In this document: positions 1-64,000 of the stretch, one piece after another
Layout of the letters: each line of letters opens with the position of its first letter
Position numbering within the stretch: the stretch's first letter is position 1
Origin: Acidobacteriota bacterium
Lineage (GTDB): Bacteria > Acidobacteriota > Thermoanaerobaculia > Gp7-AA8
Assembly: GCA_021325515.1 (NCBI GenBank)
Contig: JAJPHC010000001.1
Span: forward strand, 68,248 to 132,247
Length of the DNA stretch: 64,000 bases
Direction: 5' to 3'
Notes under the pieces: generated by a model
Database searches by the model: none
Seen by the model: the letters and a program-made list of their open reading frames with translations, nothing else
Told to the model about the DNA's origin: nothing
Position numbers and translations under genes: made by a program

Positions 1-306
1 TCGATCCGGATCGTCAACGAGCGCGGCGAGTGCTGCGGCGCCTTCGTCGCCGTTGGTCTGCGTGCAGATGCGGCCGAGGGCGAGAGCCATTCGCTGGCGA
101 TGAAGGGCGTTCGGATTCGTGAGCCAGTCATGCGCGACGCTCGCATCGTATTCGCGCCTGTCCTCGAGGCGGAGCACCGACGCCTCCTCCTCGATCGTCA
201 TCCCGTGGACTGCAGGTTCAGAGGGCGCAGGCTCAACCTTCGGAGCCGGTGGAGTGGCTGTCGTACACGCCGCGGCGAGGAGAATGAGAAGGCCGAACTT
301 GCGCAT
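1..306 (-). CDS. putative lipoprotein, N-terminal part (runs off window start); visible tail looks HEAT-repeat-like
   Basis: Reverse complement of 306..1 starts with ATG and reads MRKFGLLILLAAACTTATPPAPKVEPAPSEP... This is a signal peptide with lipobox LAAAC. The frame stays open to the window edge, so it is absent from the ORF track. The product guess is weak. Confidence 0.45.
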   Translation of the reverse strand, partial: MRKFGLLILLAAACTTATPPAPKVEPAPSEPAVHGMTIEEEASVLRLEDRREYDASVAHDWLTNPNALHRQRMALALGRICTQTNGDEGAAALAALVDDPDR

Positions 307-406
307 GGCGATGCATCATAGCCGGACGGATTGTGACGAAGAGCACACAGCCCTGTGTGCGGTGACGCTTGTCACGATCCGATCTTCAGCTGAAACTTCG
401 CGTTGC

Positions 407-1078
407 ATGCAGGATACCTTCGCAGTCGATGCACAAAATCTCGCCCGCCGGTACGGCCGCCGGTGGGCTCTGGCGGATGTTTCCCTGCAGGTTTCCCAGG
501 GGAGCGTCGTCATGGTGGCAGGGCGGAATGGCTCCGGTAAGTCCACGCTGTTTCGGATTCTCTCCACGGCGATCCGGCCGGATCACGGTTCGGCTCGCAT
601 TCTCGGCTTTGATCTCGTCCGCGAGCGCTACGACGTCCGTCGCGATGTCGCGCTGCTGAGTCACTACTCGTATCTCTACGAAACGCTGACGGCGGAGGAA
701 AATCTGCGCGTTGCGGCCGAGCATCGCGGGCTCAGCACCAGCGGTCTGCGGCAACTGCTCGAGCGCGTGCGGCTCGGGCAGCGCTCGAACGATCCGGTGA
801 ACACGTTCTCCGCGGGGATGCGAAAGCGGCTATCGTTCGCGCGCATCCTGCTGCAGCAGCCACGCGTGGTTCTGCTCGACGAGCCTTACGGACAGTTGGA
901 TCCCGAAGGCTTCGCACTCGTGGACGAAGTCGTGAACGAACTGAAATCCAACGGAGTGACGGTGCTCGTGGCGACGCATCAACTGGAGCGGGGAGGGCGG
1001 ATTGCGACAGATGCGATCGCGCTCGAACAGGGACGTGTGATCTTTCGCGGTCCGGCGAAGGAGTGCCCGTCATGCTGA
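407..1078 (+). CDS. ccmA: heme exporter ATP-binding protein CcmA
   Basis: ORF 119..1078 trimmed to ATG 407 (MQDTFAVDAQNLARRYG). Walker A GRNGSGKST, signature FSAGMRKRL, Walker B VVLLDEP. First gene of a ccmABCDEFGHI run. Confidence 0.85.
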   Translation: MQDTFAVDAQNLARRYGRRWALADVSLQVSQGSVVMVAGRNGSGKSTLFRILSTAIRPDHGSARILGFDLVRERYDVRRDVALLSHYSYLYETLTAEENLRVAAEHRGLSTSGLRQLLERVRLGQRSNDPVNTFSAGMRKRLSFARILLQQPRVVLLDEPYGQLDPEGFALVDEVVNELKSNGVTVLVATHQLERGGRIATDAIALEQGRVIFRGPAKECPSC

Positions 1079-1086
1079 TCAACGGT

Positions 1087-1207
1087 CATCCTGAGCGCAG
1101 CGAAGGATCAACCACAGCGCCGCGCCAAACGGTATTACTGCGCATTCTTCGGCTCGCGGCGCGTCCCCTTGCGGCGCCCTGGTCGATGCTTCGCTGCGCT
1201 CAGCATG
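1087..1207. repeat. REP/MITE-like hairpin element, copy A (CATCCTGAGCGnAGCGAAGGATC ... GATGCTTCGCTGCGCTCAGCATG)
   Basis: 121-bp element with ~25-nt terminal inverted repeats. It fills the ccmA-ccmB intergenic gap. The same family occurs at 11500-11734, 52995-53384 and 55595-55675. Confidence 0.85.
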
Positions 1208-1223
1208 GATTGGGGGGTGCTGC

Positions 1224-1883
1224 ATGCTGATCGCGGCACTCCGCAAGGAATTACTTCTGCAGTGGCGCTCGCGCACGCAGATCATGGCGGTGTTCGTCTT
1301 CGGTGCGACATCGCTCCTGCTGTTCAGCTTTGCGGTCGGCCCGAACTCCGAGGCGCTGCGTCTCTACTCGTCCGGATTCCTCTGGCTCGGACTCCTGCTC
1401 AGCTCGACGCTCACGCTCGCGGAAAGCTACGCGGCCGAGATGGAGAATCGCGCGTTGGAAGGGCTGCTGCTCCTTCCCTCCGATCCCCGCGCGTTGTACT
1501 ACGGCAAAGCGATCGCGAACTGGCTGCAGCTCTCGATGCTCGGAATCGCGCTCGTGCCCGTCATGGTCGTCCTCTATGACGCAGGCACGACCGATCTCCT
1601 CCGGCTGTTCGCCATCATTCTTCTTGGTGCTGCCGGTCTCTCGGCGCCGGGGACCATGTATGCCGCGATGACTTCTCAGGCGCGTGCGAAACAGACTCTC
1701 CTCCCTTTGCTGTTGTTTCCTCTGATCGTTCCGGCTCTCCTTGCATCCGTGAAGGCTACGTCCCTCGTGATCCTGGGAGATCCCATGAGGCAGTTGACGC
1801 CGTGGATCAGTTTGCTTGCGGCGTTCGATGCGATTTACTGGTCGTTGTGCGGACTCCTTTACAGCCGCGTTGTGGAAGATTGA
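1224..1883 (+). CDS. ccmB: heme exporter permease CcmB
   Basis: 219-aa polytopic membrane ORF between ccmA and ccmC. The stop TGA (1881-1883) abuts the ccmC ATG at 1885. Confidence 0.8.
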   Translation: MLIAALRKELLLQWRSRTQIMAVFVFGATSLLLFSFAVGPNSEALRLYSSGFLWLGLLLSSTLTLAESYAAEMENRALEGLLLLPSDPRALYYGKAIANWLQLSMLGIALVPVMVVLYDAGTTDLLRLFAIILLGAAGLSAPGTMYAAMTSQARAKQTLLPLLLFPLIVPALLASVKATSLVILGDPMRQLTPWISLLAAFDAIYWSLCGLLYSRVVED

Positions 1884-1884
1884 T

Positions 1885-2760
1885 ATGAAAACAGGGCCTG
1901 CAGCCATTCTCCTCGCCATCGGCGCGTACTTCGGCTTCGTCGTTGCCGTCGCGCAGTTTCACGGTGTGAGCGCGCTTGCGCTCGGTCTTCCTTCGGGTGC
2001 GATCGCGACGCTTGCCGCGGGCTGCGGCGTTGCGGGCGCGATCTGGTTCCTGTTCGCGAATGACCAGGCCGATTCGTCCGCGCCCTGGCAGGTCATGGCC
2101 GGCCTCGGCGTGCTCTGCCTCGCGTTCGGCTCGTACTACGGACTCTTCGTCGCGCCGCCCGAGCAGTACATGGGCGAAGTGCAGCGCATCATGTATGTGC
2201 ATGTGCCGACAGCGTGGAACGCACTGCTGGCGATGACGCTCGCGTTCGCCTGCGCCGTCATCTTCCTCTTCAAGCCCGACTACAAGTGGGACTCGCGCAT
2301 GGAAGGCGCGATCGAAGTCGGCGTCGTCCTCGCGTTTCTTCTCTGTTGCCAGGGCGCGATCTGGGCGAAGCCGACGTGGGGCGTCTGGTGGGATTGGGAT
2401 CCGCGTCTGACGACGACGGCCGTTCTCCTCTTCGCATTCCTCGGTATCCTCGCGTTGCGCCGCTTCGTCGAAGATCCGGCGCGGCGTGCGATCTGGTCGT
2501 CGGTTGCGACGATCATCGCGTACGTCGACGTCCCGATCGTCTATTTCTCCGTCCGCTGGTGGAACTCGCTGCATCAGCAGCAGTCTAATCCGGGGACGGT
2601 GTCGAAGCAGTTCTGGCTGCCGCTGCGACTCAACGCGTTCGGCATTCTCTTTCTGATGGTCGCGTTCATCATGATCCGGGCGCAGCTCGCGACGCTGCGC
2701 CGCAAGCAGGAAATGGCTCCGCCTCTTCCAGAGGTCGCCGAGCTCGGGGAGGCCGTATGA
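1885..2760 (+). CDS. ccmC: heme exporter / heme-handling protein CcmC
   Basis: ORF 1816..2760 trimmed to ATG 1885 (MKTGPAAILLAIG). Trp-rich WWD motif WGVWWDWDPRLT. Confidence 0.9.
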   Translation: MKTGPAAILLAIGAYFGFVVAVAQFHGVSALALGLPSGAIATLAAGCGVAGAIWFLFANDQADSSAPWQVMAGLGVLCLAFGSYYGLFVAPPEQYMGEVQRIMYVHVPTAWNALLAMTLAFACAVIFLFKPDYKWDSRMEGAIEVGVVLAFLLCCQGAIWAKPTWGVWWDWDPRLTTTAVLLFAFLGILALRRFVEDPARRAIWSSVATIIAYVDVPIVYFSVRWWNSLHQQQSNPGTVSKQFWLPLRLNAFGILFLMVAFIMIRAQLATLRRKQEMAPPLPEVAELGEAV

Positions 2761-2906
2761 GCGGAGGAGTCGTCACCGGCGGATGGAACTTCGTCATCGC
2801 CGCGTATACCGTCACCTTTTCAGTGCTTTTCATCTACGGAGTGAGCATCGTCACGAGACTTCGTGAGGAGCGCTCCCGCGAGAAGGAAGAGGCGAACCCA
2901 CAATGA
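2757..2906 (+). CDS. ccmD: heme exporter protein CcmD (49 aa, below ORF-track cutoff)
   Basis: ATG 2757 overlaps the ccmC stop (ATGA). Translation is MSGGVVTGGWNFVIAAYTVTFSVLFIYGVSIVTRLREERSREKEEANPQ: a single TM followed by a charged tail. Its TGA overlaps the ccmE ATG. This is the canonical position for ccmD. Confidence 0.7.
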   Translation: MSGGVVTGGWNFVIAAYTVTFSVLFIYGVSIVTRLREERSREKEEANPQ

Positions 2907-3391
2907 GCTCTGTGATGAACCAGACATCTGCAAGTGACGTGATGAGACGCCGCTCGCGCCTCTTCATGATCGGCGCCTTCGTCGTCGCCGCGGTCGCATT
3001 CGTGATCATCGCCGCCGGCGGCATCAACAAGAACCTCGTTTACTACTGGACTCCCACCGATCTGCACGCTGCAGGCGACAAGGCCTACGGCGCGACGATC
3101 CGCCTCGGCGGCATGGTCGCACCCGGATCGATCAAGCGCGGCGGCAGCATCACCGGCGTCGAATTCGACGTGAAGGATGCGGGCGGCGAAGTCCATGTGA
3201 AGTCCGCCGGCGTGCCGCCGCAGATGTTCCGCGAAAACATCGGCGTCGTCGTCGAAGGGACGATGGACCGCGGCGGCTACTTCCGCTGCAACCGGTTGAT
3301 GGTCTCGCACAACAACGAATACCGCGCGCCGAAGAACGGCCATCCCGTCGACAAGAAACAGATGGAGAAGTACATCAAGGACGCACAATGA
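2903..3391 (+). CDS. ccmE: cytochrome c-type biogenesis heme chaperone CcmE
   Basis: N-terminal TM anchor, OB-like body, and the C-terminal heme-binding His context LMVSHNNEYRAP (HxxxY). Confidence 0.9.
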   Translation: MSSVMNQTSASDVMRRRSRLFMIGAFVVAAVAFVIIAAGGINKNLVYYWTPTDLHAAGDKAYGATIRLGGMVAPGSIKRGGSITGVEFDVKDAGGEVHVKSAGVPPQMFRENIGVVVEGTMDRGGYFRCNRLMVSHNNEYRAPKNGHPVDKKQMEKYIKDAQ

Positions 3392-5388
3392 CCGCCAGCC
3401 TCGGACGCTCTCTCATTCTTCTCTCGCTCCTCGTCTCCACCACCGGCACCGTGCTCGGCTATGCCGCCGGGTGGAAGCGGTCAACCGACGGACTGCGCTG
3501 GGCGCGGCGATTCGCATTTCTCTTCTCGTTTCTGATGATCGGCGCAACGCTGGTCATGGAGTACGCGCTCATCACGCACGACTTCAGCGTCAGCTACGTC
3601 GAGCATGTCGGCTCACGGCAGGTACCGCTGTGGGTGACGATGGTCAGCCTCTGGTCCTCTCTCGAAGGATCGATTCTCTTCTGGGGCTGCATCCTCGGCG
3701 TCTACATCGCGGCGGCGACATGGCTCACGCGCAACGAGCACGTCGAGTACATGGCGTACTCGATCGGCACGTGGCTCTTCTCCGGCGCGTTCTTCAGCTA
3801 TCTGATCGCGGCGCCTGCATCGCCGTTCGGCACGGTTGCGAATCCACCGCTCGATGGGCCAGGACCGAATCCGCTTCTTCAGAATCACGTGCTGATGGCG
3901 GTGCATCCGCCGTTCCTCTATCTCGGGTATGTCGGCATGACGATCCCGTTCGGCTTCGCGACCGCGGCGCTGATGCGCGGCCGTCTCGGCCAGGCGTTCC
4001 TCCGCCCGCTGCGTGCGTCGCTGCTGCTGCCTTGGGTGTTCCTGACGATCGCCATCATGCTCGGCGGCTGGTGGGCATATGAAGTCCTCGGCTGGGGCGG
4101 CTACTGGGCTTGGGATCCCGTCGAGAATGCCTCGCTGCTTCCGTGGCTCACCGCGACCGCCGCGCTGCACTCCGCGCTCGTCATGGAGCGCCGCGGTTCG
4201 CTGAAGGGCTGGACCGTCACGCTCGTGCAATCGAGTTTTCTCCTGACCATTCTCGGCACCTTCATGACGCGCTCCGGCGTGTTCAACTCGGTGCACTCGT
4301 TCACGCAGAGCCCGATCGGTCCGACGATTCTCGTTTTCCTCGCGCTCGTGCTGATCGGCTCGGTGACGCTGCTCGCGCTGCGCATCGATTCGCTCGAATC
4401 GGATTCGCGCTTCGATGGTCCGGTGAGCCGCGAGGGCGTGTTCCTCGTGAACAACCTCCTGTTCGTGCTCTTCACCTTCACGGTGCTGATTGGAACGGTG
4501 TTCCCGCTCGTGGTCGAAGCGGTAAAGGGCCGGCAGATGAGCGTCGGCCGCCCGTACTTCGACTCGATGGTCGTTCCCATCGGGACCGCGCTGCTCTTCA
4601 TCCTCGGCGTTGGTCCTGCGCTGCCGTGGGGTGCCGCAACGCGTGAGCAGGCGAAGCGCGCGCTGCTGCCGCCGCTGATCGGCGCCGCGATCGTCGCCGC
4701 ACTCGGCCTCGCATTCGGTGTGCGCAATCCGTGGACGATCGTCACGCTGGCGTTCGGTGGCTACGCCGCGCAGGTGACGATGAAAGAGATGTGGCTGCCG
4801 GTCATCCAGCGCATCCGCCGCGGCGATGCCGTCGCCGGCGCGATCGTCGATTCGCAACTCAGGCGCGGCCGCCGCCGCTTCGGCTCGTATCTCGTGCATG
4901 CCGGCGCGGTGATCGTCATCGTCGCGATCGGCGTGTCGAGCACGATGCGCACGCAGCAGGAAGTCCGTCTGCGCAGAGGCGAGAGCGCGACCGTCAATGG
5001 AATTACGCTGACGTTTACCGGAACGGAAGAGAAGAGCGAGCCGCATCGCACCTCCACGCTCGCGCATTTCGATATCTCGAAGAACGGGAAGCAGATCACT
5101 TCGCTCGCGCCCCGGATGAACTCGTACCAGATGATGCGCGATCCGATCGGAACGCCTGATGTCTACACGACGGTCAAGGGCGACATCTACCTCTCGATCC
5201 TCAACATCGAAGGGGACTCGGTCGGTGTGAACGTGATCCTGACGCCGATGGTGGGCTGGATCTGGTGGGCCGTGCTGCTGATGGGCGCCGGCGGGATCAT
5301 CGCTCTCATCCCGAATCGCGCGGCGCGAGTGATCGTGCCGCAAACGCAGGAGTCGCCGATCGGCGCGAATGAGGTCGCTGCGCAATGA
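3388..5388 (+). CDS. ccmF: cytochrome c heme lyase subunit CcmF
   Basis: 666-aa polytopic protein with WWD motif GWGGYWAWDPVENASLLPWL. Start overlaps the ccmE stop. Confidence 0.92.
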   Translation: MTASLGRSLILLSLLVSTTGTVLGYAAGWKRSTDGLRWARRFAFLFSFLMIGATLVMEYALITHDFSVSYVEHVGSRQVPLWVTMVSLWSSLEGSILFWGCILGVYIAAATWLTRNEHVEYMAYSIGTWLFSGAFFSYLIAAPASPFGTVANPPLDGPGPNPLLQNHVLMAVHPPFLYLGYVGMTIPFGFATAALMRGRLGQAFLRPLRASLLLPWVFLTIAIMLGGWWAYEVLGWGGYWAWDPVENASLLPWLTATAALHSALVMERRGSLKGWTVTLVQSSFLLTILGTFMTRSGVFNSVHSFTQSPIGPTILVFLALVLIGSVTLLALRIDSLESDSRFDGPVSREGVFLVNNLLFVLFTFTVLIGTVFPLVVEAVKGRQMSVGRPYFDSMVVPIGTALLFILGVGPALPWGAATREQAKRALLPPLIGAAIVAALGLAFGVRNPWTIVTLAFGGYAAQVTMKEMWLPVIQRIRRGDAVAGAIVDSQLRRGRRRFGSYLVHAGAVIVIVAIGVSSTMRTQQEVRLRRGESATVNGITLTFTGTEEKSEPHRTSTLAHFDISKNGKQITSLAPRMNSYQMMRDPIGTPDVYTTVKGDIYLSILNIEGDSVGVNVILTPMVGWIWWAVLLMGAGGIIALIPNRAARVIVPQTQESPIGANEVAAQ

Positions 5389-5909
5389 GAAGGACCGAGA
5401 TTCTCATCGCGGGCGCGGTCATCACCGCCGCCCTGGTCTGGATCCTGTCTGCCGGCCTGGGGAAGGACCCGCAGCACATCGATTCGCCGCTGATCGGGAA
5501 ACCTGCGCCTGACTTCGCGCTGAAGCAGGTCGGCACGGGTGACACCGTCGGCCTCGCGCAGTTCCGCGGCAAGCCGGTGGTCGTCAATTTCTGGGCGACG
5601 TGGTGCCGTCCCTGCTACGAAGAGCATCCGGTTCTCGTGGCCAACGCCGAGATGATGAAGAATCAGGTCCAGTTCGTCGGCGTGGTGTTTCAGGACAAGG
5701 AAGAGAAGATCCAGCAGTTCCTCAACGAGCGCGGCTCCGCCTATCCGACACTCGTGGACGTCGGCGGCAAGACCGCGATCGCCTACGGCGTCGGCGGTGT
5801 GCCCGAGACGTTCTTCCTGAATCGCGACGGGAAAGTCGTGGCGAAGTTCGAGGGTCCGATCGATCCCGAGGCGCTGCAGCAGAATGTTAGAAAGGCGATG
5901 GCCCAATGA
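5385..5909 (+). CDS. ccmG: thiol:disulfide oxidoreductase CcmG/DsbE
   Basis: N-terminal TM anchor and thioredoxin fold with WATWCRPC active site. Confidence 0.9.
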   Translation: MRRTEILIAGAVITAALVWILSAGLGKDPQHIDSPLIGKPAPDFALKQVGTGDTVGLAQFRGKPVVVNFWATWCRPCYEEHPVLVANAEMMKNQVQFVGVVFQDKEEKIQQFLNERGSAYPTLVDVGGKTAIAYGVGGVPETFFLNRDGKVVAKFEGPIDPEALQQNVRKAMAQ

Positions 5910-6427
5910 AGATCGCGCGGTTCATCGCAGCATTCCTCTTCGCCACTTCGCTTCTCGCGCAGGAAGTGAAGGTCCCGGATGCCGAGCAGTTCGTCGGCAG
6001 GCCGGAAGGACAGCCGGTCAGCGGCGCGATGCTCGATCAGAAAACGAACGAGACCGCCGGCATGCTGCGCTGTCCTGTGTGCCAGGGCATGTCGGTCGCC
6101 GACTCTCCCTCCGAGATGGCGGTCAACATGAAGCACCAGGTGCGCGAGCTCATCGCGCGCGGCTACACGCAGGATCAGATCCTCCGCTACTTCGAGCGGT
6201 CGTACGGCCAGTTCGTGCTGTTGAAACCGAAGTTCCAGGGCGTGAACACGCTCGTCTGGATTCTTCCGATCCTCGCGCTGATCGTCGGCATCATCGCGAT
6301 CTTCTCCATGATGGGAAAGCGTGCGGGTGGTCAACCTGTTGACGATGCTCCGCCGGCAGAAGGCGCAGAAGGCAGCGACGATCCCTACCTCGCCGAAGTA
6401 AGAAAGCTGACTGGAAAACAATCATGA
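5906..6427 (+). CDS. ccmH: cytochrome c biogenesis protein CcmH
   Basis: Signal peptide, LRCPVCQGMSVADS (CxxC) motif and a C-terminal TM. Confidence 0.88.
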   Translation: MKIARFIAAFLFATSLLAQEVKVPDAEQFVGRPEGQPVSGAMLDQKTNETAGMLRCPVCQGMSVADSPSEMAVNMKHQVRELIARGYTQDQILRYFERSYGQFVLLKPKFQGVNTLVWILPILALIVGIIAIFSMMGKRAGGQPVDDAPPAEGAEGSDDPYLAEVRKLTGKQS

Positions 6428-7743
6428 CCGGTTCGACTGACTGGCTGAGTGCAACCGCGATGCTCCTCTCCGGGATCATCGTCGGGTTGATGTTCATGTA
6501 CGCCTCGATGCGGCGGAAGCAGCAGGCCGCGGCTCAGGGCGGGTCCGATGAGCTCGAGGTCCGCGATCTCATCGCGCGCCGCGATGCGCTGATCCAGCAG
6601 TTGCGCGATCTCGAAGACGTGCCCGCCAACGGCACCGAGCGCACGCGCCTCGAGCGCGAAGCCGCGCAGGTGCTGCGTGCGCTCGACGGCAAGAAGCCCG
6701 GCGCCGCGAGGCCGGGAGTATCCGCCGTTGCCATCCAGGCGCCCGCCGCAGCTCCGGCCGGGATGAATCCGGCGGTCAAGGGATTCGTATGGGGCGTTGC
6801 CTCCGTCGCCGCTCTCGGATTCCTCGGCTACTTCGTCTGGTCCTCATCGACGGACAAGAATGCCCAGCCGATGCAGGGAGGGATGCAGCCGCAACCGCAG
6901 GCGCAGATGCAGGGACAGGCGCAGGCACCGCAGGCGGATCCGGCCGTGCAGCAGCTCGAAGCCGCAGTCGCGAGCTCACCCGAGGACGTGAACGCCCGCA
7001 TCAATCTCGCGAAGGCCTATCTGGAAAAAGAAAACATGATGGGCGTCTTCGAACAGACGCAGGCCGTGCTCGCGAAATCGCCCGGCGATCCGCGCGCGCT
7101 GACCTATCAGGCGCTCGTGCGCATGGCGATGGGACAGACCGACATCGCAGGCAAGATGCTCGAGCAGGCGACGAAGACGGATCCTAAGTTCATCGATGCC
7201 TGGGTCGGCATGGCCTGGCTCAGTTTCCAGACCGGAAAGCCGGAAGCCGGCGAGAAGGCGATGAGCGAGGCGATGAAACAGCATCCGGAGGAAAAGGCTC
7301 GTCTCACCGAGATCCTCACGGAGATGAAGAATCAGAAGCCGGCCGCATTGCCGAAGAACCATCCGCAAGTCGGCGAGCCGCCGCCGGCCGCCGCCGCCTC
7401 CTCCGCACCAGCGACCGGCGACGCGATTCATCTGACCTTGAATCTCGACGCTGCCGCCGCCGCCCGCGTGCCGCAGCATCCCATCGTCTACATCATCGCG
7501 CGTCCCGCCGGCGTAACCTCCGGCGCGCCGATCGCCGTCAAGCGATTGCTCGCGGACGGATTCCCGATGCAGGTCGACTTCAGCTCCGCCGATTCGATGA
7601 TGGGGCAGCCGCTGCCGGCGAAGCTGCATCTCGAGGTGCGCGTCGACATCGACGGCGATGCCGCGACGAAGAGCCCTCAGGATCCCTCGGCCACGCTGGA
7701 CGGTGTGGCAACCGGGTCGAAGCTGACGCTGAACCTGAAGTAA
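6424..7743 (+). CDS. ccmI: CcmI/CycH-like TPR apocytochrome chaperone
   Basis: N-terminal TM segments and TPR repeats. The C-terminal block (PIVYIIARPAGVTSGAPIAVKRL..FPMQVDFSSADSMM) resembles the C-terminal part of E. coli CcmH / CcmI. Last gene of the ccm run. Confidence 0.72.
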   Translation: MTGSTDWLSATAMLLSGIIVGLMFMYASMRRKQQAAAQGGSDELEVRDLIARRDALIQQLRDLEDVPANGTERTRLEREAAQVLRALDGKKPGAARPGVSAVAIQAPAAAPAGMNPAVKGFVWGVASVAALGFLGYFVWSSSTDKNAQPMQGGMQPQPQAQMQGQAQAPQADPAVQQLEAAVASSPEDVNARINLAKAYLEKENMMGVFEQTQAVLAKSPGDPRALTYQALVRMAMGQTDIAGKMLEQATKTDPKFIDAWVGMAWLSFQTGKPEAGEKAMSEAMKQHPEEKARLTEILTEMKNQKPAALPKNHPQVGEPPPAAAASSAPATGDAIHLTLNLDAAAAARVPQHPIVYIIARPAGVTSGAPIAVKRLLADGFPMQVDFSSADSMMGQPLPAKLHLEVRVDIDGDAATKSPQDPSATLDGVATGSKLTLNLK

Positions 7744-7798
7744 ACGACTCGACGGGACCCGCGTTCACGCGCGGCGCTATACTCCATGGCTCACCGCC

Positions 7799-9016
7799 AT
7801 GACTGATCCCGCCGTTCTTTCCGCTCTGGAAGGTGCCGTCGCTGCTGCTCCCGACAACGACACGCTGCGGTTTCATCTCTTCGATCTGCTGCTCGGTGCG
7901 GGCAATCCGCAGCGCGCGCTCGAGCTCTGCACGGAGCTCCTCGCGAAGCGTCCCGATCATGTGATCGCGCTCGAGAAGGCCGCGTACGCGTGCGACATGA
8001 CCGGCGACCGCCAGCGCGCGGAGAGCTACCGCCATCTCGCGAATGCTCTCGCGCCGCGTCCCGCACCGGACACCAGCGAGGAGGCGAAGGTCGTGCCTCT
8101 TCGTGTGATTTCCGGCGGTGGAGAAGAGGAACGCGGCCGCTTCGAAGTCGAAGCGGCGGACACGCGTCTCGCGGACGTCGCCGGCATGGATGAAGTGAAG
8201 CGGCGACTCGATCTCGCGTTTCTCGCGCCGATGCGCAATCCGGAGATTCGCAGGATGTACGGCAAGTCTCTTCGCGGCGGCATGATGCTGTACGGCCCGC
8301 CGGGATGCGGCAAGACTTTCATTGCGCGTGCGACGGCGGGTGAGCTCGGCGCGCGATTCATGGCCATCGGCATTTCCGATGTTCTCGACATGTGGCTGGG
8401 CCAGAGCGAGCGCAATCTGCACGAGATCTTCGAGACCGCGCGGCGCAGCGCGCCGTGTGTCCTGTTCTTCGATGAGATCGATGCGCTCGGCCGCAAACGA
8501 AATCTGGTGCGGCAGTCGTCGGAGCGGAACGTCGTCAATCAACTGCTCGCCGAGCTCGACAGCGTCGGTGCGAACAATGAAGGGGTGTTCGTCCTCGCGG
8601 CGACGAATCATCCGTGGGATGTCGATGCGGCGCTGCGGCGGCCGGGACGCTTCGATCGTGTGTTGCTCGTTCTGCCTCCCGACAAGCCGGCGCGCGAAGC
8701 GATCGTCCGCCTTCATCTGCGCGAGCGTCCGGTGGGAGACATCGATGCCGCCTGGATCGCGTCGAAAACCGAGGACTTTTCGGGAGCCGATCTCGCACAT
8801 CTGTGTGAGTCTGCGGCGGAGCTCGCGATGGAGGAGAGTCTGAGCACGGGCAAGGCGCGCCCGATTCAGCAGGCCGATTTCAAGCGTGCACTGACTCAGG
8901 TGAAGTCGAGCACGCGCGCATGGTTCGACACGGCGCGCAACTACGCGCAGTTCGCGAACGAAGGCGGTGTGTACGATGATCTCCTGGCGTTCATGCGTAC
9001 GCGGCGGCTGCTGTGA
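7799..9016 (+). CDS. classic-clade AAA+ ATPase with an N-terminal ~85-aa TPR-like helical module (AAA1)
   Basis: Walker A GPPGCGKT, Walker B VLFFDEID, second region of homology ATNHPWDVDAALRRPGRFD. The N-terminus reads LRFHLFDLLLGAGNPQRALELCTELLAKRPDH (TPR-like). Confidence 0.85.
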   Translation: MTDPAVLSALEGAVAAAPDNDTLRFHLFDLLLGAGNPQRALELCTELLAKRPDHVIALEKAAYACDMTGDRQRAESYRHLANALAPRPAPDTSEEAKVVPLRVISGGGEEERGRFEVEAADTRLADVAGMDEVKRRLDLAFLAPMRNPEIRRMYGKSLRGGMMLYGPPGCGKTFIARATAGELGARFMAIGISDVLDMWLGQSERNLHEIFETARRSAPCVLFFDEIDALGRKRNLVRQSSERNVVNQLLAELDSVGANNEGVFVLAATNHPWDVDAALRRPGRFDRVLLVLPPDKPAREAIVRLHLRERPVGDIDAAWIASKTEDFSGADLAHLCESAAELAMEESLSTGKARPIQQADFKRALTQVKSSTRAWFDTARNYAQFANEGGVYDDLLAFMRTRRLL

Positions 9017-10101
9017 CGACGGAGGTCCAGCGCAGTGGCGACGGCGCGGGATCGATTCTCAGGCGCGCCGAGGCTCTTCTCGAAGTCGATCGTCCTCGCG
9101 ATGCGCTGGCGCTGCTGCTCGACGCTCTGCGGCTGGAACCTGAGAACCATCGCGTGCTGGCGCGTATCGCAGGCGCGCATCTCGCGCTCGACGATCACCG
9201 CACCGCGTTGAAGTTCGCGAACGAGGCGGTGCGCGTCGCACCCGAGCTCGAGTGGGGTCATCGTATCCGCAGCATCGTGCTGCTGCATCTCGGCGAGAAG
9301 CGCGGCGCCTATCGCGCCGCAGAACGCGCCGCGCAACTCGATCCCGAAAACCTCCTCGTGCTCAATCAGCTCTTCTCGGTCATGCGCGCCTCCGGCATGC
9401 GCACCGAAGCGTGGAATGTCGCGCATCAAATGGTGCACATCGGCCCGGAAGTCCCCGCGTCGCACATCAATCTCGGCCTCGTGCATCTCGAATACAAACA
9501 ATTCGCGGAGGCGGAACGCGCGTTTCGCCGTGCGCTGCAGCTCGAGCCCGAATCGTGGCCCGCGCTCAACAACCTCGGCGTTGCGCTGCAGGGACAGGGG
9601 CGTCATCAGGACGCGGTCGAGTTCTTCTATCGCGCCGCGCAGAGCAATCCATCGCGGACTCTGCCTCGCAACAACCTCATGCTCGCCGGGAAAAAGTATC
9701 TCTCCGGACCATCGACGGTGCTCGCCGTGGTGTTCGTGGTCATCGTGGCCAATGTTCTCGCGGCGTTGAAAGTCGATGATGGAACTTCGGCTGCCGCGAT
9801 CTGGGGAGCGATCATCCTTGCTGTATGCGGCGTCGTTCTCGATCGCCGGCGCCGCCTCCAGAACCTCGGCCAGCCGGTGCAGCGCATCTTTTCCGATCAG
9901 CAGCGCTCGGAACGGCGCAAGAGCGCTCACCGCATTCTCTCGATCGTGGTCGTCATCTACACCGCGCTCTTCGGGCTCGCCGGACTCGTTGCGCCGTTCA
10001 TGGGCGGATGGGAGGGCGTAGGCGTTTTCGCCATCATCGAGGGCGTCGAAGCCGGCCTGATTCTCTGGTGGTGGCGCACTCGGCCGCCGCGTGGGCTATG
10101 A
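9013..10101 (+). CDS. TPR-repeat protein with a C-terminal 4-TM anchor
   Basis: The GTG start overlaps the AAA1 TGA. About six TPR units, then hydrophobic segments (VLAVVFVVIVANVLAAL, AIILAVCGVVL, ILSIVVVIYTALFGLAGLV, VFAIIEGVEAGLILWWW). Confidence 0.7.
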   Translation: MTTEVQRSGDGAGSILRRAEALLEVDRPRDALALLLDALRLEPENHRVLARIAGAHLALDDHRTALKFANEAVRVAPELEWGHRIRSIVLLHLGEKRGAYRAAERAAQLDPENLLVLNQLFSVMRASGMRTEAWNVAHQMVHIGPEVPASHINLGLVHLEYKQFAEAERAFRRALQLEPESWPALNNLGVALQGQGRHQDAVEFFYRAAQSNPSRTLPRNNLMLAGKKYLSGPSTVLAVVFVVIVANVLAALKVDDGTSAAAIWGAIILAVCGVVLDRRRRLQNLGQPVQRIFSDQQRSERRKSAHRILSIVVVIYTALFGLAGLVAPFMGGWEGVGVFAIIEGVEAGLILWWWRTRPPRGL

Positions 10102-10108
10102 TCGGCCT

Positions 10109-10774
10109 ATGACCGAAAAGAAGAACTGGGGCTCCACCGTGATGGGGTGGTTCATCGTTCAGGACGATGCCCAGAAGCCGAACGGCGGTGACGATTACAT
10201 CCCGTTCTCGGACGCCGCTCCGGCGCCGGATGCGCCGAAGAAGAACGCGGCTGCACCGCCGGCGCCGATGCCTGAGGTGTTCAAGCAGCCGCCCCCGGCT
10301 GCGACAGGCGGGAACGTCGACTTCGACGCGGTCTTCGAGGCTGCCGGTGTCGATGCCGAAGAGCGCGGGCGCGTGACGAAAGCCGCCGACCTGCTGAAGA
10401 GCCTTCCTCCCGGCACCGACCCCGCGGTGCGAAAGCAGATCGTGGAAGCCTCGCTGCGCGCATTCGGCGTGCCGATCGATCAGATCATCGAAGCCGGCGT
10501 GCAGGAGATCCAGGCGCTCGAGGGTTACATCCGCAACGGCGCCTCGGAGACGGAGAAGCTGATCAACGAGTCGGACAAGCGGATCGCGCAACTGCAACAA
10601 CAGATCGCCGATGTTCGTACCGTGATGCAGCAGACGGTTGAGGAACAGAAGCAGGTCATGCAGCTCTGCAATGCGAAGAAGCTCGATGTGCAGGCGGTGC
10701 TGGAGTTCTTCGGGCAGGACGCCGTGGCCAGGGTCGTCAAGGAATCACCGAAGCTGCATGAACCTACGGCCTAG
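10109..10774 (+). CDS. hypothetical protein: short N-terminal hydrophobic/amphipathic segment, Pro/Ala-rich linker, C-terminal coiled coil
   Basis: ORF 10091..10774 with the likelier ATG at 10109 (MTEKKNWGSTVMGWFIV). Coiled coil EKLINESDKRIAQLQQQIADVRTVMQQTVEEQKQVMQL. Codon usage is consistent with its neighbours. Confidence 0.6.
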   Translation: MTEKKNWGSTVMGWFIVQDDAQKPNGGDDYIPFSDAAPAPDAPKKNAAAPPAPMPEVFKQPPPAATGGNVDFDAVFEAAGVDAEERGRVTKAADLLKSLPPGTDPAVRKQIVEASLRAFGVPIDQIIEAGVQEIQALEGYIRNGASETEKLINESDKRIAQLQQQIADVRTVMQQTVEEQKQVMQLCNAKKLDVQAVLEFFGQDAVARVVKESPKLHEPTA

Positions 10775-10795
10775 CGCCGGTCAAAAGGAGAAACC

Positions 10796-11491
10796 ATGTC
10801 CGCATTTGGACGTCTCGCAAATCTCTGGAAGGGTTTTCTGTCTCTCTGGATCTCGGACATCGAGAAGGATCATCCGGAGATTGCGTACGAGAACGCGATC
10901 AACTCCATGACCGCGAAGTACGCGAAGCTGAAGTCGGCGACCGCCGCGATCATCCGCCGCCGCGAAGAGCTCGACGAGCGCTATAAGCGCGCGACCACCG
11001 ATCTGAAGCAGACCGAGGCGGAGCTGAATACGGCGGTGGAAACGAATCAGGATGATCTCGCGGTCATTCTCATCCAGAAGAAGAATCAGCTCACGGCCGA
11101 GATCACCGATCTGAAGTCGGAGATGGATCAGGCGCACAACGACGCCGACTCCGCGAAGACTTCCCTGCTCGCCGTGCAGTCGGAGATCAAGAAGCTGAAG
11201 GCCGAGCGCGAGACGATGCTGGCGAAGATGCAGAGCGCGCAGGCGCGCATCAAGATCCAGGAGCAGCTCGACGGGCTGTCGGTCGACGACGAAGTGCGCG
11301 CGCTGGATACGGTCCGCAATCACATCAAGAACACGATCGCCGAAGCGAACCTCGGCAAAGAGCTCTCCGAGTCGTCGCTCGATTCGCGTCTCGCGGCGCT
11401 CAAGAATCAGACGGGCGATGTGACTGCGCGTGCCGAGCTCGAAGCGATGAAGGCGCGGAAGGCAGCGGCCGCACAGCAGAAGACGATGTAG
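10796..11491 (+). CDS. pspA: PspA/IM30 (Vipp1) family protein
   Basis: 231 aa. N-terminal amphipathic [34 protein letters not shown] aligns by eye with E. coli PspA [36 protein letters not shown]. Long heptad coiled coil and a C-terminal ELEAMKARK. Confidence 0.85.
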
Positions 11492-11499
11492 TCGCTGTT

Positions 11500-11734
11500 C
11501 ACCCTGAGCGAAGTCTTTCACGCTGAGCGGAGCGAAGCGTCAACCAAGGCGCCGCCGTTTCGCGTTCTTCAGGCGCTGCGAGTGAAGTTCACATCTCGCG
11601 GCGCCTTGGTTGATCCTTCGCTTCGCTCAGGATGTTTGACCGCGCGGCGCCTTGGTTGATCCTTCGCTTCGCTCAGGATGTTTGACCGCGCGGCGCCTTG
11701 GCTGATCCTTCGCTTCGCTCAGGATGTTTGGCCG
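11500..11734. repeat. REP/MITE-like family, locus B: one full hairpin unit plus two extra tandem arm copies (46-bp period)
   Basis: Partial arm 11500-11515, full hairpin 11519-11634, then arm copies ending at 11680 and 11726 (GCGGCGCCTTGGTTGATCCTTCGCTTCGCTCAGGATGTTTGAC x3). Lies between convergent pspA and 11744..12547. Confidence 0.9.
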
Positions 11735-11743
11735 CGTGAACCC

Positions 11744-12547
11744 TCACGATGTCGTGACCATCAGCGATTCCGTGTCGATCGCGGTCTCGCGCACCGCCTC
11801 GACTCCCGTGATCAGCTCATCGAGCTGGCCTGAGAGCTCCTGCGGCGACTGCATCGTCACGATCTGATCGGCGATGAGCTGGAACGTGTTCTCGATCAGA
11901 TCGAGCTCACCGCGCGCGACGGTCACGAACTTTTTGATCTCGCGCAGTTTCTCGATCCGCTTCACGATGACGGCGAGATTCTTCTTCGCGATGTCCGTCT
12001 GCGGATCGCCGGCCGCTCCCTGCTGCGCGCGCTGCGTGTACATCTCGCGATCGTGCTCGAGCCGTTTGAGGTCGAGCTTATCGAGGTACTCCTCGTAGCG
12101 ATTGCACGTCACCGCCATGTCGATGAACGCATCGACGAGTGCATTCGTCTTCTCCAGCTCCCCGCGCAGCAGCTCGCCCGTGAAGGTCGGATTCGTTTCC
12201 GCCAGCTTCGAGATCTCGTAGTTCTTCGCGATCAGCTTCTGCACGCGGCTCGTCTCTTCACGATCGAGCGAATTGATCTTCGCGACGCGCTGGCGATAGT
12301 GCTCCGCCTGTTGCATCGATTCGAACTTCGGATCCCACACCGTCTTCCGGAGAAAACGCGAGTCCGGCGCGTGCAGCAGCCAGAGAACCTCGGCACCGAG
12401 GGCCACGGCGGCGACGATCGGATTGCTCAGCACTGCGGCTGCCGCCAGCCCGCCGCCGAGCAGCGTGAGGTTGTACGGATTCGCCAGTGCGAACCGGAAG
12501 TACGGCGGCTTTTCGGGAAGCTTGTCGGACGGTGGCGTCACCGGCAT
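11744..12547 (-). CDS. hypothetical membrane protein (two N-terminal TM segments plus long coiled coil)
   Basis: 267 aa. TM region YNLTLLGGGLAAAAVLSNPIVAAVALGAEVLWLL followed by helical heptad-rich sequence. Convergent with pspA. I recognise no family. Confidence 0.6.
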   Translation of the reverse strand: MPVTPPSDKLPEKPPYFRFALANPYNLTLLGGGLAAAAVLSNPIVAAVALGAEVLWLLHAPDSRFLRKTVWDPKFESMQQAEHYRQRVAKINSLDREETSRVQKLIAKNYEISKLAETNPTFTGELLRGELEKTNALVDAFIDMAVTCNRYEEYLDKLDLKRLEHDREMYTQRAQQGAAGDPQTDIAKKNLAVIVKRIEKLREIKKFVTVARGELDLIENTFQLIADQIVTMQSPQELSGQLDELITGVEAVRETAIDTESLMVTTS

Positions 12548-12569
12548 GAGCGGATCATTCTACGATGCT

Positions 12570-12588
12570 TGGTGATAAGCTATCACCA
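12570..12588. promoter_or_regulatory. candidate operator: perfect palindrome TGGTGATA-AGC-TATCACCA
   Basis: 8-bp arms with a 3-nt spacer, AT-richer than its surroundings, in the 100-bp divergent intergenic region between 11744..12547(-) and 12648..14471(+). Confidence 0.3.
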
Positions 12589-12647
12589 GCTTCCAATGTC
12601 AAAATAAGCTTCTCATTCGAACGTCGTTCACGCGGCCAGAGAGCTGT

Positions 12648-14471
12648 GTGTCAGGAGCGTTTACCTTCATGAGACTCACTCCCTTCGCAAAACTGTTCAT
12701 CACTGTCGTCGTTCTCGGCGTCGTAGGCCTCTTCGTCTACAAGCATCGCGCGACGCTGATCCCCGCAGCGGTGCTCAAGGGCTCGGTCGTTCCCAGTAAG
12801 GTCGATCTCGGCCAGGCGCAGGATGCCTCCGCGAGCAGCTCGGACTACAAGGTTCCGAGTACCGAGGCAGGTTGCTCGGATCAACCCGAAATCCGGATGA
12901 ACGTCTGGGCGTGGAACGCTCAGATGGGACTCATGGCTGCAACAGGCGGCAAGGTTGCGACCAGGGGCAGCCTGATGTGCGACAACGGCGTCAATCTGCA
13001 TCTCATTCGTGAAGACGACGGCAACAAGATGCAGGAGAACCTCGTCGCGTTTGCAACGGCGCTCAAGAACGGCGACGCGAATCCGTCGAAAGGCGTGCAC
13101 TTCGTGGCCGTGATGGGCGACGGCAGTCCTTCGTTCCTGAAGGGTCTCAACGATGTGCTGGTGAAGAAACTCGGCAGCGAATATCGCGCTCGCATCATCG
13201 CATCGGCCGGCTACTCGCGAGGCGAGGACAAGTTCATGGGGCCTGCCGAGTGGAAGTCGAATCCTGCGACGTCGCGCGGCGGCGTCGTGGCCGGCGTGCT
13301 CCGCGACGGCGACTGGAACATCGCGCAGAAGTGGCTCGGCGACAACGGTCTGCCGAACAATCCCGACGAGAAGACGTGGGATCCGGATGCTCTCAACTGG
13401 GTCGCGGCTGATACGTATGTCGATGCCGCGAAGAAGTACGTCGAAGGCTGGAGCGAAGAGCGGCCGGTCGTGAAGAACGGCAAGCTCACCGGCGAGAAAA
13501 AGAAGATCACCGTGCAGGGCGTCGTCACCTGGACTCCGGGCGACGTCACCGTCGCTCACGAGAAGGGCGGCATCATCTCCATCGTCTCGACTCGCGAATA
13601 CAACACACAGATGCCGAACGTCATCATCGGCATCGACAAGTGGATGCGCGACAACCGCGCGACGGTCGATCACTTCATCACTGCGCTGGTGAAAGGCGGC
13701 GACGCCGTCAAAGGAAACAAGCAGGCGCTCGAGCATGCCGCCGCCGTCAGCGCGAGCGTGTACGGCGAAGAGAATGCCGATTACTGGCTCAAGTACTTCC
13801 GTCCGGTGCTCGAGCGCGACAAAGCCGGCACCGAAGTTTCGCTCGGCGGCTCGTACGTGAACAATCTCGCCGACAACCTCCTGCTGTTCGGGATGGTGCC
13901 CGGCTCGTCGAACCTCTTCAACGCGACCTACACCAAGTTCGGCGACGTCGCCGTGCAGCAGTATCCGGAGTTGATTCCTTCGTATCCGAAGCCCGACGAC
14001 ATCGTCGACACCTCGTATCTGAAGGACCTCTCCGGGAACACGCAGACCGCGGCGGTCGAGGCTGCGAAGCCGAAGTACGACGAAGCGTCTGCGAAGACCG
14101 AGGCGCCGAAGAATGTCGTCGGACGCCGCTCGTGGAACATCACTTTCGAGACCGGCAAGGCGACGTTCACGCCGGCCGCGGAGTCAGTGCTCGAGCAACT
14201 GCAGCGCGAGCTGCTCGTCGCCGGCGGCACGACGATTCAGATTCATGGGCACACGGACAACGTCGGTTCCGCCGACGCGAACCAGCGTCTCTCCGAAGAG
14301 CGCGCGTTCGCAGTCAAGCAATGGCTGATGGACAAGTCGAGCGTGAACTTCCCGTCGGAGCGCATGACGGTGTTCGCGCATGGTGCGACGAATCCGATTG
14401 CGCCGAACTCCACCGCGGACGGAAAGGCGAAGAATCGCCGCGTGGAAATCGTGCTGGTGAGCGGCTCGTAA
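12648..14471 (+). CDS. membrane-anchored periplasmic solute-binding (NMT1/NitT-TauT-like) domain fused to a C-terminal OmpA-like peptidoglycan-binding domain
   Basis: GTG 12648 or ATG 12669 (MRLTPFAKLFITVVVLGVVGLFVY, TM anchor). C-terminus ATFTPAAESVLEQLQREL..IQIHGHTDNVGSADANQRLSEERAFAVKQWL..NRRVEIVL is a typical OmpA_C. Confidence 0.75.
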   Translation: MSGAFTFMRLTPFAKLFITVVVLGVVGLFVYKHRATLIPAAVLKGSVVPSKVDLGQAQDASASSSDYKVPSTEAGCSDQPEIRMNVWAWNAQMGLMAATGGKVATRGSLMCDNGVNLHLIREDDGNKMQENLVAFATALKNGDANPSKGVHFVAVMGDGSPSFLKGLNDVLVKKLGSEYRARIIASAGYSRGEDKFMGPAEWKSNPATSRGGVVAGVLRDGDWNIAQKWLGDNGLPNNPDEKTWDPDALNWVAADTYVDAAKKYVEGWSEERPVVKNGKLTGEKKKITVQGVVTWTPGDVTVAHEKGGIISIVSTREYNTQMPNVIIGIDKWMRDNRATVDHFITALVKGGDAVKGNKQALEHAAAVSASVYGEENADYWLKYFRPVLERDKAGTEVSLGGSYVNNLADNLLLFGMVPGSSNLFNATYTKFGDVAVQQYPELIPSYPKPDDIVDTSYLKDLSGNTQTAAVEAAKPKYDEASAKTEAPKNVVGRRSWNITFETGKATFTPAAESVLEQLQRELLVAGGTTIQIHGHTDNVGSADANQRLSEERAFAVKQWLMDKSSVNFPSERMTVFAHGATNPIAPNSTADGKAKNRRVEIVLVSGS

Positions 14472-14513
14472 AAGGAACGGCGCGGGGCGCTCAGCGCCCC
14501 CGCCGATCACGTC

Positions 14514-15299
14514 ATGGCTCAAGCACTCGACGTCATCGTTCCCAATCGTCCGGTCTCGCCGGCGGTCATCAAGATCCTCATCTTCGGCCAGGCACTCGTT
14601 GCGATCATCGCCTGGTGGACGATGCCGATCTCGGTGCTGCCGCGCCCCGACGAAGTCTTCTCCGCACTCGGTACGCTCTGGATGCGCGGTCTCGGCCGCG
14701 AGCTCATCACGAGTCTCGTGTTGAACGTGCAGGCGATCGCCTGGACGGTCCTGATCTCGCTCGCGTTGTCGTATCTCACCGTGCTGCCGTTCTTCCGCCC
14801 GATCGCGGCCGCTGTGACCAAGGGCCGTTTCCTCGGGCTCATCGGGCTGACGCTGATCTTCACGATCATGCTCGGCGGCGGCCACACGCTGAAGCTCGCG
14901 CTGCTCGTCTTCGGCATGACGGTCTTCTTCGTCACGTCGATGGCCGCAGTCATCCTCAATCTTCCGAAAGAGCGCTTCGATCACGCGCGCTCGCTGGGGA
15001 TGAGCGAATGGCGCGTCGTCTGGGAAGTCGTCATTCTCGGTACGGCCGATGAGGCGTTCGAAGTGCTGCGTCAGAACGCCGCGATCGGCTGGATGATGCT
15101 CACGATGGTGGAAGGCATCTCCCGCGCGGAAGGCGGCATCGGCGCGATGCTGCTGAATCAGAACAAACACTTCCACATCGCGGAAGTCTTCGCGATCCAG
15201 ATCGTGATTCTCGCGGTCGGCATCGCGCAGGACTATGCGATCGGCGCGCTGCGCAATCTCTTCTGCCCCTACGCCGCGCTGACACTGGAGCGCAAATGA
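14514..15299 (+). CDS. ABC transporter permease (nitrate/sulfonate/taurine-type BPD family)
   Basis: 261-aa, 6-TM protein with an EAA-loop-like segment ERFDHARSLGMSEWRVVWEVVILGT. Confidence 0.8.
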   Translation: MAQALDVIVPNRPVSPAVIKILIFGQALVAIIAWWTMPISVLPRPDEVFSALGTLWMRGLGRELITSLVLNVQAIAWTVLISLALSYLTVLPFFRPIAAAVTKGRFLGLIGLTLIFTIMLGGGHTLKLALLVFGMTVFFVTSMAAVILNLPKERFDHARSLGMSEWRVVWEVVILGTADEAFEVLRQNAAIGWMMLTMVEGISRAEGGIGAMLLNQNKHFHIAEVFAIQIVILAVGIAQDYAIGALRNLFCPYAALTLERK

Positions 15300-16126
15300 C
15301 CGCAGTCTCCGCGTATGAGGTCAAGGAAACCATTCTCGACGTGAAGAACGTCTCGCATCGCTACGGCGATCGCGTGATTCTTCGCGATCTCGATTTCACG
15401 GTGAAGAACATTACGCGCCCCAATGCGCTGACCGGACAGGTGATCGCGCTGCTCGGGCCGTCGGGCATGGGGAAGACGACGCTCTTTCGCGTCCTCGCCG
15501 GCCTCATGCAGCCCACCTCGGGTGAGGTGAAGATCGGACCCGAAGGGAAGCCGGTCGAAGCGGGGATGGTCGGCGTCGTTTTTCAAAACTATCAGTTGTT
15601 CGAGCACCGGACGGTCCTCGGCAATCTGACGATCGCGGCGGCGCAGAGCTGCAAGTCGTCGTCCGAGGCGTGTGACCGTTCGATGGAAATGCTGAAGAGA
15701 TTCGGCCTCGACGACTTCGCGAAGCGCTATCCGAGCCAGCTCTCGGGCGGCCAGCGGCAGCGCGTCGCGATTGCGCAGCAGTTTCTTTGCAGCCGCCATT
15801 TCCTCCTGATGGACGAGCCGTTTTCCGGACTCGATCCGATCGCGGTGGAGAAGGTGTGCAGCCTCGTCACCGAGGTCGCGAATCTCCACGATCTGAATAC
15901 GATCATCATCGTTACGCACAACATCGAAGCGGGGCTGCAGGTCGCCGACACGGCGATTCTGCTCGGCCGCGATCGCAAGGACGATGGAACGCCGGTTCCC
16001 GGCGCGCGCGTTCAGGCCACGTACGATCTGATCGAGCGCGGCCTGATGTGGCATCCTCAGGTGGACCAGATGCCCGAATTCGTCGAGCTCGCGCGCGAAG
16101 TGCGGGCAAAATTCAAGGAATTGTGA
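15296..16126 (+). CDS. ABC transporter ATP-binding protein
   Basis: Walker A GPSGMGKTT, signature LSGGQRQRVAIA, Walker B LLMDEPFSGLD. The ATG overlaps the permease stop. Confidence 0.9.
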   Translation: MTAVSAYEVKETILDVKNVSHRYGDRVILRDLDFTVKNITRPNALTGQVIALLGPSGMGKTTLFRVLAGLMQPTSGEVKIGPEGKPVEAGMVGVVFQNYQLFEHRTVLGNLTIAAAQSCKSSSEACDRSMEMLKRFGLDDFAKRYPSQLSGGQRQRVAIAQQFLCSRHFLLMDEPFSGLDPIAVEKVCSLVTEVANLHDLNTIIIVTHNIEAGLQVADTAILLGRDRKDDGTPVPGARVQATYDLIERGLMWHPQVDQMPEFVELAREVRAKFKEL

Positions 16127-17970
16127 GCAAGATACAGCCGCCTGCCGCTCTTCCCGCGTGGGCCGACGATCTTCGCAAGCGCTATCTGCGCGGCGAGTCG
16201 TCGATGTTCGTGCTGCACGGCAACGTCTTCGATGTCGTGCTCTATCAGCAGAAGCCGCTGACGATGAGCGAGTTTCTGACGCAGGTGCTGCTGAGGGAAT
16301 CGCGCGACACGATCGCCGTCTACAACGTCGCGACCGGGCTGCGGCTGACGAAGCGGACCGGCAGCGGCGCGCCGGGACTCGACAACGCGATTCTCGAGTC
16401 GGAGTCGAGCAAGATTCTCAGCGCGTGCGAGACGGCGCTCATCGGCTCGATGCGCTGCGCGGTGATCATCGAATACGCCGAGGCGATCGCGCCGGGCGGC
16501 GATCCGAGCTTTCAGAGCTCGAGCGATCGCTCCGCAATCGTCACGCTGCATCGCTGGTCGCTGCTGCCGGAGATCGAGAAGGGCGACAACATCATCATTC
16601 TCGTCACCGAGAACCTCACCGATCTCGCGCCGAAGATCATCTCCAATCCGAAGATCGCGGTCATCGAAGTGCCGATGCCGGATCGGAGCGAGCGGCGGAA
16701 CGCGGCGACGCTCGCCGACAATCGGCTCGCCGCGGCGGAAGCGGATCGCTACGCAGAACTGACGGCCGGATTGAAGTCGGTGCAGATCATCTCGATCCTC
16801 ACGCCGCCGCCCGCGCAGGACAGCGATGCGGCAGACCGCGAGCGGTTCATTCTCTCGCTCCTCGGCGATGCGGCGGATTCGAAGGAGCGCGCCTCGAAGC
16901 TCGCGTCGCTGACCAGCGGCATGGGCTACGAAGAGATCCGCAAGCTCGTCGCGCCGAATGCGGCGGCGCCGGCGGCAGAGGATGGCGCGGCGCGAAAGGA
17001 AATCGACAAGCTGATCGCGCGGCGCAAGCGCGAGATTCTCGAGCGCGAATGCTTCAGCCTCGTCGAGTTCGTCCAGCCGGAGCACGGCTTCGAAGTCGTC
17101 GGCGGCATGGAGGAAGTGAAGAAGGATCTGCTGGTGCTCGCCGAAAATCTGCGCGAGCAAAGGACCGCACGCGTCCCCATGGGCATCCTCTTCACCGGCC
17201 CGATGGGCACAGGCAAGACGTTCGTTGCGGAAGCTTTCGCGCGCGAATGCGGCGTGACCGCGATCAAGCTGAAGAACTTCCGCTCCAAGTGGGTCGGCGC
17301 GACCGAAGGCAATCTCGAGAAAATCCTGAACGTCGTGAAAGCGATCGGCCAGGTCGTGGTGATCATCGATGAAGGCGATCGCGCCTTCGGCAGCGGAGAA
17401 GGGGAGAGCGACGGCGGAACGTCGTCGCGCGTCATCGCGCGCGTCAAGGAGTTCATGTCCGACACGTCGAACCGCGGACGCATTCTCTTCATCGTGATGA
17501 CGAATCGCCCCGACAAGCTCGATGTCGATCTGAAGCGCGCCGGCCGCCTCGATCGCAAGATCCCGTTCCTCTACTCGCAGACGCCCGAGGAAGTCGAGGG
17601 TGTGGCGAAGGCGCTGGTGAAGAAGAACCGCATCAACACCGCCGTCGACTTCCCGTCGATCCGCCACGGCTTCTCGAGCAAGCTCGTCGGCTACAGCAAT
17701 GCGGATGTCGAAGCAGTCGTGCTGATGGCGAACGATGATGCGGCGCGGCAGGGCGGCGGCGATTCACCGGTGAAAGAGGAGCACTTCCTCGGCGCTGCAC
17801 GCGACTACTTCCCGAGCCGCGATGTCGAGCTGCTCGAGTACATGGAGCTGCTCGCGGTCTTCGAGGCCTCGAGCAGGAGGCTGCTGCCGCCGAAGTACGC
17901 GGCGATGACGGTGGAAGAGCTGGACACGAGAATGCGGCAACTGCGCGCACTTGTGGGAACCCGGCGGTAA
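16123..17970 (+). CDS. AAA+ ATPase with a ~330-aa N-terminal domain of unrecognised family (AAA2)
   Basis: ORF 15787..17970 trimmed to GTG 16123 ([37 protein letters not shown]), which overlaps the ABC ATPase TGA (TTGTGAGC). Walker A GPMGTGKT, Walker [12 protein letters not shown]-like [19 protein letters not shown]. Confidence 0.8.
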
Positions 17971-17989
17971 GACGCGCAAAACGCCAGGT

Positions 17990-18107
17990 CAATTCTCAAT
18001 TCTTCATTTTGCGCTCTGCGTTCTGCATTTCGCTCGCGTCTTCTTCAACGAGAGTCAAAAGCGAAATTCAGAATTCAGACTTCAGAATTCAGAATGAAGA
18101 ATGAAGG
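17990..18107. repeat. AT-rich imperfect hairpin whose arms are six tandem heptamers each
   Basis: Left arm: caattct caattct tcatttt gcgctct gcgttct gcatttc (17990-18031). Right arm: gaaattc agaattc agacttc agaattc agaatga agaatga (18063-18104). The arms are roughly reverse-complementary (4-6 of 7 per heptamer). Starts 20 nt after the AAA2 stop. Confidence 0.7.
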
Positions 18108-18175
18108 CGGGAACGTTGTTGGCGGACGGTGCATCCATTCTGAAGAAATTGGGGCATCGCCAGTGGTACGATTCC

Positions 18176-18268
18176 CCCTGCAGCAGGACGCCTGGGGGTG
18201 GCCTAACGGCCTGAGATCAAACCCTTCGAACCTGACCCGGCTCATACCGGCGTAGGGAACGGCAGATC
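18176..18268 (+). promoter_or_regulatory. TPP (THI-box) riboswitch
   Basis: GGGGGUGGCCUAACGGCCUGAGAUCAAACCCUUCGAACCUGACCCGGCUCAUACCGGCGUAGGGAAC matches the conserved CUGAGA ... ACCCUU.GAACCUGA.C.GG.U.AUACC.GCG.AGGGAA core. Lies ~55 nt upstream of the TonB-dependent receptor ATG. Outer boundaries are approximate. Confidence 0.85.
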
Positions 18269-18323
18269 AGATCGAAACCTTCTCACCAGCGCCCTCTGGA
18301 AAAACTTCGTTGAAGAGGTTTCC

Positions 18324-20585
18324 ATGAAGGCATTCACCGCAGTTCTCACATTCCTTTTCACCGCGGCTCTGCACGCGGCGACGGTTCGCGGCGTGATCAA
18401 GGATGCGGCCGGAGCCCCGGTTGCCGGAGCGCTCGTCTCCTGCGGCTCGATGCACGCATCGAGTGACGCGAAGGGGATGTTCATCCTCGAACAGGCGGAT
18501 TGCGCGAATCTCGAGATCGCGCATCCCGGCTTTCAAAGCGCGAGTGTTGCGGCGGCCGCAGACGTCGCCGTGACGATGCGGCCCGCGCTCGCGGAATCGA
18601 TCGTCGTCTCCGGCATTCGCGCGGACGCCACGGTTCCCGTCACCAGGACCGACATGCCGCGCGAAGAAATCGAGCAGCGTTACTACCAGCAGGACATTCC
18701 GCTCCTGCTGCGCGACACGCCATCCGTCGACTCCTACACGGAAGCCGGCGTCGGCGGATCGGGCTACTCGTACTTCACGCTGCGCGGCATCAGTCCCACG
18801 CGCCTCAACTTCACGCTCGACGGCGTGCCGCTGGCGGACTCCGAAGACATGGGGACGTACTTCGCCGACTTTCCGGATCTCGCGCGCTCGCTGCAGTCGA
18901 TTCAGGTGCAGCGCGGAGTTGGGACGTCGACGGTGGGCAACGCCTCGTTCGGCGGCTCGATCAACATGCAGTCGATCGATCTGTCGCAGAGCGAGAAGAT
19001 GGATGCGCGCATCGCCGGCGGGTCGTACGGCTCGCATTTCGCCACGATCGGCTGGCAGAGCGGATTCCACGACGGGTTCGCCGCCTATCTGCGCGCATCG
19101 GCGAACGAATCGGACGGATATCGCGATCACAGCGGCGCGAATCAGCGCAACCTCTTCTTCAGCGTTGCGAAGCAGAATGAGGATTCCCAGCTCCGCCTCA
19201 CCGGATTCTCAGGCCACGAGCGCCAGCACATGTCCTTCTACGCGGCGGACCTCGCGACGCTGGAGACGAACATCCGCGCGAATCCGCTGTCGCCCGAGGA
19301 TCGGGACAGCTTCGGCTACGACCTGGCGCAGCTTCAGTATCTGAAGTCGCTCTCGCCGTCGATGGACATGACGGCGTCGGTCTACTACCAGCGCGGCTAT
19401 GGCTGGTACCGCCTCTTCGATGACGAGACGGCGAAGAGCGGCATGCGCCAGTACGGCATCGACGGCGCGCTGATCGGCACGCTGGCGTCCTTCAGTTGGA
19501 CGAGCGGACCGTTGACGGCGAAGTACGGTCTCAACGTCAACGAGTTCAAGCGGACGCACACGCGCGATCTCGTCGGCGTGCAGCGCGACTACTCCAACTA
19601 CGGCACGAAGGGCGAGGCGAACGTCTTCGCGAAGCTCTCGTACGACCGCGGCCGCTGGCACACCTACGGCGACGCACAGGTGCGCTACACGAATTTTCAC
19701 TATCACGGCGATGTCGCGATCGCGCCGATTCACTGGACGTTCTTCAATCCGAAGCTCGGCGCGCGCTATGACCTCGCGCCGGGGTCCAGCATCTACGCAT
19801 CCGCCGGCATCTCGACGCGCGAACCGACGCGCAACGATCTCTTCCAGGGGGAGGACAACGCGACCGTCGCGCACGATCTGCACGCCGTGCGCCCCGAGCG
19901 GCTGCTCGACCTCGAAGCAGGCTGGGACTATCACGATGCGCGTCTCGATCTGAAGGCGAACGTCTACGCGATGGAGTTCCGCCATGAGATCGCGTCGACC
20001 GGCGAGCTCTCCGACATCGGCCTGCTGCTGCGCAGGAATGTCGATCGCAGCGATCGGCGCGGCATCGAGCTCGATGCAGCATGGCAGCCGGTGCGCAGCG
20101 TTCATCTCCGCACGACCGCGAACCTCAGCACGAATCGCATCCACACCTGGACGCAGTTCTACGACGTCTACGATGAGGCGGGAGCGTATCTCGAGAGCAA
20201 GCCGCTCGTCTTTCACGACGTGCAGCCGGTGCTGACGCCGCGCGCGATCCTCAGCCAGTCGATCGATGTGACGCCAACATCGCGCACCTCGCTCGGACTC
20301 ACCGGCCGTTACGTCGCGAAGTCGTATCTAGACAACAGCGACAACGCGGACTTCATCGCGCCGTCGTTTTTCGTGGTCGACGCAAACGCCGGCCTCGATG
20401 TGACGTCGCAGATTCGCGTTTCGCTGCAGGTGAACAATCTCGCGAACCGCCATCGCATTTTCTCCAGCGGCTACGACTATCTCTTCATCAATCGAACCGG
20501 AACGAGCGAGACGATCAGCGGCACTCCGTACTACTACCCGCAGGCGTCGCGCAACGCGGTCGTCATGATCGATTTCAAGATGTAG
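18324..20585 (+). CDS. TonB-dependent outer-membrane receptor (N-terminal carboxypeptidase-regulatory-like domain, plug, barrel)
   Basis: Signal peptide MKAFTAVLTFLFTAALHA, plug motifs (FTLRGISPTRLNFTLDGVPL), and a 753-aa beta-rich sequence ending VVMIDFKM. Confidence 0.85.
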   Translation: MKAFTAVLTFLFTAALHAATVRGVIKDAAGAPVAGALVSCGSMHASSDAKGMFILEQADCANLEIAHPGFQSASVAAAADVAVTMRPALAESIVVSGIRADATVPVTRTDMPREEIEQRYYQQDIPLLLRDTPSVDSYTEAGVGGSGYSYFTLRGISPTRLNFTLDGVPLADSEDMGTYFADFPDLARSLQSIQVQRGVGTSTVGNASFGGSINMQSIDLSQSEKMDARIAGGSYGSHFATIGWQSGFHDGFAAYLRASANESDGYRDHSGANQRNLFFSVAKQNEDSQLRLTGFSGHERQHMSFYAADLATLETNIRANPLSPEDRDSFGYDLAQLQYLKSLSPSMDMTASVYYQRGYGWYRLFDDETAKSGMRQYGIDGALIGTLASFSWTSGPLTAKYGLNVNEFKRTHTRDLVGVQRDYSNYGTKGEANVFAKLSYDRGRWHTYGDAQVRYTNFHYHGDVAIAPIHWTFFNPKLGARYDLAPGSSIYASAGISTREPTRNDLFQGEDNATVAHDLHAVRPERLLDLEAGWDYHDARLDLKANVYAMEFRHEIASTGELSDIGLLLRRNVDRSDRRGIELDAAWQPVRSVHLRTTANLSTNRIHTWTQFYDVYDEAGAYLESKPLVFHDVQPVLTPRAILSQSIDVTPTSRTSLGLTGRYVAKSYLDNSDNADFIAPSFFVVDANAGLDVTSQIRVSLQVNNLANRHRIFSSGYDYLFINRTGTSETISGTPYYYPQASRNAVVMIDFKM

Positions 20586-20591
20586 CCGCCG

Positions 20592-21155
20592 ATGTCCGGT
20601 CTCGAAGTCTTTGCAGCATTCATCACCGTCGTCAGCATCGTGCTGACGGCGGTGGAGAACATCTGGTGCTGGCCGACGGGCGTGGTGAGCGTCGTGCTGT
20701 ATGCGTGGATCTTCTGGCAGGCGCGCTTCTATGCGAATGCCTGGCTGCAGATCGTCGTCTTTCTGCCGCTGATCCTCTACGGCTGGTACGCCTGGCTGCG
20801 CGGCGGTGAGGCTCATGGCGAGCTGCGCGTCGCGCGCACGCCGTTGTGGGGATGGATCGCCACGATCGTTCTCGGTGCCGCGGCGACGGCCGCGACCGCA
20901 TGGTGGATGAAGGTCCACACCGACGCGGTGATGCCGCTGGCCGACGCCGGCACGACCGCGTTCTCGATCGTGGCCGAGGCGATGACGGCGCGGAAGTGGA
21001 TCGAGAACTGGCTGATCTGGGTCGTCGTGGATGCCGTCTCGACGTGGATGTTCGTCACGCAGAGGCTCTATCCGAGCGCGGTGCTGTACGGGATCTTCGT
21101 GCCGCTGGCGGTGTATGGATGGATCGAATGGAAGCGATCACTCGCGTCTGCCTGA
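20592..21155 (+). CDS. PnuC-family transporter (PnuT-like, given the TPP riboswitch context)
   Basis: 187 aa, ~7 TM. Has PnuC-like features (VENIWCWPTGVVSVVLYAWIFWQARFYANAWLQIVVFLPLILYGWYAW). Starts 6 nt after the receptor stop. Confidence 0.75.
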   Translation: MSGLEVFAAFITVVSIVLTAVENIWCWPTGVVSVVLYAWIFWQARFYANAWLQIVVFLPLILYGWYAWLRGGEAHGELRVARTPLWGWIATIVLGAAATAATAWWMKVHTDAVMPLADAGTTAFSIVAEAMTARKWIENWLIWVVVDAVSTWMFVTQRLYPSAVLYGIFVPLAVYGWIEWKRSLASA

Positions 21156-21646
21156 TCGGCCCGCCGTCGACGGGGAAGAGCGGGCTCGCGCGCGCGCTGG
21201 CGCGGCATTTCGGCGTGCAGTGGACGCCGGAGTTCGCGCGCGACTACGCGAAGGTGGTCGGGCGCGAGCTGACGGCGGAGGACGTGGGGCCGATCGCCGC
21301 CGGCCAGGCCGCGATCGAGAATCGCTGCAGCGGCAGCCTTCGCATTCTCGACACCGATCTGCTGAGCACCGTCGTCTATGCGCGCTTCTACTACGGCGCG
21401 TGTCCGCGATGGATCGAAGACCAGGCACGGCAGCGCCGCGCCGATCTCTATCTGCTGATGGATATCGATCTGCCGTTCATAGAAGACGGCGTGCGCGACA
21501 GCGGCGAGCGGCGTGCCGAGCTCTTCGACCGATTCCGCGCCGCGCTCGAGGAGTTCGGGGCCGAATACCGCGTCATCAGCGGCAACTGGGAGGAGAGAAA
21601 AAGGCAGGCCCTCGCCGCGATTCCCGTGTCCTATGCCGCGCGGTAA
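21119..21646 (+). CDS. P-loop kinase-like ATPase, NadR C-terminal (ribosylnicotinamide kinase)/AAA_28-like
   Basis: ORF 20846..21646 trimmed to ATG 21119 or 21128 (MEAITRVCLIGPPSTGKSGLARALA). Walker A GPPSTGKS, Walker-B-like ILDTD. Overlaps the end of the PnuC-family gene. Confidence 0.65.
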   Translation: MDRMEAITRVCLIGPPSTGKSGLARALARHFGVQWTPEFARDYAKVVGRELTAEDVGPIAAGQAAIENRCSGSLRILDTDLLSTVVYARFYYGACPRWIEDQARQRRADLYLLMDIDLPFIEDGVRDSGERRAELFDRFRAALEEFGAEYRVISGNWEERKRQALAAIPVSYAAR

Positions 21647-21652
21647 TCGCTC
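21631..21652 (+). repeat. left copy of a 22-nt direct repeat CTAYGCCGCGCGGTAATCGCTC
   Basis: ctatgccgcgcggtaatcgctc here versus ctacgccgcgcggtaatcgctc at 30937-30958: 21/22 identical with an 18-nt exact core, in the same orientation. Spans the kinase stop codon. Confidence 0.6.
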
Positions 21653-21908
21653 GGCCACGAAGTGATGCTCTCCGCAGATGAGGACAGGGCGGTGGAACGC
21701 GTGAGCTCAGGACGACGATGGCCATCGCCGGGCGTGGGTGGGTGGGGATCCCAGCGCCGATCGCATTAATCGCGCGGATGAATGCGATCGCGTGGCAATC
21801 ATCCGGCCACGAGCGCCCTTTGAATAAATCCGCAGCAGACGCGCATCGCCGACATCAGCGTAAGAGCACGATAGCCGTTACCGTGATCGCGACGATCGTG
21901 AGCAATAG

Positions 21909-22470
21909 CGCTCCAATCATCCGCAGCATGCCGTTGTTTTCTGCGTCGACGAGAAGACAGCCATTCAGGCCCTGGACCGACTCGATCCCGTACTGCCGTT
22001 CTCACCGGGGCGACTTGAACGCCACGGATTCGAGTACTTCCGACATGGAACACTTTCTCTCTACGCAGCGCTCAATACAAAATCGGGAGAGGTCATCGGC
22101 AAGACGGCAGCACGTCACACCAGCGAAGAGTTCGTCGCCTTTCTTTTATCCGTCGTGTCGTCGAAGCCGAAAGGTAAAGAAATCCACATCATTCTGGACA
22201 GTCTCTCGGCTCACAAAACCGACGCGTGAAGCAGTTCATGGTCGACTCCGAACGTAACTCTGCATTACACGCCCACGTACTCGTCGTGGCTTAATCAAGT
22301 GGAGATCTGGTTCAGCAAAATCGAGCGCGACGTGATCAGTCGGGGTGTCTTCACATCGATACCGGATCTACGCGGCAAACTGATGACCTACATCACCCGC
22401 TACAACGATCAACCACGGACGATTCGCTGGAGCTACGTCGACGTCTCCAAACGGATCACCGGTCCCAAAC
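21909..22470 (+). pseudogene. IS630-family transposase remnant (5'-truncated, disrupted)
   Basis: Frame-0 translation reads ..NHPQHAVVFCVDEKTAIQALDRLDPVLPFSPGRLERHGFEYFRHGTLSLYAALNTKSGEVIGKTAARHTSEEFVAFLLSVVSSKPKGKEIHIILDSLSAHKTDA*. TGA falls at 22227-22229. A locally shifted stretch (VKQFMVD in another frame) follows, then ..PNVTLHYTPTYSSWLNQVEIWFSKIERDVISRGVFTSIPDLRGKLMTYITRYNDQPRTIRWSY. There is no N-terminal HTH region. Ends are approximate. Confidence 0.8.
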
Positions 22471-22487
22471 AAATCTTTTACACGCCA

Positions 22488-23138
22488 CTAGTTCTTCGCA
22501 GCCTCACGTCTACACACGTTGACAAAATTCTTCGTCCACTTGAGCAGACTGTTATTGCGTTGATCGACACCCGAATCGTACATAGACATTGTGAAGGCGT
22601 TCATTGGTGCGACGGCGGCGATGTCATAACGCGTGATGTCAAGATACAGGCCAGGCTGCGGCGCGACTTGAACACACAGCTGCTTTAGACGGGCTAACTG
22701 CACGCGGAGCGTATGGGAGTCCGACAGGTGAATCGTTTTAGTTTTGAGGAGCTTGACCATTTCCTGTTTCGAGAGGTGCGTGTCTGTCATCGTTCGAATC
22801 TGGGCGAAAAGAGAATCGCCAACCGGCACGCTGAATTCGACTTCGACAGCGTTGGAGTCAAACTCCTTCACAACTATGTACGTCTCAAAATCGGTCGACT
22901 GTGGCGGAATCACACGGATAACAAACATGCGCCTCAGGGCTCCCCCAGAGGGAAACGCCGGCGATTCGGGCCAAAGCATATCTATGGTGCAAGACGGTAT
23001 GTCGGGACATTCCCTAGCTAGAGCTGCAGAGCACAGAAACAAGTGCGACAGCAGAAGCGCCGCAGAGATACTCCGCCTGCCTCTCGACGCAGCGCACCGA
23101 AGCCACCTTCTCAGACAACAGATCACTGACATGCGCAC
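22488..23138 (-). CDS. hypothetical exported protein; candidate immunity protein for the Rhs C-terminal toxin
   Basis: 216-aa ORF whose ATG (23138) overlaps the last 16 nt of the Rhs gene. Signal-peptide-like RRSISAALLLSHLFLCSAALA-RE. Low GC (28/60 in 22501-22560). I recognise no family, and the start codon is uncertain. Confidence 0.55.
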   Translation of the reverse strand: MRMSVICCLRRWLRCAASRGRRSISAALLLSHLFLCSAALARECPDIPSCTIDMLWPESPAFPSGGALRRMFVIRVIPPQSTDFETYIVVKEFDSNAVEVEFSVPVGDSLFAQIRTMTDTHLSKQEMVKLLKTKTIHLSDSHTLRVQLARLKQLCVQVAPQPGLYLDITRYDIAAVAPMNAFTMSMYDSGVDQRNNSLLKWTKNFVNVCRREAAKN

Positions 23139-26100
23139 TTGTCCTTCGCAGCATTTGGGAAATCTATTCTCTGCTCTTCCTTCGTGGCAGTATCCGTCTT
23201 CGGGTCATACTTACCAACGCCATTCAGCTTTGTGATCGTATAGATAGGTAAGTGAGTCGCGTGCGCCACCTTGCGGTCACCTTCATCATCTGGCAACTGC
23301 GTCCGGTCCTGGACTGGATGCGTATGAATGATTGCGACTGTGTTAGTCGGTATCGCTGAGCCTTTCTTTAGGCTTAGGCTGTTGCTCTCGTGCGTCTGTG
23401 GCCATCTAACGCAACCATACTTGCCAGTTTGCGGGTCTAATGTGATCCATGCAGCCTGTTCCTGAGGCTTCATACCCCATCCAGATTTCTCCCACAAATC
23501 CTTGATCATCTCTTGAACATGGGGGTCAGCTGTTAGCTGATCAAGCCCAGACGGGTCTATGAAGTTGATTGGGTCATTGCCAACATAGACATAAAGGTCG
23601 CCGTCATCGCCAGCAAAGCGAATCGGGTCTTTGGCCGTCCATCTCCCGACTTGCGGGTCATAGTCTCTAGCGCCAAACCGGATTAGACCTGTATCTTTGT
23701 CGCGCAGCCCTCCCGCGAATCCGAAGGGTACAAGACTAGAACCTTCCTCTGAAAGAACGTTGCCGAATTCGTCGAACGTCATCGTCGCGACGACCGTGCC
23801 CGTTCCGCTTTCGATGACGTAGCGCGGGCTCCCCAGGTGATCGGTCACGATGCGGTACGTCACACCATTCGCGATCATGTAGTCGGGAACATTCGCACGC
23901 GAGCCATACACGAACTGCTTCGTGACTGTGCCAGTTCCATCGGTCTCGGCCACGATCCGCAACTGGTCTGCATACAGCCAGCCGGTCGTCAGCACTCCGT
24001 TGACCTTCTTGCCGACTCTGCGGTTCTGCGCGTCGATCACATAGTCGATCCGTCTGCCGTCGGGCAGCACGACCGTGCGCAGATTGCCCAGCGTGTCGTA
24101 CGTGTACGTCGTCGTGCCGTTCACGTCCGTCTTCGTCGCCAGCTCGCCGTTGCTCGTATAGGTGTAGGTCACGCCATGGAGCGAGAGCAGGCGGTCCTGA
24201 TCGTCATATGTCCCACCGGCGCGGTTGCCGTTCGCGTCGTAGGTGTAGCTCGCGGTTCGCTGCCCGTCATGGCTCACCGCCGCGAGATGGCCGGCTTCGT
24301 CGTACGTGTAACCGGTCGTTGAACTGTGACCGCCGGTCGATTCGACGATCTGCGTGATCCTTCCCGCATCGTCGCGCGTGTACTCCTCGCGCAGCGCTTC
24401 CGATCCGTTCAGCGTCACGGCATACGTCATCGGCTCACCGAGTTCATTGTACGTCCAGGCGTCGCTCACGATTCCGAGCGTGGTTCCTGTGAGCATTCCG
24501 CTCTGCGCATCGCGCTTCAAGGTGAGCGCACCGGCGCCCGTCAAAAGATCGTCCGCGTCGTAGCTGAGGGTGATCCCGTTCTCGGAGGCGAGGCGCACAT
24601 CGCTGTCGTAGGTGTAGCCAACGGAGCCGCTCACCTCGCCCGTCCACGACTGCGATGTCAGCATCGATCCGTCGTAACCGTACGCCGTCGACACGCCGCT
24701 CGAGTTGCTGACCGACGACAGCCGTCCCAGCGCGTCGTAAGTATTCGTGAGCGTTGTGTCGGGCGTGGTCAGTGTGGCCAGTCGTCCCGCCGTGTCATAG
24801 GCGAAGGCGATCGTCTGTGCGTCGGGCCGGGTGATGAGGGTGAGTTGCCGGTCTTTGTTGTAGGCGTACTTCGTGATTCCGCCGTTTGGCACTGCGGGCG
24901 GCGTGTATTGATTCGTCAGACCGATTGCCGTGAATGTGAACCCATGCGACGGCCGGGAGGGAGGCGTCACCGAGGTGAGATTGTCATCCTCGTCGTAGGT
25001 GAAGCCGATCGTTCGGCCGCCCGGCAGCGTCTCGCTCGTGATCCGGTTCGCCGCGTCGTATTCGAAGATGGCCGTCCGGTGCAGCGAGTCGGTGATCGAT
25101 TGCACGCGATCGAATCCGTCGTAGGCGAAGGTCGTCGTCCTGGTTCCCTGACTCAGCGTTGCAGCGCGGCCGCGCGTGTCATACGTGACCGAGATGCCGG
25201 CAAGGGACGGGAGCTGATACAGCACCGGGCGGCCCTTCGCATCCAGCGTCGCGGACGATTGGCGGCCCAGCGGGGATCTCGCGGTCAACTGACGCGTTGC
25301 AGCGTTCCACGCACTCGTCCACGTACGGCCGTTTATTGTGAAGGATTCTGTTTGCGCCGTCATCGACAGGACATCGTTCGGGTTCGCCAGCGTAGTCGTG
25401 CGAGCCTCGCTCGTCGTCACGGTTTTCGACCCGTTCACGATGACCGATGACGCCAGCGGGGCGAGCATGCCCCAGCGAACGTCCGCAGCGTCTGTGCTCA
25501 TTGCGCTGCCCAGTGCCGACGTCACCGATGTCGTTCCTGCATAGAACCGTGTGGTAACCGGCAGCCCGTCGGACCCGGTGTGCGTGTGCTGTTCGACTCC
25601 TGCGGCATCCACCGCCGTCGCGAACGTGTCGATTCTACTTTCGGCGGTCGTTCTCTGGACGCTGAAGGTCTGCCCCGTCCCGGAGCGGGTGAGGCTGATG
25701 AAGCCTCCTAGCGGATCATTGTCCCTTTGGAGGAGGCCGTTCTCGTCGTATGTAAACGTGTGTACTCCACGGCGGCGGTCCGTCAATTGAGACAGCAGGC
25801 CGTTCGCGTCGTAACCGAAATCATAGTGCGAGCCTCCCGGCTCGGTAATCTGCGTCAGGTAGCCATTCGAGGTCGTGAGAGCGGTACGTTGGCCATTCGG
25901 AGCAACGATGCCGGTGACGTCTCCTGCGGTATTTCTTTCGATTGTCGTCACGAGACCGTCGAGGTCCGTGATGCTCGCAGGATTGCCATTGGCGTCGTAT
26001 CCGAGAGTCTCCAGCGTCACGTTCGTCAACGTGTCGACCGTGCGGGTGTGACGCCCGCCTTCGAAGACGTAGGCCACCGACCCGTCTTCCGATGGGATCA

Positions 26101-29100
26101 CCGTCGCCGACGCGCTCCTGATCGGCGGGAGCGACGAGGATGCTTTGCGGATCTGCTCGAACCACCAGTCGAGGATCACCACGCTGCCATCAGCCATGAT
26201 CTTCGCTTCCTGCGGAGAACAGAGCATATAGCCGCGTGAGACGCCGATGGCCGCAAGGCTCGCGCCCGTATCGCATTGTCCCGTGCCCGCGAACGCGACC
26301 TGCGCGCCGTCCGGCGTGATCTCCCAGACGCGTCTGCCGTTGATGTCCGTAAGGAGCACGGTTCCGTCATTCGCGACCGAGATGCCGTGTGGATCGAAGG
26401 CACCACGGCTCGCCCCCGTGGCGATGTGGAACACGCGTCCGTCCGGCGTCATTTTCCCGGCAATGGTGTCGTTCGCGAAGTACACCGTCCCATCGCTGCC
26501 GATCGCAACTCCGGAGATCGTTCCAAGCATCACCGAGCTCGCGGGAACACCGTCGTCGAAATCTGTCAGGGCTCCGCTCGCGGAATACTGTCCGGCGATC
26601 GTGTGCAGGATGCCGTCGATACCCACCTTGAAGATCCGCCCCATGCTGCCAATGTAGAGCGAACCATCGGGTCCGAGCGCCAATGAGTACGGCGTAATCG
26701 CGCGGCTCGTCGCCTGAACGCCTTCCGGCTCGCCGCCTCGCTCATACTGATCGTTACCCGCCGCCGTCACCCATTTGCCATTGACGATTGCGCGGACTCG
26801 CGAGCCCTCCACCATGTACAGCGTTCCGTCTGGACCGAGTGCGATCTGCCAGGGATCGATCGGATTGCCGAGCACATCGAAGCCATCCGCTGTGAAGCCG
26901 CGCCGTCCTGATCCGGCGATATCGACGGTCGTGCCGTCGGAGAAGCGCCGTTTGAGCTTGTACCGATCGGAGAAGTAGAGTGAGCCATCGGGAGCAGGCG
27001 CCATCGTCCAGAGATCGGCTGTGGTGCTCCCGGTGGTTAGAGTCCCGATGGCTGTTTCATGCGTCTGCAGCGGATCCGCGGCGCGCTCATGGCCATCCGG
27101 CTCATAAAGAGCGCGGCCGATGCCGTCATAGAGCCTCTGGCCGGAGAAGCTCCACCCTCCAAACCCAGCGCCCGCAGCGTCGTAGTGTCCAAGGAAGATT
27201 TGTTCCTCATCCGTCAGCTTGAAGTCGCCCGCGCGCTGAATCGCTGCGGCGATCCAGTCGCTCGGCACATCCCAGCCGGGCACGGCCGTCGTCGGGGTGT
27301 AGAGCATCGGGTAGACATACGTCACCGTGATGTCCGCGACCCGCGCGCCCTGAACGGCGCGGCCGAAACCATCGCGTCCATCCCAGGTGAAGGTGTACGT
27401 CTGATTCGGTTGAGGAGGGAACGAGAGACGGTGATCTTCTCCAGCAATCACGATCTCGAGATCGATGCGCTTCAGAGAAGCCGGCACAGTCGCACCTGAG
27501 AGTTCGATGTCCGTCGTGTATCGGACCTGTCCTGCGCGTGAGCTGTCGTATTCGAGCGAGTAAGGGGTTCCCTGGATCGATATCGATTCACCAAGGGTCT
27601 GATTGGCGCAATCAATTACGGACCAGCCACGGAGTCGGCAAGTGGCCCGCGTCTTACCGGCGCGCAAGCCCTTCCCTTTCGCTCGTTTCGGAGCTCTCGC
27701 ATCTGCAGGCGCGTGTAAGGCGAGATTCACGTCCCACGGCGTGAAGTGATCGATCGAGCTTCGCCAGAGCGACTTTCCGGGCGCGTAGAGCGAGCCGAGA
27801 GTCCGCAACTCGGCGTCGTCGATCCCGAGTTGAAGGAGCGAGACCGCACTGTCAACTGCTCCGTCGCCATCTGCATCGATGGCAGCGACGCCATTGTTGA
27901 TACTGATGATTCTGATAACGCGCGCGTTGTTGGCCGACATCCATGTGCTCTTCGCGCGGTCGTAGTATCCGACCGGAATCTGTGCGCCGCCGGGGATTCC
28001 GAGGAAGTTGTCCGTGTACATGGCGAGCGGTTTCGCAAACTTCACGTTCCCCGCCGGCACTTCGTCCGCGCCCAGCTCGACGCAGTACGTGTATCCGGAA
28101 TACGGCGGCAATGCTGCAGGCATTGCGCTCGGACCATTCGCGCCGACCGTGTACTCTGTCGCGCGGATGTGGAGCACTGAGGCAGTGGCCGTACCGCTCG
28201 TGGTCGTCACCGTTGCGGCTTCGTTTGCCGGAATGATCAGTGTCGCGGTTCGTATGCCGTCAGCGTCGTTGGTCTGGGAACCACGTGCGACTTGTACCGA
28301 GGGATTGCCCATCGACACGAGAGTCACGTTGGCGTCGTAGGACACCAGGACGACGTCATCGACGATCTTCTGTTCGTTCCAGAGCGAGCTAACCATCCGC
28401 TGCGCTTCGATCCAGCCGCTCTTGCGGTAGACGAGCGTGACGGTGCCGCCACCGTTGATCACGAGATCGAACACTCCATCCGCGCGCGTGAACGTGTGGC
28501 CGAGCTCAGGATGATTCGCAATCGTAATCTCGACGCCCGAAAGCGGTGCGCCGTCGCGCCCGTGGACGCTGCCTCGAACCGTCGTCAAGCGATCGTCGAC
28601 GATCGCGTTCGCGGCTACATTCGTCTGCACGGCATTCGAGCCGCTGTAGAGGAATCGAAATTGATCGGCGAACGGCTGCACGATCGTCCGATCGATCGTC
28701 GTTGGGATCAGGACGGGAATCGTCGCAGGCTGAATCGCGATCGTCTTCGAGGCCGTGAATCCGTTGAAGGTCGCTGTGATCGTCGCACTGCCGGCGGCAC
28801 GTCCCGTGACGAGACCCCTCACGACGGTCGCGACGCCGGCGTCCGAGGTGGTCCAGGTCGCTTGTGCGGAGACGTCCGTCCCGGAACCGTCGCTCATCCG
28901 CGCGATCGCGTTCATCGGAATCGCGGCATCCTGATCGAACGAGACAACGGGCGAAGTGAGCTCGAGCGCGTTGTACGCCGCGACCGTGAAATCCGTCGCG
29001 CTCGTTGCCGTGCCTCCCGCCGTTGTCACACTGATCCGGCCTGTCATCGTGCCGCTGGGTGCCGTCACGACGAGCTGTGTGTTCGTTACGGTTGTCACCA

Positions 29101-30754
29101 CCGCAACGCGTCCGCCGAAGGAGACGACGTCACCCGAGGGGTCGGTATCGAAGTTCGCGCCACCGATTGTGACGACGGTCCCGGACGCGCCTTGCATTGG
29201 AGAGAAGGTCGCAATGATGGGCGCCGCGAAATCGGTGAACGCGGACGGCTTCGTCGCCGTGCCTGCGTTCGTCGTCACTGTAAGGTCCACCGTACCGGCT
29301 GGGAGAGGGGGAACGACGGCGGTGATGGTGTTGCTGGTGACGGTCGTCGCACTCGTCGCCATCGCGCTGCCGAATTTCACGGTGGCGCCCGCGATGAAGT
29401 TCGTACCGGTGATCGTCACGACGTCACCGGCTTTCCCCTTACGCGGCGACACGGTTGCGATGGTTGGCGGCGGTGCGGTCGAATAGGCGCCCGTCAAAGT
29501 TGCGCTGCCGCCGGGCGTCGTCGCGACGACATCGAACACACCGGCGTTCAGTGCGGGGGTCGTTGCGACAATCTCCGCCGAGGTCAGGTAGAAGACGCCG
29601 ATCGCGTTCGTGCCGCCAAAGGTGACCTGCGTCATACCCGGGACGAACCCGCTGCCCAGGAGATGTACCTCGGTGCCGCCGGTGGTTAGACCGGAGCGAG
29701 GGTTGATCTTTGACAGAGAAACCGTCGAATCGATCCGGCGCAGTGCGTCGTTTCCCGTGTCGGCGACATAAATCGCACCCGCGAATGCGACTCCGCCAGG
29801 CTCGCGAAACTGCGCAACAGACGTTTGACCGTCGCTATAGCCGGGCTTCGCGAGACCGGTGACCGTGGATACAGTCACCGAAGTGCCGTTCAGCGTGATT
29901 CGGCGAATCGCGTGATTCTTCGAATCAGCCACGAGGACGTTGCCTGAGTCGTCGCAGGCAATCCCCGAGGGCTCCTTGAGCTCCGCCAGATTGCCGGCAC
30001 CATCGGCGTAGCCGCCGTGGCCCGTTCCTGCGAGCGTGCTGACGACGCCGGCCCGAAGGACGCGGATCATGTTGTTCTTCGTATCGGAGATCAGGAGCGA
30101 TCCGTCGGGTGCGATCGCCACTCCTTCAGGTTGTTTGAATTGAGCCTTGCCAGCTGGTCCGTCCGCCAGCCCTTCGTGAACGTCTCCGGCGAGCGTCGTG
30201 ACTGCACCAGCGGGTGTGATCTGCTTGATTCGACTATTTCCGGTATCAGCGACATAGATCACGCCAGTTGCATCAACGGCGATGCCGGATGGCTGCTTGA
30301 ATGCTGCCTGCACACCCGTTCCATCGCGATCCTCGGGCTTGCCTGAGCCGGCGAGAGTGGTCGTCACGCCATCGAAGGTCACGGCGCGGATGAGATGATT
30401 TCCGCTGTCCGCAACATAGATGATGCGGCGGACCTCATCGATCGCCACTCCGGCTGGTTCTTTGAGCTCAGCCTGTGTGCCGCTGCCGTTTGCATTGCCC
30501 GGTTTTCCGCTTCCCGCGAGGATAGTGACCGCGCCCGCCACCGAAATTCGAAGCAGGCGGTGGTGTGCTCGATCAGCGACGATGATGTCGCCAGTCTTGT
30601 GAACAACCGCCAGCGCTGCGGGAGATTTCAGGATGTCGTCACCCTTTTTTGAAGCGACGACAGTCGTCACGGATGTGAACGAGGTCTGAGCCGCGGCAGC
30701 GGCCGCGAAGAGTGATCCGGCGATTACTGCCAGAAGAGCGGAACCACGAACCAT
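23123..30754 (-). CDS. secreted Rhs/YD-repeat polymorphic toxin with teneurin-like architecture (2543 aa)
   Basis: Sec signal MVRGSALLAVIAGSLFAAAAAAQ. Six NHL blades (~30640-29720). Three IPT/TIG domains (~29715-28985; INPRSGLTTGGTEVHLLGSGF, VSPRKGKAGDVVTITGTNF, FSPMQGASGTVVTIGGANF). Big_2-like domain (ATWTTSDAGVATV). Carboxypeptidase-regulatory/TTR-like domain (GSVHGRDGAPLSGVEITI, ~28620-28350). A ~450-aa unassigned region. A second six-bladed NHL-like propeller (~27000-26170). YD repeats (GYDANGNPASITD onward, ~26050-23550). Rhs core end PINFIDPSGL. A 140-aa C-terminal domain (23126-23545). Confidence 0.92.
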   Translation of the reverse strand: MVRGSALLAVIAGSLFAAAAAAQTSFTSVTTVVASKKGDDILKSPAALAVVHKTGDIIVADRAHHRLLRISVAGAVTILAGSGKPGNANGSGTQAELKEPAGVAIDEVRRIIYVADSGNHLIRAVTFDGVTTTLAGSGKPEDRDGTGVQAAFKQPSGIAVDATGVIYVADTGNSRIKQITPAGAVTTLAGDVHEGLADGPAGKAQFKQPEGVAIAPDGSLLISDTKNNMIRVLRAGVVSTLAGTGHGGYADGAGNLAELKEPSGIACDDSGNVLVADSKNHAIRRITLNGTSVTVSTVTGLAKPGYSDGQTSVAQFREPGGVAFAGAIYVADTGNDALRRIDSTVSLSKINPRSGLTTGGTEVHLLGSGFVPGMTQVTFGGTNAIGVFYLTSAEIVATTPALNAGVFDVVATTPGGSATLTGAYSTAPPPTIATVSPRKGKAGDVVTITGTNFIAGATVKFGSAMATSATTVTSNTITAVVPPLPAGTVDLTVTTNAGTATKPSAFTDFAAPIIATFSPMQGASGTVVTIGGANFDTDPSGDVVSFGGRVAVVTTVTNTQLVVTAPSGTMTGRISVTTAGGTATSATDFTVAAYNALELTSPVVSFDQDAAIPMNAIARMSDGSGTDVSAQATWTTSDAGVATVVRGLVTGRAAGSATITATFNGFTASKTIAIQPATIPVLIPTTIDRTIVQPFADQFRFLYSGSNAVQTNVAANAIVDDRLTTVRGSVHGRDGAPLSGVEITIANHPELGHTFTRADGVFDLVINGGGTVTLVYRKSGWIEAQRMVSSLWNEQKIVDDVVLVSYDANVTLVSMGNPSVQVARGSQTNDADGIRTATLIIPANEAATVTTTSGTATASVLHIRATEYTVGANGPSAMPAALPPYSGYTYCVELGADEVPAGNVKFAKPLAMYTDNFLGIPGGAQIPVGYYDRAKSTWMSANNARVIRIISINNGVAAIDADGDGAVDSAVSLLQLGIDDAELRTLGSLYAPGKSLWRSSIDHFTPWDVNLALHAPADARAPKRAKGKGLRAGKTRATCRLRGWSVIDCANQTLGESISIQGTPYSLEYDSSRAGQVRYTTDIELSGATVPASLKRIDLEIVIAGEDHRLSFPPQPNQTYTFTWDGRDGFGRAVQGARVADITVTYVYPMLYTPTTAVPGWDVPSDWIAAAIQRAGDFKLTDEEQIFLGHYDAAGAGFGGWSFSGQRLYDGIGRALYEPDGHERAADPLQTHETAIGTLTTGSTTADLWTMAPAPDGSLYFSDRYKLKRRFSDGTTVDIAGSGRRGFTADGFDVLGNPIDPWQIALGPDGTLYMVEGSRVRAIVNGKWVTAAGNDQYERGGEPEGVQATSRAITPYSLALGPDGSLYIGSMGRIFKVGIDGILHTIAGQYSASGALTDFDDGVPASSVMLGTISGVAIGSDGTVYFANDTIAGKMTPDGRVFHIATGASRGAFDPHGISVANDGTVLLTDINGRRVWEITPDGAQVAFAGTGQCDTGASLAAIGVSRGYMLCSPQEAKIMADGSVVILDWWFEQIRKASSSLPPIRSASATVIPSEDGSVAYVFEGGRHTRTVDTLTNVTLETLGYDANGNPASITDLDGLVTTIERNTAGDVTGIVAPNGQRTALTTSNGYLTQITEPGGSHYDFGYDANGLLSQLTDRRRGVHTFTYDENGLLQRDNDPLGGFISLTRSGTGQTFSVQRTTAESRIDTFATAVDAAGVEQHTHTGSDGLPVTTRFYAGTTSVTSALGSAMSTDAADVRWGMLAPLASSVIVNGSKTVTTSEARTTTLANPNDVLSMTAQTESFTINGRTWTSAWNAATRQLTARSPLGRQSSATLDAKGRPVLYQLPSLAGISVTYDTRGRAATLSQGTRTTTFAYDGFDRVQSITDSLHRTAIFEYDAANRITSETLPGGRTIGFTYDEDDNLTSVTPPSRPSHGFTFTAIGLTNQYTPPAVPNGGITKYAYNKDRQLTLITRPDAQTIAFAYDTAGRLATLTTPDTTLTNTYDALGRLSSVSNSSGVSTAYGYDGSMLTSQSWTGEVSGSVGYTYDSDVRLASENGITLSYDADDLLTGAGALTLKRDAQSGMLTGTTLGIVSDAWTYNELGEPMTYAVTLNGSEALREEYTRDDAGRITQIVESTGGHSSTTGYTYDEAGHLAAVSHDGQRTASYTYDANGNRAGGTYDDQDRLLSLHGVTYTYTSNGELATKTDVNGTTTYTYDTLGNLRTVVLPDGRRIDYVIDAQNRRVGKKVNGVLTTGWLYADQLRIVAETDGTGTVTKQFVYGSRANVPDYMIANGVTYRIVTDHLGSPRYVIESGTGTVVATMTFDEFGNVLSEEGSSLVPFGFAGGLRDKDTGLIRFGARDYDPQVGRWTAKDPIRFAGDDGDLYVYVGNDPINFIDPSGLDQLTADPHVQEMIKDLWEKSGWGMKPQEQAAWITLDPQTGKYGCVRWPQTHESNSLSLKKGSAIPTNTVAIIHTHPVQDRTQLPDDEGDRKVAHATHLPIYTITKLNGVGKYDPKTDTATKEEQRIDFPNAAKDKCACQ

Positions 30755-30831
30755 GCAGAAGCTCCTGCAGGCGCACGAGGTGTGCGCGCTGAAACATTTG
30801 ATTTTTGATGGAACTACCCGAGGGAGGCGCG

Positions 30832-30861
30832 AAGAATAGGGAGGGTCTGGCTCGAAGTCAA
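30832..30861 (-). promoter_or_regulatory. candidate sigma70-type promoter for the Rhs gene (TTGACT-N18-TATTCT on the minus strand)
   Basis: -35 at 30861..30856 and -10 at 30837..30832, ~80 nt upstream of the Rhs ATG. Sequence match only. Confidence 0.25.
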
Positions 30862-30936
30862 GACGGAGAGGTGGAAGAAACCTGATTTGTCAGATTCTTC
30901 ACGGAAAATTGAGAGGCCGCGGAGAGCGTAGCCGGT

Positions 30937-30958
30937 CTACGCCGCGCGGTAATCGCTC
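30937..30958 (+). repeat. right copy of the 22-nt direct repeat CTAYGCCGCGCGGTAATCGCTC
   Basis: See 21631-21652. This copy spans the stop codon (minus strand) of the anti-sigma gene. Confidence 0.6.
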
Positions 30959-31389
30959 TCGTCGACGACTAACAGAAGGATGCACCCTTCCTTGCTGACG
31001 ACGTTGCCGTGCGTCTCGCCGGCGTCGACCATGTGGAAGTCGCCCTTGCTGATGCAGACCGAGCCGATGCAGCAGCTTCCCTCGAGCACGAACGTCTGCT
31101 CGTTGCCCTGATGGTGATGCTCGGGCAGTTCCGCGCCGGGCTGGAAGCGCATCAGCAGCGTGACGGTGCGGCGCTCCGGATCGCGCGACAGCCGCTTGAT
31201 CTCGACGCCCGCAACCACCGGCTTCCAGCGCCCTTCCGCCGAGCGGATCGTGACGCTGTTCTGCGGCGTGTGGCGGATCGCTTCGAGGATGCTGGCGCGA
31301 ACGCTCGCAGGAGGAGCGACCGGCTCGATCGATTGCGCGATCAGCTCGTCGATTGCAGCGATTTCTTCGAGTGCCACAGGGTCGTTCAT
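30937..31389 (-). CDS. ChrR-like cupin-domain protein, putative anti-sigma factor
   Basis: 150 aa. C-terminal cupin (LLMRFQPGAELPEHHHQGNEQTFVLEGS..GDFHMVDAGETH). Lies 9 nt downstream of an ECF sigma gene. I see no HxxxCxxC zinc motif in the N-terminus. Confidence 0.6.
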   Translation of the reverse strand: MNDPVALEEIAAIDELIAQSIEPVAPPASVRASILEAIRHTPQNSVTIRSAEGRWKPVVAGVEIKRLSRDPERRTVTLLMRFQPGAELPEHHHQGNEQTFVLEGSCCIGSVCISKGDFHMVDAGETHGNVVSKEGCILLLVVDESDYRAA

Positions 31390-31398
31390 GAGTAACCT

Positions 31399-31782
31399 TT
31401 ATCGCAACTGCTGGCGGAGCTCGGTGATTCCGTCCCGAAGCATCCGCCTCACCTCGCGCTCTTCAAGCCCGTGCGTCCGGGCAAGATCAGAGGCCGTTCG
31501 TCCCCGGAAAAAGGCCTCTTCCACCAGTTGTCGAGCGGTTGGTGGACCTCCAACCATTGGATCTACGGACGCCGCGCGCGTTTGGTCTTGTCCCGCCAGG
31601 GCCTGGTTCCGGACGGTGCGGAGGAGCCAGGCTTCCGGCGATCCGAACCGCGCGTCATAGCCGCGAAGCATGGCGAACGTCTCTTCCAAAGCGCGTGCCG
31701 CCGCGTCGCGATTGCCGGCAATTCGCAATGCGACCGCGAACAACTGCGCCGCGTGGCGATCGTAAAGGGCGGTCAGATCCAT
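31399..31782 (-). CDS. short ECF-type sigma-70 family factor (127 aa)
   Basis: Region-2-like LYDRHAAQLFAVALRIAGNRDAAARALEETF..PEAWLLRTVRNQAL and region-4 HTH-like RTASDLARTHGLEEREVRRMLRDGITELRQQL. Confidence 0.55.
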   Translation of the reverse strand: MDLTALYDRHAAQLFAVALRIAGNRDAAARALEETFAMLRGYDARFGSPEAWLLRTVRNQALAGQDQTRAASVDPMVGGPPTARQLVEEAFFRGRTASDLARTHGLEEREVRRMLRDGITELRQQLR

Positions 31783-31863
31783 TCGCGGGAGATTCTACCC
31801 GACGCCCGCCGCCTTTCCCCTCACCCGGGGCGGGGAGGCGAGGGGCGGTGTTAACGTCTGATC

Positions 31864-32403
31864 ATGAACTGGCTGATCAAGAACTTCCTGCGCGGCCTCG
31901 GCATTGTCGTTCCCATCGCATTCACCATCTACGTCGTCTACGAGGCATTCATCAGCATCGACCGCCTGCTCCCGTACCGGACCAGGCCCGGCGTTGGCTT
32001 TGCGATCCTCATCGCGCTGATCATTCTCATCGGCGCGCTCGCATCGAACTTCGTCGGGCGGCGCGTCATCCGCCTGACCGATGCCCTCTTCACGCGCGCG
32101 CCGCTCGTGAGGCTGATCTATGCGTCGGTGAAGGATCTCCTCGAAGCGTTCGTCGGCGACAAGAAGCGCTTCGACAAGCCTGTGGCGGTTGCGATCACCG
32201 ACGACGTGCGGACTCTCGGCTTCATGACGCAGAGCGATCTCGCGTTTCTCTCGATGCCGGGACACGTCGCCGTCTACATGCCGTACTCGTACAGCATGTC
32301 GGGCTGCGTGGTCGTCGTGCCGGCTTCTCGCGTCACTCCGCTTGCGGCCGACAGCGCCAGCGTCATGGCACTCATCGTTTCAGGGGGAGTCTCTCGCGGC
32401 TGA
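31864..32403 (+). CDS. DUF502-like small membrane protein
   Basis: 179 aa with two N-terminal TM segments (MNWLIKNFLRGLGIVVPIAFTIYVVY..). The family assignment is from memory of the N-terminal pattern. Confidence 0.5.
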   Translation: MNWLIKNFLRGLGIVVPIAFTIYVVYEAFISIDRLLPYRTRPGVGFAILIALIILIGALASNFVGRRVIRLTDALFTRAPLVRLIYASVKDLLEAFVGDKKRFDKPVAVAITDDVRTLGFMTQSDLAFLSMPGHVAVYMPYSYSMSGCVVVVPASRVTPLAADSASVMALIVSGGVSRG

Positions 32404-32451
32404 GTTTTGAAGCACACGGTTGCGTAATGAACATCACCTGAAGCAATGGTC

Positions 32452-32479
32452 TTGCATCACATCCCTTTTTGGATATGAT
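32452..32479 (+). promoter_or_regulatory. candidate sigma70 promoter for the ACIII operon (TTGCAT-N16-TATGAT)
   Basis: -35 at 32452-32457 and -10 at 32474-32479, ~68 nt upstream of the actA ATG. Sequence match only. Confidence 0.3.
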
Positions 32480-32546
32480 CGCCCCCGCCACGCAACGCCC
32501 ACGCGTCTGTATTTGAAATCTACACCTTTGGACGGTAGCAGCCTCG

Positions 32547-33197
32547 ATGGCGCAGATTTTCCACCGAAGCACAAACACCCTCTCACGCGTCACGATATTC
32601 GGCGCGGTCTTCGTCATTGGTTTCGTGCTCTGGCTCGTCGGTGAGATCGTTCGCTCGCCGTACGTGACGAACCAGGGACTCGAGCGCGAGCAGCCCGTTC
32701 CGTTTTCGCATCAGCACCACGTTGCGGGCCTCGGCATCGACTGCCGTTACTGTCATACGTCGGTCGAGACCTCGAGTTTCGCCGGAATTCCGCCGACGCA
32801 GACGTGCATGAACTGCCACGCGCAGATCTGGACGAATGCCGACATGCTGGCGCCGGTCCGCGCGAGCTACGCGACGAACAAGCCGATCGTCTGGAGCCGC
32901 GTGCACCGCCTTCCGGACTTCGTCCACTTCAACCACAGCATTCACATCAACAAGGGCATCGGCTGCGCTTCGTGCCACGGACGCATCGACAAGATGGCGC
33001 TGACCTATCAGGCGTCGCCGCTGACGATGGCCTGGTGCCTGAGCTGCCATCGCGCGCCGCAGAAGTTCGTCCGCCCGCGTGACCAGGTCTTCAACATGGA
33101 CTACGTGCCGGCCGAGGATCAGAACGTGCTCGGCCCGCGCCTGGTGAAGGAATACAACATCAAGTCGATGACGGCTTGTTCAACGTGTCATTACTAG
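32547..33197 (+). CDS. actA: alternative complex III pentaheme cytochrome c subunit ActA
   Basis: N-terminal TM and five CxxCH motifs (CRYCH, CMNCH, CASCH, CLSCH, CSTCH). First gene of an actABCDEF run. Confidence 0.88.
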   Translation: MAQIFHRSTNTLSRVTIFGAVFVIGFVLWLVGEIVRSPYVTNQGLEREQPVPFSHQHHVAGLGIDCRYCHTSVETSSFAGIPPTQTCMNCHAQIWTNADMLAPVRASYATNKPIVWSRVHRLPDFVHFNHSIHINKGIGCASCHGRIDKMALTYQASPLTMAWCLSCHRAPQKFVRPRDQVFNMDYVPAEDQNVLGPRLVKEYNIKSMTACSTCHY

Positions 33198-33264
33198 GCG
33201 GCAGGCGCGAGGCGCTAGGCGCGGGTACTTCCACTCGCGCCCCGCGCCCCACGCCCTGCGCCCT
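33196..33264. repeat. GC-rich hairpin whose arms are four tandem heptamers each
   Basis: Left arm: aggcggc aggcgcg aggcgct aggcgcg (33196-33223, the first overlapping the actA TAG). Right arm: gcgcccc gcgcccc acgccct gcgccct (33237-33264). The arms are ~6/7 complementary per heptamer. Lies in the actA-actB intergenic region. Confidence 0.7.
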
Positions 33265-33273
33265 GAAACAACC

Positions 33274-36267
<2,994 letters not shown>

Positions 36268-36269
36268 CG

Positions 36270-37691
<1,422 letters not shown>

Positions 37692-38240
37692 ATGCCTATC
37701 GGTAAACCACTCGAAGGAACGTACGGCGTCATCGCCGAGTTCGCCGATCCGCAGGAGCTGCTCAACGCGGCGAACGCTGCGCGCGAGGCGGGCTACAAAG
37801 AGCTCGATGCCTATTCGCCATTTCCGATTCACGGACTGGCGGAAGCGATTGGCTTCCATCGCTCGCGGCTGTCGGCCGTCGTGCTCGGCGGCGGCATCAT
37901 CGGCGGCTTCTCCGGCTTCTTCATGTGCTGGTACGCCAACGTGATCTGGTATCCGCTGAACATCGGCGGCAAGCCTTTCAACTCATGGCCGGCGTGGATC
38001 CCGATCACGTTCGAATGCACGATCCTCTTCGCTGCCTTCGCAGCGGTCTTCGGCATGCTCGCGCTCAACGGACTGCCGATGCCGTATCACCCCGTCTTCA
38101 ACGTGCCGCGCTTCGATCAGGCGTCGCGCGACAAATTCTTCCTCGTGATCCAGGCCCGCGACCCGAAGTTCGACATCGACGACGTCTGGAAATTTCTCGA
38201 GAGTCTCGGACCGCGAGAGGTGAATGATGTTCCCTGGTGA
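37692..38240 (+). CDS. actD: alternative complex III subunit ActD
   Basis: 182 aa. N-terminus GVIAEFADPQELLNAANAAREAGYKELDAYSPFPIHGL, then two TM segments. Position is as in the operon. Confidence 0.85.
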   Translation: MPIGKPLEGTYGVIAEFADPQELLNAANAAREAGYKELDAYSPFPIHGLAEAIGFHRSRLSAVVLGGGIIGGFSGFFMCWYANVIWYPLNIGGKPFNSWPAWIPITFECTILFAAFAAVFGMLALNGLPMPYHPVFNVPRFDQASRDKFFLVIQARDPKFDIDDVWKFLESLGPREVNDVPW

Positions 38241-38853
38241 CGACAGCCGACAGCCGACAGCCGACCGCCGGTCTCTGTCGCTGCGTGCCGTGCTCCTGCT
38301 GTCTGCTGTCTGCGGCCTGCTCGCTTTGAGCGGCTGCCGTCAGAAGATGGCGAACCAGCCTCGCTACGATCCGCTGGAGCCGAGCGATTTCTTCGCGGAT
38401 GGGATGTCGGCGCGCCCGCGCATTCCGGGGACCGTCGCCCGCGGTGAGCTCGCCATGGATCCCGTCATGGCCACGGGCAAGATGAATGGTCAGGATGTTG
38501 ACGGGTTTCCGTTCGCCATCGATGCTGCCGCGCTCAATCGCGGGCAGGAGCGCTACACGATTTACTGCACTCCCTGCCACGGCCGCACCGGCGACGGCAA
38601 CGGCATGATCCCCTCGCGCGGCTATCGCCATCCGCCGTCGTTCCACACCGACACGCTCCGCAACGCAAAGACAGGACATTTCTTCGACGTGATGACCAAC
38701 GGATTCGGCTCCATGCCGTCGTACGCGCATCAGATCCCGGTGGAAGACCGCTGGAAGATCGTCGCGTACATTCGCGCGCTGCAGCTCAGCCAGAACGCGA
38801 CCATCAATGAAGTGCCCGCCGATCAGCGTGCAACGCTCGGGGGTGGCAAGTGA
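38224..38853 (+). CDS. actE: alternative complex III monoheme cytochrome c lipoprotein ActE
   Basis: Lipoprotein signal LLLSAVCGLLALSGC and a single CTPCH heme motif. Confidence 0.85.
   Translation: MMFPGDDSRQPTADRRSLSLRAVLLLSAVCGLLALSGCRQKMANQPRYDPLEPSDFFADGMSARPRIPGTVARGELAMDPVMATGKMNGQDVDGFPFAIDAAALNRGQERYTIYCTPCHGRTGDGNGMIPSRGYRHPPSFHTDTLRNAKTGHFFDVMTNGFGSMPSYAHQIPVEDRWKIVAYIRALQLSQNATINEVPADQRATLGGGK
38241..38325. repeat. heptamer-arm inverted repeat inside the 5' end of actE
   Basis: Left arm: cgacagc x3 + cgaccgc (38241-38268). Right arm: gctgtct gctgtct gcggcct gctcgct (38298-38325). RC of cgacagc is gctgtcg (6/7 match). Encodes the n- and h-regions of the ActE signal peptide (DSRQPTADRR ... 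LLLSAVCGLLA). Confidence 0.65.
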
Positions 38854-40040
38854 GCAGCGTGCAATCGACACAGGAATCGACCGGCATCGCGCGCTTCCAG
38901 GTTCCGGCGCTCATCATCGGCGTCATCGGATTCGCGGTCACGATCTTCGGCTTCGTCTCGAGCATCGACGCCGCGATGCACGCCTATCTCACGAGCTACC
39001 TCTTCTGGTTGCAGATCGTCGCCGGATCCCTCGGCGTTCTCTGCCTGCAGTACGTGACCGGCGGTGAGTGGGGCATCCTGCTTCGCCGCCCGCTCGGTGC
39101 CGCGGCGCGCACGATGATCATCATGGCGATCCTCGCCATTCCGGTGGTGATCGGCGCGAAGCACATCTATCCCTGGACGAATCTCGAGTTCATGCGGGAG
39201 GACGCCTCGCTGCGGCTCAAGCAGGGCTACCTCAACACGAACTTCTGGATGATTCGCACCGCTGCCTACTTCGTGATCTGGATTCTCTGGGCGTGGCGGA
39301 TCCGCATCCTCTCGCTCAAGTTCTACGAAGACCGCTCGCCGTACATCGATCTGCGCCGCCGCGGCTGGGCCGCTGCGGGACTGCCGATGATCGTTCTCAC
39401 GCTGACGTTCTTCTCGATCGACTGGATGATGTCGCTCGAGCCGAAGTGGTACTCGACGATGTACGGGATCAACTTCCTGATCTCGGCGGGACTCGCGGCG
39501 TTCGCGTTCTGCACGTTCTTCCTCTCGCGCCTGGCGAACGTTCCCGCGATGTCGAACATCCTGAAGCCGCTTCATTTCCGTGACATGGGCAACCTGATGC
39601 TCGCCTTCGTCATGCTGTGGGCCTACACGGCGTTCTCCGAGTTCCTCCTGACGTGGTACGGCAACATCAAGGAAGAGATTCCGCACTACATGGCGCGGCA
39701 GGAAGGCGCCTGGGGTGCCGTGTCGCTCGCGCTCATCGTGCTGCACTTCTTCCTGCCGTTCTTCCTGCTGCTGATCCGCGACATCAAGGACCGGCCGGCG
39801 ACGATCGGTGCCGTGGCGATCGTGGTGCTGGTGATGCGTTACGTCGGTACGCTCTGGAGCGTCGCCCCGGCATGGGGCCACTTCCACTACTCGCTGTGGG
39901 ATGCCGCCTCGCTGCTCGGAGTTGGCGGCATCTGGCTGTTCTTCTTCATCCAGCAGTTGAAGGGACAGACGATCATCCCGATTCACGAGACGTGGGTCGA
40001 AGAAGCGATTCGAGAGGGGGCCGTGAAGATCAATGGCTGA
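38850..40040 (+). CDS. actF: alternative complex III membrane subunit ActF (NrfD-like paralogue)
   Basis: 396-aa polytopic protein immediately after actE. Confidence 0.85.
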   Translation: MSSVQSTQESTGIARFQVPALIIGVIGFAVTIFGFVSSIDAAMHAYLTSYLFWLQIVAGSLGVLCLQYVTGGEWGILLRRPLGAAARTMIIMAILAIPVVIGAKHIYPWTNLEFMREDASLRLKQGYLNTNFWMIRTAAYFVIWILWAWRIRILSLKFYEDRSPYIDLRRRGWAAAGLPMIVLTLTFFSIDWMMSLEPKWYSTMYGINFLISAGLAAFAFCTFFLSRLANVPAMSNILKPLHFRDMGNLMLAFVMLWAYTAFSEFLLTWYGNIKEEIPHYMARQEGAWGAVSLALIVLHFFLPFFLLLIRDIKDRPATIGAVAIVVLVMRYVGTLWSVAPAWGHFHYSLWDAASLLGVGGIWLFFFIQQLKGQTIIPIHETWVEEAIREGAVKING

Positions 40041-40563
40041 TCTCAATCTGCACGACTATCACGAGGAAGACATCGTCAATGCGGAGACGCATCACGAGAA
40101 AAGCGATGTCAACGTCCGCGCGCTGTTCATCTTCGGCATCGTCTTCGTCATCTTCGCGGCCGTATCGCACGGCGCGCTGTACATCATGTACAGGCAGTTC
40201 ATCCGCTACGCGAACGACCATCAGAACAAGCCGCTGACGATGATGGAGCGGCCGGAGAGCATGACCGTCCCGGCGGCGCCGCGCCTGCAGCCGTTCCCGT
40301 CGAAGACGCCGTCAGGAGTCATCGCGCCGAATGCCAATACGCCGGTCACCGACATGGCCGACATGCGGCGCGAGCAGGAGAACGTGCTCAACTCGTACGG
40401 CTACGCCGATCGCCAGAAAGGCGTTGTCCACATTCCGATCGAGGATGCGAAAAAGCTGGCCCTGCAGAAAGGCTTCGCCAGTGTAGGACAGGCGCCCCCG
40501 CCTGTCCCTGCGGTGCCTTCGTCTTCCCCAGCCCCCGTCCCGGCCGAATCGAAAAAGCCATGA
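40033..40563 (+). CDS. ACIII/oxidase-associated single-pass membrane protein (possibly ActG-like)
   Basis: 176 aa with one TM (ALFIFGIVFVIFAAVSHGALYIMY). Overlaps the actF stop and the sco start. Function unknown. Confidence 0.55.
   Translation: MADLNLHDYHEEDIVNAETHHEKSDVNVRALFIFGIVFVIFAAVSHGALYIMYRQFIRYANDHQNKPLTMMERPESMTVPAAPRLQPFPSKTPSGVIAPNANTPVTDMADMRREQENVLNSYGYADRQKGVVHIPIEDAKKLALQKGFASVGQAPPPVPAVPSSSPAPVPAESKKP
40481..40508. repeat. second copy of the mini-hairpin GTGTAGGACAGGCGCCCCCGCCTGTCCC, inside coding sequence
   Basis: Same 9-bp stem as at 34256-34283. Encodes ..SVGQAPPPVP.. in the C-terminal tail of the 40033..40563 protein. Confidence 0.75.
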
Positions 40564-41360
40564 AACGCACCCTGATCCTCGCGGCTTCTCTGCTGGCGCT
40601 CCCCGCGATCGCACAGCAGAACTCCGCCGATCCGCCGAAGCTCCCGGGCCGTGTCGCGATTCAGCAGAAGCTCGACACGCAGATCCCCCTCGACACGATG
40701 TTCCGCGATGAGACCGGGCGCGTCGTCCGTCTCAGCGAGTACTTCAGGAGTGGCAGACCCGTGCTGCTCAACTTCATGTACTACCGCTGCCCGATGCTCT
40801 GCCCTACGGTGCTGGAAGGGACGACGAACACGCTGACCGAGTTGAAGTTCGACATCGGCAGGGAATTCGACGTGATCACGGTGAGCATCGATCCTCGCGA
40901 CACGCCGGAGATGGCCGCCCAGAAGAAGGATCACTATCTGAAGCGCTACGGCCGGCTGAATTCGGCGGCGGGATGGCATTTCCTCACCGGCAACGAGAGC
41001 TCGATCAAACGGCTCGCGAATGCGGTCGGGTTCGAGTATGCATATGACCTCCAGAGCGATCAGTTCGCGCACGGCGCCGCACTGCTCGTGCTGACGCCGC
41101 AGGGCAAGGTCTCGCGCTACTTCTACGGCTTCGAGTACAGCCCGCGCGATCTGCGCCTCGGCCTGGTCGAAGCTGCGGCGAACAAGATCGGCACCGCCAC
41201 CGACCAGTTCATGCTCCTCTGCTTTCACTACGATCCGGCGACGGGCAAGTACGCCAAGACTGCGATGAACATCGTTCGCGCCGGAGGCGTGGCGACGATC
41301 ATCAGCCTCGCCAGCTTCATCTTCATCATGCTGCGCAATGAACGGAAATCGAATCAATGA
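40560..41360 (+). CDS. SCO1/SenC family copper chaperone
   Basis: Signal/anchor, thioredoxin-like fold with CPMLCP (CxxxC), and a C-terminal TM. Precedes the oxidase genes. Confidence 0.8.
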   Translation: MKRTLILAASLLALPAIAQQNSADPPKLPGRVAIQQKLDTQIPLDTMFRDETGRVVRLSEYFRSGRPVLLNFMYYRCPMLCPTVLEGTTNTLTELKFDIGREFDVITVSIDPRDTPEMAAQKKDHYLKRYGRLNSAAGWHFLTGNESSIKRLANAVGFEYAYDLQSDQFAHGAALLVLTPQGKVSRYFYGFEYSPRDLRLGLVEAAANKIGTATDQFMLLCFHYDPATGKYAKTAMNIVRAGGVATIISLASFIFIMLRNERKSNQ

Positions 41361-42340
41361 TGGTTGCGGATTTTCCTCTCTGGCCTGAGCAGGCATCGAC
41401 CTTCGCCAAAGACGTCGATGCGCTCTACATCTTTCTGATCATTCTGACCGGCACGGTCTCCGTCGGTATCTTCCTGACGATCTTCGGTCTCGCGATCAAG
41501 TACCGCCGCCGGCCCGACAACGAGCTGGCGCAGGACTACGAGCCGCCCAAGATTCTCGAGGTCACATGGATCGTCGTTCCGACGATCATCTTCATGGGCC
41601 TCTTCGTCTGGGGCTCGTGGCTCTATTTCCACCTCGCGCGCGTGCCCGATGACGCGCTCGACATCTACGCGACCGGCAAGCAGTGGATGTGGAAGTTCCA
41701 GCATCCGACGGGACAGCGCGAAATCAACACGCTGCATGTTCCGGTCAATCGTCCGATCAAGATCACGATGGCGTCGGAAGATGTCATCCACAGCCTCTTC
41801 TTCCCCTACTTCCGCACGAAGATGGACGTGCTCCCCAATCGCTATCGCTCGATGTGGTTCCAGGCGACGAAGACCGGCCGCTTTCACATCTTCTGTGCCG
41901 AGTACTGCGGCACGCTGCACTCGGGGATGATCGGCTGGGTCGAGGTGATGGAGCCGACCGAATATCAGAAGTGGCTCGCCGGCGGCAGCGAAGGCTCGAT
42001 GGCCTCGCAGGGCGAGCAGCTCTTCCAGAAGTACGCGTGCAACACCTGCCACACGAACGACGCGACGGGACGCGGCCCCGTGCTGGCCGGTCTCTACGGC
42101 AAGGACGTGACGCTCAGCAACGACACGACCGTCAAGGCCGACGACAACTACATCCGCGAATCGATCCTCAATCCGCAGGCGAAGGTGGTGAAGGGCTTCA
42201 ACCCGATCATGCCGACGTTCCAGGGGCAGGTGAGTGAGGACGACATGATGAAGCTCCTCGCTTACGTGAAGTCGATTGGACAGAACACCGCGCCGGCGAC
42301 GACGCCCGCACCGGCAGGCGCAAAAGGTACGAACCCATGA
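41357..42340 (+). CDS. ctaC: cytochrome c oxidase subunit II with fused C-terminal cytochrome c (caa3-type)
   Basis: Two TM segments, CuA site [12 protein letters not shown], and C-terminal CNTCH. Confidence 0.92.
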
Positions 42341-43992
42341 CCACAGCAACACTGCATGATGTCCGGCTCTCCGGCGCCGCGTCGGACCGCAACTACTTCA
42401 ACGACGAGTACGGCGCACTCTCGTGGTTCCTCACCAAGGACCACAAGCGGATCGCGATCCTCTATCTGATCTCGGTCTCGGTGCTGTTCGTCATCGGCGG
42501 CTTCTTCGCGATGATGATGCGCATCGAGCTGCTGACACCGGAAGGCGATCTGCTCACCAGCGACACCTACAACAAGTTCTTCACCATGCACGGCGTGGTG
42601 ATGATCTTTTTCTTCCTGATTCCGGTCATCCCGGCGGTACTGGGGAACTTCCTTCTGCCGCTGCAGATCGGCGCGAAGGATCTCGCGTTCCCGAAGATCA
42701 ACCTGCTGAGCTGGTATCTCTACATGCTCGCGGCAGGCATCGGCCTGATCGTCATCGTCACCGGCGGCGTCGACACCGGCTGGACGTTCTACACGCCCTT
42801 CTCGACGCAGTACTCGAACACACACGTCTTCGGCACGACCTTCGCCGGCTTCATCGCCGGCTTCTCGTCGATCCTCACCGGTCTCAACTTCATCGTCACG
42901 ATTCACCGGATGCGCGCGCCGGGACTCACCTGGTATCGCCTCCCGCTGTTCGTCTGGGCGCTCTACGCGACATCGATCGTCATGCTGCTCGCGACGCCGG
43001 TGCTGGCGATCACGCTGGTCATGCTGATGATCGAGCGCACCGTCGGTGTCGGGTTCTTCGATCCCGCGCTCGGCGGCGATCCTGTGCTCTACCAGCACAT
43101 GTTCTGGTTCTACTCCCACCCGGCCGTCTACATCATGATTCTGCCGGCCATGGGCGTCGCCTCGGATGTCGTCGCCGCGTTCACCCGCAAGAAGATCTTC
43201 GGCTATCGCTTCGTCGCCTTCTCGTCACTGGCGATCGCGTTCCTCGGCTTCCTCGTCTGGGCGCATCACCTGTTCGTCGCCGGCATCTCCGTCTACTCCG
43301 CGATGATCTTCGCGTTCCTCACGTTCTTCGTCGCGGTGCCCTCGGCGATCAAGGTCTTCAACTGGACGGCGACGCTCTACAAGGCATCCGTCTCCTGGCA
43401 GACGCCGATGCTCTACATCATGGGCTTCATCGGTCTCTTCACGATCGGTGGCGTCACGGGACTCTTCCTCGCGTCGCTCGGGCTCGACATCCACGTGACC
43501 GATACCTACTTCGTCGTCGCGCACTTCCACTACGTCATGGTCGGTGGAACGGTGATGGCGTATCTCGCAGGCATTCACTACTGGTGGCCGAAGATCACCG
43601 GCCGCATGTATCCCGAATGGTGGGCGCGCCTCGCGGCGCTGCTCGTCTTCGTCGGATTCAATCTCACCTTCTTCCCGCAGTTCATCCTCGGCTACGTCGG
43701 CATGCCGCGCCGCTATCACGCGTACGCGCCAGAGTTCCAGGTGCTCAACGTGTTGTCGACGGCCGGCGCGTCGGTGCTGGCGGTCGGCTACATGCTGCCG
43801 ATCTTCTATCTCATCTGGTCGATCTGGAACGGGCGTCCTGCCGGCAAGAACCCATGGGGCGCAGTCGGACTCGAATGGACGACGTCGTCGCCTCCACCGA
43901 AGGAGAACTTCCACGAGACGCCGGTCGTCACGTGGGAGGCGTATGACTACCCCGGAATGATGAAAGCGATGGGGGAGACGCAGCATGTCTGA
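42337..43992 (+). CDS. ctaD: cytochrome c oxidase subunit I
   Basis: 551 aa with typical heme-copper oxidase motifs ([30 protein letters not shown]). Confidence 0.95.
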
Positions 43993-44671
43993 CATGGCGC
44001 TCGGCAACGAGCATCATCATCACCATCCGTTCCTCCAGCATCACTTCGAGGATCTGGGACAGCAGCACGAGGCATCCACGCTCGGCATGTGGATGTTCCT
44101 CTGCACGGAAATTCTCTTCTTCGGCGGCGTGCTCTGCGCCTACTGGGTCTACCGCGTGATGTATCCCGAAGCGTGGGCGGTCGGTGCGCATCTGCAGCAG
44201 ACGGGATGGGGCGCGACGAACACGATCGTGCTGATCGTCAGCTCACTCACGATGGCACTCGCGGTTCGCGCCGCACAGCTCGGGAAGCGCGGACAGCAGC
44301 TCGGCTTCCTCTTCGCGACGCTCATCTTCGGCACGGCGTTCCTCGTCGTCAAAGGCATCGAGTATCACCGTCACTGGGAAGAGGGTCTGTTCCCCGGCTC
44401 GCACTTCCACTGGCATGAACATCCCGAGCTTGCGCAGAAGGTGCAGCTCTTCATGTGCTTCTACTGGGGCATGACGGGCCTGCACGCGCTGCACATGATC
44501 ATCGGCGCGGGGCTGTTGCTCTGGATCATGTGGCGCGCATACAAGAACCACTTCGGTCCCGAGTATTACGCGCCGGTCGAAGTGATGGGCCTCTACTGGC
44601 ACTTCGTCGACATCGTCTGGATCTTCCTCTTCCCGTTCCTCTATCTCATCCACGAGGTTCACCATGGCTGA
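43985..44671 (+). CDS. ctaE: cytochrome c oxidase subunit III
   Basis: 228 aa, ~5 [16 protein letters not shown] motif. Confidence 0.9.
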
Positions 44672-44996
44672 CACGACTGAGCACCACCAACTCGAGCACG
44701 CGCCGCATGTCCATGTGACGCCGCTCTGGATCTACATCGCGGTGTTTCTCGCGCTCGCGGTGGGAACGATCGTCACGTATCTCGCGTCGCTGGTCGATCT
44801 CGGCATGTGGAACACGCCGGTCGCCCTCATCATCGCCACGATCAAGGCCGTGCTCGTGATTCTCTTCTTCATGCACGTGATTCACTCGACGCGGCTCACA
44901 TGGGTCACCGTCGTCGGCTCCTTCCTCTGGCTCGGCATTCTGTTTGTGCTAACGTTCGCCGACTATCTGACCCGCGGCTGGTCGCTCTTCAAGTAA
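44664..44996 (+). CDS. ctaF: cytochrome c oxidase subunit IV (prokaryotic small subunit)
   Basis: 110 aa with three TM segments, overlapping the subunit III stop. Confidence 0.75.
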   Translation: MADTTEHHQLEHAPHVHVTPLWIYIAVFLALAVGTIVTYLASLVDLGMWNTPVALIIATIKAVLVILFFMHVIHSTRLTWVTVVGSFLWLGILFVLTFADYLTRGWSLFK

Positions 44997-45011
44997 AAGG
45001 AACCGATCCCC

Positions 45012-46055
45012 ATGCGCTACCTCGTGACCGGCGGAGCCGGTTTCATCGGCTCGAATTTCATCCGCTTTGTCTTCAAGAAGTATGGTGACGATGCCCAGGT
45101 CGTGAACCTGGACAAGCTCACCTACGCCGGCATCCGCGAGAATCTCGCCGAATTCGAAGGGAAGAAGAACTACCGCTTCCAGCAGGGCGATATCGCGAAT
45201 CCGGAAGATGTCGCGAAGGCGTACGAAGGGGTCGATGGCAGCGGCGTCGATGTCGTCGTGAACTTCGCCGCGGAGACGCATGTCGATCGCTCGCTCCTCG
45301 AAGCCGGGACGTTCATTCAGACCGATGTGCACGGCGTGCTCGTCCTGCTCGAAGAGGCGCGCAAACATGCGCCGAAGCTCAGGCGATTCATCCAGATCTC
45401 GACGGATGAGGTCTACGGTTCGATCGACTCCGGCTCATTCCGCGAGACCGATCCGCTGAACCCGCGCAATCCGTATTCGGCATCGAAGGCCGGCGGCGAC
45501 CGGATGGCCTACGCCTACGGCCAGACCTATGGTCTGCCGGTCATCGTCACGCGCGCCTCGAACAACTTCGGGCCGTTCCAGTATCCCGAGAAGCTGATCC
45601 CGCTCTTCGTCACGAACGCGATCGACAATCTTCCGCTGCCGCTCTATGGCGATGGGAAGAACGTGCGCGACTGGTTGTTCGTCGACGATCACTGCGCCGC
45701 AGTCGACTTCCTCATCGAGCATGGTGAGAATCACGAGGTCTACAACATCGGCGGCGGCAACGAGCTCGAGAACCGCGAGATCACCGATCGCATCCTGGAG
45801 CTGACGAACCGCCCGAAGTCGCTGATCAAGCCGGTCGCCGACCGTCAGGGCCACGATCGCCGCTATTCGCTCGACACGCAGAAGCTCGCAAATCGCGGCT
45901 TCAAGTGCGACACCGATTTCGAGCGCGCACTGGAGCTGACCGTGCGCTGGTATCTCGACAACGAGCCGTGGTGGCGCGCGATCAAGGAAAAGAGCGCCGA
46001 CTACAAGGCGTGGATGGAGAAGAACTACGGAGCGCGGACGTCTCGTCCGCACTGA
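45012..46055 (+). CDS. rfbB: dTDP-glucose 4,6-dehydratase
   Basis: GGAGFIGSNF Rossmann motif, YSASKAGGD (YxxxK), and typical length (347 aa). Confidence 0.88.
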   Translation: MRYLVTGGAGFIGSNFIRFVFKKYGDDAQVVNLDKLTYAGIRENLAEFEGKKNYRFQQGDIANPEDVAKAYEGVDGSGVDVVVNFAAETHVDRSLLEAGTFIQTDVHGVLVLLEEARKHAPKLRRFIQISTDEVYGSIDSGSFRETDPLNPRNPYSASKAGGDRMAYAYGQTYGLPVIVTRASNNFGPFQYPEKLIPLFVTNAIDNLPLPLYGDGKNVRDWLFVDDHCAAVDFLIEHGENHEVYNIGGGNELENREITDRILELTNRPKSLIKPVADRQGHDRRYSLDTQKLANRGFKCDTDFERALELTVRWYLDNEPWWRAIKEKSADYKAWMEKNYGARTSRPH

Positions 46056-46061
46056 CATCGT

Positions 46062-46775
46062 TCACGAGATCGCGCGCGCGATCCCGAACGCCGCCGCGGC
46101 CGCCAATCCACCCGTGATCGTCGTCTGCAGCGCGCTCTTCCACTTCCTCGCTCCGGTGTAGCTTCCCTTCACATAGCCGAAGATGCAGAGCGCGATCAGC
46201 GTGATCACGCATGAGAAGACGAGTGCCGATGCCGCCGAGCGAAGCAGCATGTAAGGCAGAAGCGGTACGAGGCCTCCTGCGACATACGCTCCCGCGATGA
46301 CTGCGGCGCTCGTTCGTGCGCGCCGCGGATCGGGCTTCTCCAGCCCGAGCTCGAAGCGCATCATGAAGTCGACCCATTCCTTCGGCCGCAGCGTCATCGC
46401 CTCGACCACTGGTGTGATGTGCTCCTCTGCGACGCCGTACTCGCGAAAGATATCGGCGACCTCGTTCATCTCTTCGCGCGGAATCTCGCGGACTTCGCGC
46501 TCCTCGCGCCGCTTTTCCGCGGCGTAATGCTCGGCGTCGCTCTTCGCTGCGAGATAGCCGCCGAGCCCCATCGCGATCGAGCCCGCCGCGATTTCCGCGA
46601 GCCCCGCCGTCACGACGATCCCGGTCGCCTGAATCGCCCCGGACAGTCCCGCCGCCAGCGCGAACGGAACCGTCAGCCCGTCCGCCATCCCGATGACGAC
46701 GTCGCGAACGATTTCCGATGAGGTGAAGTGACGCTCCACGTGTGGCGTCTGCGGCATCAGTTCGACTCCGCGCAA
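46062..46775 (-). CDS. VIT1/CCC1-family iron/manganese transporter
   Basis: 237 aa with a cytosolic helical insert rich in E (EKRREEREVREIPREEMNEV) between TM blocks, typical of the VIT family. Confidence 0.75.
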   Translation of the reverse strand: MRGVELMPQTPHVERHFTSSEIVRDVVIGMADGLTVPFALAAGLSGAIQATGIVVTAGLAEIAAGSIAMGLGGYLAAKSDAEHYAAEKRREEREVREIPREEMNEVADIFREYGVAEEHITPVVEAMTLRPKEWVDFMMRFELGLEKPDPRRARTSAAVIAGAYVAGGLVPLLPYMLLRSAASALVFSCVITLIALCIFGYVKGSYTGARKWKSALQTTITGGLAAAAAFGIARAIS

Positions 46776-47140
46776 ATCCGGATGTCCTGAATCAGTTGCG
46801 AGATGTCGAACGGCTTCGCGTGGATCCGAAACACATGGCCGTCGAACTTCTTCTGGATCTCCATCTCCGGCACGGCGGAGGCGATGATCGTGCAGCCGAT
46901 CATCTCCGGATGGTGCTCCTTCATGTAACGGAGCACTGCGAACCCGTCGACCTTCGGCATCATGAGATCGAGGATGATGAGCGAGTAGCCGTCGTGGTCC
47001 AGCCGTTCGATCGCTTCCGCGCCATCGCGCGCGGTGTCGACGGCGAGATTCTGCCGCTCGACGACTTTCGCCAGCATCGTCCGGATTGGTTCGTCGTCAT
47101 CGACGACAAGAGCGCGCTTCTGCCTGTCCGCGATCGTCAC
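46757..47140 (-). CDS. stand-alone response-regulator receiver domain
   Basis: 127 aa. VVDDDEP acidic pocket, phospho-acceptor context ILDLMMP, HAKPF lysine. Overlaps the VIT gene start by 19 nt. Confidence 0.85.
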   Translation of the reverse strand: MTIADRQKRALVVDDDEPIRTMLAKVVERQNLAVDTARDGAEAIERLDHDGYSLIILDLMMPKVDGFAVLRYMKEHHPEMIGCTIIASAVPEMEIQKKFDGHVFRIHAKPFDISQLIQDIRICAESN

Positions 47141-47158
47141 GCACTGGCAAGTCTGCCC

Positions 47159-47431
47159 TTAACTCACGGCGGCTGCAATCGCAAAAGGGATCGCCAGTAG
47201 CGCCATCAGGATGATGATCGGAATGGCGAGCGCCGCGACGACGATGCCCGCTGCGAAGAGCAGCACGATTTTCACGGCGAAACCGATCACCAGCAGCGGG
47301 ATGAAGAGGAGCTTGAGCGGCAGCAGGACGATCTTGAACGTCAGCTTCAACGCCGTCGCGACGACGGCCATCACTGCGATCATCACGCCTACGATCAGCA
47401 TCACCGTTCCAAGCGCCAGCAAGGTGAACAT
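47159..47431 (-). CDS. small hydrophobic membrane protein (90 aa)
   Basis: ORF 47159..47779 trimmed to ATG 47431 (MFTLLALGTVMLIVGVMIAV...). Three predicted TM segments. The upstream extension is Arg-rich and implausible. Confidence 0.5.
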   Translation of the reverse strand: MFTLLALGTVMLIVGVMIAVMAVVATALKLTFKIVLLPLKLLFIPLLVIGFAVKIVLLFAAGIVVAALAIPIIILMALLAIPFAIAAAVS

Positions 47432-47496
47432 CTCCAGCCTCCATTGTCTGCATACGAGTCCTCGGGGAGATGGTTGCACCTGTAACATAGCGCCGG

Positions 47497-49350
47497 ATGA
47501 AGCGTGCAGGGGCAGCCGCCGGGGTGGCGATCGTCTTGATCGCGATCGGCGCGCTGTTCCTGTCGCGGTTTCAACCCGCGTGGACGATTCTCGCGACGAC
47601 CGGACGTGCAGCCGTGGTGGCCGTCGCCGTCGTGCTGGGCGCGATTGCCGCCGGCACCGGCTCCCTCTCTCTCCTTCGGCGAAACCGCGAGGAGCCATTC
47701 GAAATCGCGGACACTCTTCTGGTCGGCTTTGCCGTCCTCGGCACGCTGCTCGGCGCCGTTGCCTGGACCGGCATCGCACTCGAGCCGGTGGTCACGGTCA
47801 TCACGATTGCCGGAGCCGCAGCCGGCGCGTACGCGATGCTGCGGCGGCGCACGGCCGTTCGCTTCGCGCCTCCGGCCGCGCTCATCGTGATTCCGCTGCT
47901 CGTCGCGGCCGTCGAAGCGATCACGCCCGTCAACTCACCCGATGAGCTGATCTACAAGCTCGCCACGGCGAAGAGCTATCTGCAGTACGGCAGGATGCTC
48001 GAGCTTCCGTTCAATTCGAATTCGTATCTCGCGATGGCCGTGCAGCTCGGCGACCTCGCAGCCCTGGTGATGGGCGGCGGAATCGCCGCGAAGCTCGTTC
48101 ATCTCGCGCTCTTCGCTGCGGCGCTCGCGGTGACGCGCCGGCTTGCGGCCCGCCTGACGGCGCATCCTGATTTTGTCGTCGCCGTCCTCGCGTGGACTCC
48201 CGCGCTCCTGATCATCGCCGGCTGGTGCTGGACGGAATGGCCTCTGATCGGATTGCTCGTGCTCTCGTTCGAGCGTTATCAGCGATGGCGCGAGTCGGGC
48301 GAGGAAGGCGAGCTGTGGATCGCGTTCGCTGCGTGCGGCGCCGCGATCGCGTGCAAGTACACCGCGTTGCCGTGGCTCGTCGCCGGCGCTGCGCTCTTCG
48401 TCTGGCGCGATCGTCCGCCGGTGCGTTTGCTGATTCGAGGCGCCGCGATCATGTTCATGTTCGGCGCGTTCTTCTATCTGCGCAACGCCGTCTGGACCGG
48501 CTCGCCCGTTGCGCCGCTCCTGTTGCCCGCACCTCCTGCGTTCTCCCATTTTCAGCAGCGCAGCGGTCTGTCGGATCTCCTGCATGGCGGTTATGTTTTC
48601 AACGCTGATGTGACGGATGAATCGGCAGGCATCGTTCTCTGCGCGATGGCGCTGCTCGGAATCGGATGCGTCGCTTCGCAGCGCCGTGAGTTGCGCGAGC
48701 TCGCATGGATCGGGATCCTGCAGGCGCCGCCGCTCATCGCATTCGCGAACGGTCCGCGCAATCTCCTTTCCTCGCTCGTTCCGCTCGCGATCGCGGGCGC
48801 TGTGATCGCCGTGGAAGCGGGACGGCGGCTGGTCATCGTGGTGACGAGCGTGGCCTTCGCCGCACAGGCGGTCCTCGTCGTGTTCGTGCTGAGCTCGTTC
48901 GAGCTCGGTGCGTACCTCGCGGGCGGGGAGACATCGCAGCAGTACATCGCGCGCGTCCGCTCGTTCGCGAAGCCGTATGCCTTCATTTCCTCCACCACTT
49001 CGCCGCGCAGCCGCATCCTTCTCCTCGGCGAGAACCGCACGTATTACCTCGATCGCGAGAGCATCGCCGGCGGCAATCTCGACGGCCCGCGCATCGCGTC
49101 ATGGCTGGCGCGCTTCACGACGCCCGATGCGCTCATGGCGGAGTGGCATCGCCGCGGAATCACACACGTCGTGCTGCACCGGCCCTGGTACCGGGTCGCA
49201 TCACCGGCGCTTCGGCCGCTCGCGCCGATCGAGCGCGAATTCGTTCTCGAGGTGTCGCCGGAGGTCGACCGCGTATTGAAGGAGACGCTGAAGACGCGCG
49301 CGATCCTCCGCTATCGCGATGACGCGTACCTCGTCTTCGAGCTCAGGTGA
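47497..49350 (+). CDS. large polytopic membrane protein, possibly a GT-C-fold glycosyltransferase (ArnT/PMT-like)
   Basis: 617 aa with more than 10 TM segments plus a ~180-aa C-terminal soluble domain. The function guess rests on topology only. Confidence 0.4.
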   Translation: MKRAGAAAGVAIVLIAIGALFLSRFQPAWTILATTGRAAVVAVAVVLGAIAAGTGSLSLLRRNREEPFEIADTLLVGFAVLGTLLGAVAWTGIALEPVVTVITIAGAAAGAYAMLRRRTAVRFAPPAALIVIPLLVAAVEAITPVNSPDELIYKLATAKSYLQYGRMLELPFNSNSYLAMAVQLGDLAALVMGGGIAAKLVHLALFAAALAVTRRLAARLTAHPDFVVAVLAWTPALLIIAGWCWTEWPLIGLLVLSFERYQRWRESGEEGELWIAFAACGAAIACKYTALPWLVAGAALFVWRDRPPVRLLIRGAAIMFMFGAFFYLRNAVWTGSPVAPLLLPAPPAFSHFQQRSGLSDLLHGGYVFNADVTDESAGIVLCAMALLGIGCVASQRRELRELAWIGILQAPPLIAFANGPRNLLSSLVPLAIAGAVIAVEAGRRLVIVVTSVAFAAQAVLVVFVLSSFELGAYLAGGETSQQYIARVRSFAKPYAFISSTTSPRSRILLLGENRTYYLDRESIAGGNLDGPRIASWLARFTTPDALMAEWHRRGITHVVLHRPWYRVASPALRPLAPIEREFVLEVSPEVDRVLKETLKTRAILRYRDDAYLVFELR

Positions 49351-49353
49351 TTC

Positions 49354-50622
49354 TCATCGCTTGCAGACGACGCCGTCCTTCATGACGAACGACACCTGCT
49401 CCAGCGCTCGAATGTTCTGCAGAGGATCGGCGGTCACCGCGATGATGTCCGCGTATTTCCCCGCCGTGATCGATCCGAGCTTCTTGTCCCAGCCGAGGAG
49501 GCGTGCGCCGCCCATGGTGGCGGCGGTGATCGCGTCGAGCGGCTTCATGCCGCCCCACTCCACCATCAGCGTGAGCTCGTGCATGTTCGTTCCATGCGCA
49601 CCGACGCCGGCGTCCGTGCCCATGGCGATCGGTACGTGATTCGCGAGCGCGAGCTTCATCGCCGTGCGAACCGAGGCGGCGGCGAGGCGCGCTTTCTCCG
49701 CGCGGAGGCCTTTGAGCACGCCGCTCTTCGCCGCGTTGTCGACCGCCTCCACGGCGGAGAGCGTCGGAACGAGATATGTGCCCCGCTCCGCCATCATCTT
49801 CGCTCCCTCTTCATCGAGGAAGGATCCATGTTCGATCGATGACACGCCCGCTTTCACCGCGAGCTTGATCCCTTCCGTGCCGTGCGCGTGCGCCGCGACC
49901 TTGCGATCGAGCTTGCGGGCTTCATCGACGAGCGCCTTCAACTCCTCGAAGGAGTACTGCGTCGCGCCGACCGCGTCACCTTCCGACAACACGCCGCCCG
50001 TCGCACAGACCTTGATGACATCGGCGCCGTACTTCACCTGATAACGAACGGCCGCGCGCACTTCCTCGACGCCGTTCGCGATCCCTTCTTTCGGCCCCCG
50101 TTCCGCGACGCCGGGCCGATACCCGTTGTCATCGCAGTGGCCGCCGGCAATTCCAATTGCGTAACCCGCGGACCGCATGCGCGGGCCCGGCACATGGCCT
50201 TCGTTGATCGCCTGCCGGAGCGCGAAGTCGTTGAAGTATGGGGCGCCGACGTTGCGCACGGTGGTGATGCCTGCGAGCAGTGTCTTCTGCGCGGCTTCGA
50301 CGCCGCGGATCGCGCTGTAGCCTTCGAAGTCGCGGACGCGCTCCGTCTCCCAGCCCGGCTCGCCGAGCGGCCGGCCGATAAGATGCGTGTGCGCGTCGAT
50401 GAAGCCGGGCAGGATCGTCGCGCCGCCGAGGTCGATGACGGTCGCGTTGGCGGGAATGGCCAGGCCAGCTCCGGCGGCGGTGATCGTGTCGCCGTCGATG
50501 ATGACGACGGCGTTCGTCACCGGCGCGGAGCCTGTTCCATCGATCATGTGCGCCGCCTTGATGGCGACGGTCTGTGCGCGAAGCGTGGTTGCGAGAAGGA
50601 GAGCGATCGCGAGTGGGCGCAT
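49354..50622 (-). CDS. secreted amidohydrolase-family metallohydrolase
   Basis: ORF 49354..50949 trimmed to ATG 50622 (MRPLAIALLLATTLRAQ signal). PGFIDAHTHL metal-binding HxH. Confidence 0.8.
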   Translation of the reverse strand: MRPLAIALLLATTLRAQTVAIKAAHMIDGTGSAPVTNAVVIIDGDTITAAGAGLAIPANATVIDLGGATILPGFIDAHTHLIGRPLGEPGWETERVRDFEGYSAIRGVEAAQKTLLAGITTVRNVGAPYFNDFALRQAINEGHVPGPRMRSAGYAIGIAGGHCDDNGYRPGVAERGPKEGIANGVEEVRAAVRYQVKYGADVIKVCATGGVLSEGDAVGATQYSFEELKALVDEARKLDRKVAAHAHGTEGIKLAVKAGVSSIEHGSFLDEEGAKMMAERGTYLVPTLSAVEAVDNAAKSGVLKGLRAEKARLAAASVRTAMKLALANHVPIAMGTDAGVGAHGTNMHELTLMVEWGGMKPLDAITAATMGGARLLGWDKKLGSITAGKYADIIAVTADPLQNIRALEQVSFVMKDGVVCKR

Positions 50623-50635
50623 GCCCTTAATGCTA

Positions 50636-51724
50636 TTACGCCGCCCGCCTTGGGCCCACGTACACCGACTGCGGACGGATGATGCGATTGTCCTTTCGCT
50701 GCTCGAGACAATGCGCGATCCATCCTGCCACTCGGCTGATGGAGAAGGTCGGTGTGAAGAGCGGAACCTCGAGCCCGAGGCCGTGGAGCAGGAGTGCGGT
50801 GTAGAACTCGACGTTGGTCTGCAGCCTGCGTCCCGGCTTGTACTCCTCGAGGAGCCGGATCGCCGTCGCTTCGACTGCCTTCGCCAGCTCGTAGAGCCGC
50901 ATGTCGCCGCCGCGCGTGAACATCCGTTCCGCCGCGGCTGCCAGCACATCCGCGCGCGGATCGCGCACCTTGTACACGCGATGCCCGAAGCCCATCAGCT
51001 TCTCTCCCGATTCGATCTTCGATCGCAGCACCTGTTCCGCACGCGACGCGTCGCCAATCTCGAAGACCATGTCGAGCGCCGGTCCGGGAGCGCCGCCGTG
51101 CAGCGGGCCTTTCATCGCGCCGAGCGCACCGACGATTGCCGAGACGAGATCGGACTCGGTGGAAGTGATCACGCGTGCGGTGAATGTCGAAGCGGAGAGA
51201 CCGTGATCGACGACGGTGTCGAAGTAGGTTTCCATGCCGCGGACGCGTTCCGCGTCGGGGACTTCGCCGGTGAGCATGTAGAGATAGTTGGCGACGTGCG
51301 CGAGGGCGGCATTCGGCGCGATCGGCTCGCGGCCGTTCAGCAGATGCCAGTAGCTGGCGACGATCGTCGGAAAGGTGGCCACGAGATTCGTCGCCTCATC
51401 GCCCTCAATCAGCGAGACCGTGCCGGCGGCGATGCGCAGCGCATCCATCACCGGCAGCTTTGCCTGCGCGCAACTGCGCAGCAGTGCGAGTGTCGCATCG
51501 GGGATTGCCCGTCTCCGCGCGAGCGCCGCGCGAAACGACTCGCGCTCTTCGTCGTTCGGCACCTGACCGTTCCAGAGAAGCCAGACGGTCTCCTCGAAGG
51601 AGAGTGTAGTTGCGAGCTCCGCGACGTCGAAGCCGCCGATGATCAGTTCTCCGGCCTGTCCATCCACCATGCTCAGTCGCGTTTCGGCGGCGACGACGCC
51701 TTCCAGTCCTTTGTTCATGTTCAT
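50636..51724 (-). CDS. citrate synthase family protein (short form; motifs deviate from canonical citrate synthase, possibly citryl-CoA-lyase-like)
   Basis: GFGHRVYKVRDPRA and GWIAHCLEQ motifs are present. It has VVDHGLSASTF where I expect ADHE.NAST, and NVEFY where I expect NVDFY. Confidence 0.75.
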   Translation of the reverse strand: MNMNKGLEGVVAAETRLSMVDGQAGELIIGGFDVAELATTLSFEETVWLLWNGQVPNDEERESFRAALARRRAIPDATLALLRSCAQAKLPVMDALRIAAGTVSLIEGDEATNLVATFPTIVASYWHLLNGREPIAPNAALAHVANYLYMLTGEVPDAERVRGMETYFDTVVDHGLSASTFTARVITSTESDLVSAIVGALGAMKGPLHGGAPGPALDMVFEIGDASRAEQVLRSKIESGEKLMGFGHRVYKVRDPRADVLAAAAERMFTRGGDMRLYELAKAVEATAIRLLEEYKPGRRLQTNVEFYTALLLHGLGLEVPLFTPTFSISRVAGWIAHCLEQRKDNRIIRPQSVYVGPRRAA

Positions 51725-51760
51725 GGATTCAAACTAGGCCGGCTGGACGTGATAGTCAAT

Positions 51761-51778
51761 ATTGATTAGTTAATCAAT
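51761..51778. promoter_or_regulatory. candidate operator: AT-rich palindrome ATTGATTA-GT-TAATCAAT
   Basis: Perfect 8-bp arms in the 73-bp divergent intergenic region, 20 nt upstream of the HTH-citrate-synthase-like ATG. The flanks (agtcaat ... attagact) extend the dyad imperfectly. Confidence 0.4.
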
Positions 51779-51797
51779 GTATTAGACTTGTCGGCGC

Positions 51798-52988
51798 ATG
51801 TGGATTTCTGCCGCCGACGCCGCCCGCCGACTGAAGGTGAATCGACAGACGCTCTATGCGTACGTAAGCCGTGGCTTCATTCGCTCCGAAGGTGTGCCGG
51901 GCCGCCCGCGGGTGCGCCGTTATTCGAGCGAGGATGTGGAGAGGATGCGCCGCCGCAGCGAAGAGCGGCGCGATCCGGAGAAGGCCGCCGGCAACGCGCT
52001 GCAGTGGGGGATGCCCATCCTCGAGTCGTCGATCAGCCTCATCGCCAGCGGCCGGCTCTACTATCGAGGCCACGACGTCAGTGCCCTTGCGCGGTCGAGG
52101 ACGATCGAAGACGTCGCCTCGCTGATCTGGACCGGCGCCTTCGGCTGCGACTTCAGCGAGACACCTCTGCATGTCGTCGCCGGCGGGAAGAGCGCCGAGG
52201 GGCTGCCGTTCGTCACGAGAGCGCAGGCGATGCTGCCGCTCGTCTCCGTGCGCGATCCGCTGGCGCTCGATCTCCGTCCCGGCGCGGTGGCGCAGGCCGG
52301 ATGGCGGATCGTCAACCTGTTGACGAGTGTGGCGGCGGAATCCTCGCAGCTCGAGCCGGAGATCGAGCAGACCCTGGCGAACGCCTGGAAGCCGAAGGGC
52401 TCCGGAGCCGCCGCTCTGATCCGCGCTGCGCTCATCTGCTGCGCCGACCATGAGCTCAACGTCTCCGCCTTCACTGCGCGCTGCATCGCCTCTTCCGGCG
52501 CCAATCCGTACTCCGTCGTCGTCGGCGCTCTTGCCGCGATCGAAGGAGTGAGGCACGGCGGAGCCAGCGCACGCGTGGAGGGGCTGTTTCGTGAAGTGCG
52601 GCGCGCGCGCAACCTTCGCGCCGCGCTGACCGCACGCCTTCGCCGCGGTGAGAAGCTGGAGGGTTTCGGGCATCCGCTCTACCGCGATGGCGATCCACGC
52701 GCGAAGCTGCTCTTCGATCTTTTGCGCGAGCACTACCCAAAGTCGAAGGAGCTCGCCTTCGCTCTCGACGTCTCCTCCGCATGCGAAGACATCCTCGGCG
52801 AAAAGCCGACGATCGATTACGCGCTCGTCGCCCTGACGCAGACGCTGAAGCTCGACGAAGGAACGCCGCTCACGCTCTTCGCGCTGGGAAGATCGATCGG
52901 CTGGATCGGCCACGCGATCGAGCAATACGCGACCGGGGCGATGATCCGGCCCCGGGCAAAGTACGTGGGCCTTCTCCCGCCAGCCTGA
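51798..52988 (+). CDS. N-terminal HTH (excisionase/MerR-like) fused to a citrate-synthase-family domain
   Basis: MWISAADAARRLKVNRQTLYAYVSRGFIRSE, then ADHELNVSAFTAR, GFGHPLYRDGDPRA, PTIDYAL, GWIGHAIEQ. Confidence 0.75.
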   Translation: MWISAADAARRLKVNRQTLYAYVSRGFIRSEGVPGRPRVRRYSSEDVERMRRRSEERRDPEKAAGNALQWGMPILESSISLIASGRLYYRGHDVSALARSRTIEDVASLIWTGAFGCDFSETPLHVVAGGKSAEGLPFVTRAQAMLPLVSVRDPLALDLRPGAVAQAGWRIVNLLTSVAAESSQLEPEIEQTLANAWKPKGSGAAALIRAALICCADHELNVSAFTARCIASSGANPYSVVVGALAAIEGVRHGGASARVEGLFREVRRARNLRAALTARLRRGEKLEGFGHPLYRDGDPRAKLLFDLLREHYPKSKELAFALDVSSACEDILGEKPTIDYALVALTQTLKLDEGTPLTLFALGRSIGWIGHAIEQYATGAMIRPRAKYVGLLPPA

Positions 52989-52994
52989 CCCTTT

Positions 52995-53384
52995 CATGCT
53001 GAGCGAAGCGAGCCGTTCATGCTGAGCGAAGCGAAGCATCAACGAAGGCGCCGGGAGAACGAAGCCTGCTCGGCAGACGCCTGAAGAACGCGCAGCGCGG
53101 CGCGGTTCGTTGATCCTTCGCTTCGCTCAGGATGCCGGGGGAGGCGCGGCGCCGTCCATGCTGAGCGAAGCCGAAGCATCAACGAAGGCGCCGGGAGAAC
53201 GTAATCTTCTCGGCTAACGCCTGAAGAACGCGAAGCGCGGCGCCGTCGTTGATCCTTCGCTTCGCTCAGGATGACGGGGGAAGCGCGGCGCCGTCGTTGA
53301 TCCTTCGCTTCGCTCAGGATGACGGGGGAGCGCGGCGCCGTCGTTGATCCTTCGCTTCGCTCAGGATGAACGTGCCTCAGGATG
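52995..53384. repeat. REP/MITE-like family, locus C: partial arm, two full 117-bp hairpin units, two extra arm copies, terminal partial arm
   Basis: Full units at 53018-53134 and 53157-53273 (CATGCTGAGCGAAGCGAAGCATCAAC ... CGCCTGAAGAACGCG ... GTTGATCCTTCGCTTCGCTCAGGATG). Extra arms end at 53321 and 53368 (47-48-bp period). A partial arm CATCCTGAG (RC of 53376-53384) contains the M20 stop codon. Confidence 0.9.
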
Positions 53385-54765
53385 ACCGGGGACGAATCCC
53401 GCTCACGATCTCGAAATACTTCGCGAACGCGACCATTCCGCCGCTCGCCTGCTGCCAGTCGAAGTTCTCGTTCGGTGCGTGATAACCATGCTCCGGCAGT
53501 GAGAGGCCGAGAAAGAGAACGGGGCAGCGGAGCACTTTTTCCGCGGAGACGACCGCACCGATCGAGCCACCCTCGCGCACGAAGACCGGGTCGCGCCCGA
53601 ATGCGAACTTCATCGCGGCGCGTACGGCATCGGGCAGCGCGCCGGTCGTCGGTGCCTGAAACGGATACATCGCCGCTTCATGCTCGATCTTCACGTCCGG
53701 GTTGTGTTCTTTGACGAACTGCTTCACGAGTCTGAGGATCTTCTTCGGGTCCTGATTCGCAACGAGGCGGCAGGAGATCTTCACCGACGCGCGCGGCGGA
53801 ATCACCGTCTTGATTCCCGGCCCCGAATAGCCGCCCGTCACGCCGTGCACTTCGAATGTCGGCATCGCCCAGAGGCGTTTCATCACATCGACGGGATCGT
53901 CGCTGCGCAGCGACTTGAAGAGATGATCCTTCTTGAACGACTTGATCGAGAAGCCGGAGTCCTTGAACTCCTGCAACTCCTGTTTCGTCGGCGGCACGAC
54001 GTCGTCGTAAAAGCCTTTGATCTTCACTCTGCCCGTCGTCGCGTCGTGCATTTCGCTGACGAGCTTCATCAGTTCCGCAAGAGGATTGCGCGCCGCGCCG
54101 CCCGCGGTGCCGGAGTGCTGATCCGTCTGTCCGGTCTCGAGCACGAGCTCGAAGCCCTGCAGTCCGCGAAGTCCTGCCGGACATGCGGGGCGCTGGCGCG
54201 AGACCCAGATCGTGTCGCTGACGATGACATGATCGGTCTTGAGCAGGCCGGTGTGCTTCCTGATGCCGGCCTCGAAGTTCGGTGAGCCGATCTCTTCCTC
54301 GAGCTCCCACAGCACGCGCAGGTTTGCGCGCACGCCCGCGGCGCGCGCGGCCTTGATTCCCCACAGCGCGGCGAGTGCGGGACCCTTGTCATCCGTGGTG
54401 CCGCGGCCGAGGTAACGATCGCCTGCTTTCGTGAAGACGAAGGGATCGCTTTTCCACGGCTCGGTTTCGCGCGATGCCGGCTGAACGTCGAGATGGTTGT
54501 AGACCGTGACCGTCGGTGCCGCTGGATCGATATCGAAGCGGCCGTGAATGAGGGGGTTGCCTCCCTCGACGGTGTCGAGGATGTCGGCTTCGCCGCCCAT
54601 CGACCGGAGAAGCCCGGCCGCACACTCGGCCATCTTCCGGATGTCGCCGGCGCGTTCGGGTTCGGAGGAGACCGTCGGAATCTCGACGAACTCCTTCAGC
54701 GTCGCTTCGTACTGCGCCCGCTCGTTGCGGGCAAAGGCGAGGAGGGACTGTTTGTCGAGATTCAT
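53377..54765 (-). CDS. M20-family dipeptidase/peptidase
   Basis: 462 aa. YNHLDVQPA, GRGTTDDKG, and a typical M20 dimerisation insert. Confidence 0.85.
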   Translation of the reverse strand: MNLDKQSLLAFARNERAQYEATLKEFVEIPTVSSEPERAGDIRKMAECAAGLLRSMGGEADILDTVEGGNPLIHGRFDIDPAAPTVTVYNHLDVQPASRETEPWKSDPFVFTKAGDRYLGRGTTDDKGPALAALWGIKAARAAGVRANLRVLWELEEEIGSPNFEAGIRKHTGLLKTDHVIVSDTIWVSRQRPACPAGLRGLQGFELVLETGQTDQHSGTAGGAARNPLAELMKLVSEMHDATTGRVKIKGFYDDVVPPTKQELQEFKDSGFSIKSFKKDHLFKSLRSDDPVDVMKRLWAMPTFEVHGVTGGYSGPGIKTVIPPRASVKISCRLVANQDPKKILRLVKQFVKEHNPDVKIEHEAAMYPFQAPTTGALPDAVRAAMKFAFGRDPVFVREGGSIGAVVSAEKVLRCPVLFLGLSLPEHGYHAPNENFDWQQASGGMVAFAKYFEIVSGIRPRSS

Positions 54766-54777
54766 GCGCGGCGAATT

Positions 54778-55170
54778 CTAACCCGCGTCGTTCAGCAGCA
54801 GCACGATCTCCAGCGTCCGCATGTCGGCATTTGCCCCGCTGGCGACGCGATACTCCTCGCCTTCGAGCCGGATCAGCTTCAGGCGCTCGAGGTCCCCGCG
54901 GCTGACGCCATGCGTCTTCGCGAATCTCATCCATGCCTCCGGGACTTCGCTCTCGAACTCCCCTTCGGACAGCAGGGGCTCACCGGCGCAGTTGAGATGT
55001 TCGCAGCCGAATTGCTCCGCGCATTGCGGACAGGGCGGCGGATCGTTGAAATCGGCGAGCTCACTCTCGGTGAGCACGCGCATCAGGCCGCCGCGCTTTT
55101 CGCGCACGTACTGCAGCCCGCTCTCGCTCTTCGAGAGAATGTCGAAGCGCTCCGATTTCTGCTCTGGCAT
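54778..55170 (-). CDS. hypothetical protein (130 aa)
   Basis: ORF 54778..55230 trimmed to ATG 55170 (MPEQKSERFDIL). Cys cluster CPQCAEQFGCEHLNC. I recognise no family. Confidence 0.45.
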   Translation of the reverse strand: MPEQKSERFDILSKSESGLQYVREKRGGLMRVLTESELADFNDPPPCPQCAEQFGCEHLNCAGEPLLSEGEFESEVPEAWMRFAKTHGVSRGDLERLKLIRLEGEEYRVASGANADMRTLEIVLLLNDAG

Positions 55171-55184
55171 GATTGCGCATCCTA

Positions 55185-55601
55185 ATGCGCGATCTCGACC
55201 TCGGCAACGGCATTCTCGTCCCGGCCCCATTGCTCAGGGCCGCAACATCCCGCAGCGGCGGGCCGGGCGGGCAGAACGTCAACAAGGTGGAGTCACGCGT
55301 CACGATCGAAGTCGACATCGCTGCGCTTCCTCTCACGGATGAACAGAAGGCGCTCGTGCAGGCGCGGCTTGCGGGCCGCATCAACAAGGACGGCGTCCTC
55401 CGCGTGACGTCGCAGGCGGAGCGGAGCCAGCTCGCGAATCGCGACCGGGCACTGGCGCGGCTGGAAGAGCTGCTGCGGGATGCGCTCGTCGTGCAGAAGA
55501 AGCGGAAGCGAACGAAGGCGTCGAAGGCGCAGAAAGAGAAGCGGCTCGACGAGAAGAAGAAGCGAGGGGAAAAGAAGAAGTTGCGGTCGCGCCCATTCTG
55601 A
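55185..55601 (+). CDS. arfB: peptidyl-tRNA hydrolase ArfB (alternative ribosome-rescue factor B)
   Basis: GGQ motif SGGPGGQNVNKVESRV and a basic C-terminal tail KKRKRTKASKAQKEKRLDEKKKRGEKKKLRSRPF. ATG 55185 is preferred over TTG 55173. Confidence 0.85.
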   Translation: MRDLDLGNGILVPAPLLRAATSRSGGPGGQNVNKVESRVTIEVDIAALPLTDEQKALVQARLAGRINKDGVLRVTSQAERSQLANRDRALARLEELLRDALVVQKKRKRTKASKAQKEKRLDEKKKRGEKKKLRSRPF

Positions 55602-55675
55602 GTGAAGCGACTCTTCCTGCGTTTGAAGAGTGGGTTTCGCGGCGCCCTGGTTGATGCTTCGCTTCGCTCAGCATT
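55595..55675. repeat. REP/MITE-like family, locus D (degenerate, shortened copy)
   Basis: CATTCTGAGTGAAGCGAC ... TTTCGCGGCGCCCTGGTTGATGCTTCGCTTCGCTCAGCAT. The left arm contains the arfB TGA (55599-55601). Confidence 0.7.
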
Positions 55676-55685
55676 ACCCTTGGGC

Positions 55686-57032
55686 ATGCGCAGACTTTTT
55701 TTTCTCCTCGCGCTTGCCGCGCCGCTCTTCGCCCAGGAGTACGACAGGACCGTCACGGAGATCCTCGCGAAATCGGGCGCGCCGAGCGCGTCGATCGCGA
55801 TCGTGCGCGACGGCAGGATCGTCTACGAGCATGCTTATGGTCAGGCGCGGCTCGATCCGCCGATGGCAGCAGCGCCGCAGATGCGCTACAGCATCGGCTC
55901 GATCAGCAAGCAGTTCACCGCTGCTGCCGTGCTTCTGCTCGCCGAGGAAGGAAAGCTCGCCCTCGATGACAAGGTCGTGCGCTGGCTTCCGGAGCTCACG
56001 CGCGCGAAGGACGTCACCATCCGGCAACTCCTCTCGATGACCTCCGGTTATCAGGACTTCTGGCCGCAGGACTACGTGATGCCGATGATGAAGAAGCCTG
56101 TGACGCCGCAGGCGATCCTCAGCGGCTGGGCGAAGATTCCGCTCGATTTCGAGCCGGGTGCGAAGTGGCAATACAGCAACACGAACTACGTCATCGCGGG
56201 TCTCATCGTGGAGAAGGTCGCAGGCCGGCCGTTGCTCGAATTTCTCCAGGAGCGCGTCTTCACGCCGCTGAAAATGACGACCGTGACGAACACGGATGAA
56301 GCGCCGCTTGGCCCGAACGAGCCGATGCGCTATCTCCGCTACGCGGCAGGCCCTCCGCGCCCCGCGCCGAAAGAAGGCGCCGGCTGGATGTTCGCGGCGG
56401 GCGAGCTGGCGATGACCGCGCACGACCTCGCGCTCTGGGACATCTCGATGATCGAGCAGAGTGTGCTGCAGCCCTCGTCCTATCGGGCGATGGAGACGGA
56501 GACTCTGCTCACCAGCGGCGTCGGATCGCACTACGGCCTCGGCGTCTCCGTCAACACGGTCGACGGCCGCCGCCAGATTTCTCACGGAGGCGAGGTCTCC
56601 GGCTTCACCGCTCGCAATGAGGTCTACCCCGACGAGCGCGTCGCGATCGTCGTGCAAACCAATCTCGACGCGACGAACGCATCCGAGCTGATCGCGAGCG
56701 CGCTGGCGAAGCAGATCTTCGCGACGACCGATCAGACTGCACTCGCCCTCGTGCAGCGCGTCTTCACAACGCTGCAGAAAGGGGAGATCGATCGAGCGCT
56801 GTTCACGCCGAACGCGAATTCGTATTTCGACGAGATCGCGCTCAGGGACTTCGCGGCGAGCCTCGGCCCCCTCGGCACTCCGAAGGAGTTCACGCAGATC
56901 GCGCAGTCGCTGCGCGGCGGCATGACACTGCGCCGCTATCGCATCGTCTTCCCTAACCGGACGCTGCGTCTCACCACCTTCACGATGCCCGACGGGAAGC
57001 TCGAGCAGTACCAGATCGCCGTCGTGGATTGA
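55686..57032 (+). CDS. secreted serine hydrolase, beta-lactamase/PBP4* family
   Basis: ORF 55602..57032 trimmed to ATG 55686 (MRRLFFLLALAAPLFAQ signal). SxxK motif SIGSISKQF. Confidence 0.82.
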   Translation: MRRLFFLLALAAPLFAQEYDRTVTEILAKSGAPSASIAIVRDGRIVYEHAYGQARLDPPMAAAPQMRYSIGSISKQFTAAAVLLLAEEGKLALDDKVVRWLPELTRAKDVTIRQLLSMTSGYQDFWPQDYVMPMMKKPVTPQAILSGWAKIPLDFEPGAKWQYSNTNYVIAGLIVEKVAGRPLLEFLQERVFTPLKMTTVTNTDEAPLGPNEPMRYLRYAAGPPRPAPKEGAGWMFAAGELAMTAHDLALWDISMIEQSVLQPSSYRAMETETLLTSGVGSHYGLGVSVNTVDGRRQISHGGEVSGFTARNEVYPDERVAIVVQTNLDATNASELIASALAKQIFATTDQTALALVQRVFTTLQKGEIDRALFTPNANSYFDEIALRDFAASLGPLGTPKEFTQIAQSLRGGMTLRRYRIVFPNRTLRLTTFTMPDGKLEQYQIAVVD

Positions 57033-57044
57033 GGACGAGCGTTC

Positions 57045-60000
57045 CTATCGGCATCCATTACGCAGCTCCGTGATGTGGATTGCGCGCACTGCCGTCCCCG
57101 GAATGACCGCGTCGCTATAGGCAAGCCGCGGCAGCCCGAGGGCGTAGCGCGCCTGGTCGAGAGCAAGGCGGAGGTCCGCGACATGGATTGCGGTCACAAT
57201 GCCATTCGACGGCAGCAGACTGTAGGCGAATGCCGGCAGACCTGCCCTCAGTCGCAGTCCATCGATCGCCGACCGCAATTCCAATATATGAGCGGCTTTG
57301 ATGCGAGTCTGGCGAGCGATGATCGGATCGTCGGAGAATGTGACAGAGGGGAGCGCCACCGGGGGGCCGGTCAACCTCAAGTGAAGTGAGCCTCCGGTCG
57401 TGCCGTAAGACGCGACGCTGATGTAGTACGTAGAGCCTGCGGTCGCGTTGAACGTAACCGACGATTGCACTCCACCGTTGATGTCGTCATTACAGGCGAT
57501 TGCGGTATAGGAGCCGCAAGAACCCGTCCAGACACTCAGGACCGTGTCGTAATTGCTTCCGAACGTGTCAATCGTGACCGTGCCGTTCGTCCTGGGTGTG
57601 AAGCGGTACCAGGCGGACCGGTTGCGTGCTCCGTTTCCGCATGACGGCGTCGGGTCGTTCGTCGCGGTCGTGTAAGCGCTCGAGTCCTGTATGTGCGAAA
57701 AACTGTTGTTGGGAATCGCAATGCTGTTGCCGCAGTCGTCGCTCTTCGGCTCCCACATCTTGATGGCACCATTGCCGGTATCTGCAATGTACACAGTGCC
57801 GGACCGGTCGAGGGCGACGCCATAGGGTGCATTGAGGCCGGAGCTGACGACGGTAGTCACTTGTCCTGTAACCGGATCCCAGCGCCGGATCGCGTTGGCG
57901 CTGACATCTGCGATGTACAACTGGCCGGCGTCGTTGACCGCGACGGAGAATGGCCAGGCAAGGCCGGACGCAAGTGTCGAGATGATGCCCGTCTGTGCAT
58001 CCCACTTCTTGACCGATGTGCTGCTGTTCGGGTCTGCGATATACGCATTGCCGGCGCCGTCGAGTGCAACTCCTGTGGGGCTGTTGAAGCCAGTGATAGC
58101 GGTCGTCATTACGCCCGCGATCGGGTTCCAGCGCGAGATATAGCTGGACGAGTCTGCGATCCAGAGTCTCCCTTCGGCGTCGAACGTCAATCCCCAGGGG
58201 AGATAAGCGGAGGTGAGGATTCTGGGGCTGCTCGTCCCCGCCGCGATCTTGAGCAGTTGGTAGTTGATGCCGGCATAGACGTTGTTGCTTGCGTCGACTG
58301 CGATGCCGATGGGGCTGGAGACGTTCGCGATGGTGCTGATCGTTCCGGCAGCCTTCGTCCACTTTTTGATCATGCTTGCGCCGGTCTCGGCGATGTAGAT
58401 ATCGCCACTGGCGTTGAGCGCGAGCGCTTGCGGCTGGTACAGGCCGCTGACGAGAGTGACCGTCTCCGGCGCCACGGCGCCGTAAGTGACGGTCACCGTT
58501 CTCGCGGACGCAGGCATCGTCAGCGAATTCGATGTCGATGTGCTCGAGTCGTTGTTCGTTCCCGACCAGCTGCTGACCGTCCATCCGCTCGAGGGCGAGG
58601 CTGTCAGTTGAATCGATTCGCCGGCGATGTATTGGCCGCTGCTGCAGCCGGTCGAATTGGCGGGAGTGGCCGCTGGATCGGAACCCTGTCCACTATGCGA
58701 CCGTGTGAGCGCATAACAGGTGGCCGGAATCTGCGTATACGTGACGCTCACAGTGCGCGCAGCGGCGGGCATCGTGACGCTGTTCGAGGCCGTCGTCGAC
58801 GAGTCGTTGTTCGTGCCCGACCAACCGGCGACACTCCATCCGCTGGATGGTGAGGCTGTCAGTTGAATCGATTCCCCTGCGATGTATTGGCCGGCAGCGC
58901 ACCCTGATGAGTTGGCGGGCGTCGCCGCCGGATCGGCGCCCTGGCCACTGTGCGTGCGCGTGAGCGTATAGCAGGTCGGAGGAATCTGTGTGTAGGTGAC
59001 GCTCACCGTGCGGGCAGCGGCCGGCATGGTCACGCTGTTCGCTGCCGACGTCGACGCGTCATTGTTCGTGCCGGACCAGCCGGCGACGCTCCATCCGCCG
59101 GAAGGGGACGCCGTCAGTTGAATCGACTCGCCGGCGATGTATTGGCCGGCAGCGCATCCGGATGAATTGGCTGGAGTCGCCACGGGATCGGAGCCCTGGC
59201 CACTGTGCGTGCGCGTGAGCGTGTAGCAGGTCGGCGGAATCTGTGTGTAAGTGACGCTCACTGTGCGGGCGGCGGCCGGCATGGTTACGCTGTTCGTTGC
59301 CGACGTCGACGCATCATTGTTCGTGCCCGACCAGCCGGCGACGCTCCATCCACTGGAGGGGGATGCGGTCAGTTGAATCGATTCTCCGGCGATGTACTGG
59401 CCTGTTGTACAACCGGACGAGTTGCCGGGAGTGGCCGCAGGATCGGTACCCTGGCCACTGTGCGTGCGAGTGAGCGCATAACACGTTGGCGGAGTCTGTG
59501 TGTAAGTGACGCTTACAGTGCGAGCGGCGGCCGGCATCGTGAGCGAATTGGAGGTGGAGGTGCTCGAGTTGTTGTTCGTGCCGGACCAGCCGCTGACCTG
59601 CCAGCCCGAGGCGGGCGACGCCGTCAGTTGAATCGATTCTCCGGAAACATACTGGCCGCTGCTGCAGCCGGACGAATTCGATGGCGTCGCCGTGGGATCG
59701 CCGCCTTGCCCGGAATGAGTCAACGTCAGTGTGTAGCAGGTTGGTGGAATCTGGCTGTACGCGACGCCGACGGTTCGCGCCGATGACGGCATCGTCAATG
59801 CGTTCGAACTGGAGGTGCTGGAATCATTGTTCGTGCCCGACCAGCTGCTGACCTGCCAGCCGCTGGAAGGTGTGGCCGTCAGTTGAATGGATTCGCCGGA
59901 CAGATACTGGCCGCTGGAGCACCCCGTCGAGTTTGCGGGCGACGCGGCGGGGTCGCTGCCGCTTCCGGAATGACCGCGCGTCAGCGTGTAACACGAGGGC

Positions 60001-61790
60001 GTTGTTGCGCAAGCGCTCGTCGAGGGAATGCCATCGCAGGTCGATGAATAAACGCGTGCGGTATAGCAGTGATATCCGGACACCGAGTCGTCATACGTCG
60101 TATTGGGGCCGGTGTAGATCGGCGTGCTGCCGCCATCGCGATAGATCTTGAACCCGTTGACGTTCTGCGTGCTGCTCACCGTGATGCGGATCTTGCTGGG
60201 AGAAATCGCGGAGGCAGAGATCGAGGGTGCTTCGTACCAGTCGACCTCCTTGACGCTCACGTTGTCGATGAACGCGCCCTTGTTGCGAAAGGAGCCGTCC
60301 GTGCTGAAGAGCCAGTAGATTCTCAGTGCATCGCCTGGCCAGGAGCTGTTGTCGTAGTACGACCAGCCTGAGGTCGTCGTGTCCGTGGACCACAATTGAG
60401 TCAGCGTTCCTGATCGGTCGACGCCGATGGCGAAGAAGTCACAGGCGTTCGTCCCTGAGTAACACGTCTCCAGGCCGGGGATGTCATAGTCGAAATACAG
60501 CGATCGCGTCGAGCATGACGCTGGCAGTGCGCTCTGCTGAGGGGTCTCGACGTAGGCGTCGACATTGTTTGCATAGAAGTAGCTGCTGGAGTCGCACACG
60601 TCGGTCGTCACGCCGCCGGCACACCAGAGCGCTCTTGTGCCGGTTTTGACGGGGAGACCCGTCAAGGTCGCGCTCGTGATCCCGCACAGGTACATCGTCG
60701 AGGCGATCGCGCCCCACGAGTTGGCGCCGCCGCCGCCCTTCACCCAATTCTGGGGTACGGCTCCTGCCGATTGAGGAGCAATCGGTGAGCCTTTGCATGC
60801 GGTCAGCCCTTCGAAGTCGGCGCTGACCAGCGTGCTTCCGATTGACGAAGGCAAAGGGGCGGGATTCTGACGCGCTTCCAGGGTCAGCGTAATGCGATGG
60901 TCTTTCGTCGCCCGTATGTCATTGAGCGGTACCGCAATGACGATGCGGCCGGGATCGCCGGACAGCAGGGCCATTCGCAGCCGGATCGGTTTCGCCTCTC
61001 CCTGCGGCACATAGGTCACACTGGGCATCTCGATGCTATAGGCGTGTTCGCCGGCAAGGAATGTGTAGCGTTTCCACAAAGGGTCGTAATCGGACACTGA
61101 GAGGTCCGGCACAGTTTCCGTCAGGATGACGTCGCCGCCCGCGGGCGCGGCCATGAGGCTGGCGTCGACCTCAACGTTGTACTGCACCATCGAACCACTG
61201 ACAGTGCGGTCGGCGCGCAAGCCTCCTGTAATCACGGGCGGTGCGTCATCGAAGAGCGCGCGTGGCACATCATCGCGTCGAATGGCATTGGCCGCCGGAT
61301 GGAATGCGACGATTCGCCGGTCACCGGCGACCTCGAGCATCTGCTGGCTTCCGCCTTTTGTCGCGCGAATACTGATTTGGCCGTTTTCCAGTTGCGCTGG
61401 CGTCCACCTCAGGCGCCGCAAGACGGACGAGCCGGCCGGAATCGTGTAATCGAAGGGCTCATTCTCCGTCGATTCGGGAGAGTGCCTTGTCACCATGCCG
61501 CTCGTATGAATCGATCCGACGGAGACCGCTGCTGTACCCGATGCCGCCGGAATCGCTGTAAGGCGCAGATACACCGAACCTTCATTGACCTCGAGCGCCG
61601 CAGCAATCTGTGGCGACGCCGCGTTGTAGCCGGCGCTCACGTGCGGGACGATGCTTGCGCCTTCGGCCGTTGCGCGTCCAAACGATACTTCTGCTGTAAA
61701 TCGTTGGGGATTGCCGGGCGTCGCCGCGAGAATCGCGATATTCGAGAGACCGAGTGCGACGAGGAGTACAGCCGCGTTGCGTCCGACCAT
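57045..61790 (-). CDS. 1581-aa secreted surface protein: N-terminal region, FN3-like, six InlB-B-repeat-like modules, NHL propeller, pre-peptidase-C-terminal-like domain, C-terminal HxxELR repeats
   Basis: Signal MVGRNAAVLLVALGLSNIAILAA. Six 85-aa repeats CYTLTRTHSGQG..GESIQLTASP..GW.V.GWSG. NHL blades (GIAVDASNNVYAG, GLTFDAEGRLWIAD, GVALDGAGNAYIAD, SVAVNDAGQLYIAD, GVALDRSGTVYIAD). PPC-like DDCGNSIAI..WYRFTP..YDTVLSVW..CNDD. Confidence 0.85.
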   Translation of the reverse strand: MVGRNAAVLLVALGLSNIAILAATPGNPQRFTAEVSFGRATAEGASIVPHVSAGYNAASPQIAAALEVNEGSVYLRLTAIPAASGTAAVSVGSIHTSGMVTRHSPESTENEPFDYTIPAGSSVLRRLRWTPAQLENGQISIRATKGGSQQMLEVAGDRRIVAFHPAANAIRRDDVPRALFDDAPPVITGGLRADRTVSGSMVQYNVEVDASLMAAPAGGDVILTETVPDLSVSDYDPLWKRYTFLAGEHAYSIEMPSVTYVPQGEAKPIRLRMALLSGDPGRIVIAVPLNDIRATKDHRITLTLEARQNPAPLPSSIGSTLVSADFEGLTACKGSPIAPQSAGAVPQNWVKGGGGANSWGAIASTMYLCGITSATLTGLPVKTGTRALWCAGGVTTDVCDSSSYFYANNVDAYVETPQQSALPASCSTRSLYFDYDIPGLETCYSGTNACDFFAIGVDRSGTLTQLWSTDTTTSGWSYYDNSSWPGDALRIYWLFSTDGSFRNKGAFIDNVSVKEVDWYEAPSISASAISPSKIRITVSSTQNVNGFKIYRDGGSTPIYTGPNTTYDDSVSGYHCYTARVYSSTCDGIPSTSACATTPSCYTLTRGHSGSGSDPAASPANSTGCSSGQYLSGESIQLTATPSSGWQVSSWSGTNNDSSTSSSNALTMPSSARTVGVAYSQIPPTCYTLTLTHSGQGGDPTATPSNSSGCSSGQYVSGESIQLTASPASGWQVSGWSGTNNNSSTSTSNSLTMPAAARTVSVTYTQTPPTCYALTRTHSGQGTDPAATPGNSSGCTTGQYIAGESIQLTASPSSGWSVAGWSGTNNDASTSATNSVTMPAAARTVSVTYTQIPPTCYTLTRTHSGQGSDPVATPANSSGCAAGQYIAGESIQLTASPSGGWSVAGWSGTNNDASTSAANSVTMPAAARTVSVTYTQIPPTCYTLTRTHSGQGADPAATPANSSGCAAGQYIAGESIQLTASPSSGWSVAGWSGTNNDSSTTASNSVTMPAAARTVSVTYTQIPATCYALTRSHSGQGSDPAATPANSTGCSSGQYIAGESIQLTASPSSGWTVSSWSGTNNDSSTSTSNSLTMPASARTVTVTYGAVAPETVTLVSGLYQPQALALNASGDIYIAETGASMIKKWTKAAGTISTIANVSSPIGIAVDASNNVYAGINYQLLKIAAGTSSPRILTSAYLPWGLTFDAEGRLWIADSSSYISRWNPIAGVMTTAITGFNSPTGVALDGAGNAYIADPNSSTSVKKWDAQTGIISTLASGLAWPFSVAVNDAGQLYIADVSANAIRRWDPVTGQVTTVVSSGLNAPYGVALDRSGTVYIADTGNGAIKMWEPKSDDCGNSIAIPNNSFSHIQDSSAYTTATNDPTPSCGNGARNRSAWYRFTPRTNGTVTIDTFGSNYDTVLSVWTGSCGSYTAIACNDDINGGVQSSVTFNATAGSTYYISVASYGTTGGSLHLRLTGPPVALPSVTFSDDPIIARQTRIKAAHILELRSAIDGLRLRAGLPAFAYSLLPSNGIVTAIHVADLRLALDQARYALGLPRLAYSDAVIPGTAVRAIHITELRNGCR
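58464..59993 (-). repeat. six tandem 255-bp intragenic repeats
   Basis: The anchor GTGAC(G/C)... recurs at 58486, 58741, 58996, 59251, 59506 and 59761 (exact 255-nt spacing). The central copies are nearly identical at the DNA level. Confidence 0.9.
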
Positions 61791-61913
61791 GATCGGTTCC
61801 TTCTCGCAAAAACTGTTTGACGGATCTGAAGGAGAATTTGGACGAACGCGATTGTAGGAATCGGCCGAAGGGGAGGCCTGTGTTGACTGTCACACGGCTG
61901 TGCTGCGCCGCGT

Positions 61914-64000
61914 CTATGACAACAACAGATCGAGATCTTCGGGTGTCAGGCCGCGCAACACGCTGTTGTTCTCGCCGATGATCGCGTCGGCCAGAGCGCG
62001 CTTGCTCTCCTGCAGCGCGAGGATCTTTTCCTCGATCGTGTCGCGTGCGACGAGGCGATACGCGAAGACGCGGCGCTGCTGGCCGATGCGATGTGCGCGA
62101 TCGATCGCCTGGGCCTCCACTGCCGGATTCCACCAGGGATCGAGCAGGAACACGTATTCCGCCGCGGTGAGATTGAGTCCGAGTCCGCCCGCCTTCAGGC
62201 TGATGAGAAACAGCGACGGACCATCGGCGCTCTGAAACCGCTCGACCTCGCGGTCGCGCGCCTTCGTCTTGCCGTCGAGATAGCAATAGTCGACCGACTT
62301 CGCATCGAGCCGCTCGCGCACGATCGATAAGAAACTGGTGAACTGCGAGAACACCAGGACCTTGTGATTCTCCGAAAGCACGACGTCGAGCTCGGACATC
62401 AGCGATTCGAGCTTCGCACTCTCGTCTTTCGCGAAGTCCTTCCGGATCAGACCGGGATGACAGGAAGCCTGGCGAAGCCGGAGCAGTGCCTCGAGGACAT
62501 AGATCTTCGACTTCTGCATCCCTTCCGCGGCGACGCGCGCGAGCAGCAACTGTCGATAGTGCGCGCGCAGATCGTCGTAGAGCTTTCGCTGTGCTTCGCC
62601 GAGCTCGCAGTGAATCGTCTGTTCGACGCAGGGGGGCAATTCGCGCGCGACCTGTTCTTTCGTCCGGCGCAGGATGAAGGGTCGCACCGCGCGCGCCAGC
62701 GTGCGCCGGTCCGCTTCGTCGCGAGGCCGCAACAGCTCCGGCAGTGTTCCTTTGCGCTTGCCGAACATTCCGGGATTCAGGAACTCGGAGAGGCTCCAGA
62801 GCTCGCCGAGGTGATTCTCGATCGGCGTGCCGCTGAGCGCGAGACGGTGTTGCGCGCGCAGGAGACGCGCGGCTTTCGACGCCTGGCTCGAAGCGCTCTT
62901 GATCGCCTGCGCCTCGTCGAGGATCGCGTAGTCGAACTCGATCTCCGAGAGCCAGGTGATGTCGCGGCGCAGCGTGCCGTACGTCGTCAGCACGAGATCG
63001 GCGTCGTTGAACGCATCTTTGCCGCGTGCGCGCCCCGAGCCGCTGGAGTCGACGACGCGCAGTTCGGGAGTGAAGCGCGCCGCCTCTTCCTTCCAGTTGA
63101 AGATGAGCGAGCGCGGCACGACGACGAGCGACGGGCGTTGGCTCGCGTTGCGCCGCGACTCGAGCAGCGCGAGCACCTGAATCGTCTTGCCGAGTCCCAT
63201 GTCATCGGCGAGGCAGCCGCCGAACTTCAGCTCGCGAAGCCATTCGAACCAGCCGAGGCCATCACGCTGGTAGTCGCGCAGGGTTCCGCGGAATGTCTCC
63301 GGTGCGCGGCCCGCCACGATTTCTTTTTCGAGCCTGGTGCGTGCCGCGAGCAATTGCTCATCGAAGTGTGCATCGGGCCGCGCTTCGAGCAGGACGTCGA
63401 GGATGCCGGCCTGCGAAGGGCGATAACGAAGGCCGCGATCCGTCTCCTCCGCCGCGAGGTCGATGAGCGGCTGCAGGCTCGCCAGCCAGTCGCCGGGAAT
63501 CATCGCCAGAGTGCCGTCGTCGAGCGTCATGATCGATTCGCCCTTGCGCGCGGCCTCGAGCAGGTCGGGGAGCGAGACATGTTGATCGCCGAAGATCGCT
63601 TCGCCGTTCAGATCGAACCAGTCGATCCCGGAGGAGATCTCGATGCGGAAGTCGCTCGCGGTGCGGTACGTCCCTTGTTCTCCCTCGATGCGCCAGCCGC
63701 GCGAGAGGAGAGCATGAATGACGGAATCGAGCTTCCGCGGGTCGATGTGGTGCGAGGCTCCGAGGCCTTTGAGCGTTAATCTCGCGGCGAGCTCCGCATC
63801 CACATCGCGATGGATCACCGTGCGCGCTTCTTCCCTGAAGATCGGCCCAGGATCGCTGTCCCCCTCGGCGCGCGTCCCCTGGTAATCGAAGCAGAGCGAG
63901 GTGGTGTAGCCGTAACCGAAGCGCTCCTTGCGGATGGTGAGGCAGGGGACCGGCGCGATGTGGATGTCGGTGATGCGCAGTTCATCCGGCATCGCGAATT
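61914..64000 (-). CDS. SNF2-family helicase/ATPase (probably N-terminally incomplete at the window edge)
   Basis: Motif I LADDMGLGKT, motif II LDEAQAIKS, helicase-C LISLKAGGLGLNLTAAEYVFLLDPWWNPAVEAQAIDRAHRIGQ. The frame is open at 63992 close to the window end. Confidence 0.85.
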   Translation of the reverse strand, partial: FAMPDELRITDIHIAPVPCLTIRKERFGYGYTTSLCFDYQGTRAEGDSDPGPIFREEARTVIHRDVDAELAARLTLKGLGASHHIDPRKLDSVIHALLSRGWRIEGEQGTYRTASDFRIEISSGIDWFDLNGEAIFGDQHVSLPDLLEAARKGESIMTLDDGTLAMIPGDWLASLQPLIDLAAEETDRGLRYRPSQAGILDVLLEARPDAHFDEQLLAARTRLEKEIVAGRAPETFRGTLRDYQRDGLGWFEWLRELKFGGCLADDMGLGKTIQVLALLESRRNASQRPSLVVVPRSLIFNWKEEAARFTPELRVVDSSGSGRARGKDAFNDADLVLTTYGTLRRDITWLSEIEFDYAILDEAQAIKSASSQASKAARLLRAQHRLALSGTPIENHLGELWSLSEFLNPGMFGKRKGTLPELLRPRDEADRRTLARAVRPFILRRTKEQVARELPPCVEQTIHCELGEAQRKLYDDLRAHYRQLLLARVAAEGMQKSKIYVLEALLRLRQASCHPGLIRKDFAKDESAKLESLMSELDVVLSENHKVLVFSQFTSFLSIVRERLDAKSVDYCYLDGKTKARDREVERFQSADGPSLFLISLKAGGLGLNLTAAEYVFLLDPWWNPAVEAQAIDRAHRIGQQRRVFAYRLVARDTIEEKILALQESKRALADAIIGENNSVLRGLTPEDLDLLLS

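Follow-up and report, generated by a model that had tools for sequence, protein, structure and literature searches.

Seven neighbouring genes (positions 10109-17970) in a 64,000-nucleotide stretch of an Acidobacteriota genome, hereafter the window, constitute one functional unit encoding CC, PspA, TMcc, PBP-OmpA, an ABC permease, an ABC ATPase and the AAA+ ATPase AAA2. Our main reading, to which we assign a probability of roughly 0.6, is that these genes specify a single envelope module in which AAA2 would recycle assemblies of PspA, TMcc and CC beside a tethered importer. The original prediction had instead described nine genes (7799-17970) as one machine in which the first gene product, AAA1, remodels PspA in the manner of Vps4. 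All nine ORFs are present where they had been placed, and their domain calls were upheld, chiefly by Pfam search (Table 1); the proposed role of AAA1 is, however, largely refuted by conservation data.

Table 1. Positions and identities of the nine genes
Gene	Position	Strand	Identification
AAA1	7799..9016	+	TPR_19 at residues 7-54, AAA at 162-290 (E 1.5e-41), AAA_lid_3; Pfam
TPR-4TM protein	9013..10101	+	TPR repeats, four hydrophobic helices; Pfam
CC	10109..10774	+	ORF open from 10091; no Pfam family match
PspA	10796..11491	+	PspA_IM30 (PF04012), E 2.8e-22
TMcc	11744..12547	-	No family match; two TM helices and a helical domain
PBP-OmpA fusion	12669..14471	+	OmpA at residues 499-597, E 1.2e-20
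ABC permease	14514..15299	+	Weak BPD_transp_1/TauC-like match
ABC ATPase	15296..16126	+	ABC_tran, E 1e-29
AAA2	16123..17970	+	AAA at residues 355-482; GTG start

Conservation of the seven-gene module

CC probably starts at ATG 10109; the PBP-OmpA ORF was listed from GTG 12648, and its homologues begin at ATG 12669. Start and stop codons overlap between AAA1 (TGA) and TPR-4TM (GTG), between the permease and the ABC ATPase, and between the ABC ATPase and AAA2, the first and last as originally described. The next transcription unit 3′ of AAA2 opens with a TPP riboswitch at 18184.

Clustering far exceeds chance for seven of the nine window genes, the exceptions being AAA1 and TPR-4TM. Among 35 Acidobacteriota loci seeded on AAA2 and flanked by 7 kb or more, the seven genes co-occur in 31-35 of 35, with TMcc in 35/35, PspA and CC in 34/35 each, PBP-OmpA in 33/35 and the permease in 31/35. 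The closest relatives (L215-L218) have the exact layout and boundaries of the window module. Armatimonadota and Abditibacteriota carry this gene set in a different arrangement, PBP-OmpA>Perm>ABC>TMcc>CC(>PspA>AAA2). Here, 26 TMcc-seeded loci contained CC (25/26), PBP-OmpA (22/26), the permease (21/26), PspA (9/26, possibly an undercount because Armatimonadota PspA matches are only just within reach of the search, E 1e-4 to 1e-9) and AAA2 (7/26). Myxococcota have only a PspA>TMcc dyad, with AAA2 and the transporter not nearby, and the PspA of that dyad matches the window protein at E ~1e-85. Because PspA and AAA2 are apart from TMcc-CC-ABC in 17/26 Armatimonadota-type loci and Myxococcota carry the dyad alone, the parts of the module are separable. 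Overall, a conserved operon does join PspA, as anticipated, to an AAA+ ATPase of the classic clade, which is AAA2, and to a PBP-OmpA/ABC module; co-occurrence across phyla extends to PspA, CC, PBP-OmpA-ABC and AAA2, but not to the pairing of AAA1-TPR with PspA.

AAA1 and TPR-4TM (7799-10101) form a separate two-gene dyad outside the PspA system, which abuts the module in this lineage alone. Locally, the case for AAA1 as a Vps4-like remodeller of PspA draws on the shared direction of AAA1, TPR-4TM, CC and PspA, on their probable co-transcription, given a gap of only 7 nt between the TPR-4TM stop and the CC start, and on an architecture in which a single classic AAA cassette follows a helical N-domain. 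Comparison across genomes argues otherwise. Dyad relatives are spread over many phyla, and tblastn found TPR-4TM in ~50/80 AAA1 loci, mostly immediately 3′ of AAA1, but PspA, CC, TMcc or the AAA2 N-domain lay within 10 kb in 0/79 other AAA1 loci. AAA1 was upstream of the module in none of the AAA2-seeded loci, and the closest relatives lack it, with a methyltransferase or ABC-F gene upstream of CC in an otherwise identical layout. Where both modules occur on one contig or genome, they lie 3.1 Mb (L048/L084) or 0.4 Mb (L120/L188) apart. The TPR N-domain and single classic AAA cassette described for AAA1 are there, but its equivalence to MIT and affinity to Vps4 are not: family N-domains score as TPR_19 in 23/23 members and as MIT in 0/23, and AAA1 matches Cdc48/p97 D2 and FtsH best, not CdvC. 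A nine-gene machine driven by AAA1 is accordingly highly improbable.

Transporter cassette and module components

The periplasmic domain of PBP-OmpA gave no direct match to any PBP Pfam model; hhalign established homology to NMT1-type PBPs (probability 99.4%, E 1.3e-21), and an orthologue at another locus (L005) matches NMT1 and Phosphonate-bd directly. The protein combines a signal-anchored, divergent NMT1/NitT-TauT binding domain with an OmpA-like peptidoglycan-binding domain. For the window permease, matches were TauC/SaoP at E ~1e-5 and BPD_transp_1 at E 0.013, the latter reaching E 3.3e-20 in the L005 orthologue. The ABC genes encode a NitT/TauT-type importer with an NMT1-type binding protein, a BPD_transp_1 permease and an ABC_tran ATPase. 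Median identities to Armatimonadota-type copies are 54% for PBP-OmpA and 61% for the permease, and the cassette as a whole is 52-61% identical to the Armatimonadota type versus 26-39% to the cassette usual in Acidobacteriota, whereas the window's CC, PspA, TMcc and AAA2 are of acidobacterial type. By these identities, a paralogous cassette of the Armatimonadota type has been swapped into a core of the Acidobacteriota type, a feature that is new here. Transporter function was therefore retained through cassette replacement.

This replacement bears on whether the PspA and transporter genes are mere neighbours without functional coupling. There is no known biochemical link between PspA and the transporter, and to our knowledge the NitT/TauT-like solute-binding protein family has no relation to membrane repair. 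Yet the association outlasts both gene-order shuffling between phyla and paralogue cassette replacement, a persistence that is hard to explain without selection for linkage, and we give simple proximity almost no weight.

The window PspA scores 79.9 bits against PF04012 (cutoff 33.9), with residues 4-222 spanning profile positions 3-218 of 220, and is not the proteobacterial equivalog, since its TIGR02977 score, 47 bits, is far short of the required 243. Median identity is 77% to Acidobacteriota copies and 63% to Myxococcota copies. Its N-terminus carries an amphipathic segment and its C-terminus ends in QKTM; an x-K-T/S-M/L terminus occurs in 56 of 58 PspA copies, a conserved tail that is new here. 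With ESCRT-III-like polymer structures described for PspA-family proteins (Liu et al. 2021 and Junglas et al. 2021, as cited in PMC7619361/PMC10936438), family membership alone predicts that the window PspA is a membrane-binding polymer of this kind.

TMcc and CC occur together in 34/35 Acidobacteriota and 25/26 Armatimonadota-type loci; the original prediction had both as a "2TM coiled-coil" and a "Pro/Ala-rich coiled-coil" ORF and missed that they are the most tightly conserved partners. TMcc, whose place as the hub of the system is newly recognised here, consists of a membrane hairpin (TM ~24-40 and 43-62) leading into a helical domain of ~200 residues on the cytoplasmic side. Glu53 is near-invariant across a family of 746 cluster representatives. 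Compared with the consensus arrangement, the window gene is inverted, and it lies between pspA and the transporter; in Myxococcota TMcc adjoins PspA. TMcc is likely a dedicated membrane receptor of PspA. The published "Snf7-like" label of the TMcc protein was not reproduced by our sequence and fold comparisons: neither Pfam searches of 30 and 51 family members, nor profiles against PDB sequences, nor Foldseek gave a Snf7, ESCRT-III or PspA signal, and hhalign against PspA returned a probability of 1.6%. CC, a cytoplasmic protein whose standing as a near-universal partner is likewise newly recognised here, has 2257 relatives and an invariant, hydrophobic N-terminal motif, KKxWGSTVxGWF, in the family alignment. 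Besides a disordered Pro/Ala-rich linker it has three short helices and a further one of ~80 residues; a fold search with its AF2 model (pLDDT 70.6) gave no match.

AAA2 is a two-part protein with a conserved domain (1-320) and an intact classic AAA cassette (320-615) in which Walker A, Walker B, sensor-1 and the Arg fingers are invariant and the pore loop reads KWVG. The N-domain has no Pfam match, MIT included. Its motifs are colinear with a degenerate AAA fold (LHGNVxD for Walker A, EYAE for Walker B), and its scores against AAA are sub-significant (PDB profile to PAN/Rpt2, E 0.25-1.2; hhalign E 0.33), so that it is apparently a degenerate AAA domain at the motif level only. Across four acidobacterial classes AAA2 is 67-93% identical. 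It always lies directly downstream of TMcc (63 loci) or PspA (7/9 Armatimonadota loci), and its linkage to an ESCRT-III-superfamily gene is conserved (PspA in 34/35 loci). Against the CdvC model (cutoff 650), AAA1 scored 146.8 and AAA2 54.5 bits, with FtsH, CDC48 and PAN models scoring higher; the top PDB matches of both are p97/Cdc48/VAT D2. Judged by match scores, both ATPases appear closest to Cdc48/p97 D2 rather than Vps4.

Proposed mechanism and significance

We suggest that PspA polymer, TMcc as receptor, CC as coiled-coil adaptor and AAA2, a Cdc48-like ATPase whose first domain is apparently degenerate and whose second is active, would occupy the cytoplasmic face of the module, and that a NitT/TauT-type importer would occupy the periplasmic face, its binding protein held to the inner membrane by its anchor and to peptidoglycan by the OmpA domain. 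TMcc and CC would place PspA assemblies at the inner membrane beside the transporter. AAA2 hexamers could then spend ATP on extracting or unfolding subunits with the KWVG pore loop, thereby recycling PspA/TMcc/CC assemblies, and may remodel PspA as a functional analogue of Vps4, not an orthologue. A stronger version, in which AAA2 is the true bacterial counterpart of Vps4, is possible: a hexamer derived from Cdc48, its D1 ring degenerate, would recognise the x-K-T/S-M tail of this PspA subfamily, or TMcc, and disassemble membrane-anchored PspA/TMcc/CC polymers in an ATP-dependent manner, though we hold it with clearly less conviction. If true, bacteria would possess a complete ESCRT-III-like machine that is cycled by ATP and physically coupled via TMcc to a peptidoglycan-tethered importer.

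AAA2 might instead act on TMcc, CC or the transporter rather than on PspA polymers, the core being the tethered ABC importer with TMcc and CC as its regulators or assemblers and PspA and AAA2 as optional additions. CC, PBP-OmpA and the permease are indeed far steadier than PspA and AAA2 in Armatimonadota-type loci, acidobacterial AAA2 is translationally coupled to TMcc and not to PspA, and AAA domains most similar to the D2 of Cdc48/VAT segregases would suit extraction or quality control. However, the Myxococcota dyad persists without a transporter, Armatimonadota AAA2 directly follows PspA in most loci where it is present, AAA-PspA dyads without a transporter occur in Clostridium (Ravi et al., PMC11237479), and the Armatimonadota PspA tally may be low. 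We regard this arrangement as unlikely, though a serious competitor to PspA recycling by AAA2.

Reviews describe a Vps4-like partner ATPase as absent for the bacterial ESCRT-III homologues PspA and Vipp1 (PMC7619361, PMC10936438). The module offers a concrete, conserved candidate for the way in which PspA/Vipp1 polymers are disassembled: in three phyla or more, a dedicated PspA subfamily is linked to a likely membrane receptor and to an ATPase of unfoldase type. Its presence in cultured organisms, Abditibacterium utsteinense LMG 29911 with all seven genes (L192) and Abditibacteriota IAD-21 with six of the seven (L172), makes the hypothesis directly testable. Importer coupling kept through cassette replacement further suggests that solute uptake and membrane remodelling are connected in a way not yet explored. 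Two points temper the value of these findings: the architecture had already been published, and the AAA1-partner mechanism is wrong.

Comparison with known systems

Like the Psp and Lia systems (PspF-ABC of E. coli; LiaIH of B. subtilis), the module combines a PspA-family effector with a dedicated small membrane protein that is a possible recruiter, and TMcc could be analogous in role to PspBC or LiaI. In contrast, PspB, PspC, PspF and Lia domains, including LiaI, are all missing from the nine-ORF run, as the original prediction had it; a sigma-54 -24/-12 motif (TGGYA-N6-7-TGC) was found in 0/49 loci within 320 bp upstream of CC; and the ATPase belongs with the classic-clade unfoldases and not with the NtrC-type activators of transcription. 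With ESCRT-III and Vps4 (CdvB/CdvC; Snf7/Vps4) the module shares operon linkage of a polymer gene to a classic-clade AAA+ with a K-W-x-G pore loop and, putatively, the logic of ATP-driven subunit extraction. It differs in having no MIT domain, identified MIM motif or specific Vps4-clade affinity, in the extra, apparently degenerate N-terminal domain of AAA2, and in TMcc, CC and a transporter that have no ESCRT counterparts.

The survey mentioned in the original prediction is that of Ravi et al. (mSystems 2024, PMC11237479; section 18, Text S2.2, Table S3), which tabulates both window architectures, the PspA module and the AAA1 dyad. The published AAA plus TPR/multi-TM pair resembles the dyad in two-gene architecture and broad, patchy phyletic spread, a likeness of architecture, whereas the AAA1 N-domain scores as TPR, not MIT, and its cassette scores Cdc48/FtsH above CdvC. 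The PspA operon is given there as 'inactive-AAA + classical-AAA', 'TM + Snf7' and PBPB+OmpA/ABC, exemplified by OGG56892.1 of Ca. Handelsmanbacteria, in one paragraph and a table row that are computational, without experiments; our literature search turned up no experimental work on the architecture, in line with its description as experimentally uncharacterised. That operon and the window module are the same kind of system, sharing PspA, a signal-anchored PBP-OmpA, a permease, an ABC ATPase, a TM-anchored helical protein and a two-part AAA ATPase. They differ in the inverted TMcc between pspA and the transporter, in a divergent paralogous cassette that escapes PBP Pfam models, in CC as a near-universal member not itemised in the survey, and in the Snf7 assignment of the TM protein, which is not reproducible here. 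New relative to the survey are the TMcc hub, the CC partner, the swapped cassette and the PspA tail.

Gene map and borders of the PspA module

Mapping of open reading frames in the window reproduced all ORF coordinates of the original prediction, and the profile searches that it had proposed, run here with Pfam and NCBIfam, confirmed a full-length PspA_IM30 protein (Pfam) at 10796-11491. The gene for the TPR protein with four transmembrane helices (TPR-TM) starts with a GTG that overlaps the TGA of the first AAA+ ATPase (AAA1), and the GTG start of the two-part ATPase AAA2 likewise overlaps the stop codon of the ABC ATPase. Homologues of the coiled-coil protein (CC) begin MTEKK, and its start was therefore placed at ATG 10109, 7 nt past the preceding stop codon.

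Features of the window and their profile matches (Pfam/NCBIfam for proteins, Rfam for RNA)
Feature	Coordinates	Strand	Match or description
ccmF, ccmG, ccmH, ccmI	3388-7743		upstream of AAA1
AAA1	7799-9016		TPR_19, residues 7-54; single AAA cassette, 162-290 (E 1.5e-41), then lid
TPR-TM	9013-10101		about five TPR repeats, then four hydrophobic helices
CC (listed ORF)	10091-10774		no family match
PspA	10796-11491		PspA_IM30, full-length; E 2.8e-22, 79.9 bits (cutoff 33.9)
46-bp element, three tandem copies	11597-11736		pspA/TMcc gap
46-bp element, elsewhere	1087-1207; 53018-53368; 55653
TMcc (two-TM helical protein)	11744-12547	-	no family match
PBP-OmpA	12648-14471		OmpA domain, residues 499-597
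Permease	14514-15299		weak TauC/BPD_transp_1-like match
ABC ATPase	15296-16126		ABC_tran
AAA2	16123-17970		AAA cassette, residues 355-482
TPP riboswitch	18184-18276	+	62.5 bits, above gathering score; opens next unit
TonB-dependent receptor gene	18324-20585		directly 3' of the riboswitch
Multi-TM ORF	20592-21155		follows the receptor gene
Low-G+C stretch	22001-24000		no Rfam family

In a species-level genome collection, relatives of AAA2 (67-93% identity) came exclusively from Acidobacteriota, spanning Pyrinomonadaceae/Blastocatellia, Vicinamibacteria, Thermoanaerobaculia and Holophagales. Mapping the window proteins onto 80 AAA2-seeded loci, with genes scored by family HMMs, revealed a co-directional operon of the order CC > PspA > PBP-OmpA > permease > ABC > TMcc > AAA2. 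In the 35 loci whose flanks reached 7 kb or more on each side, TMcc was present in 35/35, PspA and CC in 34/35 each, PBP-OmpA in 33/35 and the permease in 31/35; AAA1 or TPR-TM stood upstream in 0/35.

AAA1 follows a different distribution. Its 80 seeded loci (50-88% identity) derive from Acidobacteriota, Armatimonadota, Actinomycetota including Streptomyces, Chloroflexota, Dormibacterota, Gemmatimonadota, a gammaproteobacterium and Melainabacteria, and none matched the HMMs for PspA, CC, TMcc or the AAA2 N-domain. TPR-TM was found in about 50 of these 80 loci, in most of them immediately 3' of AAA1. Where AAA1 dyad and PspA module share a contig they lie far apart, by 3.1 Mb on CAWGEI010000003.1 (loci L048/L084) and by 0.4 Mb on a Fimbriimonas contig (L120/L188).

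The closest relatives of the window locus, L215-L218, have TMcc proteins 76-78% identical to that of the window and are decisive for the module borders. They reproduce the window layout exactly, inverted TMcc included, with a methyltransferase or ABC-F gene upstream of CC instead of AAA1/TPR-TM. The closest genome to the window organism, an acidobacterium, is an uncultured Thermoanaerobaculia MAG with 88-95% protein identity (L001, L081), and the arrangement ccmI-AAA1-TPR-TM was seen only in this fragmentary sister (L081), whose contig stops at that point. The unit is therefore 10109-17970, and AAA1/TPR-TM is a separate dyad that adjoins it in this lineage alone. The original prediction had cast AAA1, with a TPR module in place of MIT, as a Vps4-like remodeller of PspA, a role contradicted by the conservation of AAA1 loci without PspA-module genes; its expected linkage of PspA, PBP-OmpA, ABC and AAA2 did extend across phyla, but the AAA1 dyad travels separately.

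In the window, AAA1/TPR-TM sits directly after ccmF, ccmG, ccmH and ccmI (3388-9016), and a CcmH/CycH TPR model is weakly matched by the TPR domains of AAA1-family proteins (19/23) and of TPR-TM. The ccmI-AAA1 adjacency is probably incidental because it was seen only in the sister MAG. On the other side, the TPP riboswitch marks the downstream border of the module and, with the TonB-dependent receptor, probably forms a thiamine-related uptake unit. It was the sole Rfam match above gathering score in 7000-18500, so that no riboswitch hinting at the transporter ligand was found in this interval. Further downstream, G+C falls to 0.536 at 22001-24000 versus about 0.62-0.65 in the rest of the window, and this stretch may be a foreign insert.

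Shuffled gene order and exchange of the transporter cassette

In an exhaustive profile search the TMcc family comprised 746 cluster representatives, and genome scans seeded on its distant subgroups uncovered further loci. In Myxococcota, a PspA > TMcc dyad was present in 4/4 loci found (three of them flanked by 7 kb or more), with PspA 63% identical to that of the window (E about 1e-85) and no transporter or AAA2 nearby. Armatimonadota/Abditibacteriota and a few Actinomycetota MAGs contributed 50 loci ordered PBP-OmpA > permease > ABC > TMcc > CC, often continuing with PspA > AAA2. Wherever AAA2 occurs, it lies immediately 3' of TMcc (63 acidobacterial loci) or immediately 3' of PspA (7/9 Armatimonadota loci and two acidobacterial loci). 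TMcc is the common denominator of these loci, and retention of the same genes despite shuffled order is a classical signature of functional linkage. Cultured representatives include Abditibacterium utsteinense LMG 29911 (L192), with all seven module genes, and Abditibacteriota IAD-21 (L172), with six and a Pfam-confirmed PspA; a MAG assigned to Fimbriimonas ginsengisoli Gsoil 348 (L183) has five.

The 26 well-flanked Armatimonadota-type loci lend some support to the main alternative, a TMcc-CC-ABC core to which PspA and AAA2 are accessory and in which AAA2 targets TMcc, CC or the transporter: CC (25/26), PBP-OmpA (22/26) and permease (21/26) were far more regular there versus PspA (9/26) and AAA2 (7/26). 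The Myxococcota dyads, in which TMcc is paired with PspA and no transporter is near, count against this alternative.

Two Acidobacteriota MAGs (L044, L056) have a third order, PspA > AAA2 > PBP-OmpA > permease > ABC, which in L044 continues > TMcc > CC, and their transporter cassette is intermediate, at 33-45% identity to that of the window. Their order shows that the same gene set was reshuffled repeatedly within one phylum.

Comparison of the window proteins with Acidobacteriota and Armatimonadota copies gave two opposite patterns of median identity. CC, PspA, TMcc and AAA2 are 57, 77, 54 and 71% identical to Acidobacteriota copies and 27, 26, 25 and 31% to Armatimonadota copies, respectively; for PBP-OmpA, permease and ABC ATPase the values are 33, 26 and 39% versus 54, 61 and 52% (cassette comparison sets L165-L214 and L002-L080). 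Judged by these identities, the locus is chimeric, with acidobacterial-type CC/PspA/TMcc/AAA2 and an Armatimonadota-type transporter cassette (12669-16126). The usual acidobacterial binding protein matches NMT1, Phosphonate-bd and OmpA, and its permease matches BPD_transp_1 (as in locus L005). The window-type periplasmic domain matched no PBP model directly; profile-profile comparison showed its homology to the NMT1 type (probability 99.4%, E 1.3e-21, 333 columns). The cassette was thus replaced in situ by a paralogue with its function retained, which speaks for the importer as an integral component of the module.

The cassette breakpoint is the convergent pspA/TMcc gap, which holds three tandem copies of a 46-bp element that has the look of a REP-like repeat dispersed through intergenic regions; its core, GATCCTTCGCTTCGCTCAGGATG, was counted 11 times in the window versus 0 expected. 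These repeats stand exactly where the gene order of the lineage leaves the consensus. An 8-3-8 palindrome between the divergent TMcc and PBP-OmpA genes was discarded because relatives do not conserve it.

Conserved features of the module proteins

Both ATPases are most similar to the D2 domain of p97/Cdc48/VAT, and both score lower with the CdvC model than with the FtsH, CDC48 and PAN models. The N-domain is TPR in 23/23 members of the AAA1 family and MIT in 0/23. In the C-terminal half of AAA2, Walker A, Walker B, sensor-1 and arginine residues are invariant and the pore loop reads S-K-W-V-G. Its N-terminal 320 residues are conserved as strongly, with FVLHGNVxD, VIxEYAE and LLVxENLxxLxPKxxSNPK at the expected Walker A, Walker B and sensor-1/SRH sites. 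This N-domain had no relevant Pfam match, and its alignments with PAN/Rpt2 (E 0.25-1.2) and, by hhalign, with its own C-domain (E 0.33) were colinear and non-significant. Short of proof, these features are consistent with a degenerate D1.

TMcc combines a conserved PYxxxAFxNPYNL motif, two closely spaced TM helices and an all-helical cytoplasmic domain with a highly conserved LDLIENTFxLIxDQIVxMxSPxELxxQLDxL segment. Glu53 in the second TM helix (window 12389-12391 region), as well as Ala20 and Asn26 immediately ahead of the first, are kept in 90% or more of a diverse set of 51 TMcc sequences; a charge buried within the membrane hairpin, Glu53 suggests a role in sensing or partner binding. Profiles from 30 close and 51 diverse TMcc sequences matched no ESCRT-III, Snf7 or PspA entry among PDB sequences and Pfam, and hhalign of TMcc against PspA gave a probability of 1.6%. 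These searches, in which the profile-profile step covered PspA, did not reproduce the "divergent Snf7" label of TMcc, which may still apply.

CC begins with an invariant KKxWGSTVxGWF motif; a disordered linker then leads into three short helices and one helix of about 80 residues. Foldseek searches of the PDB with AF2 models of TMcc (pLDDT 73) and CC (pLDDT 71) returned only non-significant coiled-coil/BAR-type matches (E > 0.1), and hhalign probabilities for CC versus PspA and TMcc versus CC were at most 7%.

The PspA N-terminus is hydrophobic/amphipathic. Among the PspA genes of L002-L080 and L161-L164, 56/58 Acidobacteriota and Myxococcota copies end in x-K-T/S-M/L-COOH (window 11480-11491), a tail that could serve in docking or recognition; in Armatimonadota copies the conserved tail is a different one, ADQALADFAA...LDP.

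Working model and relation to described systems

The composition, conservation, topology-relevant features and intact catalytic motifs observed for the module frame a working model in which TMcc would be the membrane receptor and CC the adaptor for this PspA subfamily. AAA2 would form a Cdc48-like hexamer in which D1 is structural and D2 active, extracting subunits and so recycling PspA/TMcc/CC assemblies. The binding protein, presumably anchored in the inner membrane and bound to peptidoglycan, and the ABC importer might signal a periplasmic solute or provide it, or else set the position with respect to the wall at which the module acts. With sigma-54 promoters upstream of the operon in 0/49 loci, the module appears to be free of sigma-54/PspF-type control. 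An anti-phage defence identity was rejected, as PADLOC similarity was generic only, to AAA (IetA, TRIP13) and OmpA (ZorB).

The locus is real and interesting, but belongs to a computationally described kind. Ravi, Anantharaman, Aravind, Gennaro et al. (mSystems 2024; PMC11237479) described two architectures, in one paragraph, in Text S2.2 and in Table S3, naming Handelsmanbacteria OGG56892.1 as an example. The window carries one adjoining copy of each, and the mention of such a Psp survey in the original prediction was therefore correct. Its view of the system as experimentally uncharacterised was also borne out, since a literature search found no experimental study; this gene context is not treated by Popp et al. 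2022. Our analysis adds the exact module borders, the hub position of TMcc, the core membership of CC, the swap of the transporter cassette, the conserved C-terminal tail of PspA and cultured organisms in which the AAA2-PspA hypothesis is testable. According to a 2025 review, a Vps4-like ATPase "appears absent in bacteria" (PMC7619361); AAA2, as envisaged here, would be a functional analogue of Vps4.

Follow-up and report, generated by a model that had tools for sequence, protein, structure and literature searches.

A probable TPP-controlled thiamine acquisition operon with a NadR-like P-loop kinase in Acidobacteriota

Organization of the locus

The window analyzed here is the whole stretch of 64,000 nt from contig JAJPHC010000001.1 (GCA_021325515.1) of a bacterium of the Thermoanaerobaculia (Acidobacteriota), and all positions are those of this stretch. 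Between positions 18176 and 21646, a TPP riboswitch is followed by the genes for a TonB-dependent receptor, a PnuC-family protein and an AAA_28 kinase, all on the + strand. The features are:

18184..18276, + strand: TPP riboswitch aptamer (THI element), compact, with a short P3 (Rfam RF00059)
18277..18323, + strand: predicted expression platform, modeled as a hairpin over a Shine-Dalgarno-like site
18324..20585, + strand: TonB-dependent outer-membrane receptor, 753 aa (Pfam Plug, TonB_dep_Rec_b-barrel, CarboxypepD_reg)
20592..21155, + strand: PnuC-family facilitator, 187 aa, candidate thiamine channel (PF04973, TIGR01528)
21128..21646, + strand: stand-alone NadR-RNK-like P-loop kinase, 172 aa, candidate thiamine kinase (PF13521, partial TIGR01526)

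An earlier note on this DNA had described a THI-box, a receptor, a PnuC gene 6 nt further on and a kinase overlapping the end of that gene. Profile and Rfam matches bear out this layout, and its coordinates were accurate.

The TPP riboswitch and its leader

The Rfam family RF00059 (TPP) was matched by cmscan at 18184-18276 on the + strand (62.5 bits, E 7e-10) over the full length of the model (1-105). The gathering score of this family is 54.3 bits, and the THI-box that had been read from the letters thus holds up against the covariance model. It is the sole TPP riboswitch of the genome (5.38 Mb, 99.8% complete). When 20 orthologous aptamers were aligned, 48 columns were found to be invariant.

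Downstream of the aptamer, GGAAA (18298-18302) is predicted to pair with TTTCC (18319-18323) in a hairpin that is present in both the minimum-energy and the centroid folds. This hairpin would enclose a Shine-Dalgarno-like GAAGAGG (18312-18318) that lies just 5' of the ATG. No terminator-like site was returned by a terminator scan between the aptamer and the start codon. From the modeled leader, we infer that the riboswitch acts by translational control. Across 15 aligned orthologous leaders only the aptamer is kept and the platform sequence is not conserved, which argues against a platform structure common to them. The fold stability of the whole leader is at the level of shuffled sequence (z 0.15). 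A promoter scan, whose model is uninformative for this phylum, found no upstream sigma-70-like promoter.

The receptor and the PnuC-family protein

The receptor (18324-20585) contains a Plug domain (PF07715, 1e-13) followed by a TonB_dep_Rec_b-barrel domain (PF00593, 6e-28), the combination of plug and 22-strand barrel that characterizes TonB-dependent receptors. Its N-terminus is signal-peptide-like, and an N-terminal CarboxypepD_reg match (2e-06) falls under the Pfam cut-off. In related loci, orthologues with 40-63% identity lie 3' of a TPP riboswitch. Gemmatimonadota genomes that lack ThiC have their sole TPP riboswitch 5' of a receptor that is 35-38% identical to this one. The protein is a candidate thiamine receptor, analogous to OMthi.

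The pnuC ORF (20592-21155) begins 6 nt past the receptor stop. Its product matches PF04973 NMN_transporter (2e-48, 165 bits against a cut-off of 27.3) and scores over the cut-off of TIGR01528 with 82 bits. The WxxW(x)3D/N motif that defines Pnu transporters (PMC5749112) is found in TM6 as WLIWVVVD, which places the protein in the Pnu family. In 77 of 80 related loci, pnuC adjoins the kinase gene. The earlier note had proposed that the phylogeny of the transporter might assign it. In a maximum-likelihood tree of 35 PnuC homologues, which was rooted with E. coli PnuC and did not include characterized PnuT, riboswitch-linked proteins are not resolved from NadR-linked ones. The D/N position of the motif varies inside both groups and does not discriminate between them. 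A Pnu gene is absent from all 18 loci for thiamine pyrophosphokinase (TPK) of the same phylum, so these loci supply no TPK-linked PnuT references. By its genomic context, the PnuC-family protein is a candidate PnuT, the thiamine channel. Purified PnuT has been shown to be a facilitator that binds neither TMP nor TPP, so that a trapping kinase is needed (PMC5749112).

The kinase

The kinase gene ends at 21646 and has two plausible starts, ATG 21119 (175 aa) and ATG 21128 (172 aa), which overlap the end of pnuC (stop 21153-21155) by 37 and 28 nt, respectively. The protein matches PF13521 AAA_28 (3e-35, 122 bits). The NCBIfam model TIGR01526 NadR is matched over its ribosylnicotinamide-kinase (RNK) part only (163-324), with 90 bits against a cut-off of 341. 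A bifunctional NadR is ruled out, since there is no CTP_transf_like/NMNAT domain and the gene starts inside pnuC. ThiK was also considered; TIGR02721 has no match at cut-off in five operon genomes, and the kinase could be an analogue of ThiK and not a member. Nor is the kinase a TPK (PF04263/PF04265), of which this genome has no hit.

All kinases of the short-kinase clade have G11, G16, K17, D75 and D77, which supply the Walker A motif GxxxxGK[ST] and the Walker B aspartates of an RNK-type kinase. When the AF2 model (pLDDT 92.8) was searched with Foldseek, the top fold match was the NadR RNK domain 8x7f (TM 0.89), with thymidylate kinases next. Walker A/B and the conserved arginines are common to the kinase and NadR RNK, and the catalytic core is almost identical. 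The only class-specific positions that set the short-kinase clade apart from NadR-like RNK are V53, S80, H87 (F87 in the window protein) and Y89, which are too few for substrate inference. The sequence and fold of the kinase are those of a nicotinamide riboside (NR) kinase, and the protein itself holds no pointer to thiamine. In public annotations, such kinases are named "NadR-type nicotinamide-nucleotide adenylyltransferase", "nicotinamide riboside kinase" or "ATP-binding protein".

The kinases of the riboswitch loci form one clade (98/100 support) apart from the RNK domains of NMNAT-fused NadR-like proteins. With Gemmatimonadota added, one branch (SH-aLRT 92) splits 99 short kinases from 16 NadR-like kinases. 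The kinase phylogeny for which the earlier note had called thus separates the short kinases from NMNAT-fused NadR. The acidobacterial genes for NMNAT-fused NadR-like proteins adjoin pnuC, with neither a receptor nor a riboswitch. The window's genome encodes such a NadR-like NMNAT+RNK protein elsewhere, together with a second PnuC. In this paralogue, Thr replaces the Walker A lysine; its kinase half may therefore be dead, in which case the operon kinase could also act on NR.

Recurrence of the operon

The riboswitch-receptor-pnuC-kinase operon was found in about 50 acidobacterial loci. A sample of 401 genomes of the phylum holds 18 further loci, 17 at the gathering score and one at 54.2 bits, and one of the 18 lacks pnuC. 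A close relative (L002) has the operon order as well, and public genomes add 30 acidobacterial loci, a few of them in genomes that also belong to the phylum sample. Recurrence of the same order in these further loci argues that the arrangement is not due to chance.

In Gemmatimonadota, no TPP riboswitch was found within 5.5 kb of the pnuC-kinase pair at 13 loci. In four of the five genomes examined, the single TPP riboswitch lies instead at a receptor gene away from the pair. ThiC is present in one Gemmatimonadota genome with a riboswitch-less pnuC-kinase pair. In a collection of species-representative genomes, there are at least 593 matching stretches for such kinases next to PnuC.

Thiamine genes in kinase-bearing genomes

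None of the 30 acidobacterial genomes of the sample that carry the short kinase has ThiC, which is present in 324 of 401 genomes overall. The association between the kinase and ThiC absence has a Fisher p of 1e-24, uncorrected for relatedness, with the 30 genomes belonging to 11 families. NadR-like kinases, taken as an internal control, were not associated with ThiC (odds ratio 1.05). Of the 77 genomes that lack ThiC, the kinase occurs in 30 and TPK in 19, and the two never occur together. TPK is likewise absent from all 45 sampled genomes with a homologue of this kinase, and the window genome is negative too.

Five operon genomes, including that of the window, contain no TPK, ThiC, ThiE, ThiN-type synthase, ThiG or ThiK and no convincing ThiM. 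ThiL was found above cut-off in all five of the operon genomes studied in depth. It is present in 26 of the 30 kinase genomes (24 of 25 at 90% completeness or more) versus 2 of 19 TPK-using auxotrophs (p 1e-07, kinship ignored). The four kinase genomes without ThiL comprise three that are 69-83% complete and one that is 98% complete. Since ThiL is kept with the kinase and mostly absent with TPK, thiamine monophosphate is the expected product of the kinase. Gene content identifies the window bacterium and the kinase-bearing genomes as predicted thiamine auxotrophs that have neither TPK nor ThiK.

Proposed function and alternatives

We infer substrates, product and riboswitch mode from this evidence, and the locus is quite probably a TPP-repressed thiamine acquisition operon whose kinase makes thiamine monophosphate. 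In the proposed route, thiamine would cross the outer membrane via the TonB-dependent receptor and then diffuse over the inner membrane via the PnuC-family protein. Such diffusion via a Pnu channel was shown for Shewanella PnuT (PMC5749112). The RNK-like kinase, whose translation is probably coupled to that of the channel gene, would use ATP to convert thiamine to thiamine monophosphate, which would be trapped in the cell. Chromosomal ThiL would then convert the monophosphate to TPP, and the TPP-bound riboswitch would repress the operon, probably by masking the ribosome-binding site of the receptor gene. Judged from its genomic setting, in a bacterium predicted to be unable to make B1, the kinase is most likely a thiamine kinase of an undescribed type, which would trap the vitamin after import. 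The main reading of the earlier note, an RNK-type kinase recruited for thiamine trapping in the slot that TPK takes up in known TPP-riboswitch/TonB receptor/PnuT loci, gains support from auxotrophy without TPK or ThiK, the retention of ThiL, the separate clade, and the separate NadR-like protein and PnuC.

The resemblance of the kinase to NadR allows for a trapping kinase of broad specificity, which would act on both NR and thiamine and serve this PnuC and possibly the second one. The near-identical catalytic core, the few class-specific positions, the Thr at the Walker A lysine of the paralogue (by which an NR kinase may otherwise be missing) and the ThiC-bearing Gemmatimonadota prototroph with a pnuC-kinase pair are in its favor. 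However, the occurrence of the kinase clade follows thiamine auxotrophy and that of NadR-like kinases does not, and the predicted expression control is by TPP alone, which makes a dual substrate unlikely. A role other than that of a thiamine kinase has a slim chance as well: the P-loop protein might make TPP directly, phosphorylate another thiamine-related import or regulate the channel as an ATPase. AAA_28 is a broad family, and thymidylate kinases are the second-best folds. Yet the protein has the Walker A/B motifs and conserved arginines of a small-molecule kinase in common with RNK, the retention of ThiL fits a monophosphate product, and precursors would be unusable as no thiamine-phosphate synthase is present.

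The earlier note had offered TPP control of NR uptake as its alternative. An NR uptake system of PnuC and an NR kinase would agree with the best family matches, which are the NR transporter PnuC (TIGR01528, over cut-off) and the NadR RNK domain, and with a PnuC tree that does not part riboswitch-linked from NadR-linked proteins. It is nevertheless very improbable. A NadR-like NMNAT+RNK protein and a second PnuC are encoded elsewhere in the genome, the operon contains no NMNAT partner, and its kinase belongs to a clade distinct from NadR. Within the sample the operon is confined to ThiC-less, TPK-less genomes, and the bona fide pnuC-nadR loci of the same phylum have neither riboswitch nor receptor. 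The earlier note had also allowed a thiamine precursor as the kinase substrate, which is disfavored by the lack of a thiamine-phosphate synthase. Precursor transporters are found under TPP riboswitches in other bacteria (PMC3766115), but salvage of HMP or thiazole in place of intact thiamine is highly unlikely here: with no ThiE, ThiN-type synthase, ThiG or convincing ThiM in the five operon genomes, the precursors could not be joined into thiamine phosphate.

On the thiamine reading, the stand-alone RNK-like proteins beside PnuC in thiamine-auxotrophic Acidobacteriota and Gemmatimonadota would probably represent a class of thiamine kinase (EC 2.7.1.89) that is new and non-orthologous, and the first P-loop one.

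Comparison with known systems

The thiamine operon of Bacteroidetes consists of a TPP riboswitch, OMthi (BT2390), pnuT (BT2396) and tnr3/TPK (BT2397) (PMC5613172). PMC5613172 credits its prediction to Rodionov et al. 2002. The acidobacterial operon has the same combination of riboswitch, TonB receptor, Pnu channel and cytoplasmic kinase, in keeping with facilitated diffusion followed by metabolic trapping. The two differ in the kinase, which is a TPK in Bacteroidetes and a P-loop homologue of NadR RNK here, and in the product, predicted here to be the monophosphate and thus ThiL-dependent. The receptor described here also has an N-terminal CarboxypepD_reg match. With PnuT of Shewanella woodyi (PMC5749112), the PnuC-family protein has in common the seven-helix facilitator type of the Pnu family, the WxxW(x)3D motif and the association with a kinase; its membership in the PnuT subfamily is assigned by genomic context only.

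The kinase resembles the RNK domain of NadR (H. influenzae 1LW7, L. lactis 6GYE/6GYF, 8X7F) in fold (TM 0.89), Walker A/B, arginines and Pnu partner. Unlike NadR, it is a stand-alone protein of 172 aa without NMNAT and HTH domains, falls in a separate clade, is under predicted TPP control, occurs in thiamine auxotrophs and has thiamine rather than NR as its predicted substrate. With ThiK (YcfN) of enterobacteria (EC 2.7.1.89), it would have in common the conversion of thiamine and ATP to thiamine monophosphate and the dependence on ThiL. The folds of the two are unrelated, that of ThiK being of the aminoglycoside/choline-kinase type.

Within the same phylum, four loci (L070, L073, L085 and L086) have a TPP riboswitch followed by a TonB receptor, a TPK and an SSF symporter. 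As proposed for the operon described here, a TPP-controlled receptor precedes a thiamine-activating kinase, and in L070 the TPK occupies the same slot. These loci differ by their TPK, by a candidate inner-membrane carrier of the sodium:solute symporter family in place of a Pnu channel and by the absence of ThiL from most of their genomes. In full-text literature that covers few of the subscription journals, no paper was found that connects an RNK/AAA_28/NadR-like kinase with thiamine or a TPP riboswitch.

Implications

Auxotrophy for thiamine is widespread among environmental bacteria, and the exchange of vitamin B1 shapes microbial communities. To our knowledge, no bacterial thiamine kinase other than ThiK has been described, and ThiK is limited to enterobacteria and their relatives. 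In many auxotrophs both ThiK and TPK are absent, which leaves a missing step in the salvage route. If the reading as a thiamine kinase is true, a route from thiamine to ThMP by this kinase and on to TPP by ThiL would fill that step for bacteria without ThiK and TPK. The labels NR kinase and NadR that public genomes give to these genes would be wrong, and a widespread annotation would be corrected. Genome-based predictions of B1 and B3 metabolism would improve for soil Acidobacteriota and Gemmatimonadota. The operon would also be a clean case of substrate change in a kinase family, with a member derived from NadR of NAD salvage, alongside its partner channel.

The operon and its riboswitch

The host of this operon is an uncultured Thermoanaerobaculia bacterium (Acidobacteriota), and four elements follow one another on the same strand of its genome:

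18184-18276, + strand: TPP riboswitch (RF00059; Rfam covariance model, score 62.5 bits, gathering threshold 54.3, E 7e-10)
18324-20585, + strand: TonB-dependent receptor, 753 aa (CarboxypepD_reg match, Plug domain, receptor barrel)
20592-21155, + strand: PnuC-family gene, 187 aa (PF04973 at 2e-48)
ATG 21119 or ATG 21128 to 21646, + strand: short kinase (Pfam AAA_28 at 3e-35)

The earlier note had described this locus from the sequence alone, and its observation was right on every point. The THI-box that it saw ahead of the receptor scores above the Rfam gathering threshold, the PnuC-family gene does begin 6 bases past the receptor stop, and the Walker-A protein resembling the ribosylnicotinamide kinase (RNK) domain of NadR overlaps the end of pnuC by 37 or 28 nt, depending on the start codon, in a different frame. 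The riboswitch match spans the whole model and is the single TPP riboswitch found by a genome-wide search (5.38 Mb, 63 contigs, 99.8% complete). The receptor reading frame, which has a signal-peptide-like N-terminus, starts 48 bases downstream of it. A predicted hairpin (18298-18323) contains the Shine-Dalgarno-like GAAGAGG immediately 5' of the receptor start codon, and no terminator was found after the aptamer in this leader. Control is therefore most likely by repression of translation, as judged from the folded leader; conservation of the expression platform was not seen among relatives. The aptamers of this operon family (20 orthologues aligned, from several families) form a compact TPP riboswitch whose P3 region is very short, and they share 48 invariant columns. 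At its 3' border (21646-22470) the operon directly adjoins the decayed remains of an IS630-like element and an Rhs toxin cassette, and a terminator scan found no terminator-like site 3' of the kinase gene.

Conservation of the operon

The nearest public locus, from a Thermoanaerobaculia MAG, has the same four elements. A search with the window kinase found homologues in 45 of 401 sampled Acidobacteriota genomes, at two kinds of locus. In the first, a TonB-dependent receptor (40-63% identical to that of the window) is followed by pnuC and a short kinase. In the second, pnuC lies next to a gene for a NadR-like NMNAT+RNK fusion, whose C-terminal half is the kinase domain, and there is no receptor. 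Rfam placed a TPP riboswitch 5' of the receptor in all 18 loci of the first kind whose upstream DNA was scanned (17 at gathering score, one at 54.2 bits) and in none of the second kind. A custom covariance model, made from 20 aptamers of this family and used on additional loci, placed one ahead of the receptor in 30 more acidobacterial loci, a few of which belong to genomes already in the sample. One of the 18 loci lacks pnuC (L056:2780-5389, genome G143); here the kinase match covers residues 4-124 only and follows directly after the receptor, in its open frame. Two other genomes of the same genus carry the normal three genes, and the missing pnuC may reflect a deletion or faulty assembly.

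A profile search with the short kinases gave at least 593 matching stretches in public species genomes. The best 80 of these come from Acidobacteriota (Thermoanaerobaculia, Vicinamibacteria, Holophagales) and many Gemmatimonadota, with one MAG labelled Chloroflexi and one labelled Sumerlaeota, and 77 of these 80 have pnuC directly upstream of the kinase.

The thiamine module of Gemmatimonadota is often split. In eight loci the TPP riboswitch and receptor adjoin the pnuC-kinase pair in varied orientations; in 13 others there is no riboswitch within 5.5 kb of the pair. Five genomes with the pair and no TPP riboswitch near it were examined. Four of them lack ThiC, and each has one TPP riboswitch, ahead of a receptor 35-38% identical to that of the window; in the fifth, ThiC lies behind the riboswitch. 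At L104 and L127 (among loci L104-L168 and L169-L172) the riboswitch and receptor lie about 10 kb from the pair, on the same contig and in divergent orientation.

The kinase and its relatives

The nearest solved relatives of the kinase by sequence are NadR proteins (9x6f, 8x7f, 6gye, 1lw7), matched in the C-terminal RNK domain alone. A confident AlphaFold2 model (mean pLDDT 92.8), for which 19 orthologues were aligned, has the RNK domain of NadR 8x7f as its top structural match (TM 0.89); more NadR entries come next, and thymidylate kinases after them. Across the kinase clade the glycines and lysine of Walker A, the aspartates of Walker B and a number of arginines never vary, and NadR has them too; the protein is thus predicted to be a small-molecule kinase of the RNK type. 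It is not itself a NadR, having neither an NMN adenylyltransferase nor an HTH domain; the NCBIfam NadR model matches it over the RNK part alone (positions 163-324 of 325, at 90 bits where the cut-off is 341).

A maximum-likelihood tree of 37 kinase domains, with E. coli NadR as the root, bore on the relation to NadR that the earlier note had singled out for checking. The 19 riboswitch-linked kinases and one further short kinase (L038) form a separate clade with 98/100 support, and the NadR-like domains fall outside it. When 79 more short kinases are included, one branch (SH-aLRT 92) divides all 99 short kinases, which come from Acidobacteriota and Gemmatimonadota, from the 16 NadR-like ones. 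The PnuC tree is poorly resolved, with both locus kinds intermixed, and the WxxW(x)3D/N motif fails to tell riboswitch-linked from NadR-linked PnuC, so the specificity of the transporter is not readable from its phylogeny.

Thiamine gene content

Five operon genomes, that of the window and four from other families, each 97-100% complete, were checked in depth. Thiamine pyrophosphokinase (TPK), ThiC, ThiE, ThiN-type thiamine-phosphate synthase and ThiK are absent from all five, as is ThiG apart from one chance-level match; ThiM gave only weak partial matches within long reading frames. ThiL exceeds its curated cut-off in all five. By gene content, these bacteria are predicted neither to make thiamine nor to assemble it from precursors, and ThiL, which converts thiamine monophosphate to TPP, would be their sole remaining thiamine enzyme.

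ThiC was found in 324 of the 401 genomes. Of the 77 ThiC-less genomes, 30 carry the short kinase, 19 carry TPK, three have a NadR-like kinase only and 25 have none of these; short kinase and TPK never occur together in the sample. All 30 short-kinase genomes, which span 11 families, lack ThiC (Fisher p 1e-24, relatedness ignored). NadR-like kinases, an internal control, are spread evenly across genomes with and without ThiC (odds ratio 1.05). Of the 30 short-kinase genomes, 26 have ThiL (24 of the 25 with a completeness of 90% or more), but only 2 of the 19 ThiC-less TPK genomes do (p 1e-07, relatedness again ignored). This pattern would be expected if TPK yields TPP directly, so that ThiL is dispensable, and the short kinase yields the monophosphate, so that ThiL is indispensable. 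The tallies include an unpublished genome, G024, solely as a ThiC-positive, ThiL-positive genome. Some acidobacteria (G054, G093, G129, G264) have ThiC and TPK and lack ThiL, which suggests a yeast-like route in which thiamine phosphate is dephosphorylated and then pyrophosphorylated by TPK.

In one acidobacterial family, TPK itself fills the slot behind a TPP-controlled TonB receptor (27% identical to that of the window). These loci (L070:2156-6952; also L073, L085, L086) run riboswitch, receptor, TPK and then a gene of the sodium:solute symporter family, whose 470-aa product is a candidate thiamine symporter; to our knowledge, this family is not among the known thiamine carriers.

Thiamine or nicotinamide riboside

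The earlier note had raised, as its alternative, an unexpected TPP control of nicotinamide riboside (NR) uptake. This is argued against by the window's own genome, which encodes a separate NadR-like NMNAT+RNK protein on contig 34 (TIGR01526 positions 5-322) and, on contig 52, a further PnuC (38% identity to that of the operon), so that the operon's channel and kinase are extra paralogues and not the cell's only NR salvage genes. The second PnuC (L068:4264-4839, 191 aa, no riboswitch), presumably an NR transporter, lies between a gene resembling the small chain of carbamoyl-phosphate synthase and a convergent one encoding GGDEF + TonB_C. In the NadR-like paralogue (L060:2956-3981, - strand), Thr replaces the Walker A lysine (GAESTGTTT); its kinase half may therefore be inactive, which leaves room for a dual role in which the operon kinase may serve NR besides thiamine. 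A c-di-AMP riboswitch (RF00379, 75.5 bits, L060 3969-4113) lies on the opposite strand just past the start of this gene. The locus is almost certainly an operon for thiamine uptake, and its kinase is probably a thiamine kinase making thiamine monophosphate.

Proposed mechanism and implications

Purified Shewanella PnuT has been shown to be a facilitator that binds thiamine and not TMP or TPP, so that net uptake needs cytoplasmic phosphorylation (PMC5749112). In Bacteroides, OMthi, PnuT and TPK are under TPP riboswitches (PMC5613172). The logic proposed for the window operon is the same, but the kinase is different. The receptor would import thiamine, the Pnu channel would equilibrate it across the inner membrane, the RNK-like kinase would convert it to thiamine monophosphate, ThiL would form TPP, and TPP would close the riboswitch. 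This kinase would carry out the reaction of ThiK, to which it is unrelated in fold.

A 2017 study of acI Actinobacteria reported pnuC-like genes preceded by THI elements and proposed that these genes encode PnuT; a kinase was not discussed there (PMC5301498). A full-text search, covering few subscription journals, found no paper tying a stand-alone NadR-RNK-like kinase to a TPP riboswitch or thiamine. The operon type is already known; what is new is a stand-alone NadR-RNK homologue occupying the place of TPK. The present analysis adds three results on Acidobacteriota and Gemmatimonadota, namely the ThiC/TPK/ThiL profile across the phylum, a kinase clade of its own and the argument from paralogues, and they support the earlier proposal that a kinase of the RNK family was recruited for thiamine trapping.

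Follow-up and report, generated by a model that had tools for sequence, protein, structure and literature searches.

The window, a 64-kb stretch of DNA from an uncultured Thermoanaerobaculia (Acidobacteriota) bacterium, carries at 23123-30754 on the minus strand, as are all features below except a transposase remnant, a single intact open reading frame of 2543 codons. Its product comprises, in order, a signal peptide, an NHL propeller, three IPT/TIG domains, a Big_2 domain, TTR, TIP and FN-plug domains, a six-bladed NHL propeller, a YD shell, an Rhs core and a 139-residue C-terminal domain (CTD). In a PDB sequence search the top hit, at 1049 bits, is BiTLP, a teneurin-like protein of Bacillus inaquosorum whose structure is solved (9pt5/9ifo); teneurins 2-4 score ~220 bits. 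The preliminary description had read a teneurin-like superfold order from the sequence, and profiling recovered NHL, TIG, Big_2, TTR, YD shell and Rhs core in the order given there: the teneurin-specific Pfam TTR, NHL and YD-shell models score above their cut-offs, the FN-plug aligns to BiTLP and teneurins, and a model of the propeller and shell superposes on 9ifo.

The Sec-type signal peptide at residues 1-22 (30689-30754; MVRGSALLAVIAGSLFAAAAAA|Q, with a putative cleavage position) was read from the translation, signal peptides being called throughout by eye and a hydrophobicity rule. The first cysteine of the protein is residue 267, hence there is no lipobox cysteine in the signal peptide; colinear homologues also begin with a signal peptide. 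An NHL beta-propeller follows at residues ~40-340 (29735-30637; Pfam NHL 134 bits, five repeats), with PDB sequence matches to the NHL domains of SOQ1, NHLRC2 and TRIM71, and then three IPT/TIG domains at residues ~345-596 (28967-29722; Pfam TIG 109 bits, three stretches) and a Big_2 domain at residues 598-665 (28760-28963; Pfam Big_2 27 bits, cut-off 22.8) that can be aligned with BiTLP's BIG repeats. This "extra" N-terminal module is present as first described but is not peculiar to one protein, since it is colinear in other Thermoanaerobaculia teneurin-like proteins (TLPs), the propeller at 47-53% identity in P0109 and L004. To judge from context, this propeller with its Ig-like stalk may serve in display or targeting of the TLP.

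The teneurin-type body

The superfold opens with a teneurin-type TTR domain at residues 722-803 (28346-28591; Pfam TTR_TEN1-4 83.1 bits, cut-off 27). The ~450 residues that follow (804-1234) had been left unassigned as a single plug region containing the sequence DADGDGAVDS; that sequence is present (residues 960-969), but alignment to the solved BiTLP resolves the region into the domain called TIP, for teneurin insertion protein, and the FN-plug. The TIP domain, whose name and position are taken from PMC13018210, spans residues ~804-1040 (27635-28345), is matched by no model in the Pfam scan and aligns continuously to BiTLP residues ~400-715 inside a 464-bit segment. The FN-plug, residues ~1041-1234 (27053-27634), aligns to BiTLP 676-923 (124 bits, E 4e-35) and to the FN-plugs of teneurin-2/-3/-4 (E 1e-8 to 1e-12), and the Pfam model FN-plug_TEN1-4 reaches 23.3 bits at 1083-1148, just short of its cut-off of 27.8. 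With it come C1039 and a predicted self-cleavage site, G1043-W1044|S1045; ten relatives all have the Ser, but differ in the residue before it, which is here a Trp inserted relative to the G|S of BiTLP.

The central NHL propeller at residues ~1235-1544 (26123-27052) scores 41.7 bits with TEN_NHL when scanned alone (cut-off 27.1), and its 24 strands in the AlphaFold model correspond to six blades of four. The YD/Rhs shell, residues ~1545-2404 (23543-26122), contains ten RHS_repeat matches in the profile scan, a TEN_YD-shell match at 1561-2377 (82.3 bits, cut-off 50) and Rhs_assc_core at 2328-2404 (73.5 bits, cut-off 32.5), and ends in the Rhs core aspartyl protease with predicted cleavage after L2404. 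R2363, D2376 and D2400 of the core align residue by residue with R2103, D2116 and D2140 of BiTLP, with the identical 24-residue spacing. The core motif PINFIDPSGL is found as previously reported, its end falling at residue 2404, position 23543, and not at 23546.

The AlphaFold model of residues 1205-2404 (pLDDT 87.5, pTM 0.71) was compared with known structures by Foldseek. The match to 9ifo has E 4.8e-98 and TMq 0.76 over 1273 columns, that to animal teneurins TMq 0.67-0.70 over ~1300 columns, as against 0.33-0.58 for the propeller-less T6SS Rhs cages and 0.33-0.43 for TcB-TcC fusions. Because the shell accounts for ~830 of the 1200 residues, a value of 0.76 would be out of reach unless the propeller were placed relative to the shell as in 9ifo, a placement judged here from global TM-scores. 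The model superposes on 9ifo as one body, in keeping with the teneurin-like packing of propeller against YD shell that the preliminary description had taken as its test, and propeller and shell are predicted to be arranged as in the solved BiTLP and the animal teneurins. By homology to BiTLP the shell would enclose the CTD, which would be cut free after L2404, and a second cut would fall before S1045.

The C-terminal domain and its cassette

The CTD (residues 2405-2543, 23126-23542) matches no Pfam family by its own sequence in the Pfam scan and reaches no Pfam JAB model, yet it belongs to a family of 332 representatives at E<=1e-3 whose sole invariant columns in 27 members are E, HxHP and D, here E2432, H2477-x-H2479-P2480 and D2493. 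Among these 27 relatives Prok-JAB is matched by 14, DUF4329 by seven and RadC by three, all of these matches being weak. The model of the CTD (pLDDT 90.8) finds only JAMM/MPN proteins as its top matches in the PDB and among viral folds, isopeptidases foremost, with modest Foldseek values against the PDB JAMM proteins (E 5.7e-3, TM ~0.5). Motif and model together point to a divergent JAB/JAMM fold with a metal-site motif, in which the loop between HxH and D is without the canonical JAMM Ser (PDDEGD vs PSxxD). Cysteines lie at 2448, 2540 and 2542, those at the C-terminus of the domain being conserved. The family also occurs on other TLPs (P0123, P0127, L004) and other Rhs proteins (P0133, P0144), and of its 151 best representatives 72 are small proteins that bear a signal-like N-terminus themselves. 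The literature searched reports no experiments on the 2543-residue protein or any member of the CTD family.

Directly downstream, at 22488-23132, lies a gene for a 214-residue protein whose ATG overlaps the TLP stop codon (ATGTCAGTGA). The N-terminus of the protein resembles a signal peptide, Cys42/Cys48 are conserved, and a Pfam scan up to E 1 gives no match, thus neither Imm65 nor Imm-NTF2. In L002 and L003, too, CTDs of this family have homologues of the protein encoded behind them (37-38% identity), with conservation that extends upstream of the Logan contig's called start, and L004 has a further homologue in that place (hhalign 94.8%, E 4.8e-8). In all, four loci show this CTD family with a member of the one gene family downstream. 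All four proteins start with a basic, then hydrophobic, signal-like segment; the Cys pair just after it is common to the three close homologues and absent from that of L004. One related locus retains orphan toxin/immunity modules.

The pair is flanked on the plus strand (21880-22470, frame-3 translation) by a DDE transposase pseudogene, which we take to be of the IS630 family from its typical C-terminal region; it is interrupted by a stop or frameshift, lacks its N-terminus and gives only a weak rve_3 hint in Pfam. The GC content of the CTD is 0.51, and that of the cassette 0.51-0.54, compared with 0.62 over the remainder of the TLP gene, the drop beginning at the Rhs-core boundary and adjoining the IS remnant. 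CTD, downstream gene and IS630 remnant make up a low-GC swapped cassette.

Function and alternative readings

The gene product is a genuine bacterial TLP and, as such, a polymorphic toxin of the Rhs/YD kind exported through Sec; this account, together with the roles proposed next, has a probability of about 0.8. Context suggests that the CTD may be a zinc hydrolase (peptidase or amidase activity being most likely) with an extracytoplasmic site of action, the periplasm or envelope of a rival bacterium, and that the 214-residue protein would be its immunity protein, exported to the periplasm of the producer. Action in the periplasm is suggested by the signal peptide that the paired immunity protein carries in four loci; the BiTLP CTD is toxic to E. 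coli only when directed to the periplasm (PMC13018210). That the CTD is instead a RadC-like nuclease needing the target cytoplasm, with an exported immunity protein guarding the producer only during export, appears unlikely. Zhang et al. (2012; PMC3482391) argued that Tox-JAB-1/-2 are without the ubiquitin-tail tunnel and may be nucleases like RadC rather than peptidases, RadC is seen among the weak family matches and the viral fold matches, and papers on Salmonella label the DUF4329 tips of Rhs proteins as RNases, their CdiI-like immunity being cytoplasmic. However, these labels are annotations and not assays, isopeptidases head the CTD fold matches, nearly half of the best family representatives are small exported proteins, and the conserved cysteines at the CTD C-terminus, the signal-like N-termini of all four immunity homologues and the Cys pair of the three close ones also speak against a cytoplasmic target.

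It is very doubtful that adhesion at the surface or recognition between cells, as in the animal teneurins, is the main role of the TLP and that its toxin tip is vestigial or secondary. The long propeller and Ig-like stalk do resemble a binding or display module, and a signalling or social role was left open for TLPs (PMC13018210); but the TLP has an intact aspartyl-protease motif, which animal teneurins have lost, the CTD is complete in its catalytic motif and sits in a recently exchanged low-GC cassette, the immunity gene is translationally coupled, and orphan modules are retained at the related locus, all hallmarks of an active polymorphic toxin. Least probable is that the protein serves as Rhs effector to a dedicated machine, be it T6SS, Tc-like or other, with genes in another part of the genome, and that its Sec signal is incidental, even though most characterised diderm Rhs toxins use T6SS or Tc systems (PMC13018210) and the window covers 64 kb of a 196.9-kb contig. 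The signal peptide is clear and shared by colinear homologues, the profile scan detects no PAAR, VgrG-binding or TcB-type domain in the TLP, and the ~45 open reading frames of the window that were scanned against Pfam, all housekeeping, include no PAAR, VgrG, T6SS, T7SS or TcA/TcB-like genes, in agreement with the preliminary description. In tblastn with eight flanking proteins, no homologue adjoins a TLP in 80 related loci, and no delivery machinery for TLPs emerged from the published survey (PMC13018210). The host is a diderm, as first proposed, OmpA and a TonB-dependent receptor being encoded in the window. The 270-kDa TLP would need to cross the outer membrane.

Relation to known systems

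The architecture is already known: the TLP class was described, with a 2.1 A cryo-EM structure, by Raoelijaona et al. (Nat Commun 2026; PMC13018210). All the traits given there recur here, namely teneurin order, variable N-terminal modules, the TIP insert, a pair of self-cleavage sites, hidden CTD toxins that are small and polymorphic, and downstream immunity genes. Like BiTLP, the protein has the order BIG, TTR, TIP, FN-plug, NHL, YD shell, Rhs core and a small (~15 kDa) CTD, with the R/D/D aspartyl-protease site and FN-plug serine conserved, the immunity gene directly downstream and no delivery machinery nearby. What sets it apart is an additional N-terminal propeller and stalk and, at the other end, a small toxin resembling metalloproteases, whose predicted immunity protein would be exported. 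New relative to that paper are the NHL/TIG module, recurrent in Thermoanaerobaculia and outside its list of N-terminal domains; the signal peptide without lipobox cysteine; and the pairing, in four loci, of a divergent JAB/JAMM CTD with a signal-bearing immunity protein. Unlike BiTLP, the CTD is unrelated to the membrane-active BiTLP domain and a Trp precedes the cleavage-site serine; the host is a diderm Thermoanaerobaculia, whereas the Acidobacteriota examples of the paper are Holophagae.

With the animal teneurins (teneurin-2, 6FB3; teneurin-3, 6FAY) the TLP shares the superfold of TTR, FN-plug, six-bladed NHL and YD shell, but it is without the transmembrane/intracellular part, EGF repeats, ABD and Tox-GHH, it has the TIP insert and intact self-cleaving Rhs core that animal teneurins lack (PMC13018210), and its CTD is predicted to lie inside the shell and not to be displayed outside. 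T6SS Rhs effectors (RhsA, RhsP, Tse5, Tse15) and Tc BC components (TcdB2-TccC3) likewise have a YD-repeat cage, C-terminal aspartyl self-cleavage and an encapsulated polymorphic toxin, with cognate immunity in the antibacterial ones; the TLP differs from them in having no PAAR, VgrG, TcA partner or TcB-type propeller, in its Sec signal peptide and teneurin FN-plug and NHL, and in a much weaker fold match. The CTD resembles Tox-JAB-2/DUF4329 and Tox-JAB-1 (Zhang et al. 2012, PMC3482391), small JAB-fold domains that sit at Rhs C-termini and carry the motif E, H[ST]H, D, and Tox-JAB-1 is paired with an exported lipoprotein as immunity protein, Imm65, much as the CTD is with its signal-bearing immunity candidate. 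It departs from them in reaching no Pfam JAB model, in the replaced Ser before Asp, in a partner that matches neither Imm65 nor Imm-NTF2, and in its carrier, which is a TLP and not a T6SS or T2SS Rhs protein.

Architecture and class of the protein

The 2543-residue protein is encoded by a single unbroken ORF on the minus strand, from 30754 to 23123, and Pfam and NCBIfam profiles reproduce, nearly to the base, the domain order given in the preliminary description. A hydrophobic N-terminal signal (residues 1-22, read from the sequence) is followed by a propeller of NHL repeats (~40-340; Pfam, five stretches), three IPT/TIG domains (345-596; Pfam, 109 bits), a Big_2 domain (598-665; 27 bits) and a TTR domain of the teneurin type (722-803; TTR_TEN1-4, 83.1 bits, cut-off 27). 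Beyond a profile-unassigned stretch (804-1234) lie a second, central NHL propeller (~1235-1544; TEN_NHL, 41.7 bits scanned alone, cut-off 27.1), a teneurin YD shell (1561-2377, running on to 2404; TEN_YD-shell, 82.3 bits, cut-off 50), an Rhs-associated core that ends in PINFIDPSGL (2328-2404; TIGR03696, 73.5 bits, cut-off 32.5) and a predicted C-terminal toxin domain (CTD) of 139 aa (2405-2543). RHS_repeat matches in 10 stretches (124 bits), which together with the Rhs core makes the protein an Rhs/YD-repeat polymorphic toxin by profile.

The stretch 804-1234, which contains DADGDGAVDS at 960-969, had been described as an unassigned plug region of ~450 aa. Its position stands, and alignment to the solved teneurin-like protein (TLP) of Bacillus inaquosorum, BiTLP, supplies its identity as the teneurin insertion protein domain (TIP) followed by the FN-plug. 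Residues 600-1234 align continuously with BiTLP 283-928 (464 bits) across the BIG, TTR, TIP and FN-plug domains. The FN-plug (~1041-1234) alone gives 124 bits to that of BiTLP and E values of 1e-8 to 1e-12 to teneurin FN-plugs; the Pfam model FN-plug_TEN1-4 matches residues 1083-1148 at 23.3 bits, under its cut-off of 27.8. The TTR, TIP and FN-plug are assigned by sequence homology, and TLP membership was judged with the Pfam teneurin models and the BiTLP alignment in place of the HMMs of the founding paper (PMC13018210).

In a sequence search of the PDB the top matches by far were 9pt5 and 9ifo, both entered as "Teneurin-like protein" (1049 bits), followed by animal teneurins 2, 3 and 4 at ~220 bits and T6SS Rhs proteins at ~95-127 bits. 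The superfold of TLPs was described by Raoelijaona et al. (Nat Commun 2026; PMC13018210) as an invariant FN-plug, NHL propeller and YD shell, preceded by the TTR and the bacterial TIP insert, the latter present in 96% of TLPs. The N-terminal adhesion modules vary, and the CTD, of ~15 kDa, is hypervariable and hidden within the shell. There are two autoproteolytic sites and an immunity gene directly downstream, and the class has no known delivery machinery (PMC13018210).

Structure prediction and a Foldseek comparison, suggested in the preliminary description, were carried out on residues 1205-2404, i.e. the central propeller and the whole shell, modelled from a 50-sequence alignment (mean pLDDT 87.5, pTM 0.71). 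The propeller is modelled as 24 strands in six blades. Against the PDB the bacterial TLP 9ifo matched best (E 4.8e-98, TMq 0.76, 1273 columns), then the animal teneurins (E 1e-67 to 1e-74, TMq 0.67-0.70, ~1300 columns); T6SS Rhs cages gave a TMq of 0.33-0.58 and TcB-TcC (TcdB2-TccC3) one of 0.33-0.43. Since the shell accounts for ~830 of the 1200 query residues (~0.69), a TMq of 0.76 indicates that the propeller is placed relative to the shell as in 9ifo. The earlier proposal that the central propeller packs on the YD shell as in teneurins is therefore borne out in the model by global superposition, and the teneurin-like reading as a whole is supported by the PDB search, the teneurin Pfam models and the 1205-2404 model. 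As a class this architecture is already published and structurally solved; the protein is a TLP from a class of Acidobacteriota, the Thermoanaerobaculia, that was previously unsampled, the acidobacterial examples of PMC13018210 being Holophagae.

Both self-cleavage sites of BiTLP have probable counterparts. R2363, D2376 (in DPIR) and D2400 (in DPSGL) align to BiTLP R2103, D2116 and D2140 with an identical 24-residue spacing, and the solved chain 9ifo terminates at the equivalent of L2404. The motif of an Rhs-core aspartyl autoprotease (an Arg and two DPxG Asp residues) is thus present before a small CTD, and cleavage there is predicted. The FN-plug site of BiTLP, C719...G723|S724, aligns to C1039...G1043-W1044-S1045; the Ser is invariant in 10 relatives, and the position in front of it is variable (G, W, Y, N or A), GWS occurring also in the closest relative. 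There are only nine cysteines in the whole protein, among them 1039 and 1049, which flank the FN-plug site, and 2448, 2540 and 2542 in the CTD. These positions would allow a plug-to-CTD disulfide such as that seen in BiTLP.

The predicted JAB-type toxin domain and its candidate immunity protein

The GC content of the gene is 0.62 up to the Rhs core and drops at the DPxGL boundary, to 0.51 in the CTD, 0.53 in the candidate immunity gene (22488-23132, minus strand) and 0.54 in the next ~600 bp, a position expected for a swapped toxin/immunity module. Directly after the immunity gene and within this low-GC block (21850-23542) lies a DDE transposase pseudogene on the plus strand (21880-22470), which we take to be of the IS630-like family; its N-terminus is missing and a stop or frameshift interrupts it.

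Searched by itself, the CTD sequence matches nothing in Pfam, NCBIfam or the PDB beyond a 16-residue stretch shared with designed repeat proteins in the PDB, which was rejected as chance. A word-indexed protein search found two relatives of 130 aa, and an exhaustive HMMER profile search extended the family to at least 332 cluster representatives at E<=1e-3. Among the proteins that carry the domain are TLPs (P0123 and P0127), an Rhs protein with PKD/LamG (P0133) and one of the classical Rhs kind (P0144). An alignment of 27 diverse members has invariant columns at E, H-x-H-P and D only, corresponding here to E2432, H2477, H2479, P2480 and D2493, and the Pfam matches among these 27 are Prok-JAB (14), DUF4329 (7) and RadC (3). 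The AlphaFold model of the CTD (pLDDT 90.8, pTM 0.87) retrieved JAMM/MPN proteins as all of its top 35 PDB fold matches, among them BRCC36, Rpn11, CSN5, AMSH/Sst2 and Pyrococcus JAMM1 (probability up to 0.99, TM ~0.5), and its viral fold matches are JAB/MPN/RadC proteins. By predicted fold and conserved motif the CTD is a JAB/JAMM (MPN+) domain with putative metal-binding and catalytic residues, differing from the canonical JAMM motif in that the Ser is absent.

Toxin domains of related type were described by Zhang et al. (2012; PMC3482391) as Tox-JAB-2 (DUF4329), with the motif E, H[ST]H, S, D, and peptidase and nuclease activities were discussed for such JAB toxins. The Pfam model for DUF4329 does not match the CTD, close homologues reach only 13.5-13.7 bits (cut-off 28.6), and the best E value among the 7 of 27 relatives that match is 0.0033; the domain thus belongs to a related but separate clade of JAB toxins. 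A literature search found no experiment on a toxin of this type.

The ATG at 23132 overlaps the stop codon of the TLP gene (ATGTCAGTGA) and opens a 214-aa ORF. In the contigs L002 and L003 a homologue of this ORF (37-38% identity) comes after a CTD of the same family, and the similarity reaches upstream of the later start in the Logan gene call. This conserved upstream part comprises, in all three, a basic-then-hydrophobic N-terminus and a C..I..C.ID..WP motif. At locus L004 the ORF after the same-family CTD is distantly homologous (hhalign 94.8%, E 4.8e-8); it has a signal-like start, lacks the Cys motif and precedes an orphan Rhs-tip/JAB module, after which comes another such ORF. Downstream homologues thus accompany this CTD family at three other loci, four with that of the window.

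Two of these loci show further features. The orphan of L004 (10796-11987) consists of an Rhs tip and a second, frameshifted JAB-family CTD before an immunity-like ORF, a classic orphan toxin/immunity array. In L002 (63-1318), a metagenome contig, the end of the YD shell and the JAB CTD lie in different frames with ~140 bp between them; either the assembly introduced a frameshift or the contig carries a related toxin gene in decayed form.

Evidence on the site of action comes from several sides. Family members were classed with a domain-only profile and signal peptides were judged by eye and a hydrophobicity rule; on this basis, among the 151 best of the 332 representatives, 72 are small proteins with a signal-like N-terminus of their own and at least 36 are Rhs- or TLP-linked. 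The 72 (among P0121-P0271) are stand-alone proteins without an Rhs part, and may be secreted toxins or serve some other purpose. The BiTLP CTD is toxic only if sent to the periplasm (PMC13018210). From this toxicity, the exported-looking immunity homologues and the signal-bearing relatives we infer that the JAB domain works outside the cytoplasm, a location that would favour a peptidase or amidase over a nuclease.

It is accordingly proposed, tentatively and with a probability of about 0.35, that the CTD and the next gene represent an uncharacterised family of extracytoplasmic JAB/JAMM metallohydrolase toxins, each with an exported immunity protein. If this is so and the members cut an envelope substrate (e.g. 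an amide or isopeptide bond in peptidoglycan or in a lipoprotein), no JAMM toxins before them would have acted in the periplasm, and the TLPs of Thermoanaerobaculia, with their non-lipoprotein signal and NHL/TIG head, would constitute a distinct delivery variant of the class. The small, confidently modelled JAB domain and its candidate exported immunity protein offer a practical lead that is simple to assay in E. coli, and the pair could decide between peptidase and nuclease activity for toxin JAB domains, a matter under discussion since 2012.

Distribution, N-terminal head and genomic setting

A scan of one genome per GTDB species with an 11-sequence alignment gave at least 586 species representatives with a locus for the TTR-TIP-FN-plug core, and among the best 80 of these loci ~75 also have the NHL and YD parts. 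TLPs were reported from 139 genomes in six phyla (PMC13018210), and the scan suggests that they are less rare than this; phyla beyond those six, among the matches listed, are Verrucomicrobiota, Gemmatimonadota, Nitrospirota, Planctomycetota, Chloroflexota and Methylomirabilis. The locus offers independent confirmation that the teneurin superfold, along with its predicted self-cleavage sites, occurs widely among uncultured diderm bacteria. It extends the fold to Thermoanaerobaculia, where an N-terminal module and a type of toxin unlisted in the founding paper go with it.

Some core proteins are of unusual form. A partial protein of 775 aa with TTR and FN-plug (P0060) is labelled as from a MAG of "Candidatus Nitrosotalea sp.", an archaeon, and could reflect binning contamination or a real archaeal TLP. 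Many others (P0054, P0086, P0107 and more), of 600-950 aa and on long contigs, match Pfam in the TTR and FN-plug only and lack both the NHL and the YD shell; they might result from split gene calls or be TTR-TIP-FN-plug proteins that stand alone.

The arrangement of signal, NHL propeller, three TIG domains, Big_2 and TTR is a feature of a clade and not a one-off, since it is colinear in several relatives: a Thermoanaerobaculia MAG protein (P0109), 47% identical over 724 aa; the TLP of 2733 aa at locus L004, also from Thermoanaerobaculia, 53% identical over 689 aa; locus L071, on the Thermoanaerobaculia chromosome OY970284.1; locus L052; and P0127 (2532 aa). P0101 has the module in a shorter form. 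There is no Cys before residue 267, and the signal peptide is therefore not a lipoprotein signal.

The earlier statement that the window contains no PAAR, VgrG, T6SS, T7SS or Tc genes, TcA- and TcB-like genes included, was upheld by a Pfam scan of these 64 kb of the 196,908-bp contig. Otherwise the window holds housekeeping genes: Ccm cytochrome-c maturation, PspA, an OmpA-family protein, ABC and AAA proteins, a TonB-dependent receptor, PnuC with a NadR-like protein, an ECF-sigma/ChrR-like pair, alternative complex III, cytochrome oxidase, citrate synthase, peptidases and an SNF2 helicase. The complete-looking respiratory block (multihaem cytochrome c, alternative complex III with its ActD subunit, SCO1 and cytochrome oxidase I-III) and the Ccm operon, which occupy 32547-44671 and 119-7743 on the plus strand, are ordinary and confirm an aerobic diderm host. 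COX1 and PnuC cluster at >=90% with proteins of Thermoanaerobaculia MAGs. Eight flanking proteins used as tblastn queries (cupin, sigma, ORF156, DUF502, cytochrome c, NadR-like, PnuC and TonB receptor) have no homologue in 80 related genome loci, so that they give no hint of a conserved secretion partner.

Immediately upstream of the TLP gene and on the same, minus strand (30937-31782) are genes for a short ECF-type sigma factor, which at 127 aa consists of just regions 2 and 4, and for a cupin anti-sigma factor resembling ChrR; the sigma ORF has no gene call in the Logan contig. The pair was considered as a dedicated regulator of the TLP and rejected, since it was not found beside TLPs in the 80 other loci. 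A second giant protein, of 1581 aa (57045-61790, minus strand), has six InlB B-repeats (Flg_new_2), NHL repeats and a galactose-binding domain of a kind associated with T9SS cargo, odd for an acidobacterial contig. Export of the TLP by a T9SS was considered because of this neighbouring domain and was rejected, since the TLP ends in the toxin instead of a T9SS sorting domain and comes from an acidobacterial host.

Relation to known systems

The N-terminal modules named for TLPs in PMC13018210 are BIG, SLH, FN3, CARDB, CW-binding, CarboxypepD, PKD, Ig-like, WD40, CADG and Dicty_CTDC, and neither the NHL nor the IPT/TIG domains that form the head here are in that list. Unlike the BC component of Tc (ABC) toxins, the protein has no match to a TcB-type propeller or SpvB domain (Pfam/NCBIfam), and in place of the PAAR or VgrG-interacting N-terminus of T6SS Rhs effectors, of which Pfam and NCBIfam find neither, it has a Sec signal. 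Among TLPs, a Paenibacillaceae clade is reported to be the nearest to those of animals. In comparison to animal teneurins, EGF repeats, ABD and Tox-GHH are not detected by Pfam, a signal peptide stands at the N-terminus in place of a TM anchor, and the Rhs core, which is not intact in the teneurins, is intact.
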